IMG/VR virus record: IMGVR_UViG_2541047790_000011
From: a virus
Lineage: Duplodnaviria; Heunggongvirae; Uroviricota; Caudoviricetes
DNA length: 22,955 nt
Strand: one strand, 5' to 3'
Shown here: positions 1 through 22,955 of the stretch, piece after piece
How the letters are laid out: the number at the start of each line of letters is the position of its first letter
Position numbering within the stretch: the stretch's first letter is position 1
The notes under the pieces: generated by a model
Database searches by the model: none
The model's input: the letters and a program-made list of their open reading frames with translations, nothing else
What the model was told of the DNA's origin: nothing
Made by a program: the position numbers and the translations under genes

Positions 1-8388: not shown

Positions 8389-8949
8389 ATGAAAAACACC
8401 GATTTTGAAATCCGCACATCTGAACTGACCGCCAGCAATAAAAAGCTGGTGGGGTATGCCGTTCGCTGGAACAGCCTTTCAGAAATTATCTGGGACGAAT
8501 TCCGCGAACAGTTCACGCCGGGGGCTTTTGCTGACTATCTGGCGACGGGTAATGATGTGCGCTGCCTGTATGAGCATGACTATACCCAACTGCTGGGGCG
8601 CACCAAATCCGGCACTCTGGTACTGACTGAGGATAACACCGGGTTACGTTTTGAACTGACACCGCCGGATACCCAGCTTGGAAAAGATGTGCTTACGCTG
8701 GTGGAGCGTGGCGACATTACAGGAATGAGCTTTGGTTTTCGCGCATTATGCGAGGAGTGGAGTATCGCGCAAAAACCGTATCTGCGTACCGTAACCGCCG
8801 CTGAACTCCGTGAAATCACAATAACGTCGATGCCTGCTTATCCAGAATCTGGCGTGGAGATTGCCCACCGTTCGTTGTTTGCACAGCACCCTGAATTACG
8901 TCCGACAGGAAATAATCTTCATCGCTGGTCTGAGCTGGCGGGGTTGTGA
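8389..8949 (+). CDS. Prohead (head maturation) protease, HK97 family
   Basis: 186-aa product with motifs typical of HK97-type prohead proteases (GYAVRWN, GAF, CLYEHD, GMSFGF, MPAYPESG). GGAG 8 nt upstream of the ATG. Confidence 0.85.
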   Translation: MKNTDFEIRTSELTASNKKLVGYAVRWNSLSEIIWDEFREQFTPGAFADYLATGNDVRCLYEHDYTQLLGRTKSGTLVLTEDNTGLRFELTPPDTQLGKDVLTLVERGDITGMSFGFRALCEEWSIAQKPYLRTVTAAELREITITSMPAYPESGVEIAHRSLFAQHPELRPTGNNLHRWSELAGL

Positions 8950-8950
8950 T

Positions 8951-10165
8951 ATGTGGTGGCCTTTTAGTCGTAAAAAAAGCGAGCAGCGTAACCTGTCCAT
9001 TGATGATTTTCTGGCGCTGTCCGGCGTACCGAATACCGGATCCGGAGAATATGTTTCTGCCGGGACGGCTGAATCATTGCCTGCAGTGATGAATGCGGTT
9101 TCTGTCATCGCTGAGGCGGTGGCCACGATGCCGTGTTATCTGTATCTGGTACGTAATGACAAGGGCAGGGAGGCGCGGGAATGGCTGGACAGTCACCCGG
9201 TAGATATTCTGCTGAATGAGCAGCCTAATTCGTGCCAGACACCTTACCAGTTTAAACGCACAATGATGCGTCACTGCCTGCTGAACGGTAACGCCTATGC
9301 GGTTATTGAGTGGGGGCAGGACGGGCAGCCAAAATCACTTCATCCTTATGCGCCGGGGTGTGTTGTACCGGAACGCACAGGCGCACACAAATACCGCTAT
9401 ACCATCACCGAACCCTGTACAGGAACGGTGCGCACGTATTTACAGGAAGAAGTTCTGCATCTCCGCTATGCCTCGGATGATGGCTTTCTGGGGCGTTCCC
9501 CCGTCACGATTTGCCGTGAGGCGCTGGGGCTTGGCCTTGCTCAACAGCGTCACGGAGCCAGCATTATGAAAGATGGCATGATGGCGGCAGGGATTATCAC
9601 GTCAGGCGAATGGCTGGACGGCGTGAAAGGTAAACAGGCATTGGATGCTCTGGAACGCTACAAGGGGGCGAAAAATGCCGGAAAAACGCCAATCCTTGAA
9701 GGGGGCATGGATTACAGGCAACTGGGAATGAGTAACCAGGATGCGGAATGGCTGGCCTCCCGTCGCTTCTCCATTGAAGACATCGCCCGCATGTTCAACG
9801 TATCGCCTATTTTTCTGCAGGAATACAGCAACAGCACCTACAGCAATTTCAGCGAGGCAAGCCGCGCGTTTCTGACCATGACAATGCGCCCGTGGCTGGC
9901 GAACTTCGAACAGCAAATCAAGGCCGCTTTGCTGGTGGCTTCTCCCGTACCTGGTACCCGTTATCTGGTTGAGTTTGATTCAGCCGATTTATTACGCGCC
10001 ACACCCACCGAACGTTATGCCACGTATGAGAAAGGGATTAAGAACGGGATCATGAATCCGAACGAAGCCCGTGAGCGTGAGGGTATGCCGCCGCGTGAAG
10101 GTGGTGATGAGTTCAGCCAGGCATGGAAACAGACTGTGGAAATTAAAGGGAGAAAAGATGAGTGA
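8951..10165 (+). CDS. Phage portal protein, HK97 family
   Basis: About 405 aa from the ATG at 8951, immediately after the protease stop. Size and conserved-looking segments (for example EDIARMFNVSPIFL) fit portal proteins. The ORF track start at 8861 overlaps the protease. Confidence 0.85.
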   Translation: MWWPFSRKKSEQRNLSIDDFLALSGVPNTGSGEYVSAGTAESLPAVMNAVSVIAEAVATMPCYLYLVRNDKGREAREWLDSHPVDILLNEQPNSCQTPYQFKRTMMRHCLLNGNAYAVIEWGQDGQPKSLHPYAPGCVVPERTGAHKYRYTITEPCTGTVRTYLQEEVLHLRYASDDGFLGRSPVTICREALGLGLAQQRHGASIMKDGMMAAGIITSGEWLDGVKGKQALDALERYKGAKNAGKTPILEGGMDYRQLGMSNQDAEWLASRRFSIEDIARMFNVSPIFLQEYSNSTYSNFSEASRAFLTMTMRPWLANFEQQIKAALLVASPVPGTRYLVEFDSADLLRATPTERYATYEKGIKNGIMNPNEAREREGMPPREGGDEFSQAWKQTVEIKGRKDE

Positions 10166-10460
10166 AGCCAAAATTACACCTGATGAAGTCAGGGCACATC
10201 TTCGACTTGATGATGATTTATCCGGTGAAGGCGAACTTCTGAAAATGTATACCGATGCGGCGCTGGAAGCCTGCCAGAAGCATATCGGGAAACGTTTTGA
10301 AGACGGGCTGGAATTTACCCCGGCAATGCGTGTTGGTTGCCTGATGTACATCGCTTTCCTGTACGAGAACCGGGAAGCGGTTTCACCAGTGGAGCACTCG
10401 GAACTGCCTATGGCTATTTCTGCGCTCTGGTCAGTTTATCGTGACGTAGGGGTGTACTGA
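10158..10460 (+). CDS. Head-tail connector / adaptor protein (gp6-like)
   Basis: About 100 aa starting MSEAKITPDEVRAHLRLDDDLSGEGELL, which is the characteristic N-terminus of gp6-like head-tail connectors. AAGGGA upstream; overlaps portal end and HNH start. Confidence 0.65.
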   Translation: MSEAKITPDEVRAHLRLDDDLSGEGELLKMYTDAALEACQKHIGKRFEDGLEFTPAMRVGCLMYIAFLYENREAVSPVEHSELPMAISALWSVYRDVGVY

Positions 10461-10900
10461 TGCCGTGGCAACCATTAAGGCGATGCACTGAGCCTGGCTG
10501 TAATAAGCGCGTGAAGTCCGGCAAGTGTGAAGAGCACAGGCGGGCTGCATGGCGTGCAGAGGATGCCAGACGGGGACACCGCCGCGCGCGCGGGTATTCC
10601 CGACAGTGGGACAAATACCGCGCCCTGTACCTGAGCAAAAACCCGTTATGCGTGAGTTGTCTGGCTAAGGGGATTTATACGCCAGCTCTTGTGGTGGATC
10701 ACATCATTCCCATCAATGGCGGCGGTGATGTTCTCTTCTGGCCTGAGTGGAACCACCAGGCATTGTGCCAGACGTGCCACAACCGTAAGACGACACGGGA
10801 AGATCCCGCCACGAAAGCGAACCGTAAGGCGGGCATGTATCGCGATCAGGAAGAACGGGCGGCACACCGTAACGACTGGATGTATGGCGATGATGACTGA
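10460..10900 (+). CDS. HNH endonuclease (terminase-associated)
   Basis: 146-aa product with cysteine clusters and the HNH core (VVDHIIPINGGG ... NHQALCQTCHNRKT). Lies immediately upstream of terS/terL, as in cos-packaging HK97-like phages. Confidence 0.85.
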   Translation: MPWQPLRRCTEPGCNKRVKSGKCEEHRRAAWRAEDARRGHRRARGYSRQWDKYRALYLSKNPLCVSCLAKGIYTPALVVDHIIPINGGGDVLFWPEWNHQALCQTCHNRKTTREDPATKANRKAGMYRDQEERAAHRNDWMYGDDD

Positions 10901-11188
10901 ACAGGAGCAAAACAGGCTGATACGTGGGTTGATAAGGCAGCGTGACACATGGAAGACACAGGAGACAGGGCACAAAGCCAACAGGACAGGGCGCACAAAA
11001 CGCACCACAGCGAAGCGATTAACCGACCGTGACCGCGAGGTCATGGAATGTTTTCGCAATCGCTGGTGAGGCCGTCAGAGGGGGTGGGGGTGGTTTTCAG
11101 GACGAAACCGTCCCTGCCGGACACCGACCGCCTCCCCAAATTTTTATGCACGGGAATTTTTTGAAAAATAATCTGACGAAAAATAAGC

Positions 11189-11545
11189 ATGGCAAGACCA
11201 CCGAAAGCCCCCGCCTACCTGGATGATATCGCCGTGAAGCAGTGGCGGGAAAAATCGCGGCAGCTTGCGGAACGGGGAGACCTGACCCCCGCCGACTGGA
11301 GCAATCTGGAACTGTATTGCGTCAACTACTCCATTTACCGGAAAGCCGTTGCAGACCTTGCGGCGCGCGGGTTCAGCATTGTTAACAGTCAGGGCGGCGA
11401 GAGCAGAAACCCCGCATTAAGCGCAAAATCCGACGCTGAAAGAGTGATGATAAAAATGGCCTCCTTGCTCGGTTTTGACCCGATAAGCCGCCGTAAAAAT
11501 CCACCGGAAACAGAAGAAGAGGACGAGCTTGACCGCCTGGAATAA
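11189..11545 (+). CDS. Terminase small subunit (P27-like)
   Basis: 118-aa product whose pattern (W---L-ERGDLTPAD---LELYCV-YS-YRKA ... acidic C-terminus) resembles P27-family small terminases; immediately precedes the large terminase. Confidence 0.75.
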   Translation: MARPPKAPAYLDDIAVKQWREKSRQLAERGDLTPADWSNLELYCVNYSIYRKAVADLAARGFSIVNSQGGESRNPALSAKSDAERVMIKMASLLGFDPISRRKNPPETEEEDELDRLE

Positions 11546-13190
11546 GTACGCAGAAGACGTAAAAACGGGCAAAATTCCGGCCTGTAAACGGCTGAAACAG
11601 GCCGTTAAACGGTACTTTTCGGACCTTGAAAGCCCCCTTTACACGTTCGATCGTGAGGTTGTGGAGCGGTTTATTGCCTTTTCCAGGGTGTGCGCGCACG
11701 TAAAAGGGCCGATGCGTGGCAGACCCATTGAGCTGGAGCCGTGGCAGCAGTTCGCCTTTGCGTGCATCCTCGGCTTTAAGGTTAAGGCCACCGGACGGCG
11801 CAAATACACGAGCGCCTTTATCGAAGTGCCGCGCAAAAATGCGAAATCCACGACCGCCGCGATTCTGGCTAACTGGTTTCTGATTATGGAGAACGGTCAG
11901 CAGGATATCTACACCGCAGCGGTGAGCCGTGACCAGGCGCGGATCGTCTTTGATGATGCGCGTCAGATGTGCCTTTTATCCCGACCGTTACGCAGGCGGG
12001 TGAATATTCAGGCGCATAAGGTGATACACCCGAAAACCAACAGCCTGTTAAAGCCACTGGCAGCAAAAGCGGCAACCATTGAGGGGACAAACCCGAGTCT
12101 TGCCATTGTGGATGAATATCACCTGCACCCAGACAACGGGGTTTATTCCGCACTTGATATGGGGATGGGCGCACGTCCCGAAGGGCTGTTATTTGCCATT
12201 ACCACATCGGGCAGTAACGTCGTTTCAGCCTGTAAGCAGCACTATGATTATTGCTGCCAGATCCTGGACGGCGAAGAGGTCAACGATTCAATTTTTGTAC
12301 TGATTTACGAACTGGACGACGAAAACGAGGTTGATGATCCGGCGATGTGGATAAAGGCTAACCCTAACATCGATGTTTCCGTCGATCGTGAAAAACTGGC
12401 CTCAACCATCCAGAAAGCGCGGGGTATTCCGTCGCAATGGGTGGAAATGCTCACCAAGCGATTCAATATCTGGTGTCAGGGGGCTACGCCGTGGATGGGT
12501 AACGGTGCATGGGCGGAGTGTGCCGGAACGTTCGCGGAGGCGGATTTATACGGGCAGGAGTGCTACGCGGGGCTGGACTTATCATCAACCAGCGATATTT
12601 CCAGCGTGTGCTATGCCTTCCCGGTCGGTAAAAAGATTATGCTGGTTTCCCGTCACTATCTGCCGGAATTTCAGCTACAGAATCCCGCCAATAAAAACCG
12701 CGCCATCTATCGCCAGTGGGTAAAGGCGGGCTGGATACGCACAACACCGGGTGACTGCATTGATTATGACCGTATCCGTGATGACATCATGGCGGATGCA
12801 GAGAATTTCAATATCAGGCTGGTGGGCTTCGATACATGGAACGCCACGCACCTGAGGACGCAGTTACAGGGCGCAGGATTTGAGGTGGAGCCGTTCCCGC
12901 AAACCTACCTCAGATTCAGTCCGGCGGCGAAATCGTTCGAAGTTTTTGTTAACCGGAAGGTGATTGTGCATCGTGGTGATCCGGTGCTGGCCTGGTCAAT
13001 GAGTAATGTTGTGATGCAGAGTGACGCGAACGCCAATATCAAGCCGAACAAGAAAAAATCATCCAACAAGATAGACCCGAGCGTTGCGGCGCTGATGGCG
13101 TTTGGCACATTCCAGGCAGAGCACGAGGACTTTGCATTCGATATGAGCGACAGCCACAAAGAGCGGCTTGCGGCGTTTGATGGGGTATGA
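11529..13190 (+). CDS. Terminase large subunit
   Basis: 553-aa product with an N-terminus typical of Terminase_1-family large subunits (TAWNKYAEDVKTGKIPACK), an ATPase region and a C-terminal nuclease region. The only in-frame start near the N-terminus is TTG at 11529, overlapping terS; the start codon is uncertain. Confidence 0.85.
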   Translation: MTAWNKYAEDVKTGKIPACKRLKQAVKRYFSDLESPLYTFDREVVERFIAFSRVCAHVKGPMRGRPIELEPWQQFAFACILGFKVKATGRRKYTSAFIEVPRKNAKSTTAAILANWFLIMENGQQDIYTAAVSRDQARIVFDDARQMCLLSRPLRRRVNIQAHKVIHPKTNSLLKPLAAKAATIEGTNPSLAIVDEYHLHPDNGVYSALDMGMGARPEGLLFAITTSGSNVVSACKQHYDYCCQILDGEEVNDSIFVLIYELDDENEVDDPAMWIKANPNIDVSVDREKLASTIQKARGIPSQWVEMLTKRFNIWCQGATPWMGNGAWAECAGTFAEADLYGQECYAGLDLSSTSDISSVCYAFPVGKKIMLVSRHYLPEFQLQNPANKNRAIYRQWVKAGWIRTTPGDCIDYDRIRDDIMADAENFNIRLVGFDTWNATHLRTQLQGAGFEVEPFPQTYLRFSPAAKSFEVFVNRKVIVHRGDPVLAWSMSNVVMQSDANANIKPNKKKSSNKIDPSVAALMAFGTFQAEHEDFAFDMSDSHKERLAAFDGV

Positions 13191-13480
13191 CGAGAATGAG
13201 CGAAACCGAACTACTAAAAATAATCCGCCGTGTTACCGGAGCCAGCCAGACAGCAGACAAACAGGAGGCCACGCAGCCGGACAGCGTGATAGCCGAAAAT
13301 TACGCGCGTGTGGTGGCTGAGGTGATGCGCCGTGACGGTATTGAGCTTAACGGCGTGGATATGCGCAACATACGAACCAGAGTCCTTGAGTTGCTGGCAT
13401 ACCGTCGCCGTTCTCAACAACGGAGGGAGAGCGCGAAAAATACTTATCAGTGGAAGAAGCCGGAACGGTTGCGGCGGTAA
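13187..13480 (+). CDS. Hypothetical protein
   Basis: 97-aa ORF whose start overlaps the terL stop (ATGA); last gene before the island boundary region. Confidence 0.45.
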   Translation: MTRMSETELLKIIRRVTGASQTADKQEATQPDSVIAENYARVVAEVMRRDGIELNGVDMRNIRTRVLELLAYRRRSQQRRESAKNTYQWKKPERLRR

Positions 13481-13593
13481 CTTGCAGATATTCCCGATAA
13501 CGTAAAATTGCGTTGGCTGGCAGAGTGCAAATTTGCACGATGGCCTAACCCATTGATTGTTTCGGAAACCTCAATTTGAGGAGGCCGGACAGC

Positions 13594-13628
13594 GTGACGG
13601 AGGGTGACAACCAGTGACACGCCGTGAC
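13594..13628 (+). repeat. Four GTGAC direct repeats at exact 10-bp spacing (candidate integrase arm-type or packaging-protein sites)
   Basis: GTGAC at 13594, 13604, 13614 and 13624, phased by one helical turn, in the non-coding stretch between the last satellite gene and clpS. Confidence 0.4.
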
Positions 13629-14406
13629 AAAAAGACGGTTTAACCATCCATTAAAAATCGACGTGATTTTGTGCTTTCCGTATGAGGTGGCCAGCGTCAT
13701 TTTTTAGTGAGAAATTCTGGTCAGGGGCGTTGGCTGAATGGTTATTTTATCGTGCCCATGCACAGGGAGGGGGCGGGTAAAATCTCTGGAGGTGATGCCT
13801 GTCAGGACCGCCGCCTGACCCTTCCTCACATCGCCGCAGGTTCGAAAACTTTTTTTGTGTCAGGTGCGCACGGAATTGATAGATAAAACCTATATTAAAA
13901 AATCACGGAAGCCGTGCCATTGCTGGAGCAGTCAAAAATTCCACATCTCACGGCAGGCAAAAAAAGCGAATTTTGGGCCAGTTGAGGATAAAAAAGGGCT
14001 CACTAGTTTTGCACATCCTGGTATCGGGGTCGTCAGCCTCCCGCCAGTAACTAGGTAACTAATCACGCTGGTGGGCATGATGCCGATGCCGGGATCTCGG
14101 TATCGGTTTATCTGTGATCATCCACCAGCTTGATGACAGATAACAGGGAGTCATAACGGTTAAAGCGTGTTGATCTTTGTTCGTGGTTGTTCGATATTGT
14201 TCGTAAAGCGGTGTAGTTAATGGTGTAGTTAATTTCGCTGTTTTTGACGAGCTTATCATTTGCAACGCAATGAAAAACAAAGACTAATTAACAAAATGCT
14301 ATAAATGATAGTTATCTATCATGTGGAGTAGATTGGTCAGGCAAATAAGCTCTTGTCAGCGGCAGGGCGTTCTGCCGATAACCGTAACCGAAGATGATAA
14401 CTGACA

Positions 14407-14727
14407 ATGGGTAAAACGAACGACTGGCTGGACTTTGATCAACTGGCGGAAGAAAAAGTTCGCGACGCGCTAAAACCGCCATCTATGTATAAAGTGATAT
14501 TAGTCAATGATGATTATACTCCGATGGAGTTTGTTATTGACGTGTTACAAAAATTCTTTTCTTATGATGTAGAACGTGCAACGCAATTGATGCTCGCTGT
14601 TCACTACCAGGGGAAGGCCATTTGCGGAGTCTTTACCGCTGAGGTTGCAGAAACCAAAGTGGCGATGGTGAACAAGTACGCGAGGGAGAATGAGCATCCA
14701 TTGCTGTGTACGCTAGAAAAAGCCTGA
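14407..14727 (+). CDS. clpS: ATP-dependent Clp protease adaptor ClpS
   Basis: 106-aa product [43 protein letters not shown] matches E. coli ClpS as recalled; immediately upstream of clpA. Confidence 0.95.
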
Positions 14728-14757
14728 ATGCAGGCATAAAAATTGGGGGAGGTGCCT

Positions 14758-17034
14758 ATGCTCAATCAAGAACTGGAACTCAGTTTAAATATGGCTTTCG
14801 CCAGAGCGCGCGAGCACCGTCATGAGTTTATGACCGTCGAGCACTTGTTACTGGCGCTGCTCAGTAACCCATCTGCCCGGGAGGCGCTGGAAGCGTGTTC
14901 TGTAGATTTGGTTGCGCTCCGTCAGGAACTGGAAGCCTTTATTGAACAAACCACACCCGTTCTGCCTGCCAGTGAAGAGGAGCGCGACACACAGCCGACG
15001 TTGAGTTTTCAGCGTGTACTGCAACGTGCGGTCTTCCATGTCCAGTCCTCCGGTCGCAATGAGGTTACCGGTGCAAACGTTCTGGTCGCTATCTTTAGCG
15101 AACAGGAGTCGCAGGCGGCATATCTGTTGCGCAAACATGAAGTCAGCCGTCTCGATGTGGTGAACTTTATCTCTCATGGCACGCGTAAAGACGAGCCGAC
15201 ACAGTCTTCTGATCCTGGCAGCCAGCCAAACAGCGAAGAACAAGCTGGTGGGGAGGAACGTATGGAGAATTTCACGACGAACCTGAATCAGCTTGCGCGA
15301 GTGGGCGGAATCGACCCACTAATTGGTCGTGAGAAGGAGCTGGAGCGTGCTATTCAGGTTCTCTGCCGTCGCCGTAAAAACAACCCGCTGCTGGTGGGGG
15401 AGTCTGGTGTCGGTAAAACCGCGATTGCGGAGGGGCTTGCATGGCGAATTGTTCAGGGCGATGTGCCGGAAGTGATGGCTGACTGTACGATTTACTCTCT
15501 CGATATCGGTTCCCTGTTAGCGGGCACAAAATATCGCGGCGACTTTGAAAAACGTTTTAAAGCGTTGCTCAAGCAGCTGGAGCAGGACACTAACAGCATC
15601 CTGTTTATTGATGAGATCCACACCATTATCGGTGCGGGTGCAGCGTCTGGTGGCCAGGTCGATGCGGCTAACCTGATTAAACCGTTGCTCTCCAGCGGTA
15701 AAATCCGCGTAATTGGTTCGACAACCTATCAGGAGTTCAGCAACATTTTCGAGAAAGACCGTGCTCTGGCGCGTCGCTTCCAGAAAATTGATATTACTGA
15801 ACCGTCAATCGAAGAAACTGTTCAAATCATCAATGGCCTGAAACCGAAGTATGAAGCGCACCACGACGTGCGTTATACCGCAAAAGCGGTGCGTGCGGCG
15901 GTAGAGCTGGCGGTGAAATACATTAACGATCGTCATCTGCCGGATAAAGCGATTGATGTTATCGACGAAGCGGGCGCTCGCGCACGTCTGATGCCGGTAA
16001 GCAAACGCAAGAAAACCGTTAATGTGGCGGATATTGAATCCGTGGTGGCCCGTATTGCACGCATTCCAGAGAAGAGTGTTTCTCAGAGTGACCGCGATAC
16101 CCTGAAAAACCTCGGCGATCGCCTGAAAATGCTGGTCTTCGGTCAGGATAAAGCCATTGAGGCGCTGACTGAAGCCATTAAGATGGCGCGTGCAGGTTTA
16201 GGTCACGAACATAAACCGGTCGGTTCGTTCCTGTTTGCCGGCCCTACTGGGGTCGGGAAAACAGAGGTGACGGTACAGCTTTCGAAAGCGTTGGGCATTG
16301 AGCTTCTGCGCTTTGATATGTCCGAGTATATGGAACGCCATACCGTCAGCCGTCTGATTGGTGCGCCTCCGGGATACGTTGGTTTTGATCAGGGCGGTTT
16401 GCTGACTGATGCGGTCATCAAGCATCCACATGCGGTGCTGCTGCTGGACGAAATCGAGAAAGCGCACCCGGACGTGTTCAATATTCTGTTGCAGGTGATG
16501 GATAACGGTACGCTGACCGATAACAACGGACGCAAAGCGGACTTCCGTAACGTGGTGCTGGTGATGACCACTAATGCCGGGGTACGGGAAACTGAGCGCA
16601 AATCCATTGGTCTTATCCACCAGGATAACAGCACCGATGCGATGGAAGAGATCAAGAAGATCTTTACACCGGAATTCCGTAACCGTCTCGACAACATTAT
16701 CTGGTTCGATCATCTGTCAACCGACGTGATCCATCAGGTGGTGGATAAATTCATCGTCGAGTTGCAGGTTCAGTTGGATCAGAAAGGTGTTTCTCTGGAA
16801 GTGAGCCAGGAAGCGCGTAACTGGCTGGCCGAGAAAGGTTACGACCGGGCAATGGGCGCACGTCCGATGGCGCGTGTCATCCAGGACAACCTGAAAAAAC
16901 CGCTCGCCAACGAACTGCTGTTTGGTTCGCTGGTGGACGGCGGTCAGGTCACCGTCGCGCTGGATAAAGAGAAAAATGAGCTGACTTACGGATTCCAGAG
17001 TGCACAAAAGCACAAGGCGGAAGCAGCGCATTAA
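14758..17034 (+). CDS. clpA: ATP-dependent Clp protease ATP-binding subunit ClpA
   Basis: 758 aa from [24 protein letters not shown], with two AAA+ modules (Walker A GESGVGKT and GPTGVGKT). GGGGGAGG precedes the ATG at 14758; the ORF track start at 14743 is 5 codons upstream. Confidence 0.95.
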
Positions 17035-17057
17035 TCTGATTGTCTGGTAGGTTGGTG

Positions 17058-17096
17058 AAGTCCGTAATCTCGTCAGGGGTTACGGACTTTTTATTT
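17058..17096 (+). terminator. Rho-independent terminator of clpA
   Basis: Stem aagtccgtaa (17059-17068) / ttacggactt (17080-17089), followed by a T-run. Confidence 0.6.
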
Positions 17097-17246
17097 ATGG
17101 GGGGAGGAGGTTCAGACCCTTTTTTTGATGATGATGGTAAGTTATTGATAATTAGTGCTGCGGGTAGGTAAGGATAAAAAAGGGTGGCAGCAGGAGATTG
17201 AGATGGTTTTGCTTTATTAACAACGGGCTAAACGTGTAGTATTTGA

Positions 17247-17334
17247 GTTCACTGCCGTACAGGCAGCTTAGAAATTGCCGCGGATCCTGTCTGCCAATAA
17301 TGACAAGTTCACTGCCGTACAGGCAGATAAAATG
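17247..17334 (+). CRISPR. Orphan type I-F CRISPR remnant (two repeats, one spacer)
   Basis: 28-nt repeat GTTCACTGCCGTACAGGCAGCTTAGAAA at 17247-17274, 32-nt spacer ttgccgcggatcctgtctgccaataatgacaa at 17275-17306, and a second repeat at 17307-17334 identical over the first 20 nt but degenerate in the last 8 (ATAAAATG). Repeat matches the type I-F consensus from memory. No cas genes in the window. Confidence 0.7.
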
Positions 17335-17336
17335 CG

Positions 17337-17364
17337 AAAAAAAAGCCCGTACTTTCGTACGAGC
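17337..17364 (-). terminator. Rho-independent terminator of serW
   Basis: On the minus strand: GCUCGUAC-GAAA-GUACGGGC hairpin followed by eight U, directly 3' of the tRNA. Confidence 0.55.
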
Positions 17365-17377
17365 TCTTCTTTAAATA

Positions 17378-17465
17378 TGGCGGTGAGGGGGGGATTCGAA
17401 CCCCCGATACGTTGCCGTATACACACTTTCCAGGCGTGCTCCTTCAGCCACTCGGACACCTCACC
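17378..17465 (-). tRNA. serW: tRNA-Ser (anticodon GGA)
   Basis: Reverse complement reads GGTGAGGTGTCCGAGTGGCTGAAGGAGCACGCCTGGAAAGTGTGTATACGGCAACGTATCGGGGGTTCGAATCCCCCCCTCACCGCCA: 88 nt with long variable arm, GGTTCGAATCC T-loop, anticodon GGA and encoded CCA. Confidence 0.93.
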
Positions 17466-17830
17466 AAATTGTTTTTTTGCCTGACCTCATGGGGGGCAAC
17501 GGGGCGCTACTATAGGGAGTTGGAATAAAACGGTCAAGAAGAATTTTTATGATAATTATTGTTTGCTCATACTGTAAACAAGTTGTGCAGTATATCTACA
17601 TCTGATGCGCCGCGCGATAAATAAGCCGCAATCCGTGAGATAAATGGACACAGTGCGGCTTTTCAGATACGGAAAAGGAATTACAGATTATCAGTCGTAA
17701 GCAACCCACGCTTACTGGCAAGGATGGTTTACAATGCTGAAAGCGCCTCCCGGCAATACCGCCAATCATCACTCAAACAGAAAAAATTATTGCTCATGGT
17801 TCACTCCGGTAATGAATCGTTTTACAGGCG

Positions 17831-18424
17831 TCATTCGGTCATGGAAAGATTGCTGATTTCGGTAATCCCGGCAATTTCCTCGCTGACGGATTTCAGTTCG
17901 ATTTCCAGCTTGGTGCGTTCGTTGACCAGCGCAGCTACGGTCTTACGGCGGTCTGCCAGTGACGGAAGGTTGTCATTGCCCCACGCCACGCTTTTATCCT
18001 TTTTGAGCGCTTCGGTCAGGCGGGTGGCGACCACATCCGGGAAGAAAAAGCATAACTTACGCATAACCGTCATCCCGACATCAGCCAGGGGGACATTCCC
18101 GCTCAGTCCCACCAGACGGAACAGACCAGAAATATCACCATTCTCATTTTCCAGATTACCCCAGCGTTCGGCGTTCCCTTCACTGCCGGAACCGTTGCAA
18201 AGAGCAAGCTTGAATGACTGATATTCTTCCTGCCCGAATCGCTCAATATATTCAGGAATAAAGGAACAGTAATCATTAAGCGATAATGGCATATCCTGTA
18301 ATGTGGTTATTTCACTGTTAATCTCTCCAATTCGGCGGGAGAGCTTTTCTTTCTGCTCATTCAGGGAGGCAAGATTATTTTTAACGGCGTTCAGTGCTTC
18401 GATAAGGGAAATAACAGGTTTCAT
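17831..18424 (-). CDS. Hypothetical protein (third gene of Mor-headed operon)
   Basis: 197 aa from MKPVISLIEALNAVKNNL; the start lies 1 nt after the upstream gene's stop. Coiled-coil-like N- and C-terminal segments; no recognised family. Confidence 0.5.
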   Translation of the reverse strand: MKPVISLIEALNAVKNNLASLNEQKEKLSRRIGEINSEITTLQDMPLSLNDYCSFIPEYIERFGQEEYQSFKLALCNGSGSEGNAERWGNLENENGDISGLFRLVGLSGNVPLADVGMTVMRKLCFFFPDVVATRLTEALKKDKSVAWGNDNLPSLADRRKTVAALVNERTKLEIELKSVSEEIAGITEISNLSMTE

Positions 18425-18425
18425 T

Positions 18426-19040
18426 TTAATAACTCCAGATGAAAGGCGTGGTGAGGGCGAGCGCTTCAGAATAGGAGACATTGCAGGCTGCACTTACGTC
18501 CTTTATTAAAAGGTGCTGTGCTGCCCTCTGACTGTCTGCTATGCCGTCAAACTCTGAAAAATGAACGTGTGATTCATTGTGATAAAAGCAAACCGGGTAA
18601 CAGCTTTCCATAAATTCTACCTGCGCCAGTCCCTTTACTGCTGGAGGCTGTGAGCCGAGAAAACCGATATGCTGAAGATACCAGGCACCGATTCCTGCCG
18701 GGTTGTTCGCTTCGCCGGGTCTATAAAATGCCGCAGACACTTTCCTGTAACGCCCTGCGCGTACCAGTCCCAGCAGGGTTTCATCAGGCTTAACCAGCGC
18801 GAAAAGCCTGCCGTTTTTACTTATCAGCCCAGTTGTTTCACCATAAGATGGGCTGTTGCTGGCCGGATGTCCAATACACAGCGGCGCACCATAACCCGCA
18901 CGATGATAGCCGTTATAGGCTGCCGCCATGTTGTCGATATCCTCGTCGGAAAAGGCAATTTCCTGCCCAGCCATCGTGATATGCGTTCCCGCCCGGAATA
19001 TCTCGATAGTTTTCCAGTTGCCAATATCGATATCTTTCAT
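18426..19040 (-). CDS. Hypothetical protein (second gene of Mor-headed operon)
   Basis: 204-aa ORF tightly coupled to both neighbours. The N-terminus (W-TIEIFRAGTHI--AGQEI-FS-EDIDN-AAAYN ... PLCIGHP) loosely recalls Mu-like prophage protein I / DUF-type phage proteins; this is a weak, unverified impression. Confidence 0.5.
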   Translation of the reverse strand: MKDIDIGNWKTIEIFRAGTHITMAGQEIAFSDEDIDNMAAAYNGYHRAGYGAPLCIGHPASNSPSYGETTGLISKNGRLFALVKPDETLLGLVRAGRYRKVSAAFYRPGEANNPAGIGAWYLQHIGFLGSQPPAVKGLAQVEFMESCYPVCFYHNESHVHFSEFDGIADSQRAAQHLLIKDVSAACNVSYSEALALTTPFIWSY

Positions 19041-19041
19041 T

Positions 19042-19569
19042 TTAAATTACCCCATATTTCGCATCGCGCTGTATTTTATTTTTCTTGCGTTCGGCGGCTA
19101 TAATCTGATAAATACACTGAATGGAACGCTTGTATTTTTTTGATAGTTCAAAAATAGAGATACCCTGATAAAAATCAGCCAGTATTTTTGAGTTCCTGTC
19201 GAAAGTGTTTTTTGATGCGCCCATAGGGATATATATATTCCCCCTGAAAAATGTATTCCTGAGACATTCAGTGATGGCAGGAGAAAGTTTTTCGGCTTGC
19301 GAACAGAGGTAAGGTATGGTTCCTAATGTCTGCTCAATAGATTCAGTCAGCTCCTGTAGGAAGCGAACTGCCTTAGGTGCTCTTTCTCGGTGTTCAGCCA
19401 TATACCCCTGGCAGCCACCAAGGTTATCAGAGATACCCAACACAATATGATTAGCCGCACTGCAGGACTGTTGCCGTGAATACCCTTTGTTGATCAGAAA
19501 CACTTCTATAGCATCGCCCATTGCCCCCAAAGTATCGGATGAAGCATACAATCCTTCTCTTGTAATCAT
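19042..19569 (-). CDS. Mor-family transcriptional activator-like protein
   Basis: C-terminal region RGNIYIPMGASKNTFDRNSKILADFYQGISIFELSKKYKRSIQCIYQIIAAERKK parallels the Mu Mor/C activator HTH region (G-VYIP-G ... R---I---F-G-----L---Y------IY-I---RK). GAGGTG lies 5-6 nt upstream of the ATG at 19569; the ORF track GTG at 19575 is an alternative. Confidence 0.6.
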   Translation of the reverse strand: MITREGLYASSDTLGAMGDAIEVFLINKGYSRQQSCSAANHIVLGISDNLGGCQGYMAEHRERAPKAVRFLQELTESIEQTLGTIPYLCSQAEKLSPAITECLRNTFFRGNIYIPMGASKNTFDRNSKILADFYQGISIFELSKKYKRSIQCIYQIIAAERKKNKIQRDAKYGVI

Positions 19570-19809
19570 AATCACACCTCGTCAACGATAAATATGCGCA
19601 CATAAAGCCTTTATAAAGCTTTATGAGGTGCATTACTGGTGTCATTCCATGATGCACACCACCAACAACCAAAAACGCCTTACAGAGCATTTCAATGTGT
19701 GTTATTAATGTGGATTAAGAATATGGTTTTGGGGCGAGAATGTTTTTTAATGTACTTTAGATATGACGAAGCCCCTCAAAGGAGGGGCGAGGCGGAAAAC
19801 TATTTATAA

Positions 19810-20088
19810 CTATTCCTTACTCTCCTGATCAAGACGATTACCTATCAGGTTAATCATTGCCATTGCATCAGATAGCAGGATACTGTTAACAAGTGCTAAG
19901 GGCGTCTGTGTTGATTTATCATCAACGGCAACAGAAAGTTCATCATTCAGGCGACGAACGGCCTCAAGACGGCTAAAGGCGGCTTCCCATATTTCTGTAC
20001 TCGGGGCATCAGCATTAACAAACAAAACATCGTAAGACGTTCCCTGAGACTCATGAGGACAGGCTATGAAATTAGCAGTAGCTTTCAT
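19810..20088 (-). CDS. Hypothetical small acidic protein (second gene of 2-gene operon)
   Basis: 92-aa ORF; its start overlaps the upstream gene's stop (ATGA at 20085-20088). No recognised family. Confidence 0.5.
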   Translation of the reverse strand: MKATANFIACPHESQGTSYDVLFVNADAPSTEIWEAAFSRLEAVRRLNDELSVAVDDKSTQTPLALVNSILLSDAMAMINLIGNRLDQESKE

Positions 20089-20564
20089 TTTGCAGTCCTC
20101 CGGTTAATTATAAATTTATTATAAATTTCATAACTTGCGGCATTCAGTCCTGGACTGTATTTATCTGCCAGTGAACAGGCAATGAATTCTTCAATCGATT
20201 TAGTCAGTATATCAAGCTCAGTTGTTCCGGAATAACGCAAGGCCACTCGAAATAATTCTCGGCAGTATGTTTTTTTATGGTCAATATTTTGTAACTGCTG
20301 TTGCGGTATATCACGACGTTCAAATATATTAACAAATGCATTAAGCGGGAAGCTATGATTTGCCTGCGGATATTGCTCATAGGAAAACACCACAGTATTA
20401 CCGTTGCATTCTTTAACAATTGCATTCATACCGCTGTTAATTTCAATATACCACTCTCCTATACATGGAGGATTGATAGCTTCGCTCTGTGCCTTGATTA
20501 AAGGTAAGCGGATAGTATCCACTTGGTTTGTTGCAACTGAATCGTTAGACTTGTCGTTAGCCAT
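20085..20564 (-). CDS. Hypothetical protein (first gene of 2-gene operon)
   Basis: 159 aa from MANDKSNDSV with AGGA 8 nt upstream. AT-rich codon usage by eye. No recognised family. Confidence 0.55.
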   Translation of the reverse strand: MANDKSNDSVATNQVDTIRLPLIKAQSEAINPPCIGEWYIEINSGMNAIVKECNGNTVVFSYEQYPQANHSFPLNAFVNIFERRDIPQQQLQNIDHKKTYCRELFRVALRYSGTTELDILTKSIEEFIACSLADKYSPGLNAASYEIYNKFIINRRTAK

Positions 20565-20597
20565 GACTGTTATCCTACACATAACGGTTTTTGGTTA

Positions 20598-20701
20598 GGC
20601 CATAGCAAGTGCTCGCAACATTTGTTATGGCCGTTTCTTTGGCCCTTTCCCTGTGATAAGGTATAGACCTAACAAGTAAACACTAAGCCATAGGTCTATA
20701 C
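20598..20701. promoter_or_regulatory. Divergent promoter region with two inverted repeats (candidate operators)
   Basis: IR1: ggccatagcaa (20598-20608) / ttgttatggcc (20622-20632), one mismatch. IR2: gtatagacct (20661-20670) / aggtctatac (20692-20701), perfect, 21-bp spacer. Located between the minus-strand 2-gene operon and the plus-strand RHH gene. Confidence 0.35.
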
Positions 20702-20752
20702 ATGTCAACTATCTTGAGAGATAAAAGCCAAAAAGGGGCAGGGAAAGCCCCC

Positions 20753-20893
20753 ATGTTTAACGTTAGAATATCGCCAGATTTGAAAGAACAGTTTGAAATA
20801 CAAGCAAAAAAAGAAGGTGTTAGCTTGGGAAACTGGCTCAAGGAACTTGGCAGGGCGGAACTAAAACGTAAGGGGATCGAGCCGAAAGGGTGA
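20753..20893 (+). CDS. Ribbon-helix-helix (CopG/Arc/MetJ-like) DNA-binding protein
   Basis: 46 aa from MFNVRISPDLKEQFEIQAKKEGVSLGNWLKELGRAELKR: a beta-strand followed by two helices is the RHH signature. AGGGA lies about 9 nt upstream of this ATG. The ORF-track start at 20702 has no Shine-Dalgarno and abuts IR2. Confidence 0.55.
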   Translation: MFNVRISPDLKEQFEIQAKKEGVSLGNWLKELGRAELKRKGIEPKG

Positions 20894-20919
20894 TGTTTTA
20901 GTCTCCCTGTGTTTGATTA

Positions 20920-21753
20920 AAAGCGAAATCGCTTTCACATTTAAAGTTCAAGATAGCCAATGCCATCACCAAAGCGGACAGCGCTGTCCGCTTTTCATCA
21001 GTAAAAACCACATATTTACGCCAAAACGCTCAACGTTGAGCGCTACGTACCCCGGCAAAAGCGCAAGCGTCTGCGCTTTTGGTAACAAGCAATCAGCATT
21101 TAAATGCGGACAACGTTGACCGTTTTGAGGAATCAATGTCGGCTGAGCAAAAACGACAACGTTGTCGTTTTTAAAACGGCAAGCGCTTACCGTTTCAGAT
21201 TATCGAGGCGGTAAGAGTTTACCGTTTGGTGTCAATTATGTTCAATAAGCGAAAACGTTTTCGCATTTTCTCACCTAACGCGGCAAACCTTCTTTGTCCT
21301 AGATGGAAAAACGACAGCGCTGTCGTTTCTAATCCGGGGTTCCAAACCGCTCAGCGCTGAGCGGTTCTGTGGCTTTCTTACAATCCAAATCCGCCAACGT
21401 TGGCAGATTTGCAAATATCACATATGATTGATGGTCCCGAATCACAAATGTCCCAGCGCGGGGATATTTCAAGTAGTTCAATCATTTCATGCGCTGGCAG
21501 TCATCTCCAAAACTGCGAACGCCTGCCCTTTCAGTACAGTTTGGTAATATATATTGGTAAGCTTTACTTGTAGAAATATAAAACTCCAAAAGCGCCAGCG
21601 CTGGCGCTTTGTAAGGCCAGCAATATCATTCCCAGCGCTGGAATACTAAAAGGCGGATTCCTGCATCTTAATTTGAGATGGAATCTCATGGCAATCCAGT
21701 GTTAACGTAGGGTTTTAGCCAGTACTCACGACTTGAATATGCCAGCGCTGGCA
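20920..21753. repeat. Array of at least 15 sequence-diverse palindromes with shared architecture (A-run, CG-rich arms around a CAGCGCTG or CAACGTTG centre, T-run)
   Basis: Perfect palindromes read directly: 20971-20994 (24 nt), 21027-21042 (16), 21149-21172 (24), 21249-21264 (16), 21309-21328 (20), 21345-21366 (22), 21393-21404 (12), 21589-21610 (22), 21632-21641 (10), 21740-21753 (14). Near-perfect: 20920-20935, 21057-21080, 21107-21122, 21174-21195, 21209-21224. No convincing ORF covers the array. Confidence 0.6.
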
Positions 21754-21990
21754 CATTTGAAGTCTGGTAACATCAATAATCTAATGACACCTGATGTAAT
21801 TTTGAACCCTGAACTGGAATCAACCCCAAATTTAATGGCAACAGCTATCAGCCAGATTACTGATGAACGTGACCTGCTGAACCAATTACTTGACCAAGCA
21901 CAGATGGCCGATGCATTCGAGCAATTTTCCCGAACGGTTCGGACTTCTAAACTGGCTTTTGTGAAGGAAAACAAGGGCTTTGTTGAATAA
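21739..21990 (+). CDS. Hypothetical ORF whose 3' end runs into the IS903 terminal inverted repeat (possibly insertion-truncated)
   Basis: About 83 aa from ATG 21739 (MPALAHLKSG...); the last codons (GGC TTT GTT GAA TAA) are IS903 end sequence. The start codon sits inside the 14-bp palindrome 21740-21753. Coding status uncertain. Confidence 0.3.
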   Translation: MPALAHLKSGNINNLMTPDVILNPELESTPNLMATAISQITDERDLLNQLLDQAQMADAFEQFSRTVRTSKLAFVKENKGFVE

Positions 21991-22955
21991 ATCAGATTTC
22001 GGGTAAGTCTCCCCCGTAGCGGGTTGTGTTTTCAGGCAATACGCACGCTTTCAGGCATACCTGCTTTCGTCATTTTGTTCAGCGCTCGTACCAGGGCCAT
22101 AGCCTCTGCAACCTGACCATCGTAGTCACGCAGTGTCAGTGAACCTCCGAACAGCTGTTTTACCCGGTACATCGCCGTTTCCGCTATCGAGCGACGGTTA
22201 TAATCTGTTGTCCATTTCCACCGCGCATTACTCCCGGTCAGCCGCTGATTCGCAACAGCACGGTTACGGTCTGCATATTCACCGGGCCAGTAACCCGCGC
22301 CTTTTCGGGGCGGGATAAGCGCGCTGATTTTCTTACGCCGCAGTTCATCGTGACAGAGCCGGGTGTCGTAAGCGCCGTCTGCCGATGCTGCCCTGATTTT
22401 TCTGTGAGTCTGCCGGATAAGACCCGGGAAGGCTTCTGAGTCCGTCACATTGTTCAGCGACAGGTCTGCACAGATGATTTCATGTGTTTTGCTGTCAACT
22501 GCCAGATGCAACTTTCGCCATATACGACGGCGTTCTTTGCCGTGTTTTTTGACTTTCCATTCGCCTTCACCAAAGACCTTCAGCCCGGTGGAATCAATCA
22601 CCAGATGCGCGATTTCACCTCGGGTGAACGTTTTGAAACTGACATTAACCGACTTTGCGCGCTTGCTGACACTGGTGTAATCCGGGCAGCGCAACGGAAC
22701 ATTCATCAGTGTAAAAATGGAATCAATAAAACCCTGTGCAGCCCGCAGGGTCAACCTGAACACGCGTTTAATGACCAGAACGGTGGTGATGGCGAGATCA
22801 GAATAGCGCTGAGGTCTTCCCCGTGATGAAGGCGTTGCCGACTCATACCAGGCCTGAATAGCTTCATCATCCAGCCAGAAAGTTATGGAGCCACGGTTGA
22901 TGAGGGCTTTATTGTAGGTGGGCCAGTTGGTGATTTTGAACTTTTGCTTTGCCAC
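21976..22955 (-). mobile_element. IS903 (IS5 family), partial - runs off the right window edge
   Basis: Terminal inverted repeat GGCTTTGTTGAATAAATC begins at about 21976; the internal transposase is recognisable as IS903 from memory. The ~1.06-kb element would end beyond base 22955. Confidence 0.88.
22032..22955 (-). CDS. IS903 transposase
   Basis: 307-codon ORF starting MAKQKFKITNWPTYNKALINRGSITFWLDDEAIQAWYESATPSSRGRPQRYSDLAITTVLVIKRVFRLTLRAAQGF, near-identical to the IS903 transposase as recalled. Start codon (GTG in this frame) is at the very last bases of the window. Confidence 0.9.
   Translation of the reverse strand: MAKQKFKITNWPTYNKALINRGSITFWLDDEAIQAWYESATPSSRGRPQRYSDLAITTVLVIKRVFRLTLRAAQGFIDSIFTLMNVPLRCPDYTSVSKRAKSVNVSFKTFTRGEIAHLVIDSTGLKVFGEGEWKVKKHGKERRRIWRKLHLAVDSKTHEIICADLSLNNVTDSEAFPGLIRQTHRKIRAASADGAYDTRLCHDELRRKKISALIPPRKGAGYWPGEYADRNRAVANQRLTGSNARWKWTTDYNRRSIAETAMYRVKQLFGGSLTLRDYDGQVAEAMALVRALNKMTKAGMPESVRIA

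Follow-up and report, generated by a model that had tools for sequence, protein, structure and literature searches.

Taken together, our analyses indicate that the noncoding gap immediately upstream of terS, at positions 11070-11188 of the window (the whole stretch of DNA analyzed, 22,955 nucleotides), is very probably the cos site of a capsid-forming PICI (cf-PICI) and is built like the HNH-dependent cos sites of the HK97 type. The sequence-only reading had nominated this gap as a candidate packaging site, and the proposal is supported by the HK97-type packaging module around it, by a layout and spacing shared with HK97 and SfI/SfV, and by the ends of related assemblies that lie in the gap. 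The location itself was expected, and a specialist would look for cos there; the cut can now be predicted at base level, and the site reads as an HK97/SfV-type cos in a satellite. In the accessible literature, we met with no cf-PICI whose cos site had been mapped.

The island and its packaging module

The window matches E. coli SaT040 and other human isolates at 100% identity. According to the RefSeq annotation of the identical SaT040 locus, it carries an island of ~14 kb inserted between cspD/yljB and clpS, which encodes an integrase, a regulator, a primase, a major capsid protein, an HK97-family protease, a portal, a head-tail connector, an HNH endonuclease, a P27-family TerS and TerL; no tail genes are annotated in the island. 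This gene set matches that described for EcCIEDL933, and the element is a cf-PICI, a class with a size of about 15 kb. Over the packaging region, the window shares 72-75% nucleotide identity with the EDL933-derived contig and with KpCIDSM30104 (vB_KppS-Ant), and the 1.2-kb HNH-terS stretch was found in 515 of 5,426 complete E. coli genomes. Members of this class have been reported to fill their own capsids, to borrow phage tails and to spread across species. Their DNA re-anneals via cohesive ends, and packaging requires the island's own HNH, TerS and TerL. Past clpA (window ~17378-22955) lies a tRNA-Ser gene, followed by an apparent second mobile element with a Mor-family activator, a HicB antitoxin, hypothetical genes and an IS5 transposase (RefSeq annotation).

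A full HK97-type packaging module surrounds the gap in the order HNH (PF01844), TerS (PF05119) and TerL (PF03354 and PF20441), with a 61-aa ORF between HNH and the gap. The genes and the sub-sites discussed below are as follows.

10460-10900, + strand: HNH endonuclease gene (PF01844, E 3e-9; phrog_144, E 5e-45; annotated in RefSeq), the accessory nuclease of HK97-type cos packaging
10884-11069, + strand: small basic ORF of 61 aa (RefSeq-annotated; phrog_3173, E 5e-29)
11070-11188, no strand: whole noncoding gap of 119 bases, very probably the cos region, holding the conservation peak of the 1-kb alignment
11080-11093, + strand: G-box GGGGGTGGGGGTGG, ending 31 bp upstream of the predicted overhang; G12-G15 invariant in 26 taxa; unique in the window
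11094-11103, + strand: conserved block TTTTCAGGAC adjoining the G-box; T20, T21 and A27 invariant (26 taxa)
11104-11118, no strand: spacer, variable in sequence and fixed in length; majority fraction 0.60, against 0.86-0.95 for the core
11119-11124, + strand: left cut flank GGACAC; 11124 is the predicted final base pair of the right genome end, and an IMG/VR contig end maps here
11125-11134, + strand: predicted 10-nt 3' cohesive end 5'-CGACCGCCTC-3', aligned to TGCCCGCCCC of SfI and the terminal CGCCGCCAAA of HK97
11135-11147, + strand: right cut flank CCCAAATTTTTAT, the most conserved block (majority fraction 0.95), with the first T-tract at 11141-11145
11148-11163, + strand: predicted TerS-binding site GCACGGGAATTTTTTG, +14 to +29 from the cut, with a T-tract at 11157-11162
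11164-11171, + strand: conserved A-tract AAAAATAA, which closes the conserved core; the sequence from there to the ATG is variable
11189-11545, + strand: terS, P27/Terminase_4 family, 118 aa (PF05119, E 1e-23)
11529-13190, + strand: terL, large terminase with ATPase and nuclease (PF03354 and PF20441; phrog_9)

The limits of the gap had been read correctly, but the remainder of the space between HNH and terS is not noncoding: the 61-aa ORF (10884-11069) occupies it, so that HNH does not directly abut the cos site as had been supposed. This ORF overlaps the end of the HNH gene, and its stop codon lies 11 nt upstream of the G-box. It is also present in vB_KppS-Ant and EDL933; its middle (10954-10998) is poorly conserved, and a 19-nt direct repeat is found there (10958-10976 and 10981-10999). 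The EcCIEDL933 preprint described a mutation of "hypothetical gene 1792" that lowers transfer without abolishing it, and this gene might be the counterpart of the 61-aa ORF.

Composition and conservation of the gap

The composition of the gap is two-part, with a GC fraction of 0.71 up to 11137 and of 0.25 beyond. The G-run and the C-rich segment of the sequence-only reading are both present, but with shifted limits: the G-run gagggggtgggggtgg spans 11078-11093 rather than 11078-11094, and ccgcctcccc spans 11128-11137 rather than 11129-11137. Across the 22,955 bases and both strands, no 14-nt stretch other than that in the G-run has 12 or more G or C, and the only match to the G-run with fewer than three mismatches in the window is the run itself; it is not a chance feature.

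The two runs could in principle pair, in a transcript or in single-stranded DNA, into a hairpin that acts as a terminator or attenuator or controls terS translation, with cos located elsewhere. The minimum-energy RNA fold does pair 11079-11086 with ~11129-11136, and a weak terminator-like match lies at 11072-11087. However, the gap folded no better than its shuffles (z -1.41 as DNA, -1.66 as RNA), and RNAalifold on 26 taxa retained six G:C pairs with 0 compensatory changes and a covariation term of 0.02; the "complement-like" character ascribed to the C-rich segment is thus a likeness of composition. Terminator-like sites (4, against a shuffle expectation of 2.2 +/- 1.7) showed no excess. An intrinsic terminator or structured RNA would be marked by a covarying stem with a U-run or by an Rfam match, and the gap has neither, a search of it against Rfam having returned no family. 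Moreover, a terminator here would sever terS and terL from their operon, and the termini of related assemblies and records fall in the gap. We therefore give the hairpin only a slim chance and regard the gap as cos.

To follow conservation, terS relatives at 39 loci were collected from species-representative genomes, covering ~30 genera of Enterobacterales, Aeromonas and Pasteurellaceae, and supplemented with IMG/VR and metagenomes. Majority fractions were computed in 15-nt blocks on a 28-taxon alignment of ~1 kb, and invariance and covariation on 26 taxa. The noncoding blocks of 11119-11163 reached 0.86, 0.95 and 0.88, against 0.47-0.89 for the HNH and terS coding blocks and 0.11-0.64 for the 61-aa ORF (28 taxa). 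From the G-box to GAAAATAA, the spacing is fixed and free of indels in all taxa except for one 1-nt insertion, and the same layout recurs in 193 loci, which represent 104 sequence variants.

Expression signals might also be conserved, and the A/T-rich half of the gap (11138-11188) could be merely the promoter and ribosome-binding region of terS-terL. It has a GC fraction of 0.25 and lies immediately 5' of terS, as such a region would. However, no sigma-70-like site was found on the + strand of the gap, and promoter-like sites in the gap showed no excess over the shuffle expectation. The variable part is the stretch closest to the terS ATG, and the end of a related contig coincides with the left edge of the A/T-rich half. 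In some Pasteurellaceae, furthermore, the conserved core lies ~130-150 nt away from terS with unrelated sequence between them; therefore, the core is not simply the terS translation-start region. We consider an expression signal very unlikely to account for the conservation and retain the reading of this half as part of cos.

The Pasteurellaceae insert between the core and terS (~130-150 nt) contains several short palindromes with AT-rich centers, such as GATCCAATTTTGGATC and CCTCAAATTTGAGG, and Pasteurella Pmp8 has a similar palindrome just 5' of the G-box. Nine terS relatives are spread over several contigs of a single assembly, LVZB01 ("Pasteurellaceae bacterium Macca"), which points to numerous cf-PICI-like copies or to an artefact of assembly.

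Within E. coli, the variant of the TerS-site block tracks the terS allele class, a match that fits co-evolution of the protein with its site. When 11076-11171 was compared with related loci, the window site appeared as a mosaic: the left half, to ~11132, is identical to a lineage with a ~89% identical terS, and the right half is that of a lineage with a 100% identical terS; the crossover falls within the decamer predicted as the cohesive end.

Comparison with known cos sites and termini of relatives

A common layout was found in the gap and in the HNH-dependent phages HK97, SfV/SfI, D3, phi644-2, Gordonia Mcklovin and Clostridium PhiS63: a G-box, a spacer of 30-32 bp, a 9-11-nt segment and an A/T-tract. 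The 9-11-nt cohesive segment is usually C-rich, and the A/T-tract stands at the position of the HK97 TerS-binding site. For SfI, the segment is a measured 10-nt gap and for HK97 a reported 10-nt 3' overhang; for the other phages, it is given by the record ends, taken as physical ends.

In HK97, the record terminates on the right with GGGCAGGGGGGGGG, 32 nt and CGCCGCCAAA, and begins on the left with GTTTGAATTTAACGCTAACCCGATTTTTTT ahead of the terS ATG. Its ends have been reported as 10-nt 3' overhangs whose cleavage is promoted by the HNH protein gp74. Its TerS binds CTAACCCGATTTTTT at +15 to +29, with essential contacts to T16 and a C:G pair at +21 and a need for the A-tract, and inversion of the C:G pair at +21 abolishes binding. 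The window resembles HK97 in the position of cos between HNH and terS, in a G-box 32 bp (in HK97) before a C-rich 10-nt segment that follows GAC, a 3' overhang in HK97 and a predicted one in the window, and in a GA plus T-tract ~22-30 bp past the cut, where HK97 TerS binds. It differs in the overhang (CGCCGCCAAA in HK97, CGACCGCCTC in the window) and in the TerS-site triplet, which is CCC in HK97 and GG(T/G) in cf-PICIs; the cf-PICIs additionally have an extra T-tract at +7 to +11. The TerS proteins are also distant: HK97 gp1 has 161 aa and no PF05119 score, whereas the window TerS has 118 aa and is 25% identical to it.

SfV and SfI are closer in this respect, their TerS belonging to the same Pfam family (32% identity between the SfV and window proteins). 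Run-off sequencing of SfI virion DNA gave a 10-nt gap, 5'-TGCCCGCCCC-3', and SfV has the same bases except for one. In SfV, GGGGAGGGGCGGG precedes the decamer by 31 nt and ATCGTTTTTTT comes after it; the G-box 31 bp before the overhang and the T-tract directly after it are shared with the window. The SfI overhang is identical to the cf-PICI consensus CGCCCGCCCC at 9 of 10 positions and to the window at 7 of 10. Unlike the island, SfV and SfI are complete myoviruses of ~37-39 kb, and the SfV downstream sequence CCCGCGAAAAA is an A-tract in the opposite orientation.

In phi644-2 (Burkholderia), D3 (Pseudomonas), Mcklovin and PhiS63, HNH is the last gene and terS the first, and a G-box precedes the terminal 10-11 nt by 30-32 nt. 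The phi644-2 record starts with GTCAAATTTTCACGCC (containing GTCAAATTTTCAC) and Mcklovin has TTTTTAC at +7, both of which are cf-PICI-like. The sequences of these four phages are otherwise unrelated to the window, and the cohesive end of PhiS63 is not C-rich. A (G)GAC or CAC precedes the overhang in HK97, SfV, D3, phi644-2 and Mcklovin, and GGACAC stands immediately before the decamer in D3, Mcklovin and the window.

Anchoring the alignment on (G/C)AC directly before the overhang lines up the G-box, overhang and downstream tracts of HK97, SfV and the cf-PICIs. The anchored sequences read gac/CGCCGCCAAA/gtttg in HK97, gac/TGCCCGCCCC/atcgttttttt in SfV, cac/CGCCCGCCCC/ctcaaattttt in the cf-PICI consensus and cac/CGACCGCCTC/cccaaattttt in the window, with G-box-overhang distances of 32, 31 and 31 nt in HK97, SfV and the window. 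The GA plus T-tract falls at +22 to +30 in HK97 and at +21 to +29 in cf-PICIs, whose T-tract covers +23 to +28/29; in the window, the T-run occupies +23 to +28 after GGGAA, compared with +24 to +30 after CCCGA in HK97, a match at the sequence level that makes this a predicted site. From the alignment with the SfI cohesive end, the overhang is predicted at 11125-11134 and the TerS site at ~11148-11163. The first base pair of the left genome end would then be 11135, and the opposite strand of that end is predicted to carry 5'-GAGGCGGTCG-3'. Two other placements were discarded. A cut after 11140, from a first HK97 alignment on the shared AAA, was dropped, as the SfI run-off data and the G-box spacing anchor GAC next to the overhang. 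The start of the SfV record is not the cut either, for the record begins 7 nt before the experimentally defined overhang.

Related elements were then considered for their termini, which come from relatives with about 75-78% nucleotide identity to the window. IMG/VR contig IMGVR_UViG_3300022664_000095 is a linear cf-PICI of 15,518 nt with a cos-permuted gene order and 74-78% nucleotide identity to the packaging and head genes of the window. It starts with CTCAAATTTTTACGCACGGTGATTTTTTTG, of which the beginning, CTCAAATTTTT, is homologous to the flank at 11135, and it ends with CAAGGCAC (..GGCAC). In the BLAST alignment, contig position 3 corresponds to 11137 and position 15503 to 11109; the contig ends therefore correspond to 11135 and 11124 of the window. 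These termini are assembly ends from a sample and library of unstated type, and the locus ranges confirm that they are the true ends of the contig. The overhang at 11125-11134 had been predicted before this contig was discovered, and the contig lacks exactly those 10 nt; linearization at the predicted position by chance would occur in ~1 of 15,000 cases. The 10 nt are absent from both ends and are not duplicated, as expected if 3' overhangs were removed in end-polishing, whereas a 5' overhang should have had the opposite effect. On this basis, and by analogy with HK97 and SfI, the overhang would have 3' polarity, and we infer that the island in the window is cut at the same bases.

In the cos site of lambda (cosQ-cosN-cosB), a nicking site is likewise flanked by a site for the small terminase, on the side packaged first, and by an upstream element, on the side packaged last. 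Lambda overhangs are 5' and 12 nt long, and the phage has gpNu1 R-sites and an IHF site but no HNH partner. The cf-PICI site departs from this type, the 10 nt being missing from both ends of the related contig instead of duplicated and the terminase belonging to a different family.

Two further records break in the gap. vB_KppS-Ant (LR881103), sequenced from a phage preparation (Nextera XT library, SPAdes assembly), matches part of the K. pneumoniae DSM 30104 genome at >99% identity. Its publication describes a filamentous ssDNA prophage of a novel genus, but its capsid, portal, HNH, terS and terL identify it as the cf-PICI of that strain. The linear record runs from terS through terL, int, capsid and HNH to the small ORF; it starts with ACGAAAAGG ahead of the ATG and ends with GGTTTTCAGGAC, exactly after the block homologous to 11094-11103. 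The chromosomal copy in ATCC 13883 has 69 extra bases between the record ends, namely 21 nt, the decamer CACCCGCCCC and 38 nt, a shortfall of the kind expected when coverage is lost at the termini of linear DNA. In addition, a 765-aa "tail length tape measure protein" is annotated immediately behind terL in vB_KppS-Ant; the window contains no equivalent of it. P12620-1 (PQ569648.1), like vB_KppS-Ant a lysate-derived record, carries at its end a cos-permuted cf-PICI copy, which opens with codon 1-2 of terS and breaks off within the small ORF, with ~60 nt missing on each side of the same decamer. This "Klebsiella phage P12620-1, complete genome" entry (106.5 kb; 88000-106503 examined) joins ~90.6 kb of unrelated DNA to the cf-PICI at terS codon 1-2 and looks chimeric.

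Unique ends at the site were thus seen in relatives only, as contig termini at 11124/11135 and as breaks in the gap in vB_KppS-Ant and P12620-1. A search of the phage collection for further particle-derived records returned these two and short fragments. In a first survey of terS-bearing IMG/VR contigs, mostly prophage predictions, none ended near the gap, and among 80 terS-bearing metagenome contigs, 2 ended within 125 nt upstream of terS, neither of them within the core, so that these contig ends carry no information on the site.

These data bear on the exact position of the cut. With cos in the gap, the cut might still be shifted by a few bases from 11125-11134 or leave an overhang of another length, for example after CCAAA at 11140. 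The window core differs from the consensus at several positions, including 2 of 10 in the overhang (CGACCGCCTC against CGCCCGCCCC) and some in the TerS-site block, and the vB_KppS-Ant gap has its midpoint 3-4 nt rightward of the predicted overhang. However, 11124/11135 is indicated alike by the G-box-overhang spacing, by the GGACAC flank and by the termini of the contig, and we regard such a shift as unlikely. Headful (pac) packaging that starts near the gap without a defined cohesive end is a generic alternative for any terminase-encoding element, and nothing specific spoke in its favor. Against it, an HNH partner and an HK97-type TerL accompany cos packaging, cf-PICI DNA re-anneals via cohesive ends, and the related IMG/VR contig is of unit length with unique ends and no terminal redundancy. 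We consider headful packaging exceedingly improbable and cos cleavage at 11124/11135 the preferred reading.

Proposed packaging model and possible basis of helper-satellite specificity

The G-box deserves separate consideration. It lies at -43 to -32 from the terminal 10-11 nt in HK97, SfV, D3, phi644-2, Mcklovin, PhiS63 and both cf-PICIs examined, and in each of these sequences it ranks in the top 0.05-0.5% of G-rich 12-mers. The phages span Proteobacteria, Actinobacteria and Firmicutes, and the cf-PICIs have it too; we found no description of it in the accessible literature. A distance of 30-32 bp amounts to three helical turns, so the G-box, which lies on the last-packaged end, would share one face of the helix with the cut. 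It may serve as a docking or termination signal for the TerL-HNH nuclease; in position it is comparable to lambda cosQ, of which it may be a functional counterpart. In Streptococcus thermophilus phage Abc2 (FJ236310), GGGGTGG stands 31 nt before a C11 run, CCCCCGCCCCC, and the record is linearized 19 nt further on. The case is uncertain; should the layout rule apply, Abc2 would have its true cohesive end in the C-run and not at the record end.

Other satellites, namely P4, SaPIbov5 and the Rpp-type E. coli PICIs, likewise depend on a cos site for their spread. However, they copy the cos site of the helper or retarget the helper TerS, whereas the island in the window has its own cos and its own TerS, TerL and HNH. 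EcCIEDL933 is mobilized by HK106 and HK446, and its transfer needs its own packaging-module genes; mutations in the phage homologues are without effect, and vice versa. The terS genes of HK106 and HK446 are 100% identical to that of HK97, and the cos region of HK106 is that of HK97 unchanged. Helper and cf-PICI sites therefore share a layout but differ in the overhang and in the TerS site, with CCCGA-T7 in the helper and GG(T/G)(G/A)A-T6-7 in cf-PICIs. The satellite-specific cos that had been proposed to explain selective packaging by the island's own terminase fits this picture, with a helper, HK106, that combines the HK97 cos and an HK97-identical terS, and with the triplet CCC opposed to GG(T/G). 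Because inversion at +21 abolishes HK97 TerS binding, it is a reasonable inference, by analogy, that the triplet contributes to the mutual exclusivity of helper and satellite. We tentatively give somewhat less than an even chance to two further points: the G-box would be a conserved third sub-site of HNH-dependent cos, and, separately, the inverted C:G TerS-site triplet may keep helper and satellite packaging distinct.

The proposed packaging model assigns proteins to sub-sites by analogy with HK97, whose TerS is 25% identical to that of the island. After induction and replication, the island TerS would bind the A/T-tract site at ~11148-11163, and TerL, aided by HNH, would place staggered nicks flanking 11125-11134. 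The mature DNA would start at 11135 (CCCAAATTTTT, followed by terS) and end at 11124 (the G-box, then GGACAC), with 10-nt 3' cohesive ends, CGACCGCCTC. Packaging would begin with terS and terL, pass the att junction and int, and take in the head genes before reaching the next cos. On the last-packaged end, at a distance of three helical turns upstream from the cut, the G-box may position the nuclease complex or have a role in termination.

A cut, a cohesive end and a TerS site predicted at base level would define a minimal packaging signal for cos-plasmid transduction or for engineered delivery particles. The signature of a G-box, ~31 bp, a C-rich 10-mer and T-tracts may be used to locate cos in HNH-dependent phages and satellites. 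Moreover, the model offers a concrete and testable explanation for the failure of helper and satellite to package each other's DNA.

Follow-up and report, generated by a model that had tools for sequence, protein, structure and literature searches.

The interval 13481-14406 (926 bp) of the window, that is, of the whole 22,955-nt stretch of DNA analysed here, comprises the right end of a PICI followed by the leader of clpS, and its island part is probably the gene-free end of a capsid-forming PICI (cf-PICI) built of small hairpins, a GTGAC block, a second cos site and an attR arm (Table 1). No gene is annotated in the interval in the identical RefSeq genome, and an Rfam scan of the 926 bp gave no match, even at E<=1. 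The island part is probably a mosaic swapped among PICIs by recombination. An emptied cargo hotspot was considered and rejected, as most related islands have a similar non-coding right end of 0.55-0.95 kb.

Two comparisons, with E. coli K-12 and with SaT040, the identical host strain, set the junction. Island-free K-12 aligns to the window solely from 14301 on, and the GTGAC array is therefore island DNA rather than ordinary clpS upstream sequence of island-free strains, an outcome that the earlier note had named as fatal to its reading. The alignment proposed there, with an island-free clpS upstream region, located the junction at a 17-bp direct-repeat core, ATGATAGTTATYTATCA, common to attB, attL and attR; the attR copy is identical to K-12 attB, and the attL copy differs by one mismatch. 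In attB and attL, the core overlaps the stop codon of yljB; an inverted repeat, GATAG-TTAT-CTATC, lies within it. Insertion is in the cspD-clpS spacer, at the yljB 3' end, and 14,488 bp separate the two core copies. Of the suggestion that the satellite occupies or has altered the cspD-clpS interval, the first part stands, while cspD is intact in the RefSeq annotation, ~400 bp left of the int start and left of attL, and yljB is intact as well. A CspD-like ORF is indeed missing from the window, because the window begins at the int ATG and cspD lies further left. A P4-type tyrosine integrase would insert the 14.5-kb island at the core, leaving cspD and yljB whole on the left side and clpS with only 85 bp of native upstream DNA.

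Table 1 Features of the island right end, with related features elsewhere in the island (positions in the window unless a locus is named).
Feature	Position	Strand	Remarks
Predicted replication origin (context)	5050-5300	.	More than 10 GGTAGAGG/CCTCTACC iterons, both orientations, around an AT-rich stretch, just 3' of pri
Probable own cos (context)	11070-11188	+	Canonical HNH-terS gap
Last gene of late (packaging) operon, phrog_1561	13196-13480	+	94 aa; RefSeq annotation; PHROGs E=2.5e-50
Hairpin units, two to three	13484-13590	.	Flanks TTGAT...GCTGG/GCCGG conserved; homologous PICI units
Hairpin AACGTAAAATTGCGTT	13499-13514		
Hairpin, perfect 14-bp palindrome GTGCAAATTTGCAC	13525-13538		
Hairpin CCTCAATTTGAGG	13569-13581		
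Conserved ~50-bp block around the array	13591-13640		CGTGACGGAGrGTGACAACCAGTGACACrCCGTGACAAAAAGACGG
GTGAC x4	13594-13628	+	Starts 13594, 13604, 13614, 13624; exact 10-bp spacing
Right flank of GTGAC block	13629-13745	+	Shared with classical PICIs
Weak hairpin and T-run	13683-13705		Proper terminator-like TGACGTGGCCAACGTCATTTTTT in relatives
HK97/P27-type cos module, predicted phage specificity	13756-13893	+	Homology to phage HNH-terS gaps
G-run of right-end cos	13765-13777		
Inverted repeat GTCAGG/CCTGAC of right-end cos	13801-13819		
GACCGCCGCC inside the inverted repeat	13806-13815		
T-tract of right-end cos	13850-13856		
Spacer with strong hairpin (14082-14107)	13894-14115	.	
TTGTTCG x3, candidate AlpA sites	14177-14204	+	Exact 10-bp spacing; attR arm
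Doubled 12-mer GGTGTAGTTAAT x2 (GGTGTAGTYAAT x2), candidate integrase arm-type site	14210-14233	+	
attR core ATGATAGTTATCTATCA	14305-14321	+	17-bp direct repeat shared with attL
Native chromosomal clpS upstream DNA	14322-14406	+	85 bp; matched in 5425 of 5426 E. coli genomes; island-free strains align from 14301
Second, co-oriented doubled copy GGTGTAGTCAATGGTGTAGTTAAT	L002 3474-3497		Just upstream of int, outside the window

By annotation and Pfam, the island encodes int, an alpA-like gene, DUF4222, a D5-type primase, SSB, capsid, protease, portal, connector, HNH, TerS and TerL. The features that define capsid-forming PICIs are all found, namely int, alpA, pri-rep and ori, morphogenesis genes together with HNH-terS-terL, and a specific att site; tail and lysis genes are absent, and the size lies within the cf-PICI norm of about 15 kb. 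The same gene order, int-alpA-pri followed by capsid-protease-portal-connector-HNH-terS-terL, the same lack of tail genes and a length of ~15 kb characterize the EcCIEDL933-type cf-PICIs (bioRxiv 10.1101/2022.09.08.507074), to which the present island adds a phage-type cos and a GTGAC block. In two cf-PICI preprints (bioRxiv 10.1101/2022.09.08.507074 among them), cos is unmapped and the non-coding right end undescribed.

In the attR arm, three phased TTGTTCG repeats are followed by a doubled 12-mer and then the core, an order in which the TTGTTCG repeats are probably sites for AlpA, an excisionase-like activator, and the 12-mers probably arm-type sites of Int. The TTGTTCG unit recurs with its period of 10 in the attL arm as well as upstream of the capsid operon (6945-6971), and is retained in a locus with 90% identical AlpA and 65% identical Int (L325). 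The 12-mer is doubled in tandem and present in two co-oriented copies at fixed distances, its edge lying 80 bp from the core centre on one side (centre 14313) and 129 bp on the other (centre 3345 of L002). These distances are close to those of the doubled motif in attP of HE-PICIs, at 81+/-2 and 132+/-2 bp from the centre (PMC10111431). Among loci whose right end is covered, the five with Int at least 76% identical (L303, L330, L168/L266, L272) all have the same 12-mer there, and it is replaced by TGTGTGGTCAGT x2 at 65% and by TGTGTATTGCAA x2 at 38% Int identity; a motif that changes with the integrase supports the arm-type-site reading. Both pairings, AlpA with TTGTTCG and Int with the 12-mer, rest on co-variation in a few islands. 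Like attP of HE-PICIs, the present attP has a tandem-doubled motif of ~11-12 bp twice, co-oriented, upstream and downstream of the centre, with int adjoining the downstream copy and alpA next (PMC10111431). It differs in the motif itself (GGTGTAGTYAAT rather than TGTATTGC), in the added TTGTTCG phased repeat and in its attB, the 3' end of yljB and not a prophage late gene. The doubled motif has been reported in HE-PICIs only (PMC10111431). Left of these repeats, the stretch 14063-14163 is shared with other PICIs.

At the opposite end of the interval, directly after the last late gene, lie the hairpin units. The perfect 14-bp palindrome described earlier is present, and a lone palindrome of this kind is unremarkable in 23 kb, where shuffled sequences average 1.5. 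It is, by sequence comparison, a member of a conserved family of small hairpins with compensatory stems: in homologous units of other PICIs, the flanks are kept and the stems are altered yet complementary (GCGCAAAATTGCGC, GGCTCAAAATTGAGCC, CTCCTCAATTTTGAGGAG, TCCCCCATTGGGGGA, ATGTAAATTTACAT and others). RNAalifold predicted no consensus fold of the units, owing to loops of unequal length and a pairing register that moves across the alignment, and the stems were therefore assessed directly. An RNA fold of 13476-13720 was not significantly stable (z = -1.55), with the array unstructured. In the units, the last ORF's 3' terminus (GGTAACTnnnTGATATT) is often repeated, as would be expected of recombination scars. 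Taken together, the hairpins are most likely RNA 3'-end or terminator-type structures that also served as recombination joints.

Two cos sites can be recognized in the island. Its own cos is most likely located in the HNH-terS gap, with an HK97-like architecture in which G-runs are followed after about 33 nt by GACCGCCTCC (11127-11136), a T-tract and terS; these motifs are conserved in 40 of 40 cf-PICI loci examined, also where the right-end module is missing. The right-end module matches, at ~80% identity, the DNA between HNH and terS in phi467, mEp235 and a prophage (nhmmer E=3.5e-39; prophage match at L007) and is the only such cos match in the window. From ACCGCCGCC through the T-tract, 50 of 50 nt are identical to the L007 prophage, and the flanks have diverged to ~80%. 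As in the HK97 cos, a G-run is followed after ~30 nt by GACCGCCGCC at the cut and by a T-tract downstream (PMC11331095). The physical right end of HK97 is ...GACCGCCGCCAAA, with GACCGCCGCC as its counterpart in the window, and the top strand is predicted to be cut after 13818, a position assigned by homology only. HK97 was used for the end sequence since the start of the mEp235 record, considered as a physical end, is the terS ATG and not mapped. Phages carry the homologous stretch between their HNH gene and terS; here, it lies at the right end, 2.7 kb from terS. The module is also closer to phi467/P27-type prophages than to HK97, and its T-tract, a candidate TerS recognition element, lies at +32 to +38 from the predicted cut, compared with +24 to +30 in HK97, and is identical to that of phi467-type prophages.

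Identity of the island's own proteins to their phi467 counterparts is low, at 29% for TerS, 32% for TerL and 41% for HNH. With two cos sites of different specificity, packaging by the island's own or by a helper terminase would be possible: an HNH-dependent terminase of a phi467/P27/HK97-like helper could package the island after cutting at the second cos, alongside packaging that starts from the cos in the island's own HNH-terS gap. A PICI with two cos sites, the second unexplained, is known in EcCICFT073 (PMC6092414). There, both sites are lambda-type and used by the helper terminase with Rpp, while in the present island one apparently belongs to its own terminase and the other to a phage-type HNH/TerS/TerL system. 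The right-end cos could instead be an inactive relic of recombination with classical PICIs, with only the own cos active in packaging. Related cf-PICIs with near-identical terminases, including some with 99-100% identical TerS, lack the second cos, which makes it dispensable and compatible with a relic; in addition, another cf-PICI group seems to have deleted exactly the cos core, and in the SaT040 host genome, where the module occurs in one place only, no prophage cognate to it was found. However, the complete identity between cut and T-tract against ~80% in the flanks is what selection would be expected to produce, copies at least 99% identical are kept in 37 genomes, and both cos sites of EcCICFT073 are documented as functional (PMC6092414). 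A relic is therefore regarded as possible but somewhat doubtful.

Between the hairpins and this module lies the GTGAC array, whose four copies at exact 10-bp spacing are as reported before. This four-copy phased pattern was found in none of 100 dinucleotide-preserving shuffles, even with 2 mismatches allowed, and the pentamer itself is not enriched across the window (33 found, 36 expected). When genome and viral collections were scanned for bare GTGAC-N5 x4, most matches were noise from period-10 repeats in GC-rich genomes, and loci were filtered by BLAST. The block occurs at 254 places in 227 of 5426 E. coli genomes (about 4%), in several island types and integration sites, all chromosomal and nearly all unannotated. 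It was not found in phage or plasmid collections and is held by both classical and capsid-forming PICIs, many of which lack it; from this distribution, the block is a PICI-specific module. Relatives have four or five GTGAC copies, differing by exact 10-bp units, and in about a dozen distinct versions no substitution is seen in the four core pentamers, while five spacer positions vary. The spacers are almost as conserved as the pentamers, and part of the conservation may therefore reflect recent horizontal spread rather than selection. The right flank is 85-90% identical in the loci L005, L008, L057, L154, L171, L204 and L250 and is present without the array in L319. A scan for promoters and terminators gave nothing above chance that explains the array. 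A minus-strand ORF of 51 aa over it (13545-13700) was rejected, as it has no family match and a 10-bp period cannot arise from coding. The GTGACC iterons of the Scandinavium locus L036 were likewise set aside as part of an unrelated replicon.

Several functions may be considered for the array. The earlier note took the phased GTGAC copies for integrase arm-type sites that would be contiguous with the int upstream region in the excised circle. The array does consist of helically phased direct repeats on the island's side of the junction, an arm-binding domain (Arm-DNA-bind_3) is present in the integrase, and the attP region itself contains helically phased repeats, so the expectation holds for attP but not for the GTGAC array. 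Arm-type sites lie in the attP arms, typically about 50-250 bp from the core, with copies on both arms. The array is 677-727 bp from the core, and no GTGAC repeat occurs between the attL core and int. An identical block is also found in islands at the yejO site and with integrases of 37-77% identity (L276, L266, L272, L330), while L303 lacks the array although its Int is 97% identical and it shares both the core and the 12-mer pair. With a better candidate, the doubled 12-mer, at published distances, GTGAC arm-type sites are extremely improbable. More generally, the array co-occurs with Int of 37-100% and AlpA of 32-100% identity and with several Rep types, and no array, even degenerate, is found in islands with the same Int (L303), AlpA (L275, L293, L303) or primase (L270, L306, L308, L319). 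It is thus uncoupled from the identity of all three, which argues that it is neither an arm site nor an ori. A replication element bound by the primase-helicase, whether an origin or a second cis region like crr, was nonetheless suggested by the short phased iterons beside a moderately A/T-rich stretch, by the N-terminal domain that D5-type and RepA-type initiators of array-bearing islands share at 41% identity, and by the GTGACC iterons around an AT-rich region in the unrelated replicon L036. Phage P4, moreover, has a second cis-acting replication region (crr). Against this, a textbook PICI ori with other iterons (GGTAGAGG) lies directly 3' of pri, organized as described for Gram-negative PICIs (PMC6092414) and 8.5 kb from the array, which does not itself have the organization of a PICI ori. 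Islands with 98-99% identical primase have no array, and the array is invariant across initiators whose shared domain is 41-71% identical, making a replication role very unlikely.

The position of the array could also point to packaging, with the array as an accessory cosB- or cosQ-like site of the neighbouring phage-type cos. Six versions in classical PICIs consist of an ORF stop, four to five GTGAC copies, 77-88 bp and the cos core; in the window, array and cos module are 180 bp apart, and the array is always at the end of the packaging operon. Yet the loci listed above with the shared right flank (L005 to L250) have the array without this cos, L255 and all phages have the cos without the array, and in HK97 the TerS binding site is on the downstream and not the upstream side of the cut, at +15 to +29 (PMC11331095). 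An accessory packaging site is accordingly rated as rather unlikely. Slightly less remote is a functionless slipped-strand repeat, carried along in non-coding DNA that is prone to recombination. The spacers, nearly as conserved as the pentamers, suggest recent spread, the block is missing from many PICIs, reshuffled units make the region a patchwork, and no protein partner emerged when array presence was tested against all ORF clusters: the signals were weak and uncorrected, the best (p 0.002-0.006) being a RepA-type helicase and a YlcI/YnfO-like small protein, of which the window's version is only 36% identical to the array-associated variant. Still, such a repeat fits poorly with core pentamers free of substitutions in about a dozen versions while five spacer positions vary, with copy-number changes that keep the phasing, and with a spread over several island types and integration sites (254 places, 227 genomes); a functionless repeat is held to be unlikely.

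The favoured reading is that the GTGAC block is a putative binding site on which copies of a single small DNA-binding protein would line up along the same helix face. Phased direct repeats serve as operators of small phage regulators and excisionases in the P2 Cox boxes and the lambda Xis sites. With these, the array shares several short direct repeats one helical turn apart, suited to cooperative binding, but its sequence is unrelated, and it lies far from the core and from recognisable promoters. The putative binder would be neither Int, AlpA nor the replication initiator, and the best candidates would be the protein encoded next to the block by phrog_1561 or one supplied by a helper phage, with its action at the close of the late or packaging region. 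In every block-bearing island, the gene to the left of the GTGAC block is phrog_1561. Its protein has no Pfam or NCBIfam match and no significant sequence match in the PDB (best E 0.4), and its homologs are all unnamed; the AlphaFold model is helical (pLDDT 72.8), with no significant fold neighbour and no recognisable DNA-binding fold. The full combination, in which the island has two cos specificities, one for its own small capsids and one for a helper HNH-dependent terminase, plus a previously undescribed protein-binding GTGAC array served by the phrog_1561 product or a helper protein, is put forward tentatively and is unlikely to hold in its entirety.

The exact integration site and att anatomy are now fixed for a cf-PICI family common in clinical E. 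coli, with O25b:H4-ST131 records among the 100% matches, and the doubled-motif attP architecture extends beyond helper-embedded PICIs. As a module in about 4% of E. coli genomes, the GTGAC block offers a cheap and well-defined target for binding and deletion work. If the second cos is active, it would bear on why some PICIs carry two cos sites and would give cf-PICIs more routes by which to spread.

The window matches E. coli SaT040 at 100% identity; in K-12 and other island-free genomes, the match to the gap before clpS (13481-14406) starts at 14301. Reading of the K-12 empty site together with both SaT040 junctions set the junction at a 17-bp direct repeat, the core, present once in K-12, once at attR and, with one mismatch, at attL 168 bp upstream of the int ATG. 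In the empty site (attB), the core overlaps the yljB stop codon; this small gene is intact at attL. The earlier note saw no CspD-like ORF and suggested that the satellite may occupy or have altered the cspD-clpS interval; cspD is intact left of attL, and it is missing from the window only because the first codon of int is where the window opens. With a length of 14,488 bp, the island leaves 85 bp of native DNA ahead of clpS. It carries int, an AlpA-type excisionase/regulator, DUF4222, a D5-type primase-helicase, SSB, capsid, protease, portal, connector, HNH, TerS and TerL and no tail genes; by this gene content it is a capsid-forming PICI (cf-PICI), fitting the class described in bioRxiv 10.1101/2022.09.08.507074. 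The gap contains no annotated genes in the identical RefSeq genome and no Rfam matches. A separate 12,152-bp record from strain Z1323CEC0013 (NZ_CP148430.1), with a 91% match to window 13505-13589, could represent a PICI in excised or circular form that was assembled as a replicon of its own.

Coordinates of the features discussed, numbered on the whole stretch
Feature	Position	Description
ori	5050-5300	Directly downstream of pri; AT-rich stretch surrounded by >10 GGTAGAGG/CCTCTACC iterons, which occur in both orientations
Late-operon TTGTTCG repeat	6945-6971	Period 10; ~200 bp upstream of the capsid gene/operon
Probable own cos	11070-11188	HNH-terS gap
Hairpin 1	13499-13514	
Hairpin 2	13525-13538	14-bp palindrome GTGCAAATTTGCAC of the earlier note
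Hairpin 3	13569-13581	
GTGAC array	13594, 13604, 13614, 13624	Read from the window sequence
Predicted second cos module	13756-13893	
GACCGCCGCC	13806-13815	Within an inverted repeat; G-run before, T-tract after
TTGTTCG x3	14177-14204	Exact 10-bp spacing
12-mer GGTGTAGTTAAT x2	14210-14233	Tandem
attR core ATGATAGTTATYTATCA	14305-14321	17 bp
Orphan type I-F CRISPR array	17247-17327	clpA to tRNA-Ser
Second integrated element	17378-22955	Adjoins tRNA-Ser(GGA)
Palindrome cluster	20940-21780	Within the second element

Two repeats, TTGTTCG and a tandem 12-mer, lie nearer the core than the GTGAC array, are both present again between the attL core and int, and are likely candidate recombination sites. 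In the reconstructed attP, the 12-mer pairs stand 80 bp (upstream) and 129 bp (downstream) from the core centre, matching the 'doubled motif' of helper-embedded PICIs (81+/-2 and 132+/-2 bp; PMC10111431). The 12-mer is unchanged in every island with Int >=76% identical for which the fetched DNA includes the right end, while the doubled motif becomes TGTGTGGTCAGT x2 at 65% Int identity and, at 38%, the published motif TGTGTATTGCAA x2. Since TTGTTCG repeats also occur upstream of the capsid operon and are retained where AlpA is 90% but Int just 65% identical, they are tentatively regarded as putative AlpA sites; AlpA activates PICI genes (PMC6092414). The copy at the capsid operon may be an AlpA operator of the late genes. 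Thus, the general idea that phased arm repeats would adjoin int in the excised circle stands, though not for the GTGAC array to which it had been assigned.

The right end also contains a module ~80% identical to the HNH-terS intergenic DNA of phi467, mEp235 and many E. coli prophages, with 50/50 nt identical to one prophage from ACCGCCGCC through the T-tract. Around GACCGCCGCC it displays the G-run and T-tract typical of HK97/P27-type cos sites; the HK97 record begins and stops at the physical ends, its final sequence being ...GACCGCCGCCAAA, and HK97 TerS binds +15 to +29 downstream of the cut, on the A/T-tract (PMC11331095). We conclude that the module is a predicted second cos of phage specificity. 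Island and phi467 proteins are only 29% (TerS), 32% (TerL) and 41% (HNH) identical. EcCICFT073 is a precedent for two cos sites in one PICI (PMC6092414), as predicted here. The island's own cos is probably in the canonical HNH-terS gap, where a separate version of this architecture (G-runs, GACCGCCTCC, T-tract) is kept in 40/40 cf-PICI loci examined, with or without the right-end module; two cf-PICI preprints do not map this cos. The module type occurs in 1064/5426 E. coli genomes and only once in SaT040, which therefore has no resident cognate prophage. The HK97/P27-type cos module is also carried by classical PICIs (L266/L168, L254, L272, L312, L314, L255, L301, L302, L309), often directly after the GTGAC array. 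These islands lack TerL but possess a Nu1-like small-terminase or Rpp-like gene, and their carriage of this module implies that they would exploit HNH-dependent cos phages. In one cf-PICI group (L256, L259, L261, L193, L280), ~60-100 nt past the last ORF, the GTGAC x5 array is followed by TAATACCCCCC abutting GTTTTTTTT, as if the phage-type cos core had been precisely deleted between the C-run and the T-tract; this core is present in L168/L266.

The ori is organised like that described for Gram-negative PICIs (PMC6092414). The D5-type primase-helicase (window 3300-3690) and the RepA-type (AAA_25) helicase of a classical PICI (L005 39-460) have only an N-terminal domain of ~120-140 aa in common (41% identity), which suggests that different motors have been joined to one shared module.

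The phased GTGAC array and the palindrome described in the earlier note are both present. A single perfect 14-bp palindrome in 23 kb is within chance. Past the last late gene, ~40-bp units form a patchwork; their TTGAT ... GCTGG flanks are conserved, and each contains a small A/T-centred hairpin whose stem varies among units while complementarity stays perfect (at least nine versions, among them GCGCAAAATTGCGC, GGCTCAAAATTGAGCC, CTCCTCAATTTTGAGGAG, TCCCCCATTGGGGGA and ATGTAAATTTACAT). These compensatory changes speak for hairpin formation, either in RNA or in single-stranded DNA, and against a sequence-specific dimer site. As units frequently start with a copy of the last ORF's 3' end, their sequences suggest an origin by duplication and recombination.

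GTGAC is as frequent in the window as expected, yet the phased four-copy arrangement occurred in 0/100 dinucleotide-preserving shuffles with two mismatches permitted. The surrounding ~50-bp block is near-invariant in other PICIs, spacers included, also in classical, non-capsid-forming ones inserted beside yejO. It is carried by 227/5426 complete E. coli genomes, chromosomal in every case and almost never annotated, and none was found in phage or plasmid records. Relatives have four or five copies, differing by exact 10-bp units, and the substitutions observed all lie in spacers and leave the four core pentamers untouched, which weakly favours a putative phased protein-binding array.

As integrase arm sites, proposed in the earlier note, the array is misplaced: it lies ~680-720 bp from the core, has no attL-arm counterpart and does not track Int. 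Across 60-odd related loci its partners include Int 37-100% and AlpA 32-100% identical and both D5-type and RepA-type replication proteins, and not even a degenerate copy of the block is found in L303 (Int 97% identical, same core), in L275, L293 and L303 (AlpA 99%) or in L270, L306, L308 and L319 (primase 98-99%). The island's ori organisation sits elsewhere. With reasonable confidence, the block is not an Int arm site, an AlpA-specific site, an ori or an HK97-kind TerS site. No island ORF tracks the array; the only gene constantly next to it is the last of the late genes (phrog_1561), which encodes a helical protein that ends in a basic helix and has no recognisable fold or family. The role of the block is the weakest part of the analysis, and the working view is a putative cooperative protein-binding array ending the packaging region. 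Alternatively, it may be a cos accessory site, a second replication element or a hitch-hiker without function.

Beyond the island, the minimal orphan CRISPR array has a single complete repeat, GTTCACTGCCGTACAGGCAGCTTAGAAA (Rfam CRISPR-DR4, 50 bits), together with a spacer of 32 nt and another repeat that is truncated. The second element, between serW and infA in the strain concerned, encodes a Mor-family activator, HicB, hypothetical proteins and an IS5 transposase. Its unannotated ~850-bp stretch from the HicB antitoxin gene to a hypothetical gene holds ~14 perfect palindromes. Their centres (AGCGCT or AACGTT) are conserved, their stems vary, and many have A-run and T-run flanks; eight are >=14 bp, against 1.5 expected over the whole window.

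Overall, the earlier observation is real and its interpretation mostly wrong: the region is the ordinary but information-rich non-coding right end of a satellite of an already known type. Modestly new are the predicted phage-type second cos in a cf-PICI and the PICI-specific GTGAC block. As a useful generalisation, the doubled-motif attP architecture reaches beyond helper-embedded PICIs.

Follow-up and report, generated by a model that had tools for sequence, protein, structure and literature searches.

The closest described system is clpA of Escherichia coli K-12, whose two products are ClpA84 and ClpA65. A 65-kDa ClpA arising from an internal start was reported by Seol et al. (1994, J Biol Chem 269:29468; 1995, FEBS Lett 377:41), papers cited in PMC8666677, PMC9663308 and PMC13245402. 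According to those titles and to PMC13245402, the short form inhibits ClpAP (protease Ti) in casein degradation and blocks the autodegradation of ClpA. The start has been known since 1994 and was re-detected in 2026, when the N-terminomics study TRAINSPOTTER listed clpA AUG169 among its detected proteoform pairs. The row for clpA (b0882) in TRAINSPOTTER Table S1 gives the alternative start ATG169, a 13-residue N-terminal peptide (residues 169-181) and a 590-aa proteoform, together with Ribo-RET evidence labelled 'Stringer extra'. The main text of the Ribo-RET paper (Meydan 2019) gives no more than three genes as internal starts known before, and clpA is not mentioned there. Laboratories purifying ClpA routinely mutate the site to Thr or Leu, and M169T is described in papers from the Sauer and Baker laboratories as a change that 'helps overexpression of full-length ClpA'. 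In the PDB, ClpA carries M169L in 1KSF and 1R6B and M169T in 7UIV and related entries, while the chains of 6UQE and 6UQO start at residue 169.

A related system is E. coli clpB. ClpA and ClpB are both class-I Clp/Hsp100 double-ring AAA+ proteins, and in both an in-frame start behind the N-domain gives an isoform that lacks this domain and can co-assemble with the full-length protein. ClpB is, however, a different paralogue, and its short form is reported in distant phyla including mycobacteria, whereas the site in clpA occurs only in part of Enterobacterales. The internal start codon of E. coli clpB is GTG, not ATG. In the Ribo-RET paper, clpB is among the verified internal starts, and ClpB isoforms of M. 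tuberculosis are described in PMC6168691. The mechanism is shared with infB (the IF2 isoforms), mrcB, cheA and speA, in which a Shine-Dalgarno (SD) sequence and a start codon within the coding sequence likewise give two proteoforms, but those proteins are unrelated to ClpA and other domains are removed from them.

Here we analysed a stretch of 22,955 nt, called the window below. It is E. coli chromosomal DNA, all bases of which are 100% identical to strain KE21 and others. Compared with K-12 clpA, the gene, the codon Met169, the 60-nt context and the predicted 65-kDa product are all identical; the 60 nt printed in Table S1 of TRAINSPOTTER are those of window positions 15232-15291. The site itself does not differ, and the window strain differs only in flanking mobile elements, one upstream of clpS and one after serW. 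The site is almost certainly the internal start already described for E. coli clpA, at which translation begins in the frame of the gene. An earlier note on this DNA had proposed the same identity from the sequence and had named N-terminal sequencing of the short ClpA and initiation profiling as checks; both kinds of evidence turned out to be published for K-12, as the nascent peptide and the Ribo-RET support at ATG169 in the table cited above.

Anatomy of the internal start

As shown in Table 1, clpA lies immediately downstream of clpS in the window. The host gene is a clpA orthologue encoding a class-I Clp ATPase with an N-domain, D1 and D2. The encoded protein is 100% identical to RefSeq WP_000934041.1, its Pfam matches are Clp_N, AAA, AAA_lid_9, AAA_2 and ClpB_D2-small, and the PDB match is also ClpA.

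Table 1. Positions of clpA, clpS and the elements of the internal start in the window.
Feature	Position	Strand	Remarks
clpS	14407-14727	+	immediately upstream of clpA
clpA coding sequence	14758..17034	+	758 codons and stop; full-length ClpA 84.2 kDa; from the ORF list and RefSeq annotation
Primary clpA SD, GGGGGAGGTG	14745..14754	+	core GGAGG at 14748-14752; the ATG at 14758 follows after a 5-nt spacer
ClpA N-domain coding region (residues 1-143)	14758..15186	+	missing from the short form; from PDB constructs and Pfam Clp_N
Flexible N-domain-to-D1 linker coding region (residues 144-168)	15187..15261	+	3' end is also the internal ribosome-binding site
Internal SD, GGGGAGGAA	15250..15258	+	core GGAGG at 15252-15256; from direct reading and string search
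Spacer AACGT, 5 nt	15257..15261	+	third base of codon 167 differs between species; Arg168 CGT invariant
Internal initiation codon ATG (Met169)	15262..15264	+	in frame with clpA
Nested in-frame ORF, short form ClpA65	15262..17034	+	residues 169-758; 590 aa; 65.4 kDa (computed)

Read as codons, the internal SD takes in the third base of Gly164 (GGT), all of Gly165 (GGG) and Glu166 (GAG), and the initial GA of Glu167 (GAA). The earlier note had recognized this motif but placed it at 15251-15258; direct reading and a string search showed that it begins one base before that, the 9-mer having been assigned to eight positions. The in-frame ATG that it had given as Met169 was confirmed by translation and by codon arithmetic from the annotated start, (15262-14758)/3+1 = 169. 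The primary ribosome-binding site of clpA and the internal site have the common layout GGGGAGG-N5-ATG.

Met169 is located past the N-domain and ahead of D1. N-domain constructs in the PDB span residues 1-142, 1-143 and 1-146 (1MBU, 1K6K and 1LZW), so that the domain ends near residue 143-146, and in Pfam the matches of AAA type start from residue 187 (AAA_16) and residue 211 (AAA). Among 80 genomes, the linker between the two varied in length and sequence, except for its last codons in Enterobacterales. In the short form every AAA+ module matched by Pfam (D1 and D2) is kept and Clp_N is lost; its computed mass agrees with the 65-kDa species in the titles of Seol et al.

We propose that the site works by ordinary SD-directed initiation within a coding region. 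The 3' tail of 16S rRNA in the 30S subunit would pair with GGGGAGG (15250-15256), in an mRNA that is predicted to be unusually unstructured around the internal start, and the AUG five nucleotides on would be set in the P site. Translation would then stay in the reading frame of clpA up to its usual stop codon and yield the short form, which retains both AAA+ rings and the ClpP-docking parts and is without the N-domain and nearly all of the linker. The adaptor ClpS and some substrates bind to the ClpA N-domain. Judging from its domain content and from established knowledge of ClpA, the short form would still form rings and dock to ClpP, and would lack ClpS binding and N-domain contacts. Since the N-domain binds ClpS and some substrates, the likely effect of the short form, on its own or in hexamers shared with the full-length protein, is that ClpAP acts less on substrates that depend on the N-domain or ClpS. 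For annotation, the single clpA gene has two proteoforms, the short one predicted to be unable to dock ClpS or to use N-domain-dependent recognition. What we infer here concerns the physiological role and the wild-type stoichiometry of the short form; initiation in vivo was observed by others, through the peptide and Ribo-RET in K-12.

Signal strength, synonymous constraint and mRNA structure

The predicted anti-SD duplex at the internal site had an energy of -11.4 kcal/mol. When the 759 ATGs of the two strands of the window were compared, this ranked fifth, and the annotated clpA start came first (-14.5 kcal/mol). Only codon 1 and codon 169 fell below -5.1 kcal/mol among the 15 Met codons of clpA; the energies of the other 13 internal Met codons ranged from +1.0 to -5.1. 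None of the in-frame GTG or TTG codons of clpA had an SD at or below -8. The bare motif is nevertheless not above chance. The window holds 6 matches to GGAGG-N4-9-ATG, whereas dinucleotide shuffles gave 3.65 ± 1.89, with at least 6 matches in 17 of 100 shuffles. Among the six matches only two are annotated starts, and three are clearly not gene starts. Recoding AGGEER synonymously with clpA codon usage gave an equally strong SD about 13% of the time (P about 0.13). The signals above chance at this site are synonymous conservation across species and low local structure.

Two more GGAGG-spacer-ATG motifs were seen inside clpA, one on the plus strand at 15429-15443, which is out of frame and opens an ORF of 13 codons, and one on the antisense strand at 15051-15037. 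Both are probably chance occurrences, because 3.65 matches are expected per window.

Synonymous constraint was examined in 13 taxa of Enterobacteriaceae and Erwiniaceae, counting only degenerate codon columns with an invariant amino acid. Over the whole gene, 63 of 607 such columns (10.4%) were codon-invariant. Gly165 (GGG) was the sole invariant column of 46 for Gly; Glu166 (GAG) was among 9 of 49 for Glu, and Arg168 (CGT) was among 2 of 48 for Arg. Joint invariance of these three codons has a naive expectation of about 2e-4. From the SD to the ATG, the only base that varied among the 13 taxa was the third position of codon 167, which lies in the spacer. In Serratia, GGEDR is encoded as GGA GGG GAA GAC CGT, so that GGAGG is formed from other codons, 10 nt upstream of the ATG; this recoding looks as though the signal is being maintained, and not any one choice of codons. 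As judged from these alignments, the SD and the start codon are under purifying selection beyond the needs of the protein.

We also considered invariance within the species as evidence and rejected it. Of 5426 E. coli genomes, 5420 had the same 40-mer at the site; an upstream control 40-mer was equally invariant (5402 genomes), and a downstream one was polymorphic (1135). As the upstream control is as invariant as the site, the within-species data carry nothing specific to it.

The strongest synonymous constraint of the entire gene was found elsewhere, at codons 5-18 (14770-14810), where two 20-nt runs (gene nt 13-32 and 34-53) were nucleotide-invariant across the 13 taxa. Structure of the initiation region, a binding site for a small RNA or a protein, or coupling to clpS could be the cause.

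The fold of positions -25 to +15 around the internal start was -2.6 kcal/mol, compared with a clpA mean of -8.3 ± 3.5, which places it in the least structured 5% of the gene; the corresponding folds of the annotated starts were similar, at -3.3 (clpS) and -5.1 kcal/mol (clpA). In all 13 SD-bearing taxa the site was less structured than the average of its own gene. In a 100-nt fold of the E. coli sequence, the AGG of the SD was paired to a downstream CCU, with a z score of -1.37. RNAalifold on the 13 taxa gave a weak hairpin of -11.7 kcal/mol, with a covariation term of -0.28 and one weakly supported compensatory pair. Such a consensus hairpin, predicted without covariation support, could partly sequester the SD. 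A conserved regulatory RNA structure was rejected on account of the weakness of the hairpin and a z score of only -1.37.

Distribution of Met169 and alternative explanations

The comparative set consisted of 80 ClpA loci from a species-level genome collection and 120 metagenomic loci, to which Salmonella, Citrobacter and Trabulsiella genomes were added by exact-protein look-up. The taxonomic boundary was traced by a DNA-pattern scan of metagenomes together with a cluster look-up. Codon 169 was ATG in all Enterobacteriaceae and Erwiniaceae sequences examined, and Met169 was found in 114 of the 118 metagenomic loci readable at this codon. The best 120 database protein matches all contained GGE[ED]R-M; they are all Enterobacteriaceae at least 96% identical and so of no use for the boundary. 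Cluster look-up added Serratia, Hafnia, Pectobacterium, Brenneria, Pantoea, Tatumella and Mixta to the carriers. Met169 occurs in five families of Enterobacterales. Hafnia keeps ATG169 with a weak SD (-6.0) and local structure above average, which shows that a strong site does not always accompany Met169. Photorhabdus (Morganellaceae) reads GGT GAA GAT CGT CTG, with an AGGUG-like partial SD and without ATG. Beyond Enterobacterales, in Photobacterium, Vibrio, Alteromonas, Pseudomonas, Legionella, xanthomonads and Betaproteobacteria, residue 169 is Leu, rarely Ile, and anti-SD energies were weaker than -10 kcal/mol throughout and mostly near background.

Two records in the set may be mislabelled. 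CP169086.1, titled Enterobacter hormaechei B17-3, has a clpA encoding a protein 100% identical to that of E. coli and is identical over the region examined. CAZICZ010000002.1, a metagenome-assembled genome titled 'uncultured Klebsiella sp.', encodes a ClpA of 66% identity with Leu169.

Three other explanations of the motif have to be weighed against internal initiation. A Gly-Gly-Glu-Glu stretch favours purine-rich, SD-like codons, and a Met could simply happen to come next without meaningful initiation. The motif counts and the recoding frequency given above are in keeping with this. Chance does not account for SD codons that stay synonymously invariant across 13 taxa while 90% of comparable codons in the gene vary, nor for the low structure at the site, and it is largely refuted by the published nascent N-terminal peptide, which together with the Ribo-RET evidence falls at exactly codon 169; laboratories have also mutated M169 to suppress the short product. 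We regard it as extremely unlikely. A second alternative is a requirement of the protein itself, by which GGE(E/D)RM would be needed in the linker or at the entry to D1 and no RNA signal would be involved. The presence of this peptide in all of the best 120 proteins and in several Enterobacterales families fits such a requirement, which leaves the invariant third codon positions unexplained. ClpA with M169L or M169T serves as functional 'wild-type' in structural and biochemical work, most other Proteobacteria have Leu at this position, and elsewhere the linker varies greatly; we regard a purely protein-level cause as extremely unlikely.

The remaining alternative is that the SD mainly stalls elongating ribosomes at the boundary of the N-domain and D1 for co-translational folding, initiation at Met169 being a by-product. 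The position of the motif, in the flexible linker past residues 1-143, does coincide exactly with a domain boundary, and conservation of the SD by itself fits pausing or initiation alike. Against pausing, the ATG 5 nt downstream co-occurs with the SD and is replaced by Leu or Ile wherever the SD is absent, and little structure between -25 and +15 is typical of starts and not of pauses. SD-induced pausing in profiling data has itself been disputed. Initiation has been directly observed by others through the N-terminal peptide, and we consider pausing as the main function very unlikely; the two roles are not mutually exclusive, and pausing could coexist with initiation.

Taking the site as an internal start, its distribution suggests a history. 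It is present in Enterobacteriaceae, Erwiniaceae, Pectobacteriaceae and Serratia and, weakly, in Hafnia, and is absent from Photorhabdus, Vibrionaceae, Pseudomonas and Betaproteobacteria. On this comparative pattern there is about an even chance that the start is a lineage-specific innovation, in which a Leu-to-Met change at residue 169 and SD-forming synonymous codons were fixed within Enterobacterales and then held by purifying selection at the RNA level; an adaptive, clade-specific role would be implied. If so, a ClpA without its N-domain would be adaptive in this clade, for example by determining how much ClpAP escapes redirection by ClpS. The restriction to part of Enterobacterales, combined with synonymous selection, argues that the short form is functional there. 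With the compensatory recoding in Serratia, these data offer a modest argument for physiological relevance as opposed to an overexpression artefact. We found no prior account of the Enterobacterales-restricted distribution in the searchable literature, and our addition to a known site, itself modest, is this lineage-restricted and selectively maintained distribution.

Islands flanking clpS-clpA

An island of about 14.5 kb (window 1-14300) is located between yljB and clpS and resembles a phage satellite. It encodes a tyrosine integrase, an HTH regulator, Icd-like proteins, a primase, SSB, a major capsid protein, an HK97 prohead protease, a portal protein, a head-tail connector, an HNH protein and the small and large terminase subunits. 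We take this gene set to resemble that of capsid-forming PICIs. The right junction lies near 14301, which leaves about 106 nt before the clpS ATG; the island replaces the native sequence upstream of clpS-clpA, and their promoter might be affected.

A second accessory island (window 17378-22955) adjoins serW, the tRNA-Ser(GGA) gene, on the minus strand at 17378-17465. Besides hypothetical genes it contains those of a Mor-family activator, a HicB antitoxin and an IS5 transposase. It occupies the place where infA comes closer in other strains. When the clpS-clpA region (window 14400-17100) was matched to complete E. coli genomes, 5 of 5428 matches were on plasmid-labelled records, and in strain S3 an ISEc52 was inserted within the clpS-clpA region.

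Follow-up and report, generated by a model that had tools for sequence, protein, structure and literature searches.

The interval between clpA and serW in the DNA analyzed here (a single stretch of 22,955 nt, hereafter the window) contains two short repeats around one spacer, and it raises the question of what a CRISPR array is doing in a region that carries no CRISPR-associated genes. The element can be identified with essential certainty: it is the anti-cas3f allele of the type I-F array that cas-less E. coli carry next to clpA, an 'orphan' array known as CRISPR3 in the work of Touchon & Rocha and as an orphan CRISPR4 array in that of the Mojica group. The window is part of an E. coli chromosome and was 99.97% identical over its full length to SaT040 (NZ_CP014495.1, 930809–953763). 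SK1144 was rejected as the source genome: its near-identical match was confined to window positions 14301–22955, and the whole window matched SaT040-type genomes.

The array occupies positions 17247–17334, and the two 28-nt repeats and the single 32-nt spacer announced there by the original prediction were exact in both coordinates and sequence. Repeat 1 (R1; 17247–17274, plus strand; GTTCACTGCCGTACAGGCAGCTTAGAAA) is a perfect type I-F repeat and the source of the 8-nt 5' handle CUUAGAAA. It is followed on the same strand by the anti-cas3f spacer (17275–17306; TTGCCGCGGATCCTGTCTGCCAATAATGACAA) and by the terminal repeat 2 (R2; 17307–17334; GTTCACTGCCGTACAGGCAGATAAAATG), in which the 20-nt Cas6f hairpin part is intact and the tail, ATAAAATG, is degenerate. 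The first 20 nt of the two repeats were identical and the last 8 nt agreed at 3 of 8 positions, as expected from the claim that the second repeat is a terminal one with a degenerate end. A repeat finder returned a 21-nt perfect direct repeat with a start-to-start spacing of exactly 60 nt. The 20-mer core of the repeat occurred in exactly two copies in the window with up to 3 mismatches allowed, compared to 0.00 copies expected from 100 shuffles.

The repeat family was confirmed by comparison with the Rfam model CRISPR-DR4 (RF01317). R1 scored 50.1 bits (E = 1.1e-10; gathering score 35) and covered 28 of 28 model positions, and its CUGCC/GGCAG stem showed the 5-bp stem and 5-nt loop that characterize this family. 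R2 reached 29.7 bits (E = 2e-4) and stayed under the gathering score because of its degenerate tail. Furthermore, R1 was identical to 'Repeat2' in Table 1 of PMC2886076, and the 60-nt period and 32-nt spacer of the window array correspond to the periodicity of 60 given for I-F arrays (PMC3506596). The type I-F assignment thus stood, since the repeat neither departed from the I-F consensus nor fell into another repeat family. In its repeat consensus, its spacer length and period and its homologous leader, the array is a type I-F array. It has no adjacent I-F cas operon, which makes it an orphan and leaves its repeat-family membership unaffected.

Cas6f/Csy4 cuts at the 3' base of the repeat hairpin. 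Under this cleavage rule, the predicted mature crRNA extends from 17267 to 17326 on the plus strand and comprises 60 nt, namely the 8-nt handle, the 32-nt spacer and the 20-nt hairpin; its production would need Cas6f supplied in trans. Judged by its sequence, the array is predicted to encode exactly one complete 60-nt crRNA unit, the canonical I-F crRNA size quoted in bioRxiv 10.1101/2024.10.29.618823. The tail of R2 lies past the Cas6f cleavage point and is therefore irrelevant for this crRNA. Folding of the transcript was uninformative on Cas6f substrates, as the minimum-free-energy structure paired both palindromic repeats with each other and did not form two local hairpins; the support for the Cas6f hairpin comes from the Rfam model and not from this folding.

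The placement of the array between clpA and serW was also correctly predicted. The stop codon of clpA lies at 17032–17034, and the array sits between the clpA terminator and serW. The terminator scan placed the intrinsic terminator hairpin of clpA at 17057–17090 on the plus strand, with a 15-pair stem followed by a T-run, which separates the array from clpA read-through. In cas-positive strains, the clpA-side I-F array has a leader homologous to the CRISPR leader of the window (17035–17246, plus strand). Over its 211 nt from the clpA stop to R1, 197 of 213 aligned positions (92.5%) were identical to positions 7024–7235 of the I-F-positive locus L001 and to the K-12 leader. Within the leader, a consensus scan detected a sigma-70 promoter-like site (TTGATG-16-GATAAT; 17125–17152, plus strand) with 9 of 12 matches, which is the putative promoter of the array. 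The scan returned 1 site compared to 0.6 expected, a count indistinguishable from chance and weak when taken alone; the -10 hexamer GATAAT was also present in the K-12 and I-F-positive leaders. On the other side, 3 nt past R2, the terminator scan found the serW terminator hairpin (17337–17372, minus strand; 16-pair stem) together with a shorter plus-strand hairpin at 17348–17361. The serW terminator hairpin probably ends the array transcript as well. serW itself, a tRNA-Ser(GGA) gene at 17378–17465 on the minus strand, was identified by ARAGORN, by Rfam (tRNA, 53.8 bits) and by the K-12 annotation, and forms the conserved right-hand boundary of the I-F locus.

The clpA-infA interval is the known site of I-F arrays in E. 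coli, as the original prediction stated: in the I-F-positive strain OkiPb01682 (L001) it is occupied by arrays and a cas operon in the order clpA, leader, 15-repeat array, cas1f, cas3f, csy1, csy2, csy3, cas6f, serW, leader, 10-repeat array and infA. In I-F-positive strains, cas6f ends about 110 nt before the serW tRNA. Homology of the window to L001 resumes at the serW terminator, immediately 3' of R2. Compared to the full clpA-side array of I-F-positive E. coli, the window array has the same repeat, position, 32-nt spacers and 60-nt period, and a leader of the identity given above. However, it lacks the six cas genes and the infA-side array, it holds one spacer versus about 9–22, and its terminal repeat ends in ATAAAATG instead of the TATTCACA of the cas-positive strain. 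A tblastn search of the window with the six I-F Cas proteins of an I-F-positive strain (Cas1f, Cas3f, Csy1–3 and Cas6f) gave only noise, with a best E-value of 0.2 that corresponded to the spacer itself, in agreement with the predicted absence of cas genes from the window. Likewise, the RefSeq annotation of the matching genomes, including the 99.97%-identical one, listed no I-F cas genes.

Two mobile regions flank this locus in the window. Positions 1 to about 13480, between yljB and clpS, hold a tail-less satellite-like element of about 13.5 kb, which begins with a tyrosine integrase (1–1239) and encodes an HTH regulator, Icd-like proteins, a primase, SSB, a major capsid protein, an HK97 prohead protease, a portal protein, a head-tail connector, an HNH endonuclease and small and large terminase subunits (the large subunit at 11529–13190), with no tail genes. 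Its gene content resembles that of capsid-forming PICI phage satellites, and no more than 17 of the 5,426 complete E. coli genomes contained at least 80% of the element. The second region, an island between serW and infA (17601–22955), runs past the window end and begins where K-12 homology breaks at about 17600; it contains several hypothetical genes, a Mor transcription-activator family gene, a HicB-family antitoxin and an IS5 transposase. Elsewhere, the serW-infA interval measures only about 250 nt in K-12 and harbors the second, infA-side CRISPR array in I-F-positive strains. None of the 23 spacers of the I-F-positive strain matched the mobile elements of the window, each differing at 11 or more positions.

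The spacer matched at all positions (32/32) the coding strand of the cas2-3 fusion gene, cas3f, in OkiPb01682 (L001 12001–12032), where it covers codons 916–926 of 1,077. The protospacer is directly preceded by CC, with AACGCC followed immediately by TTGCCGCGG in the loci L001, L004 and L005. The E. coli I-F PAM is CC on the leader-proximal side of the spacer-identical strand, equal to GG on the target strand, and GGC, the trinucleotide at this cas3f site, supported interference in transformation assays (PMC3506596). Among the roughly 239–240 genomes with a cas3f target, 37 matched exactly, 201 had one mismatch (31/32) and 2 had two mismatches (30/32). In the inspected variants, the mismatches fell at position 29 (A to C, Asp925Ala) or at positions 21 and 29, all of them PAM-distal, and the CC PAM was conserved in 3 of 3 inspected target variants. 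Within the window, no second site with fewer than 12 mismatches to the spacer was found.

Across 5,426 complete E. coli genomes, the 32-mer was present in 914–915, in exactly one copy each. Array copies and target copies were told apart with a 152-nt query centered on the cas3f site, to which array genomes match over 32 nt only. By this measure, 239 genomes carried the 32-mer inside cas3f and 675 carried it as an array spacer. No genome had both the spacer and the cas3f target, compared to about 30 expected under independence, and this exclusion is partly structural and no independent proof of incompatibility, because a single chromosomal site holds, as alternative alleles, either the orphan array or the cas operon. 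Many of the spacer-carrying genomes are labelled O25b:H4-ST131, and the invariance of the spacer across the 675 genomes may reflect merely the heavy sampling of one clone.

The comparison with phages and plasmids that the original prediction recommended for the spacer returned no target; the informative match, which it had missed, was cas3f in other E. coli chromosomes. Among phages, only partial matches of up to 21 nt were found, which is chance level. Among the PLSDB plasmids, the sole full-length match, NZ_CP134387.1, was a chromosomal segment with the same orphan array. This record (L003; 'plasmid pMTY11352_3', 88,440 bp) was deposited as a circular non-mobilizable E. coli plasmid and contains at least 16 kb of core chromosomal genes, including ybjD, macAB, cspD, clpSA, infA, aat, cydCD, trxB, lrp and ftsK, as well as the orphan array itself. 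The record may represent a piece of the chromosome that was excised or amplified, or it may result from a faulty assembly. An E. coli-type Cas3f was not found on PLSDB plasmids, where the best match was a Photobacterium protein with 44.6% amino-acid identity.

To place the window allele among its relatives, nine cas-less alleles of the locus were compared, comprising the window, K-12 and seven sampled others. They contained 7 distinct spacers, 6 of which matched cas1f, cas3f (at four sites) or csy3, each behind CC. These CC-flanked matches lie on both strands, which shows that a genuine I-F adaptation machinery had acquired the spacers. The K-12 array has the same leader, a perfect first repeat and the same terminal tail and junction as the window; its spacer corresponds, with 3 mismatches, to a minus-strand site in cas1f that has a CC PAM. 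The K-12 spacer or near variants of it occurred in about 2,300 genomes, and the remaining matches lay inside cas1f. The terminal tail ATAAAATG and the junction with the serW terminator were common to 8 of the 9 alleles, and L013 has the tail in a more diverged repeat. In L011, two spacers from sites less than 100 bp apart in cas3f are adjacent in the array, a pattern expected of primed adaptation.

Several alleles showed further rearrangements. In the terminal repeat of K-12 MG1655 (L006 1314–1341; NC_000913.3, about 925813–925840), the 3' arm of the Cas6f hairpin reads GACAG instead of GGCAG (G to A), such that the terminal-repeat stem is mutated in K-12 and intact in the window. L015 (positions 349–376; NZ_CM142671.1) has a single hybrid repeat, with the canonical 20 nt joined to the tail ATAAAATG, and no spacer. 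It presumably arose by recombination between two repeats, and its existence means that the anti-cas spacer can be lost and is dispensable. In L013 (positions 348–830; NZ_CP173446.1), the anti-cas3f spacer is duplicated in tandem and accompanied by two more spacers, and the serW end is partially duplicated, with an insertion interrupting the duplication; a 'hypothetical protein' annotated across this array is probably spurious. In L010 (positions 481–615; NZ_CP063487.1) and L012, an insertion of about 180 nt separates the array from serW, and an RtT-like sRNA repeat is annotated there in L010.

Strain 536-type arrays, which are close relatives of the window allele, have one more spacer, GCACACGTCGAGCTGGTGGGGATTAATGCTGG, on the leader side of the anti-cas3f spacer (L009 376–407, NZ_CP195448.1; strain 536, NC_008253.1 939514–939545). 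It was a 31/32 match, shifted by 2 nt, to a spacer of the type I-E array beside iap (L017 599–632, NZ_CP074701.1), and the 2-nt shift puts the CC at the start of the I-E spacer at the I-F PAM position. The I-F cas operon, the plasmids and the phages contained no match to GCACACGTCGAGCTGGTGGGGATTAATGCTGG, and the I-E array spacer was the only match in the three collections searched. On the strength of this match, the cas-less arrays could hold a cross-system memory, in which I-F adaptation would have sampled I-E array DNA ('anti-CRISPR-locus' memory), and we consider this rather improbable. More ordinarily, each system would have sampled one and the same mobile-element site, with overlapping PAMs (AAG/CC), independently of the other, in which case the shared site would read AAG-CCGCACACGTCGAGCTGGTGGGGATTAATGCTGG. 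If the I-F machinery did sample the I-E array, the one-spacer allele of the window would either derive from a longer form by loss of the extra spacer or be a precursor into which that spacer was never inserted.

What the window array does at present is a separate question from its identity, and we consider it probable, from these sequence comparisons, the established biochemistry of I-F systems and the published work, that it serves as an anti-cas barrier to I-F systems. The array would be transcribed from its leader and would remain inert in a cas-less cell, which has no Cas6f or Csy proteins. If an I-F cas operon of the E. coli type came in on foreign DNA, its Cas6f would process the resident transcript, its Csy complex would load the resident crRNA, and its Cas2-3 would degrade the DNA that bears the newly arrived cas3f. 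Primed acquisition of more spacers would come next, and the lineage would thereby stay I-F-free. Touchon & Rocha put forward such an anti-cas model in 2010 (PMC2886076), and constitutive expression of orphan arrays has been reported (PMC8616872). According to the summaries given in PMC8616872 and PMC7145637, Almendros et al. (2016) found that native orphan arrays interfere with I-F cas plasmids and trigger primed adaptation.

At the sequence level, the window shows every feature of the anti-cas orphan family, namely the locus, the repeat, the leader, the terminal repeat, a cas-matching spacer, the PAM and the absence of cas genes. As described in the available accounts of the E. coli anti-cas orphan CRISPR4 arrays (Almendros, Guzman, Garcia-Martinez & Mojica 2016, Nat Microbiol 1:16081) and of the 'anti-CRISPR' CRISPR3 (PMC2886076), these arrays share with the window the species, the locus, the 28-nt repeat and the degenerate terminal repeat. 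They carry one to a few spacers against absent cognate I-F cas genes with an I-F PAM, as the window does against cas3f. Nothing substantive differs between them: the window represents the ST131-type anti-cas3f allele, and K-12 represents the anti-cas1f allele. The term 'remnant' used by the original prediction is therefore only partly appropriate. The array is indeed cas-less with a single spacer, but the term undersells a conserved leader, an intact R1, an intact Cas6f hairpin in R2 and a PAM-flanked match to cas3f. In one paper the cas-less state was argued to be ancestral and not reduced, and published work regards arrays of this kind as a functional device against cas genes (PMC2886076, PMC8616872). 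Against a barrier function, the sole natural target seen is the chromosomal allele, and homologous replacement by that allele would eliminate the array as well. In addition, the promoter-like site is a weak consensus match, and the spacer-less allele L015 exists.

The rival account with the best prospects, which we nevertheless regard as unlikely, holds that the array is a neutral scar of autoimmunity: a spacer against the cell's own cas3f was acquired, the ensuing self-targeting favored loss of the cas operon, and the mini-array was left by inertia and without a function today. PMC2886076 quotes this hypothesis from Diez-Villasenor et al. 2010. Normally only 2–5 kb separate the target gene from the array within the locus, which makes self-sampling the simplest source of the spacer, and the CC PAM implies uptake by I-F machinery that was once present. 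The spacer-less L015 and the hairpin-weakening G-to-A change of K-12 are consistent with decay, and the PLSDB plasmids included no mobile carrier of an E. coli-type I-F system. However, an identical terminal tail and serW junction in 8 of 9 alleles with different spacers argues against many independent deletions. The retained spacers are nearly all anti-cas, although recombination between repeats should erase them. Touchon & Rocha give three arguments for selection (PMC2886076), and experimental interference by native orphan arrays is reported in the account of PMC8616872. Moreover, a self-targeting origin and a present barrier function are not mutually exclusive.

A related comparison is offered by self-targeting spacers and autoimmunity with cas loss or island remodelling, as in the Pectobacterium I-F system (PMC3630108). 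There too, an I-F spacer is directed against a chromosome of the same species and spacer and target are incompatible. Unlike in Pectobacterium, the target of the window spacer is the cas machinery itself, which is absent from the host, and ongoing autoimmunity is therefore not expected in the window's host.

A second rival account would make the array a regulatory mini-CRISPR of the CreR/CreA type, whose crRNA-like RNA guides Cascade to repress a promoter through partial complementarity without cleavage. Both kinds of element share the two-repeat, one-spacer form, a degenerate second repeat, which is typical of these mini-arrays, and an RNA for Cascade/Csy loading. CreR/CreA elements are known for I-F loci (bioRxiv 10.1101/2023.03.10.532045, 10.1101/2024.10.29.618823), and a candidate exists in the cas3f-csy1 intergenic region of I-F-positive E. 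coli. However, bacterial CreA/CreR elements have pseudo-spacers of 23–27 nt (bioRxiv 10.1101/2024.10.29.618823), match promoters by their seed only, over about 11–14 nt, and repress within a cas-positive locus, whereas the window spacer has 32 nt, matches 32/32 inside a coding sequence and lies in a cas-less locus. Furthermore, R1 is a perfect canonical repeat, the region contains no Cas proteins to regulate, and the window offers no partial target, the best off-target site having 12 mismatches. A regulatory role is accordingly very improbable, and it was ruled out by the spacer length together with the full-length match.

The candidate in OkiPb01682 is itself a degenerate two-repeat mini-array with a 25-nt pseudo-spacer, located between cas3f and csy1 (L001 12495–12571, minus strand). 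Its putative target is a CC-flanked site at 12664–12679, about 120 nt away and upstream of csy1. The pseudo-spacer matches this site at positions 1–5, 7–11 and 13–14, with mismatches exactly at positions 6 and 12. This pattern suggests a CreR/CreA-type Cas-autoregulatory RNA of the kind already described for I-F loci.

Finally, there is next to no probability that the two direct repeats are a product of chance or belong to a different family (REP/BIME or tRNA-linked repeats). There are two copies only, and short two-copy families are often due to chance, but this reading was refuted by the CRISPR-DR4 match of R1 and the shuffle count of zero expected copies, and it is also opposed by the period of exactly 60 nt and by the identity of the repeat to that of the 15- and 10-repeat arrays that flank the complete I-F cas operon at the same locus.

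The element is thus already known: its prediction dates from 2010 and the experimental report from 2016. What the window contributes is a further instance and updated counts for the anti-cas3f allele: 675 complete genomes with the spacer, 239 with the target and 0 with both, of 5,426. The array is a cas-less genome's memory of nothing but CRISPR machinery, and as an anti-cas barrier it would turn an incoming I-F system on its own genes. This has been proposed as the reason why most E. coli lineages stay without an active I-F system and hence open to plasmids, including the multidrug-resistant ST131-type background that the window resembles.

What the first reader, a model, noticed from the sequence alone, without database searches (positions are those of the whole stretch)
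17466..21975. AT-rich accessory segment on the 5' side of serW, including a Mor-headed 3-gene operon
In E. coli K-12 as I recall the order is clpA, serW, infA. Here serW is followed by about 4.5 kb of AT-rich DNA with no infA in view. The 3-gene operon is headed by a Mor/C-family activator-like protein and followed by two tightly coupled unknown genes, the first with a faint resemblance to Mu-like phage protein I. No integrase is visible and the segment ends in an IS903, suggesting a decayed mobile element or defence island.
Basis: partly seen in the sequence, partly recalled or inferred. Interest (0 to 1): 0.5.

Follow-up and report, generated by a model that had tools for sequence, protein, structure and literature searches.

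The report
Mini Mu-like satellite transposon beside serW
The odd DNA next to the serW tRNA gene is a small mobile element with no transposase of its own that carries the end sequences of a Mu-like (BcepMu-type) transposable phage and a conserved set of phage head-assembly and regulatory genes, so it most likely moves, and probably spreads, by exploiting that phage; I found no published description of this kind of phage hitch-hiker.

Summary
The segment is real and accessory: 23 of 5,426 complete E. coli genomes hold it. It is not a tRNA-integrated or decayed island. It is a discrete element starting at window 17603, 137 bp from the 5' end of serW, and ending about 1 kb beyond the window. It is 5,308 bp, or 6,374 bp with a secondary IS903. 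Its termini are 5'-TGA…TCA-3' with paired 12-bp subterminal repeats, and it is flanked by a 6-bp target duplication (TACATC, single copy in K-12). Identical copies sit at five different sites. Relatives of 4.4-9.6 kb occur in Salmonella, Yersinia, Erwinia and other genera. All 16 insertions examined have perfect 6-bp duplications. No transposase is encoded. The ends match those of a 37-kb BcepMu-like prophage that makes 6-bp duplications and is also present in all 23 carrier genomes. The "Mor operon" is the family's invariant core: a Mor activator, a prohead protease lacking its scaffold domain, and a novel helical protein, under purifying selection (dN/dS 0.1-0.26). Best reading: a non-autonomous satellite of transposable phages. 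Mobilisation in trans, packaging and capsid interference are inferred, not shown. A conserved array of at least 10 perfect palindromes is unexplained.

The parts
17597..17602 (.). Left copy of the 6-bp target-site duplication TACATC. The right copy lies outside the window, directly after the element's right end.
   Evidence: K-12 has a single TACATC at this point of the serW-infA spacer (L003 1604-1609). ZH063 has it on both sides of the element.
17603..17650 (+). Left terminus of the element. It starts 5'-TGA and carries two 12-bp subterminal repeats, CGCGCGATAAAT (17611-17622) and CGTGAGATAAAT (17634-17645), which are putative transposase-binding sites.
   Evidence: The boundary is identical in five insertions of the same element. 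The first 20 nt are identical to the left end of the 37-kb BcepMu-like prophage of strain elppa5. The same repeats occur inverted at the right end with 22-bp spacing. The motif exceeds chance in the window.
17831..18424 (-). orf197: a novel all-helical protein and the last gene of the core operon. It sits where a scaffold would be expected; that role is inferred.
   Evidence: Length is fixed at 196-197 aa in nearly all homologues (229 aa in Yersinia) and the N-terminus is conserved. dN/dS is 0.15-0.26. The AF2 model is helical with pLDDT 72 and has no fold match in BFVD. There is no Pfam, PHROG or PADLOC family. HMM search finds 130 clusters at 50% identity in 1.84 billion proteins.
18426..19040 (-). 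orf204: a Mu/BcepMu-type prohead maturation protease lacking the central scaffold domain. It is a protease domain joined by a linker to the C-terminal two-helix tail of full-length protease-scaffold proteins.
   Evidence: phrog_976 E=1.5e-42. 39-42% identity to residues ~10-165 of the helper's 371-aa protease. The invariant H58, S102 and H124 are retained, and the C-terminal ~30 aa align with the extreme C-terminus of full-length homologues. The AF2 model matches herpesvirus assemblins and T4 gp21. dN/dS is 0.10-0.14.
19042..19569 (-). Mor/C-family transcription activator (175 aa), the first gene of the core operon.
   Evidence: Pfam PF08765 E=3e-15. phrog_532 late transcriptional activator E=3.9e-17. 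Every family member has one, in three divergent allelic types.
19570..19809 (-). Conserved control region upstream of Mor: a terminator-like hairpin (GCCCCTCCTTTGAGGGGC) followed by a conserved A-rich/CCCC segment that may be an activator-dependent promoter.
   Evidence: The sequence is conserved between variants even where the Mor alleles differ. The promoter role is inferred. No matching motif was found in the helper.
19810..20088 (-). orf92: a small protein of unknown function and a universal family member (two allelic types).
   Evidence: Presence matrix. dN/dS is 0.15-0.21 within a type. No family hit.
20085..20564 (-). orf159: a shortened homologue of the family's 245-aa protein, itself about 30% identical to the helper's 303-aa DUF3102-like early protein encoded just upstream of the transposase gene.
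   Evidence: Weak hit to phrog_19015 in this copy; phrog_1748 for the 245-aa version.
20702..20893 (+). 63-aa ribbon-helix-helix protein (annotated 'HicB antitoxin'), transcribed divergently from the orf159 operon. Probably the element's repressor or regulator; no HicA partner is present.
   Evidence: Pfam HicB/RHH E=1.3e-6. phrog_228 Arc-like repressor E=4.2e-6. Two or more 'immunity' alleles exist, and dN/dS within a type is 0.03.
20910..21770 (.). Non-coding array of at least 10 perfect or near-perfect 20-26-bp palindromes of the form AAA-N5/6-A[A/G]CG[C/T]T-N5/6-TTT, with different arms that stay self-complementary. Function unexplained.
   Evidence: All 10 CG-centred 20-mers with >=9/10 pairs in the 22.9-kb window fall at 20973-21756; shuffles average 0.165. 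The array is about 80% conserved between variants, with symmetric centre changes AACGTT<->AGCGCT. The 37-kb helper has exactly one such site.
21739..21975 (+). 5' part of orf180 (phrog_4623 family), cut by the IS903.
   Evidence: Intact 180-aa gene in IS903-free copies (L002 19137-19679). 316-aa orthologues in the Salmonella and Yersinia elements.
21976..22955 (-). IS903 (IS5 family; 1,057 bp, continues 77 bp past the window end). It is a secondary insertion inside the element, with the 9-bp duplication GAAAACAAG at 21967-21975.
   Evidence: It is absent from otherwise identical copies in ETEC L3_E36 and SCU-387. 307-aa transposase. Terminal IR.

Best explanation
The segment is a non-autonomous transposable element of the Mu-like (BcepMu-type) transposable-phage lineage, in effect a natural 'mini-Mu' with a conserved cargo.

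Shown:
- It has the phage-type ends: 5'-TGA...TCA-3' with two 12-bp subterminal repeats per end.
- It makes 6-bp target duplications.
- It has no transposase.
- It occurs at many unrelated sites.
- It has moved very recently.

Inferred:
- It is cut and joined, probably copied by replicative transposition, in trans by the rve-type DDE transposase and the ExeA/MuB-like ATPase of a co-resident BcepMu-like prophage.
- It leaves the cell inside that phage's headful-packaged virions.
- Its conserved module is a helper-directed programme: an RHH regulator, a DUF3102-like early protein, orf92, and the operon of Mor activator, scaffold-less prohead protease and helical orf197. Most relatives add a shortened tape-measure protein and a small-terminase N-domain protein.
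- The protease keeps its catalytic Ser/His/His and its capsid-targeting tail but has lost the scaffold. It should therefore enter or compete for the helper's procapsids and, together with orf197, re-size or sabotage them, as Sid, CpmAB or TcaP do for other satellites.

The window's copy is a reduced version: it has lost the tape-measure and Gp27N genes, its orf180 is cut by IS903, and it contains an IS91 fragment. It is still mobile.
For: Boundaries and duplication:
- Comparison with K-12 and with an identical copy in a lambdoid prophage gives exact ends and a 6-bp duplication.

Mobility:
- All 16 independent insertions examined have perfect 6-bp duplications. They come from E. coli, Salmonella, Yersinia, Erwinia, Intestinirhabdus, Tenebrionibacter and one MAG, and range from 4.4 to 9.6 kb.
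- The 100%-identical element sits at serW-infA, brxC, eptA-adiC, nadC-ppdD and between lambdoid tail genes M and L.
- ST131 strain SK0832 has two copies, both carrying the IS903.

No transposase:
- No element protein hits any transposase or recombinase family.

Helper:
- A 37-kb BcepMu-like prophage (elppa5) has the same first 20 nt at the left end.
- Its right end is 91.5% identical over 189 bp.
- It has its own 6-bp duplication, TCCCGC, and it encodes an rve transposase and an AAA+ ExeA protein.
- An ST131 carrier genome has this prophage intact in ssuB.
- All 23 genomes with the identical element, plus AW1.7, contain the helper transposase gene, against 640/5,426 overall.

Not a recent deletion product:
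- Cargo proteins are only 24-42% identical to the helper's.
- Gene order cannot be derived from the helper by deletions.

Functional:
- dN/dS is 0.10-0.26, ORF lengths are fixed, and the core is invariant across genera.

Protease anatomy.

Activity in the wild:
- An IMG/VR metagenome contig of 7,799 bp starts and ends exactly at the element termini. This is what an assembler produces when flanks are heterogeneous.

Wider class:
- A ~12-kb metagenomic element has its own MuA/MuB plus Mor, short protease, tape measure and Gp27, but no capsid, portal or terminase.
- Other small elements pair Mor and a short protease with capsid or MuF genes.
Against: - No experiment or read-level data show trans-mobilisation, copy-number increase on helper induction, or packaging.
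- Co-occurrence with the helper is confounded by clonality: most carriers are one ST131 clade. Counted by insertion lineage it is 5 of 9. The 87%-identity variants in CX21, MS 115-1, KCJ3K291 and VREC0864 showed no helper transposase at megablast sensitivity.
- The capsid-remodelling role of orf204/orf197 rests on domain anatomy only, and orf197 has no detectable similarity to any scaffold.
- The window's copy lacks the tape-measure and Gp27N genes that most relatives have, so it may be a crippled derivative.
- The helper in one ST131 genome carries an IS66 in its tail-fibre region and may not make infectious particles.
- The elements are far smaller than a headful.
Confidence: 0.7

Rival explanations
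1. It is an inert remnant of a BcepMu-like prophage: internal deletions left the two ends and a few broken genes, and a resident phage transposase occasionally moves it by accident.
For: - All recognisable cargo is phage-derived (protease, Mor, tape measure, Gp27).
- The window's copy carries an IS903, an IS91 fragment and a truncated orf180.
- Defective Mu-like prophages are common (general knowledge).
Against: - Cargo proteins are only 24-42% identical to the helper's while the ends are 91-100% identical.
- Gene order is not collinear with the helper.
- dN/dS is 0.10-0.26 with strictly conserved ORF lengths.
- The same architecture is kept in at least six genera.
- The protease is cleanly re-engineered, not truncated: the scaffold is removed and the C-terminal tail is kept.
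Confidence: 0.1
2. It is primarily an anti-phage, host-protective cassette. On infection or induction of a Mu-like phage, its Mor switches on a scaffold-less protease, orf197 and (in relatives) an aberrant tape measure that poison virion assembly. The Mu-type ends only explain how the cassette spreads within genomes.
For: - Defence by blocking virion assembly is known, for example the prophage protein Tab (PMC10884400, found).
- The protease keeps its capsid-targeting tail but lacks the scaffold.
- The tape measure is shortened to 827 aa against 983 aa in the helper.
- All known satellites also interfere with their helpers, so this reading overlaps with the best explanation.
Against: - No protein matches any PADLOC model.
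- Copies disrupt a BREX gene and a lambdoid tail operon, which is parasitic rather than protective behaviour.
- Strict retention of both transposition ends across genera, together with the metagenome contig ending exactly at the termini, argues for selection on the element's own mobility.
Confidence: 0.15
3. It is a genomic island integrated at the serW tRNA gene by a site-specific integrase that has since been lost.
For: It lies next to serW. Serine tRNA genes are classical island integration sites (general knowledge).
Against: - It is on the 5' side of the tRNA, 137 bp away, and no tRNA-derived direct repeat is present.
- The duplication is 6 bp of spacer DNA.
- Identical copies lie at four non-tRNA sites.
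- In some ST131 genomes the clpA side of serW is separately interrupted (query coverage starts at serW in H17-H20). That is where a true tRNA island would sit; I did not follow this up.
Confidence: 0.01
4. It is a composite or one-ended transposon moved by the IS903 or by the IS91-family fragment it contains.
For: An IS903 and a 145-bp IS91 zinc-finger pseudogene lie in its right arm.
Against: - IS903-free copies have the same ends.
- Relatives lack both IS sequences.
- IS903 makes 9-bp duplications, as seen at its own insertion, not 6-bp ones.
- IS91 makes none (general knowledge).
- The element's termini match a phage, not an IS.
Confidence: 0.01

Closest known systems
BcepMu-like transposable myophages (BcepMu, phiE255, enterobacterial 'SalMu'-type prophages; E. 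coli prophage of strain elppa5 and ST131)
   Same: - Terminal sequences (TG...CA-type ends, here TGA...TCA), subterminal repeats and a 6-bp target duplication.
- Apparently random target choice.
- Homologous Mor, prohead protease, tape measure, Gp27 and DUF3102-like early protein.
- PMC2628397 states that BcepMu-type phages carry an rve-core, Tn552-related transposase and TG...CA termini.
   Different: - Size is 4.4-9.6 kb against about 37 kb.
- It has no transposase, ATPase, Gam, lysis, terminase large subunit, portal, capsid, sheath, tube or baseplate genes.
- Gene order is rearranged, with Mor directly upstream of the protease.
- The protease lacks the scaffold.
- It adds orf197, orf92, an RHH regulator and the palindrome array.
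Laboratory mini-Mu elements (Mu ends plus cargo, complemented by a helper Mu)
   Same: - Two phage ends, no transposase, transposition in trans.
- With helper Mu, packaging together with adjacent host DNA (established Mu genetics, general knowledge).
   Different: Those are engineered. This is a natural, diversified lineage with its own conserved regulatory and morphogenetic genes under purifying selection, and it belongs to the BcepMu (Tn552-like transposase) branch rather than the MuA branch.
Phage satellites P4, PICI/SaPI, cfPICI and PLE
   Same: - Small size and dependence on a helper phage.
- Genes aimed at helper late transcription: P4 delta, SaPI PtiA/M; here Mor.
- Genes aimed at capsid assembly: Sid, CpmAB, TcaP; here protease and orf197, by inference.
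- Genes aimed at packaging specificity: SaPI TerS; here Gp27N in relatives.
   Different: - It has no integrase, no AlpA, no primase or replicase, and no att site.
- Insertion, and presumably replication, are by transposition using helper-type ends.
- None of the marker genes of the four families is present.
MITEs and other non-autonomous transposons
   Same: They keep only the ends recognised by a transposase encoded elsewhere, and they generate that transposase's target duplication.
   Different: MITEs are about 300 nt and non-coding (PMC11389934). This element carries 7-10 selected genes of phage origin, and its presumed helper is a virus.

Membership tests
Transposable (Mu-like, BcepMu-type) phage-derived element | Termini 5'-TG...CA-3' with repeated subterminal transposase-binding sites in inverted orientation | tested here: met
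   TGATGCG...CCCTTCA, with two 12-bp (C)G(T/C)G(A)GATAAAT repeats per end about 22 bp apart. The ends are homologous to those of a full-length BcepMu-like prophage.
Transposable (Mu-like, BcepMu-type) phage-derived element | Short target-site duplication of fixed length at unrelated insertion sites | tested here: met
   16 of 16 insertions have a perfect 6-bp duplication with no consensus. The helper prophage also duplicates 6 bp.
Transposable (Mu-like, BcepMu-type) phage-derived element | Encodes its own DDE transposase and target-DNA ATPase (autonomy) | tested here: not met
   No rve, DDE or AAA protein is found in any of 12 family members. The element is therefore non-autonomous and not a transposable phage.
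Phage satellite (functional definition) | Lacks virion structural and packaging machinery but is mobilised by a specific helper phage | not testable with these tools
   The lack of machinery is shown. Helper dependence is supported only indirectly: matching ends, co-occurrence in 23 of 23 carrier genomes, and a metagenome contig ending at the termini.
Phage satellite (functional definition) | Conserved genes that redirect helper gene expression, capsid assembly or packaging | tested here: inconclusive
   Candidates are present and under selection: Mor, the scaffold-less protease, orf197, and in relatives a shortened tape measure and Gp27N. No functional test was possible.
P4-like / PICI / cfPICI / PLE satellites | Tyrosine or serine integrase, AlpA-type regulator, primase or replicase, family-specific markers (psu/delta/sid; terS; capsid set) | tested here: not met
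   None of these domains occurs in the element. The neighbouring element at window 1-14300 does have them.
Mor/C family transcription activator (Pfam PF08765) | Mor domain above the Pfam gathering score | tested here: met
   56.6 bits against a cut-off of 24.9, E=3e-15, residues 66-165.
Mu-type prohead maturation protease (assemblin fold, Ser/His/His) | Protease fold and conserved catalytic residues | tested here: met
   phrog_976 E=1.5e-42. The invariant H58, S102 and H124 are retained. Foldseek matches KSHV, EBV, HCMV and HSV proteases and T4 gp21. Catalysis itself was not tested.
Mu-type prohead maturation protease (assemblin fold, Ser/His/His) | C-terminal scaffold (coiled-coil) region fused to the protease, as in Mu gpI/gpZ and the helper's 371-aa protein | tested here: not met
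   The ~170-aa central region is absent. Only the last ~30 aa are kept.
Known anti-phage defence systems (PADLOC-DB v2) | At least one protein matching a defence-system model | tested here: not met
   No significant hit for 10 element proteins. The only match is a coiled-coil-type LmuB hit at E=0.002 with no matched stretch.
HicAB toxin-antitoxin (RefSeq annotation of the 63-aa gene) | HicB antitoxin paired with a HicA toxin | tested here: not met
   Only the RHH segment matches (residues 19-47). There is no HicA-like ORF nearby. PHROG places the protein with Arc-like repressors.

The most novel reading that the evidence does not exclude
This is the first recognised family of satellites of transposable phages. 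The elements have neither integrase nor replicon. They replicate and insert by capturing the helper's replicative-transposition machinery through mimicry of its ends, and they ride out in headful-packaged helper particles. They manipulate the helper with a Mor-driven module in which a scaffold-less, capsid-targeted protease and the orf197 protein re-size or abort helper capsids. The conserved array of perfect palindromes, of which the helper has one copy, may act as a sponge or enhancer for a helper DNA-binding protein such as transposase, terminase small subunit or an early regulator. Related forms with their own MuA/MuB (L017), or with capsid or MuF genes (the P0052 context, L030), would make this a broad and overlooked class.
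Probability: 0.4. Interest if true: 0.85.

Novelty: new variant of a known kind. Interest (0 to 1): 0.72.

Why it matters
- Phage satellites and other 'hitcher' elements are now thought to make up a large share of unexplained genomic islands. Every described bacterial satellite family integrates with its own recombinase and replicates from its own origin.
- A lineage that instead borrows a phage's transposase would add a new way of being a satellite. It would also explain a class of small 'hypothetical, Mor-containing' islands scattered at random sites in Enterobacterales.
- It would give a natural system for studying competition for a Mu-type transpososome and for procapsids.
- There are practical consequences. 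In the pandemic ST131 lineage the element is demonstrably active. One isolate has a copy that splits brxC of a BREX-1 defence system. In an ETEC strain a copy sits inside the tail operon of a lambdoid prophage. So it reshapes other mobile elements and defence loci.
- The scaffold-less protease and orf197 are candidate new capsid-assembly modulators.
- The palindrome array is an unexplained, strongly constrained DNA or RNA feature.

Tried and rejected
- **serW attachment site:** rejected by the K-12 comparison.
- **IS903 or IS91 composite transposon:** rejected by IS-free identical copies and by the duplication length.
- **Known defence system:** no PADLOC hit.
- **Structured RNA in the segment:** Rfam found only the tRNA and sub-threshold noise.
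- **orf197 as a recognisable scaffold:** the AF2 model is helical, but Foldseek against BFVD gave nothing below E=0.09, and BLAST/tblastn against the helper found nothing.
- **Shared activator-dependent promoter motif between the Mor-upstream region and the helper:** none found. The sigma-70 and terminator scans were not above background.
- **Palindrome array as ordinary repeats or terminators:** only one of the palindromes was called terminator-like. No explanation was reached.
- **Gene neighbourhoods of distant orf197 homologues:** the profile alignment was too diverse to search with. Single-protein scans of IMG/VR and JGI metagenomes found nothing.
- **Left end and duplication of the MuA-bearing relative L017:** not resolved.
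- **Short-protease homologues as markers:** not all mark satellites. P0059 is an isolated gene next to a CRISPR locus, and P0062 lies in an ordinary Mu-like phage.
- **Literature:** seven full-text searches and two targeted readings found no description of satellites or natural mini-elements of transposable phages. Subscription-only papers were not searchable.

Full report
**1. What is in the window**

- ARAGORN finds one tRNA, tRNA-Ser(GGA) = serW, at 17378-17465 on the minus strand, downstream of clpA at 14743-17034.
- To its right, GC falls from about 0.50 to 0.445.
- The ORFs there are:
  - three tightly coupled minus-strand genes: 19569-19042 (175 aa), 19040-18426 (204 aa) and 18424-17831 (197 aa);
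  - two more minus-strand genes: orf159 (20564-20085) and orf92 (20088-19810);
  - a divergent 63-aa plus-strand gene (20702-20893);
  - about 0.85 kb without convincing ORFs;
  - a short ORF cut by an IS903, which runs to the end of the window.
- Window 14301-22955 is 99.99% identical to E. coli ST131-type strain ZH063. I therefore used ZH063 (locus L001) to see the part of the element beyond the window.

**2. Boundaries**

- K-12 has serW followed directly by infA.
- BLAST of K-12 against ZH063 puts an insertion between K-12 positions that overlap by 6 bp.
- The junctions read ...TATATC TACATC|TGATGCGCC...CCCTTCA|TACATC GAGACA.
- The element therefore begins at window 17603. It ends at L001 26977, about 1 kb past the window and 122 bp before infA. 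It is flanked by a 6-bp duplication of spacer DNA.
- The IS903 is a later insertion inside the element. It is 1,057 bp, has its own 9-bp duplication GAAAACAAG, and is absent from otherwise identical copies. Without it the element is 5,308 bp.

**3. It is mobile, and recently so**

- Only 23 of 5,426 complete E. coli genomes hold >=80% of the segment.
- The 100%-identical element is found at five sites, each with a different perfect 6-bp duplication:
  - serW-infA, in an ST131 clade;
  - inside brxC of a BREX-1 system, as a second copy in ST131 strain SK0832 that already carries the IS903;
  - between eptA and adiC;
  - between nadC and ppdD;
  - between tail genes M and L of a lambdoid prophage in an ETEC strain.
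- Relatives at about 87% identity, 7.6-7.9 kb long, sit between dacD and sbmC, inside a glv PTS gene, and in ynbC.
- More distant relatives of 4.4-9.6 kb occur in Yersinia intermedia (two sites), Salmonella enterica (two sites), Intestinirhabdus, Tenebrionibacter, Erwinia tracheiphila (two copies) and a MAG. Those whose ends I delimited all had perfect 6-bp duplications.
- In total, all 16 insertions whose ends I delimited show a perfect 6-bp duplication.
- An IMG/VR contig of 7,799 bp from a metagenome begins and ends exactly at the element's termini. An assembler produces this when an element has many different flanks in the sample.

**4. Whose ends are they?**

- The termini are 5'-TGA...TCA-3'. 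Each end carries two 12-bp repeats, (C)G(T/C)G(A)GATAAAT, about 22 bp apart and in inverted orientation.
- Searching with the right end found a 37-kb prophage in strain elppa5, between yfcJ and fabB.
- That prophage encodes:
  - an rve-core DDE transposase (589 aa) and an AAA+ ExeA-family protein, analogous to MuB;
  - Gam, gp16, Mor and lysis genes;
  - a Mu-type small terminase (DUF3486), a portal (DUF935) and a 371-aa head protease;
  - a contractile tail and a Gin-like invertase.
- Its closest named relatives are BcepMu-type phages.
- Its left end starts with the same 20 nt as our element. Its right end is 91.5% identical over 189 bp. It is itself flanked by a 6-bp duplication, TCCCGC.
- PMC2628397 states that BcepMu-type phages have TG...CA termini and an rve-core transposase related to Tn552.
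- An ST131 genome that carries our element has this prophage, with intact transposase, inserted in ssuB and with the same right end.

**5. No transposase in the element; the helper is there**

- None of the element's proteins, nor those of its larger relatives, matches a transposase, integrase or replication family.
- The helper's transposase and ExeA genes are present in 640 of 5,426 genomes, or 11.8%.
- I searched with a chimeric query made of the element core plus 600 bp of the transposase gene. All 23 genomes with the identical element, and strain AW1.7, showed one more 'place' than with the element alone. That extra place is the helper gene.
- The 87% variants in CX21, MS 115-1, KCJ3K291 and VREC0864 showed no helper at megablast sensitivity.
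- Counted by independent insertion lineage, that is 5 of 9 against a 12% background. The enrichment is real but is neither absolute nor phylogenetically corrected.

**6. Not a deletion remnant**

- The ends are 91-100% identical to the helper's, but the cargo is not:
  - protease 39-42% amino-acid identity;
  - Mor 24-29%;
  - Gp27 N-domain 34-36%;
  - orf245 about 30%, to the helper's DUF3102-like early protein;
  - only the tape measure of the larger relatives is close: 70% over residues 1-699, and 827 aa against 983 aa.
- Gene order cannot be obtained from the helper by deletions. Mor lies directly upstream of the protease, and Gp27N is inverted at the far end.
- Between variants, orf197, orf204, the tape measure and Gp27N have dN/dS of 0.10-0.26 and identical lengths. 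Mor, orf92 and the RHH gene occur as swapped alleles, the mosaicism typical of phages and satellites.
- A presence matrix over 12 elements shows an invariant core of orf197, orf204, a Mor, orf92/96 and an RHH gene. The tape measure is present in 10 of 12. The right arm carries either Gp27N or an orf180/316-aa gene.
- The window's copy is a reduced member: it has no tape measure and no Gp27N.

**7. The core proteins**

- *Mor* is a bona fide Mor/C-family activator.
- *orf204* is a Mu-type prohead protease.
  - It hits phrog_976 at E=1.5e-42.
  - Its AF2 model (pLDDT 74.5) matches herpesvirus assemblins and T4 gp21.
  - It keeps the residues that are invariant across the family: GH58P, VS102AAF and LxH124.
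  - It lacks the ~170-residue central region that in full-length homologues, including the helper's, follows the protease domain.
  - It retains their last ~30 residues, a two-helix tail with an SYxEAL-type motif.
  - That the missing region is the scaffold and that the tail targets the capsid are inferences from Mu gpI/gpZ and HK97-like systems.
- *orf197* is all-helical with long N- and C-terminal helices. It has no detectable relative of known function. It belongs to a family of about 130 clusters at 50% identity, nearly all 175-240 aa.
- The *63-aa 'HicB'* is only a ribbon-helix-helix segment, Arc/CopG-like, with no HicA partner. It is placed divergently from the orf159 operon like a repressor.

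**8. A wider class**

Other small elements also pair Mor with a short protease:
- A ~12-kb metagenomic element has its own repressor, Ner, MuA, MuB and GemA, followed by Mor, a short protease (53% identical to orf204), a GpP-like protein, a tape measure and Gp27. It has no capsid, portal or terminase. Its right end carries MuA-type repeats and ends in TCA.
- A ~6-kb element next to sspB has Mor, a short protease, a decoration protein and a major capsid protein.
- An 8.3-kb IMG/VR contig has an orf245-like gene, Mor, a short protease, an orf197 homologue at 33% identity, a 452-aa and a 152-aa ORF that I judged MuF-like and gpG-like from position and sequence alone, with no family search.

Not every short protease marks such an element.

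**9. Most likely mechanism**

- *Shown:* phage-type ends, fixed 6-bp duplication, no transposase, many sites, recent duplication, a co-resident phage with matching ends, and selected cargo.
- *Inferred, step 1:* when the BcepMu-like prophage is derepressed, its transposase and ExeA ATPase assemble on the element's ends as on its own. They transpose the element, probably replicatively, because SK0832 keeps the serW copy.
- *Inferred, step 2:* the element's RHH-controlled early operon and its Mor then drive the protease, orf197 and, where present, tape-measure genes.
- *Inferred, step 3:* the scaffold-less but capsid-targeted protease, together with orf197, interferes with or re-sizes helper procapsids. 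The element is packaged by the helper's headful machinery with host flanks, as laboratory mini-Mu elements are.
- I put 0.7 on the core claim: a non-autonomous, trans-mobilised, functional transposable-phage parasite. I put about 0.4 on the full satellite scenario.

**10. Rivals**

- An inert prophage remnant is contradicted by section 6.
- A host-beneficial assembly-blocking defence cassette cannot be excluded and overlaps with satellite interference. Against it, there is no PADLOC hit and the insertions damage BREX and a prophage.
- A serW integrase island and an IS-driven composite are refuted by the boundaries and by the IS-free copies.

**11. Unexplained: the palindrome array**

- Window 20910-21770 holds at least 10 perfect or near-perfect 20-26-bp palindromes of the form AAA-N5/6-A[A/G]CG[C/T]T-N5/6-TTT. 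Their arms differ from copy to copy but remain self-complementary.
- All 10 CG-centred 20-mers with >=9/10 pairs in the 22.9-kb window fall in this 0.8 kb; shuffles average 0.165.
- The array is better conserved between element variants than several of the genes are.
- It shows symmetric centre changes (AACGTT <-> AGCGCT) with an asymmetric intermediate in one variant.
- The 37-kb helper has exactly one such site, inside the DUF3102-like early gene just upstream of the transposase gene.
- Possible roles are a binding array or sponge for a helper protein (transposase enhancer, small terminase or early regulator) or hairpins in RNA or single-stranded DNA. I could not discriminate between them.

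**12. Novelty**

- Seven full-text searches and a 2024 review of 'hitcher' elements, which lists satellites, mobilisable plasmids, MITEs and CALINs, contain no satellite or natural mini-element of transposable phages. Subscription-only literature could not be searched.
- The element fails the marker tests for P4-like, PICI, cfPICI and PLE families.
- I classify it as a new variant of a known kind (phage satellite / non-autonomous transposon). It would be a new way of being a satellite if the inferred steps hold.

Noticed in passing
window 1-14300: A second, unrelated satellite-type element lies immediately left of clpS and is absent from ZH063. It encodes a tyrosine integrase (1-1239), AlpA, a D5-type primase, SSB, an HK97-type capsid protein, an S78 protease, a portal, a head-tail connector, an HNH protein and small and large terminase subunits, but no tail genes. 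This is the gene set of a capsid-forming PICI (cfPICI). Homology to ZH063 resumes at 14301, at the yljB/clpS spacer.
   Followed up: partly
window 20910-21770 (also L004 17817-18396, L009 12435-13050; single site in helper L006 11944-11971): An array of at least 10 perfect palindromes with variable but self-complementary arms and a conserved A[A/G]CG[C/T]T centre. It is highly conserved between element variants, and the helper phage has only one copy. No explanation found.
   Followed up: partly
L010 7001-13374 (E. coli ST131 SK0832, NZ_AP046542.1): A second copy of the element, including its IS903, is inserted in brxC and splits the P-loop gene of a BREX-1 defence system (duplication CATACT). 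The element has probably inactivated an anti-phage system in this isolate.
   Followed up: partly
L002 15001-20308 (ETEC L3_E36, NZ_LR882997.1): The identical element sits between tail genes M and L of an otherwise complete-looking lambdoid prophage (duplication GTGAGG). One mobile element is parasitising another and may be polar on that prophage's tail operon.
   Followed up: no
hits H17-H20 (e.g. NZ_CP120633.1, NZ_OZ040539.1): In several ST131 genomes the match begins exactly at serW (query position 375), so clpA and serW are separated there. This is consistent with a separate insertion on the 3' side of serW, the classical tRNA attachment side.
   Followed up: no
L018 36828-39443 (NZ_OZ040274.1): The BcepMu-like helper prophage of this ST131 genome is inserted in ssuB and carries an IS66-family ISCro1 in its tail-fibre region. 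It may be able to transpose but not to make infectious particles.
   Followed up: no
L017 3600-16180 (JGI metagenome 3300056625): A ~12-kb element has its own MuA/MuB/GemA plus Mor, a short protease, a GpP-like protein, a tape measure and Gp27, but no capsid, portal or large terminase. It could be a satellite that transposes autonomously. Its left terminus and target duplication were not resolved.
   Followed up: partly
alignment A2, proteins P0054 and P0064: Two Mu-type proteases carry several N-terminal tandem copies of the same (S/D)YxEAL-type motif that forms the C-terminal tail of the family. This suggests the motif is a modular capsid-binding peptide.
   Followed up: no
window 17307-17334: A sub-threshold Rfam match to a CRISPR direct repeat (CRISPR-DR4, 29.7 bits against a 35-bit threshold) lies in the clpA-serW spacer. 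It is most likely a REP-like palindrome and a chance hit.
   Followed up: no

Follow-up and report, generated by a model that had tools for sequence, protein, structure and literature searches.

The window, meaning the whole 22,955-nucleotide stretch of DNA that was analysed, is chromosomal DNA of E. coli ST131. The features recognised in it are as follows.

17597-17602, no strand: 6-bp target-site duplication TACATC; in ZH063 the hexamer occurs again after the element's left end, outside the window
17603-17680, minus strand: right terminus of the element, placed where the core-genome match stops (17602)
17831-18424, minus strand: gene for an acidic coiled-coil protein of 197 aa, a candidate alternative scaffold (only coiled-coil matches)
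18426-19040, minus strand: gene for a 204-aa protein homologous to the Mu gpI-type head maturation protease domain (phrog_976, 1.5e-42)
19042-19575, minus strand: gene for a Mor-family transcription activator of 175-177 aa (Pfam Mor, 3.1e-15; phrog_532, late transcriptional activator, 4e-17)
19576-19809, minus strand: spacer between the 92-aa gene and mor, with a hairpin and three non-coding blocks
19810-20088, minus strand: gene for an acidic 92-aa protein, pI 4.5 (ORF call)
20085-20564, minus strand: gene X, 159 aa (ORF call)
20565-20640, minus strand: putative transcribed leader of the X-92 operon, with a two-hairpin fold
20661-20708, minus strand: early promoter and putative operator, read from the sequence
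20702-20893, plus strand: gene for a 63-aa ribbon-helix-helix (RHH) protein, likely the repressor of the element (Pfam HicB C-terminal RHH, 1.3e-6; PHROG phrog_228, Arc-like repressor, 4e-6)
20894-21732, plus strand: palindrome-rich spacer with about 12 short palindromes, found by sequence inspection
21733-21975, plus strand: 5' fragment of a 316-aa DUF3102-related gene, IS-interrupted (phrog_4623, 6e-16)
21976-22955, minus strand: IS903-like element (IS5 family) within the putative satellite, with a 9-bp duplication GAAAACAAG at 21967-21975

The region around X and the 92-aa gene had been described in an earlier note as AT-rich accessory DNA next to an insertion sequence, and both points were confirmed: its G+C content is 41%, compared with 51% in clpS-clpA, and the IS903-like element begins at 21976. 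We also verified the overlap by which the two genes had been proposed to be translationally coupled. Both ORFs exist and share ATGA at 20085-20088, and the 92-aa gene has a GGAGGA Shine-Dalgarno sequence of its own 7 nt upstream. X starts as the 159-aa form and not at the start of the 165-aa ORF, as backed by the RefSeq annotation and by a start context (..GGATAAC..ATGG) kept in nine related copies. Comparison with orthologues gave dN/dS values of 0.23 for X and 0.18 for the 92-aa gene, which indicates purifying selection, as detected on all genes of the element. In every related copy examined, a pair was found at this position; twelve copies carry full pairs, and in the Tenebrionibacter copies the first gene is reduced to a 29-aa leader. 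Neither X nor the 92-aa protein had a usable match in Pfam, NCBIfam, PADLOC or PHROGs, in line with the statement that neither belongs to a nameable family.

The divergent gene was correctly assigned to the RHH fold, but the length of 46 aa given for it did not hold. The protein is most likely 63 aa long, because the type II orthologues have no methionine at the internal position of the 46-aa start and because the ATG of the long form lies at the same place in all three sequence types, where it overlaps a conserved TTGACA. The protein is 98% identical to the Erwinia copy, with a dN/dS of 0.06. Its match to the HicB profile was limited to RHH residues 19-47, corresponding to profile positions 20-48 of 51, and with a length of 63 aa the protein therefore consists of the RHH domain alone.

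The proposed early promoter has a -35 TTGACA at 20708-20703, overlapping the RHH start codon, a 17-nt spacer and a -10 TAGTGT at 20685-20680. This -10 is weak, and the promoter was not reported by a simple promoter scan. The -10 is bracketed by the arms of the inverted repeat GTATAGACCTA/TAGGTCTATAC (20661-20671 and 20691-20701, spacer 19 nt), which had been noted as a perfect 10-bp repeat and is indeed perfect, over 11 bp. By our estimate, about 0.001 perfect 11-mer inverted repeats would be expected by chance in the 137-bp spacer. The geometry of promoter and repeat was found again in nine related copies, in which the repeat sequences differ and match the RHH type; each of the three RHH sequence types has its own inverted repeat at the same promoter position. 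This correspondence, seen at the level of sequence, could stem from linkage instead of binding. The general layout proposed before, with an RHH regulator divergent from a coupled gene pair and an inverted repeat over the shared promoter in mobile accessory DNA, was retained.

The second repeat, described as 11-bp and near-perfect and taken as another operator, is present as imperfect 14-nt arms (20598-20611 and 20619-20632, 86% complementary); an operator role for it was not upheld. It forms the first hairpin of the leader (20598-20632), and a transcribed leader hairpin is more likely than an operator. In the second hairpin, the Shine-Dalgarno sequence is enclosed and the start codon of X is base-paired. 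The two-hairpin fold is common to the three sequence types despite their unlike sequences (z from -1.9 to -3.5), as judged from single-sequence folds, since the divergent types align poorly. The positions of both inverted repeats are kept in related elements. A search of Rfam with the leader returned only a sub-threshold, probably chance, match to R1162 antisense RNA.

We then analysed the two proteins of the operon. X begins with an N-terminal peptide, followed by a small beta domain of SH3/Tudor-like type and, at the C-terminus, a conserved helical domain. It is modular across copies, ranging from the 29-aa leader up to 304 aa, and its middle is variable. In most copies, X contains a DUF3102-like domain homologous to the protein that the proposed helper phages encode immediately upstream of their transposase; X of the window is without it. 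The PHROG of this helper protein was matched by 15 of the 66 proteins having the X C-terminal domain, which elsewhere is fused to DUF3102 (6) and Bro-N (5) domains and to PHROG anti-repressor families. The 92-aa protein, whose family comprises 21 homologue clusters, is predicted to form a helical hairpin with a conserved SQG(T/A)S loop before it (AlphaFold pLDDT 86). X types and 92-aa types recombine freely between copies. Fold searches on the two proteins were non-specific, with no specific fold or sequence match for the 92-aa protein, and sequence profile searches of the PDB returned nothing. A tblastn search of all phage records with a 92-aa homologue found no match, nor did megablast of the locus against phage and plasmid collections. 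We further compared the 92-aa family and the X domains with P4 epsilon, orf151, orf106 and cI, and homology was rejected; the 92-aa family profile scored 0.3 bits against P4 epsilon, that is, without detectable sequence similarity. Comparison with GemA of the helper likewise gave none, and none of the ORFs of phages PhiKM and Phi06_2974 B was homologous to X or the 92-aa protein.

These genes belong to an element of 5 kb that has inserted between serW and infA; its right end is at 17603, with the duplication TACATC. The right terminus, read inward as TGATGCGCCGCGCGATAAAT..CCGTGAGATAAATGG, carries putative transposase-binding repeats and shares 89% identity with the right end of the 7.8-kb elements. 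Intact relatives of 4.4-9.6 kb were seen in E. coli, Erwinia, Pectobacterium and others, inserted at varying places in the chromosome; the E. coli strains AW1.7, CX21 and MS 115-1 carry such intact copies. The relatives are flanked by 6-bp duplications, and their 5'-TG...CA-3' ends closely resemble the termini of BcepMu-type prophages. A 7.8-kb copy, 99.95% identical, was found at three different loci in three E. coli assemblies, with the duplications TGAAGC, GTTTGC and GCGAAT and the ends TGATTAGAC...GGTGGATCA. Two more insertion sites lie inside a PTS gene and between sbmC and dacD, and altogether 6-bp duplications were seen at four elements, including the window copy. The end motifs of the family are TGATTAGAC...TTTATCGCGCG, and repeated GAGATAAAT motifs occur in the element termini. 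Copies of the element interrupt genes.

The conserved gene set consists of the RHH gene, the X-92aa pair, mor, the genes for the protease-like 204-aa and the coiled-coil 197-aa proteins and, in some copies, a tape-measure gene; a DUF3102-like or TerS-N-like gene stands at the left end. This architecture is retained in Erwinia, Pectobacterium, Intestinirhabdus and Tenebrionibacter. No match to the PhiKM transposase or its ExeA/MuB-like protein was obtained by tblastn against eight copies, and no transposase was present among the called genes of the remaining copies. A complete head, tail and lysis set is also absent, the only such genes being those for the protease domain, the coiled coil and, in long forms, the tape measure. 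The downstream mor, protease-like and coiled-coil genes on the same strand had been overlooked in the earlier note, as had the fact that the block as a whole forms a distinct mobile element.

The Mor protein of the element is 24% identical to the helper Mor/C. The 204-aa protein is about 40% identical to BcepMu gp32 and to the N-terminus of the PhiKM protease, and shares conserved His and Ser positions with the helper protein. The 197-aa protein is kept in all copies (dN/dS 0.16) and is 39% identical to a 227-aa protein of P4-like islands. Just past the stop codon of the 92-aa gene, the spacer before mor holds a GC hairpin (19771-19788; -14.4 kcal/mol, z -2.0), together with the non-coding blocks TAAAGCTTTATAAAGG, TCTAAAGTACATTAAAAAACAT and ATATTCTTAATCCAC, which are invariant or nearly so and conserved across genera. 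These blocks, which lie upstream of mor, were not found in the helper phages, so the idea that they are sites for a helper activator is unsupported. On the other side of the RHH gene, 20894-21732 holds a frameshifted relative of a 79-aa ORF present in intact copies. The DUF3102-related fragment beyond it shares 81% identity with residues 11-74 of the 316-aa protein from Tenebrionibacter, and the gene resumes past the IS in ZH063. In the window copy there is no tape-measure gene, and the left-end gene is broken by the IS903-like element, so that this copy has probably lost its activity as a mobile element.

The closest known system is that of the BcepMu-type phages (Bcepmuvirus: BcepMu, PhiKM and prophages of the ST131 strains JJ1886, EC958 and ZH063). 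Over its first 20 nt, the right terminus matches that of the BcepMu-type prophages in ZH063 and JJ1886 without a single difference, and the left ends agree at about 19 of the first 20 nt. The JJ1886 prophage has the ends TGATTAGACTTGAGATAAATGACAGGG and TGATGCGCCGCGCGATAAAT and the 6-bp duplication GAAGAA, and the left end of Phi06_2974 B is the same. Both kinds of element have TG...CA ends, 6-bp target duplications and unrelated insertion sites; both encode a Mor-family activator, a gpI-type protease domain and a tape measure (71% identity to that of PhiKM), and DUF3102-like and Gp27-like pieces are also shared. In contrast to these phages of about 37 kb, the elements measure 4.4-9.6 kb and lack DDE transposase, MuB-like ATPase, capsid, portal, terminase, tail and lysis genes; nothing in the phages corresponds to the RHH repressor, X and 92-aa genes of the elements. 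ZH063 carries this exact island together with a BcepMu-type prophage in ssuB, and a helper-type prophage was detected in 643 of 5426 complete E. coli genomes. Judged by sequence, the elements have the general marks of phage satellites, namely small size, few virion genes, and genes and sites matched to a helper.

Sequence comparison shows the locus to be the control region of a decayed, non-autonomous transposable element related to BcepMu-type E. coli phages. These data suggest, with a probability of roughly 65%, that it is the immunity and early switch of a helper-dependent transposable satellite. With phage ends and no transposase, the element probably parasitises a BcepMu-type phage. By comparison of their genes, the elements do not look like simple deletion derivatives of the helper phage: the protease-like and Mor proteins are only 40% and 24% identical to those of the helper, which has no counterpart of X, the 92-aa protein or the RHH protein. 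In the proposed mechanism, the helper transposase would move and replicate the element, its headful machinery would probably package it, and assembly of the helper capsid is the step on which the protease-like and coiled-coil proteins would probably act. The 63-aa RHH protein is predicted to repress the early promoter by binding the perfect inverted repeat that brackets the -10. Once repression is lifted, the promoter would drive X and the 92-aa gene, with translation of the latter coupled to that of X. The conserved leader hairpin may occlude the ribosome site of X and so add translational control, and the spacer hairpin and conserved non-coding blocks would set the X-92 unit apart from the mor operon.

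Comparison with other known systems places the switch in context. Transposon ends without a transposase are known from laboratory mini-Mu and from non-autonomous transposons; here, as in mini-Mu, movement must be driven in trans. Unlike mini-Mu, the element is natural, evolutionarily conserved and not made by deletion, and it has an immunity region, an activator and morphogenesis-type genes of its own. In the immI region of P22, the RHH repressors Mnt and Arc control the antirepressor Ant, and sar is an antisense RNA. Our locus resembles immI in having an Arc/Mnt-like RHH repressor divergent from a tightly controlled small operon, a putative operator over the promoter and apparent additional control at the translation start, whereas X and the 92-aa protein lack sequence homology to Ant or Arc.

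Like P4, the element is small and appears to depend on a helper. It has an early operon with a small protein (in P4 this is epsilon, 95 aa, which acts in helper derepression), its own late-gene activator (P4 delta, comparable to Mor here) and putative capsid-directed genes. Unlike P4, it has no integrase, alpha primase-helicase, cI RNA or sid/psu, and its mobility would rely on transposition ends and not on att sites. The P4 hallmark genes are instead present in separate islands (L011-L016) that share the 92-aa family; the 92-aa, 204-aa and 197-aa families co-occur in islands of E. coli that encode an integrase and a primase of P4 type. There the 92-aa homologue lies where P4 has epsilon, immediately behind the cI-RNA region, and the family was also found in Pectobacterium P4-like elements. 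Some P4-like elements with this family have Ogr/Delta, which presumably means P2-type helpers, and are without the 204-aa and 197-aa genes; their existence argues against a target specific to BcepMu-type repressors.

By these analogies, X and the 92-aa protein may be protein-binding regulators that target the helper or host, forming an anti-repressor or helper-derepression module and not a toxin-antitoxin pair; we offer this role as the most likely one, but tentatively, as it draws on the architecture of the locus and the domain partners of the X C-terminus, and we place it clearly below an even chance. Only a little short of even stands a broader proposal: that the elements are the first natural satellites without an integrase or replicon of their own, borrowing the helper transposase by mimicry of both phage ends for their integration, replication and packaging, that the RHH/X-92 switch senses or triggers the helper, and that the 92-aa protein is a helper-derepression factor which P4-like satellites also have.

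The toxin-antitoxin or stand-alone anti-phage module favoured in the earlier note was not borne out. As a toxin-antitoxin system, the locus would have the RHH protein as antitoxin or the acidic 92-aa protein neutralising a toxic 159-aa partner, as might be suspected from the RefSeq label of the RHH protein ('HicB family antitoxin') and from a small, translationally coupled pair with an acidic second member in AT-rich mobile DNA. The likeness to HicAB extends only to the RHH fold, which matches the C-terminal part of the HicB profile; HicA and the HicB N-terminal domain are absent, and the RHH gene is divergent from the pair and so not co-transcribed with a toxin. No neighbour matched a toxin family in Pfam, NCBIfam or PADLOC. 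Moreover, domain shuffling has taken X from the short leader to its longest forms while the 92-aa gene persists, the free recombination of X and 92-aa types is unexpected for a toxin and its cognate antidote, and the 92-aa homologues in P4-like elements stand without any X-like partner. We consider this explanation highly improbable. Somewhat less so, though still unlikely, is that the pair serves as anti-phage cargo for superinfection exclusion or interference with the helper or other phages. Defence cargo is common in satellites, the middle of X is variable, and the clpA-infA site holds a type I-F CRISPR-Cas system in other E. coli strains. However, PADLOC-DB v2 gave no match for X, the 92-aa, RHH, Mor or 204-aa proteins (the 197-aa protein had only a weak coiled-coil LmuB-like match, E 0.002), and in every copy the pair comes first in the early operon under the element's own repressor, so that it behaves as core regulatory content and not as a swappable cargo slot.

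About equally unlikely is a plain defective prophage, in which a BcepMu-type prophage was randomly deleted and the genes are ordinary early genes. Such an origin could account for the relatedness of the termini, tape measure, protease domain, Mor and DUF3102-like pieces to helper-type phages, and the window copy is itself decayed. It fits poorly with a compact gene set that recurs with intact ends across genera, with near-identical copies at several loci, with genes that are mostly 24-40% identical to those of the helper or missing there, with the recurrence of three of the genes in integrase-type satellites and with the purifying selection on all genes. A slightly better, though still small, chance is given to X and the 92-aa protein being transposition or replication adaptors that recruit the helper transposase or a host factor to the ends. 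The homology between the DUF3102-like domain of most X proteins and the helper protein next to the transposase, together with the 15 of 66 matches to its PHROG, would support such a role; the absence of the domain from X of the window, the occurrence of the 92-aa family in integrase-and-primase satellites that do not transpose and the fusions that join the C-terminal domain of X to Bro-N and anti-repressor-type domains speak against it.

In a literature search on satellites of transposable or BcepMu-type phages and on DUF3102 with transposase, with one relevant review lying outside the search, no description was found, and the element family is apparently undescribed so far. To our knowledge, the established satellite families (P4-like, PICI, cf-PICI, PLE and PICMI) all integrate by their own integrase. 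If the transposable-satellite reading is true, a satellite riding on the transposition machinery of its helper would represent a new mode of phage parasitism and a natural counterpart of laboratory mini-Mu. Since the proposed helper is common and is also present in the pandemic ST131 lineage, the elements could have effects in clinical strains on the induction of prophages, on gene transfer and on insertional mutagenesis. Several orphan families also gain a context and testable roles from the analysis: the 92-aa family, the C-terminal domain of X, and the DUF3102-like proteins that transposable phages encode. As an annotation of this locus, the label 'HicB family antitoxin' is misleading and reflects the RHH fold only.

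At 100% identity, the window matches chromosomes of the E. coli ST131 type, those of KE21 and ZH063 among them, and the 159-aa protein (X) and its coupled 92-aa protein are encoded on an island beyond clpA. The features are as follows.

1-13.7 kb, first block of the window: small separate phage-like island
between this phage-like island and serW: yljB-clpS-clpA
17378-17465: tRNA-Ser serW
between serW and the IS903-like element: island holding the X and 92-aa genes
minus strand, downstream of the pair: 204-aa protein with the protease domain of Mu gpI-type head proteases (phrog_976, 1.5e-42)
minus strand, downstream of the pair: 197-aa coiled-coil protein
19042-19575, minus strand, downstream of the pair: Mor-family activator (Pfam, 3e-15)
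19810-20088, minus strand: 92-aa protein, pI 4.5 (ORF call)
20085-20564, minus strand: X, 159 aa (ORF call)
20598-20632, spacer of RHH and X: imperfect inverted repeat, 14-nt arms, 86% complementary
20661-20671 and 20691-20701, same spacer: perfect 11-bp inverted repeat
20702-20893, plus strand, divergent from the pair: ribbon-helix-helix (RHH) protein, 63 aa
from 21976: IS903-like element

The next gene past the island in ZH063 is infA, and the clpA-infA site is occupied by a type I-F CRISPR-Cas system in other E. coli strains. The G+C content is 41% in the region of the pair and 51% in clpS-clpA. Comparison with orthologues gave dN/dS values of 0.06-0.23, which indicates that all genes are under purifying selection.

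We confirmed that the two minus-strand ORFs recognised in an earlier note are real and joined by an ATGA overlap; the 92-aa gene also has its own ribosome site, GGAGGA, ahead of it. The divergent RHH gene is likewise present, with 63 aa favoured by related copies over the 46 aa first proposed, because type II orthologues (of three sequence types) have no internal Met and the long-form start overlaps a conserved TTGACA in all three types. The RHH protein matched the RHH part of HicB in Pfam (1.3e-6), and its top PHROG was 'Arc-like repressor'. A GC hairpin lies 3' of the 92-aa stop codon, and beyond it come non-coding blocks that differ little or not at all between E. coli and Pectobacterium; the pair therefore seems to form a unit separate from the Mor operon, which bears out the suggestion that the pair is distinct. 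Upstream of mor, three such blocks at 19600-19770, including the palindrome-containing TAAAGCTTTATAAAGG, are better conserved than the flanking genes. These blocks were not found in the BcepMu-type helper phages discussed below and are candidate activator binding sites.

Comparison of the promoter regions of nine copies yielded the three sequence types. In every type, TTGACA on the opposite strand is overlapped by the RHH start codon, and a TAnnnT hexamer 17 nt beyond it (TAGTGT, 20685-20680 in the window) is bracketed by an inverted repeat, whose sequence varies by type and tracks the RHH type.

Type I inverted repeat: GTATAGACCTA, spacer 19
Type II inverted repeat: TACGTACCATTG, spacer 13
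Type III inverted repeat: TTGTCAT(T), spacer 18-20

Judged from sequence, this match fits an element-specific repressor and its putative operator, RHH type and repeat type being linked and so not independent proof of binding. Both inverted repeats that had been read as operators do lie in the spacer, the perfect one measuring 11 bp and the imperfect one having 14-nt arms; the second falls in the transcribed leader and is less likely to be an operator. The leader folds in all three types into a long hairpin and a further one in which the Shine-Dalgarno sequence is enclosed and the start codon is paired (z -1.9 to -3.5), with hairpin sequences differing among types. A T-rich run follows the long hairpin on the opposite strand, where it could double as a terminator. 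The X leader (20557-20633, minus strand) also gave a weak Rfam match to the R1162-like plasmid antisense RNA family (31.7 bits; gathering score 55), which probably reflects merely the two-hairpin shape.

Homologues of the pair are rare (42 clusters for X; 7 for the 92-aa protein, 21 with a profile), and the same module was present in all their genomic contexts. A 7.8-kb block, 99.95% identical, stands at three unrelated loci in three E. coli assemblies, one copy splitting a molybdopterin oxidoreductase gene. The junctions define the ends 5'-TGATTAGACATGAGATAAAT...TTTATCGCGCGGTGGATCA-3' and 6-bp target duplications (TGAAGC, GTTTGC and GCGAAT); two more insertion sites are within a PTS gene and between sbmC and dacD. 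Both end motifs were found 7.7-9.6 kb apart in Erwinia tracheiphila (two copies), Intestinirhabdus alba and an 'Advenella' metagenome bin, the right-end motif only in Pectobacterium colocasium, and a 4.4-kb form in Tenebrionibacter. The right terminus of the window copy is 17603, precisely at the end of the core-genome match; in ZH063 the element runs past the IS to a left terminus carrying two GTGAGATAAAT repeats. The element has the hexamer TACATC next to each end. The IS903-like element (21967-22955 including the duplication) went in as a simple insertion that duplicated 9 bp (GAAAACAAG) within the 316-aa gene at the left end. The window copy is thus IS-disrupted, with a further decayed left-end gene and intact regulatory and early genes, and is probably immobile.

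Beyond the IS in ZH063 (locus L001, 22533-24480), the 316-aa gene resumes and then decays, ahead of the left terminus and the other TACATC. The stretch that separates the RHH gene from the disrupted left-end gene contains, at 20970-21610, some dozen short palindromes of the AAAGCG..CGCTTT and AAACG..CGTTT types. They overlap what is, in frameshifted form, a relative of a 79-aa ORF from intact copies; the matching region of intact copies has long inverted repeats (8694-8727/8946-8979 and 9043-9074 in intact copy L003). The 'Advenella' copy is a full element on a 13-kb contig of a betaproteobacterial bin labelled Advenella kashmirensis, and its proteins are 84-100% identical to those of the E. 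coli copies; mis-binning seems more likely than a genuine host jump.

The ends and the protease-like protein point to BcepMu-type phages. The nearest relatives of the 204-aa protein are BcepMu gp32 and its kin, including those of Escherichia phages PhiKM and Phi06_2974 B, and the genome of Phi06_2974 B has, at one end, a match to the leftmost 82 bp of the element. In JJ1886, a PhiKM-type prophage opens with TGATTAGACTTGAGATAAATGACAGGG and closes with TGATGCGCCGCGCGATAAATGC in reverse complement, with the 6-bp duplication GAAGAA on either side. A prophage of this kind is also present in ZH063, inserted in ssuB some 65 kb from the island, and the first 20 nt of their right ends are identical. 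PhiKM-type prophages occur in 643 of 5426 complete E. coli genomes and the element in 33. The helper's DDE transposase and MuB-like ATPase had no match in any element copy screened, so the element cannot move alone; given near-identical copies at different sites, its movement would depend on a function supplied in trans, most obviously the BcepMu-type transposase. The prophage sites of the two ST131 strains differ (ssuB in ZH063, locus L027 at 1018569-1036000 of that genome; the aroA-ycaL gap in JJ1886, loci L018/L019), which fits insertion by transposition. The JJ1886 prophage contains an IS66 insertion.

We consider a random deletion derivative of the phage unlikely, since, leaving aside the termini and the tape measure, the genes of the element have either distant relatives in the phage or none. 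The tape measure is 71% identical to that of PhiKM (and missing from the window and Tenebrionibacter forms), whereas the protease domain is about 40% and Mor 24% identical to the phage version; the helper phage has nothing that corresponds to the RHH protein, X or the 92-aa protein. The left-end gene has two versions, encoding either a 316-aa DUF3102-related protein (phrog_4623), a relative of the phage DUF3102 protein encoded directly upstream of the transposase, or a 122-aa protein matching the N-terminus of the Mu Gp27 small terminase.

That these are satellite genes is argued most strongly by the sharing of one module between two kinds of mobility backbone. Certain E. coli islands, which have an integrase of P4 type, an AlpA/orf88-like gene and an alpha-like primase, carry homologues of the 92-aa, 204-aa and 197-aa proteins side by side with one another (57%, 39% and 39% identity). 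The 92-aa homologue lies directly past the cI-RNA region and ahead of the primase, the slot of the P4 helper-derepression protein epsilon, with which its family has no sequence similarity. In Pectobacterium P4-like elements, 92-aa homologues are among the small early genes. In three E. coli loci (L011-L013, 4752-12288), which also contain the integrase, AlpA/orf88-like gene, primase and a cI-RNA-like region called as an 'ASH' ORF, the three homologues stand where sid/psu/delta would be; this island may be a satellite of P4 type that has been redirected to Mu-like capsids.

X is modular: all full forms have in common a peptide of about 25 aa at the N-terminus and, at the C-terminus, a helical domain (about 65 aa) that carries the conserved motif ..YCRELxxVALRY..PGLNAASY.., and the middle varies.

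88 aa: nothing
159 aa (window): small beta domain
243-247 aa: DUF3102-like domain
304 aa (Pectobacterium): small beta domain and DUF3102-like domain

Tenebrionibacter keeps a 29-aa leader only, with ATGA still over the 92-aa start. AlphaFold modelled the beta domain alone with confidence (pLDDT ~85), and its weak fold matches suggest Tudor/SH3-like barrels. An exhaustive profile search with the C-terminal domain found 69 representative proteins of 69-504 aa, C-terminal in nearly all, whose N-terminal partners, where recognisable, were DUF3102 (6), Bro-N (5) or PHROG anti-repressor families. The 92-aa protein is predicted (pLDDT 86) to form a helical hairpin after a short beta element and an almost invariant SQG(T/A)S loop, a fold too generic for fold searches to be informative. 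X types and 92-aa types are shuffled among copies.

From the anatomy of the element, we propose that the RHH protein on its candidate operator over the early promoter would keep the element silent. Once repression is lifted, X and the 92-aa protein would be made first, and Mor would next turn on the protease-like and coiled-coil genes, plus the tape measure where present. For full elements, the helper transposase would act on the mimicked ends and helper particles would carry the DNA. X and the 92-aa protein might be protein-binding and anti-repressor-like, aimed at helper or host, a tentative reading to which we give roughly one chance in three. It is favoured by the epsilon-slot position, the Bro-N/anti-repressor partners of the X C-terminal domain and a general layout like that of P22 Mnt/Arc-Ant. 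The pair could instead be transposition adaptors or defence cargo. The toxin-antitoxin pair that the earlier note had suggested from the compact divergent layout is, among these rivals, the one against which the evidence weighs most heavily. In the literature searched, with incomplete coverage and prior work possible, we found neither satellites of transposable phages nor these gene families described.

Two further observations concern the rest of the window. The island at 1-13700 has integrase, primase, large terminase, portal and capsid genes (names from the KE21 annotation) and looks like a capsid-forming PICI-type satellite; it is absent from ZH063, which shares the remaining window. In the clpA-serW gap, 17307-17334 (plus strand) gave a sub-threshold Rfam match to the CRISPR-DR4 direct repeat (29.7 bits; gathering score 35), which may be a solitary CRISPR repeat remnant, given the type I-F system at the same site in other strains.

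What the first reader, a model, noticed from the sequence alone, without database searches (positions are those of the whole stretch)
20920..21753. Dense array of sequence-diverse perfect palindromes with a common architecture
Within about 830 bp there are at least 15 palindromes of 10-24 nt, ten of them perfect. Almost all follow one plan: an A-run, a CG-containing arm, a central CAGC|GCTG or CAAC|GTTG, the mirrored arm, and a T-run (for example AAAGCGGACAGCGCTGTCCGCTTT, AAAAACGACAACGTTGTCGTTTTT, AAACGACAGCGCTGTCGTTT, AACCGCTCAGCGCTGAGCGGTT, AAAGCGCCAGCGCTGGCGCTTT). The arms differ between copies yet each copy stays self-complementary. That pattern suggests selection on hairpin or cruciform structure (RNA or single-stranded DNA) more than on one protein-recognition sequence. 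They are not REP/BIME-like (not GC-rich and not one repeated sequence) and not CRISPR-like (no constant repeat). The array begins 27 bp after a ribbon-helix-helix gene and ends on the start codon of an ORF cut by IS903. Possible roles: an iterated operator or centromere-like site for the adjacent RHH protein; a highly structured non-coding RNA or tandem bidirectional terminators; a hairpin-dependent recombination or replication site. I do not recognise this as a described element.
Basis: seen in the sequence. Interest (0 to 1): 0.85.

Follow-up and report, generated by a model that had tools for sequence, protein, structure and literature searches.

The report
Library of helper-phage docking sites
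The palindrome cluster is real, and it looks like a collection of different docking sites, each matching the single site that one lineage of a Mu-like transposable phage carries for its own DNA-binding protein, held on a small parasitic element that apparently moves using those phages' machinery.

Summary
Window 20919-21758 holds 16 CG-centred 24-nt dyads plus at least one decayed unit. There are 13 perfect palindromes of 10 nt or more, against about 1.1 in shuffles.

The array lies in a roughly 5-8 kb element with no transposase gene. Its TG..CA ends and 6-bp target duplications match those of BcepMu-type transposable prophages, so it looks like a satellite of those phages.

Each such phage has exactly one 24-nt palindrome, at about nt 350 of its DUF3102 gene, just upstream of the transposase gene. 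About 75 of 80 phages have one, in about 20 different sequences. These are the same sequences as the array units.

The palindrome type follows only a hypervariable helix-turn-helix segment of DUF3102 next to it. It does not follow the repressor, the Ner-like protein or the transposase. The pairing holds from E. coli to Burkholderia. The DUF3102 model resembles ParB/KorB DNA-binding domains.

Best reading, with confidence about 0.6: the array is a multi-specificity set of binding sites for helper DUF3102 proteins. The arms differ between units because each unit serves a different protein allele, not because a hairpin is selected. What docking achieves is unknown; it could be recruitment, sensing or titration. 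I found no description of this in the literature.

The parts
20919..21758 (.). Array of 16 CG-centred 24-nt dyad units plus at least one decayed unit, in the frame AAA-N6-ARC|GYT-N6-TTT. Centre-to-centre spacing is irregular, 24-147 bp.
   Evidence: Every unit is within 6 of 24 mismatches of a helper-phage site type; no other site in 1-20800 is closer than 12 mismatches.
20919..20942 (.). Unit AAAAGCGAAATC|GCTTTCACATTT (9/12 pairs). Decayed copy of the AAAAGCGAAAAC type, which is perfect in MS115-1 and AW1.7.
20971..20994 (.). Unit AAAGCGGACAGC|GCTGTCCGCTTT (12/12). Nearest helper type AAAACGGACAGC.
21023..21046 (.). Unit AAAACGCTCAAC|GTTGAGCGCTAC (9/12, core of 16 perfect). Left arm matches helper type AAAACGCTCAAC exactly.
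21057..21080 (.). Unit AAAAGCGCAAGC|GTCTGCGCTTTT (10/12). Same as the site of the EcPF16 helper, AAAAGCGCAAGC|GCTTGCGCTTTT.
21103..21126 (.). Unit AATGCGGACAAC|GTTGACCGTTTT (9/12)
21149..21172 (.). Unit AAAAACGACAAC|GTTGTCGTTTTT (12/12). Exact match to helper type AAAAACGACAAC. Same HTH class as the prophage resident in ST131 strain SaT040.
21173..21196 (.). Unit AAAACGGCAAGC|GCTTACCGTTTC (10/12). Helper type AAAACGGCAAGC, also found unchanged in Burkholderia.
21209..21224 (.). Decayed unit CGGTAAGAGTTTACCG. It is the perfect palindrome CGGTAAACGTTTACCG in MS115-1, AW1.7 and L012.
21245..21268 (.). Unit ATAAGCGAAAAC|GTTTTCGCATTT (10/12). Helper type AAAAGCGAAAAC. The centre reads AGCGCT in AW1.7 and AACGCT in MS115-1.
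21307..21330 (.). Unit AAAAACGACAGC|GCTGTCGTTTCT (11/12). The centre is AACGTT in AW1.7.
21344..21367 (.). Unit AAACCGCTCAGC|GCTGAGCGGTTC (11/12). Nearest helper type AAAACGCTCAGC.
21387..21410 (.). Unit AAATCCGCCAAC|GTTGGCAGATTT (11/12). Nearest helper type AAATGTGCCAAC.
21446..21469 (.). Unit AAATGTCCCAGC|GCGGGGATATTT (10/12). Nearest helper type AAAAGTCCCAGC.
21509..21532 (.). Decayed unit AAAACTGCGAAC|GCCTGCCCTTTC (6/12). Homologue of AAAACGGCAAGC|GCCTGCCGTTTC in the Citrobacter copy.
21588..21611 (.). Unit AAAAGCGCCAGC|GCTGGCGCTTTG (11/12). Helper type AAAAGCGCCAGC.
21625..21648 (.). Decayed unit ATCATTCCCAGC|GCTGGAATACTA. Helper type TTCATTCCCAGC.
21735..21758 (.). Unit GAATATGCCAGC|GCTGGCACATTT (10/12). 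Helper types AAATATGCCAGC and AAATGTGCCAGC. Overlaps the ATG at 21739.
20702..20893 (+). Ribbon-helix-helix (Arc/HicB-like) gene, 63 aa. Probably the element's own regulator, not the array's partner.
   Evidence: Pfam HicB and RHH_5, PHROG Arc-like repressor. Homologues occur without an array.
21739..21974 (+). N-terminal 78 codons of a B3-type homologue of the helper's DUF3102 gene, cut by IS903. Probably a dead remnant.
   Evidence: In SCU-387, which lacks the IS, the gene stops being homologous exactly at a palindrome at the codon where helper genes carry theirs.
21975..22955 (-). IS903 (IS5 family), running off the window. A later insertion.
   Evidence: The terminal repeat GGCTTTGTTGAATAAATC starts at 21975.
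17603..17660 (.). Left end of the mobile element (TGATGCGCCGCGCGATAAAT..CCGTGAGATAAATGG), nearly identical to one end of the helper prophage. The 6-bp target duplication TACATC lies at 17597-17602.
17831..20564 (-). Leftward operon of the element. 197-aa coiled-coil protein (17831-18424); 204-aa protein resembling the N-terminus of a head-maturation protease (18426-19040); Mor-family activator (19042-19569); two unknown ORFs (19810-20088, 20085-20564). The tape-measure gene of intact copies is deleted at about 17739.

Best explanation
The array is a set of different dyad-symmetric binding sites. Each copies the one site that a particular lineage of BcepMu-type transposable phage carries for its own DUF3102 protein, a dimeric helix-turn-helix protein with a ParB/KorB-like DNA-binding domain that is encoded just upstream of the transposase.

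The array sits on a small element that has the helper phage's transposon ends but no transposase. It carries phage-derived genes: tape measure, protease N-terminus, Mor, and in other copies a small-terminase N-terminus. This makes it a satellite-like parasite of those phages.

When a helper expresses its early operon, its DUF3102 protein would find a cognate unit in the array, whichever allele it has. The docked protein's conserved C-terminal half would then act on the satellite as it acts on the phage.

Shown: the identity of the unit types, the mobility of the element, and the coupling of the HTH segment to the palindrome. Inferred: that DUF3102 binds the palindrome. Unknown: the outcome of docking. 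It could be recruitment of the transposition machinery (enhancer-like), sensing of helper induction, or titration of the helper protein.
For: 1. The element is mobile and has no transposase gene.
- It has TG..CA ends and 6-bp target duplications. Both junctions were read at five sites: ACTCAT, ATTGCA, AGTGAA, CTTATC and TACATC.
- Further copies interrupt ybhJ, a PTS gene and a lambdoid capsid gene.
- No transposase domain was found in its ORFs.

2. Both ends match those of a 30-kb BcepMu-type prophage, which also has a 6-bp duplication.
- That phage type is in 639 of 5426 complete E. coli genomes.
- This includes ST131 SaT040, which also carries this window's element.

3. The helper has exactly one family palindrome in about 30 kb, inside DUF3102.
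- In 80 IMG/VR relatives, about 75 have a 24-nt palindrome at the same codon. Most are 12/12, in about 20 sequences.

4. All 16 window units lie within 6 of 24 mismatches of a helper type.
- The arms of 7 of the 13 best units match a helper type exactly.
- The satellites together cover 13 of 14 helper arm types.
- Nothing else in 20.8 kb comes closer than 12 mismatches.

5. The palindrome type changes while the repressor, Ner-like protein, transposase and ATPase stay 96-100% identical.
- It follows a hypervariable segment, residues 83-125, with mean pairwise identity 0.57 against 0.90 for residues 31-82.
- The AF2 model places a helix-turn-helix there (helix 81-91, turn, helix 96-109), followed by helix 115-124, which the palindrome itself encodes.

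6. There is a rule linking recognition helix to arm.
- RTAQ, RAAQ and RIAQ go with AAAAGCG.
- RTAR, RAAR and RVAR go with AAAACGG or AAAACGC.
- STAH and TTAY go with GTCCC or ATTCCC.
- RTSV goes with AAATGTGCC.

7. I predicted arms from three protein sequences and then checked the DNA.
- Burkholderia (GC3 0.75): AAAACGGCAAGC|GCTTGCCGTTTT, 12/12.
- Cupriavidus: AAAAGCGACAAC, 11/12.
- Marinobacter: AAAACGGCA.., 11/12.

8. Among representatives of 50%-identity clusters, Q versus R in the helix predicts Ala versus Arg (GCG versus CGN) in the palindrome-encoded peptide. Fisher p = 2e-5.

Against: - No binding data exist.
- The HTH segment and the palindrome are about 20 codons apart, so co-inheritance alone produces some association.
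- The perfect symmetry, including the centre, is stricter than is usual for operators. It remains compatible with a role for an extruded or hairpin form.
- B3-type DUF3102 homologues (KCJ3K291 satellite, Pseudomonas phages) have no palindrome at that codon.
- Several window units are decayed and the ST131 copy has lost genes, so this particular copy may be inactive.
- The function of DUF3102 is unknown.
Confidence: 0.6

Rival explanations
1. The units work as RNA or single-stranded DNA hairpins. One version is RNA-RNA pairing. A palindromic RNA is its own complement, so a transcript of the array from either strand could pair over 24 nt, or kiss through its GCGC or ACGU loop, with the matching palindrome in the helper's DUF3102-transposase mRNA and so control helper transposase.
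For: - The symmetry extends through the centre, and the arms covary.
- The array folds far better than shuffles, z = -8, although that is automatic for palindromes.
- The helper site is transcribed, since it lies inside an early gene.
- This model also explains why a satellite would collect one unit per helper type.
Against: - It does not explain why the only hypervariable protein segment in the early region is a helix-turn-helix next to the palindrome, or why helix residues predict arm bases across genera.
- A hairpin loop need not be self-complementary.
- Intramolecular folding would compete with pairing between molecules.
- No Rfam family matches.
- If the site only exposed the helper to attack, helpers should lose it, yet about 75 of 80 keep it perfect.
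Confidence: 0.13
2. The array has no present function. It would be a by-product of repeated recombination or gene conversion with helper DUF3102 genes and of palindrome-templated repair, a pile of scars that the element tolerates.
For: - In the ST131-type element, a DUF3102 gene remnant ends exactly at a palindrome.
- Whole units come and go as indels between copies.
- Many units are imperfect in satellites but perfect in helpers.
Against: - Homology to helper genes stops 2-4 nt outside each dyad, so no flanking coding sequence was carried in.
- The array keeps its place in MS115-1, AW1.7, the Citrobacter plasmid, L012 and ST131 copies that are 72-88% identical.
- The centre switches AGCGCT <-> AACGTT symmetrically between copies.
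- Thirteen of 14 helper arm types are represented, which is hard to reach by accident.
Confidence: 0.1
3. The units are operators or a centromere-like site for the adjacent ribbon-helix-helix protein of the element itself.
For: - The array begins 27 bp after the RHH gene.
- RHH proteins such as ParG and omega bind reiterated sites (established knowledge).
Against: - One RHH protein cannot account for about 14 arm types.
- The RHH gene is found without an array in L016, L017 and the KCJ3K291 variant.
- The same dyads occur singly in helper phages, inside DUF3102, and no RHH gene is annotated in the helper's early region.
Confidence: 0.05
4. The units are tandem bidirectional intrinsic terminators that insulate the RHH gene from downstream genes.
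For: - The A-run, stem, T-run layout fits.
- About five units on the + strand and three on the - strand pair a stem of -8 to -15 kcal/mol with 5 or more U in the next 8 nt.
- The consensus scan flags one unit.
Against: - Most units have short T-tracts. The scan finds 4 terminator-like sites in 1.6 kb against 1.5 expected, and only one lies in the array.
- In the helper the same dyad lies inside a translated gene, upstream of the transposase gene in the same operon, where a terminator would be harmful.
- Termination does not explain the match to helper types.
Confidence: 0.04

Closest known systems
ParB-parS and KorB-OB (palindromic sites for ParB-family HTH proteins; ParB/Noc specificity switching, PDB 6s6h)
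   Same: - Dyad-symmetric sites of 13-16 bp or more, read by a dimeric HTH domain.
- The site can lie inside or beside the gene of the protein that binds it.
- A few residues in and near the recognition helix reset specificity (from knowledge of the ParB/Noc work).
   Different: - No ParB N-terminal CTPase domain was detected, and there is no ParA partner.
- The site is 24 bp.
- The host is an integrated transposable phage that needs no partition.
- The array mixes many specificities instead of repeating one.
P2 Cox boxes in the late promoter region of satellite P4 (recalled from knowledge, not tested here)
   Same: A helper phage's small DNA-binding protein acts on reiterated sites in a satellite, which lets the satellite respond to helper activity.
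   Different: - Cox boxes are copies of one short motif for one protein.
- P4 integrates with its own integrase.
- Here each unit matches a different helper allele, and the element moves by transposition.
Mu internal activation sequence (transpositional enhancer) and laboratory mini-Mu elements
   Same: - An internal cis-acting site in a transposable phage, near the transposase gene.
- It has phage-specific specificity, as with Mu versus D108 (established knowledge).
- An element carrying only the ends is mobilised in trans.
   Different: - The helper transposase is Tn552/BcepMu-type, with its catalytic core at 152-282 and no Mu I-alpha domain hit.
- The palindrome type does not follow the transposase or the repressor.
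- The site is a single 24-bp dyad inside a gene, not an operator cluster.
Mobilisable plasmids and islands that carry mimics of several oriT types to exploit different conjugative helpers (recalled from knowledge)
   Same: A hitchhiking element collects cis sites of several specificities so that more than one helper variant can act on it.
   Different: - The process is conjugation with relaxases, not transposable phages.
- The number of sites is small (about two or three, as I recall), not a dense array of 16 or more.
Known phage satellites (P4-like, PICI, cfPICI, PLE, PICMI)
   Same: - A small element without a full virion gene set.
- It carries helper-derived morphogenesis and regulatory genes: tape measure, protease N-terminus, Mor, small-terminase N-terminus.
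   Different: - No integrase and no fixed attachment site.
- It has the helper's transposon ends and inserts at many sites with 6-bp duplications.
- Its gene make-up does not fit the described families as I recall them.

Membership tests
ParABS / KorB-type partition or silencing system | Palindromic site recognised by the HTH domain of a ParB-family protein | tested here: inconclusive
ParABS / KorB-type partition or silencing system | ParB N-terminal CTP-binding domain and a ParA-type ATPase partner | tested here: not met
   Pfam finds only DUF3102 in the protein. The neighbouring ATPase is AAA_22/ExeA type, that is MuB/TniB-like.
Intrinsic (bidirectional) transcription terminators | G+C-rich stem-loop followed directly by a U-rich tract, at the end of a transcription unit | tested here: not met
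   Only one unit is flagged by the scan. A custom count gives 5 or more U of 8 for about 5 of 16 units on + and 3 of 16 on -. In helpers the dyad lies inside an ORF in mid-operon.
REP/BIME or CRISPR repeats | One repeated consensus sequence (REP), or a constant repeat with regular spacing (CRISPR) | tested here: not met
   The units differ in their arms and spacing is 24-147 bp. Rfam finds nothing.
RHH operator or centromere arrays (ParG, omega, CopG type) | Reiterated copies of one short subsite bound by the neighbouring RHH protein, co-occurring with that gene | tested here: not met
   There are about 14 different arm types. RHH homologues occur without an array. Identical dyads occur in helper phages away from any RHH gene.
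Mu-type transpositional enhancer | Internal site bound by the transposase N-terminal (I-alpha) domain and sharing specificity with the repressor | tested here: not met
   There is no I-alpha domain hit, and the catalytic core starts at residue 152. The palindrome type varies while transposase and repressor stay 96-99% identical. An enhancer-like role through DUF3102 cannot be tested here.
Phage satellites (P4-like / PICI / PLE) | Own integrase with site-specific integration | tested here: not met
   No integrase domain was found. Many insertion sites carry 6-bp duplications.
Phage satellites (P4-like / PICI / PLE) | Dependence on a helper phage for mobilisation and packaging | not testable with these tools
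   This is inferred from ends shared with the helper, the lack of a transposase, and the morphogenesis-related genes.
Non-autonomous derivative of a BcepMu-type transposable phage | Both terminal transposase-binding regions of the phage, TG..CA tips, a target duplication of the same length, and no transposase gene | tested here: met
   for the ends and 6-bp duplications; for the absence of an rve domain; (PMC2628397) for TG..CA tips in BcepMu-type phages.

The most novel reading that the evidence does not exclude
The array records an arms race. BcepMu-type phages keep a self-contained specificity cassette: a recognition helix plus its own 24-bp site, written 20 codons apart in one gene, with the site itself encoding the next helix of the protein. 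They diversify this cassette to stop relatives and parasites from using their machinery. The satellite answers by accumulating one site per helper allele, a master key that lets a single 5-8 kb element exploit, or disarm, most helper lineages from E. coli to Burkholderia. If so, this is a new class of phage satellite that moves by borrowed transposition, and a new way for a parasite to widen its helper range.
Probability: 0.35. Interest if true: 0.92.

Novelty: new variant of a known kind. Interest (0 to 1): 0.85.

Why it matters
If this reading is right, three things follow.

- **A role for a family of unknown function.** DUF3102 (BcepMu gp10-like) has about 1,500 homologues and is encoded beside the transposase of a phage type present in about 12% of complete E. 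coli genomes. It would become a site-specific DNA-binding protein with a readable recognition code, because the site and the helix that reads it lie in the same gene.
- **A new satellite type.** These elements carry the helper's ends, have no transposase and insert anywhere. Current satellite finders look for integrases, as far as I recall, and would miss them.
- **A new strategy for a genetic parasite.** Instead of one cis site it carries a library of sites covering the allelic diversity of its helpers.

In practice the array gives about 14 natural protein-site pairs for studying how ParB/KorB-like domains change specificity. It also gives a simple sequence signature for finding more such elements.

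Tried and rejected
- **Known repeat or RNA families.** Rfam at a permissive threshold gave only two sub-threshold hits, and the one inside the array was not credible.
- **Terminator model.** Tested with the consensus scan and a custom count. It is weak, and the helper context contradicts it.
- **Array as a decayed DUF3102 pseudogene.** blastx and blastn against helper genes match only the dyads themselves.
- **LacI/PurR-type operator resemblance (central CG).** I considered this from memory and dropped it once the helper correspondence appeared.
- **Covariation with the repressor, Ner-like protein or transposase (Mu-enhancer analogy).** Rejected, because these stay near-identical while the dyad changes.
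- **Sequence-level link of DUF3102 to solved structures.** None was found with a single sequence or a profile. Foldseek with the full-length model found nothing, probably because of the long coiled coil.
- **Literature.** Seven searches found no paper on DUF3102 function, on such arrays, or on satellites of transposable phages.
- **Defence-gene scan of the element's ORFs.** Nothing found.
- **A cognate site for the B3-type DUF3102 homologue in the KCJ3K291 satellite.** None recognisable.
- **Technical detour.** They were stored together in shared files.
Full report
**1. Observation**

The palindrome scan of the whole window finds 13 perfect palindromes of 10 nt or more between 20971 and 21753. 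They include two of 24 nt, two of 22 nt, one of 20 nt and two of 16 nt. The other 22 kb holds nothing longer than 14 nt.

In 5000 dinucleotide-preserving shuffles of 20920-21753, the mean counts are 1.1 (>=10 nt), 0.08 (>=14), 0.02 (>=16) and 0.002 (>=20). The observed counts are 13, 8, 7 and 5, and no shuffle reaches any of them.

Allowing mismatches, the units share a fixed 24-nt frame: AAA, six variable bases, A-R-C|G-Y-T, the mirrored six, TTT. Sixteen CG-centred units lie between 20919 and 21758, and at least one further decayed unit is present. Centre-to-centre spacing is irregular, 24-147 bp.

**2. Where the array sits**

The window is E. coli ST131 chromosome: clpA, tRNA-Ser, then an island, then IS903. 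The island is a mobile element, and its left end is at window 17603.

The same element, 99-100% identical and without the IS, lies between nadC and ppdD in strain SCU-387. In both strains it is flanked by a 6-bp target duplication: TACATC in ST131 and CTTATC in SCU-387.

Related copies, 72-88% identical over the array, lie at these sites:
- between dacD and sbmC (MS 115-1)
- inside ynbC (AW1.7)
- inside a lambdoid major capsid gene (AW1.7)
- inside a PTS gene (VREC0864)
- inside ybhJ (KCJ3K291)
- in the leading region of a Citrobacter IncF plasmid

Where I read both junctions, the element runs from TGAT... to ...ATCA and has a 6-bp duplication: ACTCAT, AGTGAA or ATTGCA.

Intact copies are about 7.6 kb and encode the following:
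- a tape measure protein
- a 197-aa coiled-coil protein
- a 204-aa protein matching the N-terminal third of a head-maturation protease
- a Mor activator
- two unknown proteins
- divergently, a ribbon-helix-helix protein, the array, and an N-terminal fragment-like homologue of Mu gp27 (small terminase)

No ORF has a transposase or integrase domain or a defence-system match. The ST131 copy has lost the tape-measure gene.

**3. The helper**

A search with the element's right end found full-length prophages that interrupt random genes. One of them, in glcF of strain EcPF16, is a 30-kb BcepMu-type transposable prophage with a P2-like tail module.

Both of its ends are nearly the same as the satellite's ends, including the repeated GTGAGATAAAT motif, and it has a 6-bp duplication, AATAAT.

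Its early operon reads: small ORF, IclR-type HTH protein, DUF3102 protein (302 aa), DDE transposase (rve core at 152-282, no Mu I-alpha hit), AAA_22 ATPase, and so on to gp16 and Mor. BcepMu-type transposases are described as Tn552-related with TG..CA termini, and BcepMu gp10 is the DUF3102-type neighbour of the transposase (PMC2628397).

This transposase, at about 90% identity or better, is in 639 of 5426 complete E. coli genomes. That includes ST131 SaT040, which also carries the window's element.

The element therefore has what a non-autonomous derivative needs in order to be moved by this phage. Its gene content suggests that it also interferes with, or borrows, virion assembly. That last point is an inference.

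**4. The key result**

The helper has exactly one palindrome of the array family in its 30 kb: AAAAGCGCAAGC|GCTTGCGCTTTT, at about nt 350 of the DUF3102 gene, in frame (..PKAQALALLG..).

In 80 related loci from IMG/VR, with DUF3102 54-99% identical, about 75 have a 24-nt palindrome at the same codon. Most are 12/12, but there are about 20 different sequences. These are the array's unit types:
- All 16 window units are within 6 of 24 mismatches of a helper type.
- Of the 13 best units, the arm of 7 matches a helper type exactly.
- Nothing else in the first 20.8 kb of the window comes closer than 12 mismatches.
- Across satellites, 13 of 14 helper arm types are represented.

Homology to helper genes stops 2-4 nt outside each dyad, so the array is not a decayed gene.

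Between satellite copies:
- Whole units appear and disappear.
- The centre switches between AGCGCT and AACGTT.
- Half-switched intermediates, AACGCT and AGCGTT, occur in MS 115-1.

**5. What the dyad type follows**

Helpers L021, L028 and L060 have repressor, Ner-like protein, transposase and ATPase 96-100% identical, yet they carry three different dyads.

The difference lies in one segment of DUF3102. Among 64 enterobacterial sequences, residues 83-125 have a mean pairwise identity of 0.57, against 0.90 for residues 31-82. An AlphaFold model (mean pLDDT 75.5) places helix 81-91, a turn and helix 96-109 there, which is a helix-turn-helix. It is followed by helix 115-124, which the palindrome itself encodes.

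Recognition-helix variants pair with arm types as follows:

| Recognition helix | Palindrome arm |
|---|---|
| SKRTAQV | AAAAGCGCA |
| PERTAQR | AAAAGCGCC |
| HVRAAQR | AAAA(G/A)CGAC |
| EPRIAQK | AAAAGCGAA |
| AERTARL | AAAACGGCA |
| EPRVARR | AAAACGGAC |
| APQVARR | AAA(A)CGCTC |
| PKSTAHR | AAAAGTCCC |
| YRTSVR | AAAT(G/A)TGCC |

Because helix and site are only about 20 codons apart, linkage could produce some of this, so I made a forward test. From the protein sequences of three distant homologues I predicted the arms and then fetched the DNA:
- Burkholderia cenocepacia (RTARL): the exact E. coli-type dyad AAAACGGCAAGC|GCTTGCCGTTTT, 12/12. It is written in A/T-rich codons in a gene whose third-position G+C is 0.75.
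- Cupriavidus (RAAQR): AAAAGCGACAAC|GTTGTCGGTTTT, 11/12.
- Marinobacter (RTARL): AAAACGGCAGAC|GTTTGCCGTTTT, 11/12.

Among representatives of clusters at 50% identity, Q versus R at helix position 4 predicts Ala (GCG) versus Arg (CGN) at the second palindrome-encoded residue. The counts are 26:3 against 5:13, Fisher p = 2e-5.

The ST131 strain's own helper has AAAAGCGACAAC|GTTGTCGCTTTT. The window array has two units of that HTH class, at 21149 and 21307. They differ by one symmetric base per arm, a variant also seen in helper L026.

**6. The fold**

An unrelated helical protein, Raf1, scores 7.5, so this is suggestive and not proof. Foldseek with the whole model and profile searches of PDB sequences find nothing significant. 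hhalign's best, non-significant, local match puts GDFIDIVESQLSLSKRTAQVMMQAS in register with the HTH of a plasmid ParB. Pfam finds no ParB N-terminal domain.

**7. Interpretation**

*Shown:*
- The array is real.
- It belongs to a mobile element with no transposase that shares its ends with a BcepMu-type phage.
- Its units are the same sequences as the single, lineage-specific dyads of those phages.
- Those dyads are coupled to a hypervariable HTH in the same gene, across genera.

*Inferred, about 0.6:* the dyad is the binding site of the DUF3102 dimer, and the array is a multi-specificity docking platform for helper DUF3102 proteins. Each unit is self-complementary because a dimer reads it, and the units differ because they serve different alleles.

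*Not known:* what docking does. There are three options.
- Recruitment of helper machinery to the satellite, an enhancer-like role. This is attractive because the transposase lacks a Mu-type enhancer-binding domain, and because one satellite variant (KCJ3K291) carries a complete DUF3102 homologue where the others carry the array.
- Sensing of helper induction.
- Titration of the helper protein.

*Unexplained:*
- Why the sites are perfect through the centre.
- Where B3-type homologues bind.

**8. Rivals**

- **RNA or ssDNA hairpin model**, including self-complementary RNA pairing with helper early mRNA. It accounts for the symmetry and for the collection of types, but not for the HTH coupling. 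Confidence 0.13.
- **Non-functional recombination scars.** This fits the gene remnant that ends at a palindrome and the decay of units. It does not fit the conserved position, the symmetric centre switches or the coverage of helper types. Confidence 0.10.
- **RHH operators.** Contradicted by RHH genes without arrays and by the helper sites. Confidence 0.05.
- **Bidirectional terminators.** Poorly supported by the scans and contradicted by the mid-operon, in-gene position in helpers. Confidence 0.04.

**9. Comparison with what is known**

The closest mechanistic relatives are ParB-parS and KorB-OB, but two defining features of those systems, the CTPase domain and a ParA partner, are absent.

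The closest functional precedents, recalled from knowledge, are P2 Cox acting on reiterated boxes in satellite P4, and mobilisable elements that carry several oriT mimics. The Mu enhancer is a useful analogy, but the defining link to the transposase and repressor was tested and not met.

The element fits none of the described satellite families, because it has no integrase and inserts by transposition. Seven literature searches found nothing on DUF3102 function, on such arrays, or on satellites of transposable phages.

**10. Verdict**

This is a real, non-random and apparently undescribed feature. I rate it a new variant of a known kind (arrays of cis-acting protein-binding sites on hitchhiking elements), with an unusual logic of one site per helper allele. 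Interest 0.85.

Noticed in passing
L007 7640-8350 (MS 115-1); the same block is in L008, L004 and L009; absent from the window: Between the array and the gp27-like gene lies a conserved block of about 700 bp. It holds a 34-nt inverted repeat pair, a strong terminator, a TTGATT-17-TATAAT promoter and a 27-aa hydrophobic ORF (MKGFLQIAVIALKAIVAFIELILACLP). It looks like a TisB-type type I toxin module.
   Followed up: no
window 20557-20633: There is a weak Rfam hit to R1162-like plasmid antisense RNA on the - strand (31.7 bits, below the gathering score of 55). It coincides with a 14-bp-stem terminator-like hairpin at 20598-20632, between the two divergent operons of the element.
   Followed up: no
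window 17603-17741: The ST131 copy has an internal deletion of about 2.4 kb that removes the tape-measure gene present in the MS 115-1, AW1.7, Citrobacter and IMG/VR L012 copies. Even so, the shortened element has moved between two chromosomal sites (ST131 and SCU-387).
   Followed up: partly
L105 1-9400 (AW1.7, NZ_CP073624 2424328-2433700): A second satellite copy in the same strain sits inside the major capsid gene of a lambdoid prophage and inactivates it.
   Followed up: no
L005 11480-12000; L013-L015 6200-6700: In one satellite variant, the first half of the array is replaced by two copies of TGATAAATATTTATCA and a 114-aa ORF. Only four to six dyad units remain.
   Followed up: no
L018 18447-19886 (KCJ3K291): One satellite variant has no array. 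It has two small ORFs in tandem, both RHH-like by eye (58 and 67 aa; Pfam gave no hit), and a complete 318-aa B3-type DUF3102 homologue that lacks the palindrome.
   Followed up: partly
L011 10975-11119 and the homologous stretch of L001 beyond the window: A fragment of an IS91-family zinc-binding transposase domain lies inside the right arm of the ST131-type element, between the last palindrome and the element's right end.
   Followed up: no
window 18426-19040: The 204-aa protein matches only the first third of a head-maturation protease family (phrog_976, E 4e-45 for the MS 115-1 homologue). It is a candidate scaffold or capsid-size factor of the satellite.
   Followed up: no
L101 (SaT040, NZ_CP014495 1079784-1088553): The ST131 strain that carries the window's element also carries a helper-type prophage about 130 kb away. 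Its early region differs from the EcPF16 phage: it has a Gam-family gene and a different repressor.
   Followed up: partly

Follow-up and report, generated by a model that had tools for sequence, protein, structure and literature searches.

An IS903B copy at the right edge of the window (the whole 22,955-nt stretch of DNA analysed) very probably, at a rough estimate of 0.9, arrived by simple insertion in a non-autonomous Mu-like element of 5.3 kb, which had itself transposed into the serW-infA spacer of an ST131-type Escherichia coli chromosome. The insertion sequence (IS) interrupts the remnant of an early phage gene, 180 codons long, at codon 79/80. The right repeat of the IS now furnishes four codons and a stop, and two conserved 13-bp palindromes of the gene are pulled apart. 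The IS903B insertion itself is ordinary; the interest lies in its host element and in the helper-matched array of palindromes that this element carries.

The IS belongs to the IS5 family, and its boundary is exact, the first base being position 21976. The window holds the first 980 of its 1057 bp (21976-22955, minus strand), and the full copy is seen in complete genomes (L003, 16977-18033). From 21976 onward the DNA reads GGCTTTGTTGAATAAATCAGATTTCGGG..., of which 21976-21993 is the right inverted repeat (IRR), and the terminal inverted repeats are perfect over 18 bp, GGCTTTGTTGAATAAATC. Both 50-nt ends agree at 50 of 50 positions with the IS903B IRL and IRR as printed (PMC10569121), the assignment being based on these ends together with the length, the inverted repeats and the target-site duplication (TSD) instead of the full ISfinder reference. 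A perfect 9-bp TSD, GAAAACAAG, flanks the IS on both sides: the left copy lies at 21967-21975, and the second, which the initial annotation had proposed to look for at the far end, is found outside the window directly after the IS (L003, 18034-18042). The transposase ORF (22032-22955, minus strand) is interrupted by the window end and matches NCBIfam NF033579 at E=2.8e-105 (351.9 bits against a cut-off of 140), which identifies an IS5-family DDE transposase. Many plasmids of Klebsiella, E. coli and Enterobacter carry IS copies with 100% identity to positions 21976-22955, annotated in RefSeq and PLSDB as IS5-family transposase genes; at least 5000 records match, with 318 at 99% identity or more among the matches listed. 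IS903 and IS903B have the same 1057 bp, 18-bp perfect repeats, 9-bp TSD and transposase of ~307-322 aa, and there is no notable difference from them. Inactivation of a gene by insertion of such an IS is reported for mgrB, cirA and wbaZ in Klebsiella; the target here is a phage-derived gene fragment without known phenotype.

The reading frame into which the IS has inserted (21739-21990, plus strand, 83 codons) is chimeric, consisting of 79 native codons of the phrog_4623 family followed by GFVE and a stop (GGC TTT GTT GAA TAA) contributed by the IRR. The initial annotation is thus borne out in stating that the IS repeat from about 21976 supplies the final codons and stop of this ORF, that the ORF is truncated, since uninterrupted copies of the element read on for 101 more codons, and that it starts inside a palindrome, the ATG at 21739 lying within an array-type unit at 21736-21757 (AATATGCCAGCGCTGGCACATT, perfect core TGCCAGCGCTGGCA). 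Its placement of the insertion in the 3′ end of the ORF is correct for the 83-codon frame but not for the original one, which was entered at codon 79/80 of 180. The true start codon is uncertain: the candidates are ATG 21739, TTG 21733 and ATG 21784, and in one relative (L019) that has no ATG at 21739 the ORF starts at the equivalent of 21784.

The uninterrupted 180-codon ORF matches the phrog_4623 profile (E=1.2e-57) across positions 12-151 of 329, and its phage homologues are 307-335 aa long (about 310-330), which leaves the ORF without the family's first ~12 codons and without the C-terminal (coiled-coil) half. The protein shares 64-80% identity with proteins of Pseudomonas B3-like phages and ~71-74% with homologues from Klebsiella and Enterobacter. 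Intact homologues immediately precede transposase A and B in B3-like phages of Pseudomonas (JD18, Fc02, JBD25 and others) and in enterobacterial Mu-like prophages; among 80 phage loci, A is present in 76 and B in 74. The window ORF resembles these phrog_4623/DUF3102 early genes of Beetrevirus and enterobacterial Mu-like phages in aligning with their N-terminal domain and in sharing their paired 13-bp palindromes, but it differs from them in having no transposase A or B genes downstream and in having array-type palindromes on both flanks. DNA homology to the intact genes begins only around 21781 on the 5′ side and ends at CAGAAAAGCGCC, which is the left arm of a further palindrome, AAAAGCGCCAACGTTGGCGCTTTT; past this palindrome, a DUF3102-type gene fragment containing an in-frame stop is followed by a zinc-finger fragment of IS91-like type, after which the element ends. 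The ORF is therefore a gene fragment with a palindrome unit on each side, and one already broken before the IS arrived, because even the uninterrupted form has 180 codons against 307-335 residues in its homologues.

Searches of the ORF against Pfam and NCBIfam returned nothing, and the only match in a PDB sequence search was not significant (E=0.42). An AlphaFold model of the protein has a confident core at residues ~45-135 (pLDDT 82-95), for which Foldseek found no match in the PDB with E<=0.001. Two candidate relationships were rejected. The "Gp27 family" gene that follows the array on a Citrobacter plasmid is not a continuation of the ORF, the proteins being unrelated and the loci diverging past the array. 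Fc02 "gene 10", for which superinfection-exclusion activity has been described (PMC9936078), follows ner; the real Fc02 homologue of the ORF is Fc02_13, by transposase A, and no function is transferred from gene 10.

The paired palindromes are two identical 13-bp sequences, CCGAACGGTTCGG, 76 bp apart in the IS-free allele. The first lies at 21930-21942 and the second past the IS (L003, 18073-18085), and the IS, inserted between them, sets them 1142 bp apart instead of 76 bp. A spacing of exactly 76 bp occurs in all 9 loci fetched first and in 74 of 80 IMG/VR phage loci. From phage to phage the arm sequence varies (CCGAAC, CCGCAC, CCAAAC, CAAGAC and others), with changes in the encoded amino acids that preserve the palindrome. 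The pair is a feature found here and not a published defining trait of the family.

It is conceivable that the ORF, at 165-180 codons, was a working short gene for a protein made up of the N-terminal domain alone, or else the carrier of a working pair of cis-acting sites, and that the IS has inactivated the element or stopped its movement in ST131. The same truncated form and tail recur in a second element lineage, in which the central ORF segment has ~78% DNA identity; the core domain is predicted with the confidence noted above; the 13-bp pair that the IS splits keeps its spacing in most phage homologues; and IS-free copies are found at at least six sites as against one for the IS-bearing copy. 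Against this, a single site in many genomes is also expected from clonal descent of ST131, and the divergent patch may have been imported by a single recombination event, which makes its open frame weak evidence of selection. Furthermore, relatives of the gp27 type have neither the ORF nor the palindrome pair and yet occupy different sites. On balance, the loss of a working gene or site pair through the IS is a minority reading, although one that keeps some weight.

The element into which IS903B has inserted extends from its left end at 17603 (TGATGCGCCGCGCGATAAAT) to 22955 and beyond, its right end corresponding to window-equivalent position 23976, and measures 6374 bp with the IS and 5308 bp without it. 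Its left end is joined to a remnant of a tape-measure gene (17603-17900, minus strand) with an internal deletion of ~2.4 kb whose junction lies at ~17738-17741. On the same strand follow the conserved element genes hyp197, encoding a coiled-coil protein, and hyp204 (together 17831-19040), the latter resembling the N-terminal part of a Mu gpI-type head protease/scaffold, and a gene for a Mor-family transcription activator (19042-19575). A ribbon-helix-helix (RHH) gene of Arc/HicB-like type (20702-20893, plus strand) reads towards the array and the ORF. Relatives occur in E. coli AW1.7 and MS 115-1, on a Citrobacter and an Enterobacter plasmid, in Intestinirhabdus, Erwinia tracheiphila and Tenebrionibacter, and in a MAG. 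They follow a common plan of ~7.7 kb, in which a tape-measure homologue, hyp197, hyp204, Mor and two further genes are on one strand and the RHH gene is divergent, followed either by the array and a short protein like the Mu gp27 N-terminus or by a full phrog_4623 gene without an array. tblastn with the helper A and B proteins detected no transposase in the window or in 10 related element copies. Among element copies, dN/dS is 0.03-0.26 for three element genes, and the gene set is conserved across genera under purifying selection.

The element is bounded on the left by a 6-bp duplication of the serW-infA spacer (TACATC, 17597-17602), and perfect 6-bp TSDs are found at nine insertion sites, eight of them of element copies and one of a prophage described below. 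IS-free copies of 5308 bp are located at nadC-ppdD, in three prophages and in the cai operon, with the TSDs CTTATC, GTTATC, GTGAGG, CTTTCC and ACAGAA, and those of 7.7-kb variants are AGTGAA and ACTCAT. Of 5426 E. coli genomes, 5157 have the serW-infA spacer uninterrupted and without the element. We conclude that the element is non-autonomous, Mu-like and currently mobile in E. coli, and we infer that a Mu-like phage, resident or incoming, supplies the transposase that mobilises it in trans. Against this, some element carriers seem to be without a helper-like end, strain SCU-387 having a single matching place.

An ordinary decaying prophage or a tRNA-linked island at serW would explain why the region adjoins tRNA-Ser, a classic island site, and why it contains phage-like gene fragments and a tape-measure gene with an internal deletion. 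This reading is nevertheless highly unlikely: the element has no integrase (the one at 1-1239 is part of a separate island upstream of clpS), it stands 137 bp from the serW tRNA with a 6-bp duplication of spacer sequence, identical copies occur at unrelated sites, each with its own 6-bp duplication, and the gene set is conserved across genera under purifying selection.

The insertion into this mobile element can be reconstructed from alleles with and without the IS. The region 17000-22955 is identical to the E. coli ZH063 chromosome (0 mismatches in 5956 bp). With the sequence minus the IS and one TSD copy as query against all complete E. coli genomes, the locus is found in 23, of which 21 have it in two pieces split by the IS and two, SCU-387 and LR882997, have it uninterrupted (100% identical over 1412 bp). 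The IS-free allele is colinear and 100% identical on either side of the insertion point, and its copies share the same 940 bp downstream up to the element end. A larger collection has 592 contigs with the truncated 83-aa product and 121 with the uninterrupted one of 180 aa. At serW-infA itself no copy without the IS was found, so that the order of events, element first and IS second, is suggested by the identity of the two alleles and not by an ancestral genome at the site. Since the IS is complete with an intact 9-bp duplication, the event was a simple insertion in which no sequence was deleted.

The initial annotation had suggested that the IS may have removed downstream partner genes. A deletion adjacent to the IS, or recombination between two ISs, would have taken the remainder of the gene together with the downstream partners of the array, and in its favour the window stops inside the IS, leaving the far side invisible from the window alone, while the transposase genes that follow the phrog_4623 gene in phages are absent from the element. 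The 1057-bp IS is complete, with identical 9-bp duplications at both sides, and IS-free copies are 100% identical across the junction with the same 940 bp downstream, which makes such a loss very improbable. The transposase genes are moreover absent from all element relatives; their absence is for that reason a family trait of the non-autonomous element and not damage done by the IS. That the ORF has its natural end close to this position, with the IS simply adjoining it, as the RefSeq annotation of the 252-nt ORF as a hypothetical protein might suggest, can be dismissed almost entirely, the last four codons and stop being IS903B IRR sequence, the uninterrupted homologues that were sought continuing past the insertion point (by 101 codons, to 180, in the IS-free allele) and the phage homologues reaching 307-335 aa.

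The termini of the element point to a particular kind of phage. Its left 20 nt are identical to the corresponding end of a 38-kb Mu-like prophage of E. coli, and its right 190 bp are 91.5% identical to the other end. The prophage, which has a 6-bp TSD of its own (CCATGT), encodes a DDE transposase, an ExeA-like B protein, Gam, gp16, Mor and a myovirus virion module; such a right end is found in ~96 E. coli genomes, and the prophage is carried by ST131 strains. The tape-measure proteins of element and prophage are 71% identical over 700 residues; between hyp204 and the N-terminal part of the prophage's gpI-like protein the identity is 39%. The early operon of this helper type has a B3-like layout (PMC5977238).

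Several known systems bear comparison. Mu itself generates a target duplication of 5 bp, as against 6 bp for the element, and the DDE transposase (A) and ATPase (B) of an autonomous Mu-like phage are missing. In laboratory mini-Mu constructs, the Mu ends are kept without the transposition genes, and MuA and MuB are supplied in trans (PMC3145075). The element is similar in having the termini of a transposable phage, no transposase and TSDs at many unrelated sites, but, unlike these constructs, it is natural, is conserved across Enterobacterales, has its own genes under purifying selection and carries a palindrome array. Phage satellites (P4-like, PICI and capsid-forming PICI) are likewise small elements without their own replication and virion machinery, and the element shares with them homologues of helper morphogenesis and regulation genes, namely the tape-measure, gpI-like and Mor genes and, in relatives, one resembling the Mu gp27 N-terminus. 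In contrast to P4 and PICI satellites, it has no integrase or att site and inserts by transposition. The element is a candidate satellite, for which packaging in helper-made particles or interference with the helper would be suggested by its gene content. The literature searched yielded nothing relevant on natural Mu-dependent satellites, DUF3102 or the palindrome sequences, and the element and its helper-matched array are apparently undescribed there.

The array occupies 20920-21757 and is composed of units of the form AAA-arm-A[AG]CG[CT]T-arm'-TTT. The unit that contains the ATG of the ORF is the last palindrome, as first described, within the window but not within the locus, in which a further array-type unit (AAAAGCGCCAACGTTGGCGCTTTT) is located ~230 bp beyond the IS, inside the continuation of the ORF; the IS consequently does not mark the right edge of the array, as had been proposed. 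In 72 of 80 loci of helper-type phages, the DUF3102-type gene that is the alternative at the same position has a single array-type palindrome, at nt ~350, and no phage locus has an array. This single palindrome exists in at least 12 arm variants, and the arms of the unit at 21736-21757 match those of some helper-type phages (AAATGTGCCAGCGCTGGCACATTT). A second copy of the helper palindrome was not found elsewhere in the 38-kb prophage.

The correspondence between arrays and helpers extends to many units. Across seven element arrays, 28 of 56 palindromes, a count that takes in the extra ST131 unit past the IS, share an exact 6-nt arm with one of the 12 helper variants, where chance would account for well under 1% each, and 45 of 56 share the inner 5 nt of the arm. 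In the window array the arm is shared by 7 of 10 units, and also by the unit beyond the IS. Similarity between arrays and helpers by blastn is confined to the palindromes of 22-28 bp; an origin of the array spacers as pieces of helper genes was considered and discarded, the spacers giving no match. In the array of the element, a palindrome found once in each such phage, in the gene upstream of its transposase, recurs with a wide variety of arms.

Arm pairing is preserved in 86.5% of cells in the seven arrays, compared with 33-41% in slid controls, and 12 pairs have changed on both sides, compared with 0-4 in slid controls and 5.8 +/- 1.7 in shuffles. In relatives, deletions extend between palindrome centres. 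As RNA, the hairpins are stable (-10 to -15 kcal/mol). They were considered as intrinsic terminators and set aside, only one palindrome satisfying the T-tract rule of the scan. An Rfam search returned nothing for the array and the ORF, its only match being a sub-threshold R1162-like one at 20557-20633, and PADLOC reported no defence-system family.

Taken one step further, the IS may lie in a natural satellite of Mu-like phages that replicates and moves with a borrowed helper transposase, and whose array is a multi-specificity collection of a cis-element present exactly once in each helper lineage, in the gene immediately before the transposase. This extension is tentative, and we regard it as rather less likely than not to hold in full. 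Under it, the element would use the array to sense, titrate or silence a wide range of helper variants, perhaps as a decoy for a factor that binds hairpins or cruciforms or, alternatively, as a self-complementary RNA that would pair with the helper early transcript. Rapid change in the arms of the helper palindrome could then represent escape, and IS903B, in splitting the gene fragment and the paired sites, may have frozen the ST131 copy.

The insertion of IS903B, a very common IS that has here disrupted one more gene fragment, is of little consequence in itself and is useful chiefly as a marker of one lineage within ST131. Its host is of wider interest as a compact, transposase-less Mu-like element with conserved genes and an array that mirrors, unit by unit, a site present once per phage. 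If the link between array and helper is functional, a parasitic element would have here a novel means of recognising many helper variants or of interfering with them, and the early operon of transposable phages would be expected to contain a cis-element that has so far gone unrecognised.

The palindromes that make up the array of the element (window positions 20920-21757, and 18259-18282 in L003, the locus that carries a complete IS903B and continues past the window) have arms in common with a lone palindrome of helper-type phages, the full-length Mu-like phages that encode a transposase. In these phages the palindrome falls within the DUF3102-type gene that precedes the transposase, at about its nucleotide 350, and exactly one copy is present in 72 of 80 phage loci (L101-L180), none of which contains a palindrome array. 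Half of the array units (28/56) have arms identical to one of 12 variants seen in the phages; the spacers between the array palindromes do not match. Deletions within arrays begin at the centre of one palindrome and end at that of another, with CCAGCGCTGG shared by the two, so that a hybrid palindrome remains, as seen on comparison of L008 (9440-9470) with L007 and of L019 (3607-3640) with L010 (8088-8260), all four being element copies. It is through such a centre-to-centre deletion that L019 has lost the ATG equivalent to that at window position 21739.

Genes of the phrog_4623 family, an alternative early-gene family upstream of transposase A, contain two identical, perfect 13-bp palindromes spaced exactly 76 bp apart in 74 of 80 phage loci (L021-L100). 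The arms vary from phage to phage but co-vary between the two copies, and the encoded amino acids change in such a way that the palindrome stays intact. The two palindromes look like a cis-acting site pair. In the element of the window it has been split by IS903B, with its members at window positions 21930-21942 and L003 18073-18085.

A hairpin with a 14-bp stem (GGCCATAGCAAGTG...; window 20598-20632) lies between the RHH gene and the leftward genes, in the region of their divergent promoters. It is overlapped by an Rfam match to R1162-like antisense RNA that scores 31.7 bits, below the gathering score of 55, and is probably due to chance. Immediately after the array in relatives encoding a short protein resembling the Mu gp27 N terminus is a unit of ~330 bp with terminal inverted repeats (CTGTTAGTGGATGCGTGACGCGC...; L007 9640-9975, L002 8450-8770, and L013), which looks like a MITE.

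Window positions 1-13500 constitute a separate island upstream of clpS-clpA, encoding a tyrosine integrase, D5-type primase/helicase, SSB, major capsid protein, prohead protease, portal, HNH and large terminase, a gene set typical of a capsid-forming phage-inducible island. ZH063, an E. coli genome matching the window from 17000 to its end, lacks this island and has cspD-yljB ahead of clpS.

Enterobacterales hold a family of 5.3-7.8-kb Mu-like elements without transposase (window 17603 to beyond its end; L007, L008, L002, L006, L010, L012-L016, L019 and L181-L185). These elements occur at many sites, flanked by 6-bp target duplications, have their termini in common with a 38-kb Mu-like prophage, and show dN/dS of 0.03-0.26 for conserved genes. 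An ST131 full-length Mu-like prophage (L018, strain 2822) sits within a lambdoid prophage, and three IS-free element copies (L182-L184) likewise lie within prophages. The tape-measure gene of the element bears a 2.4-kb internal deletion (junction at window 17738-17741), and because the 5308-bp variant with this deletion occupies six sites, the gene is dispensable for movement of the element.
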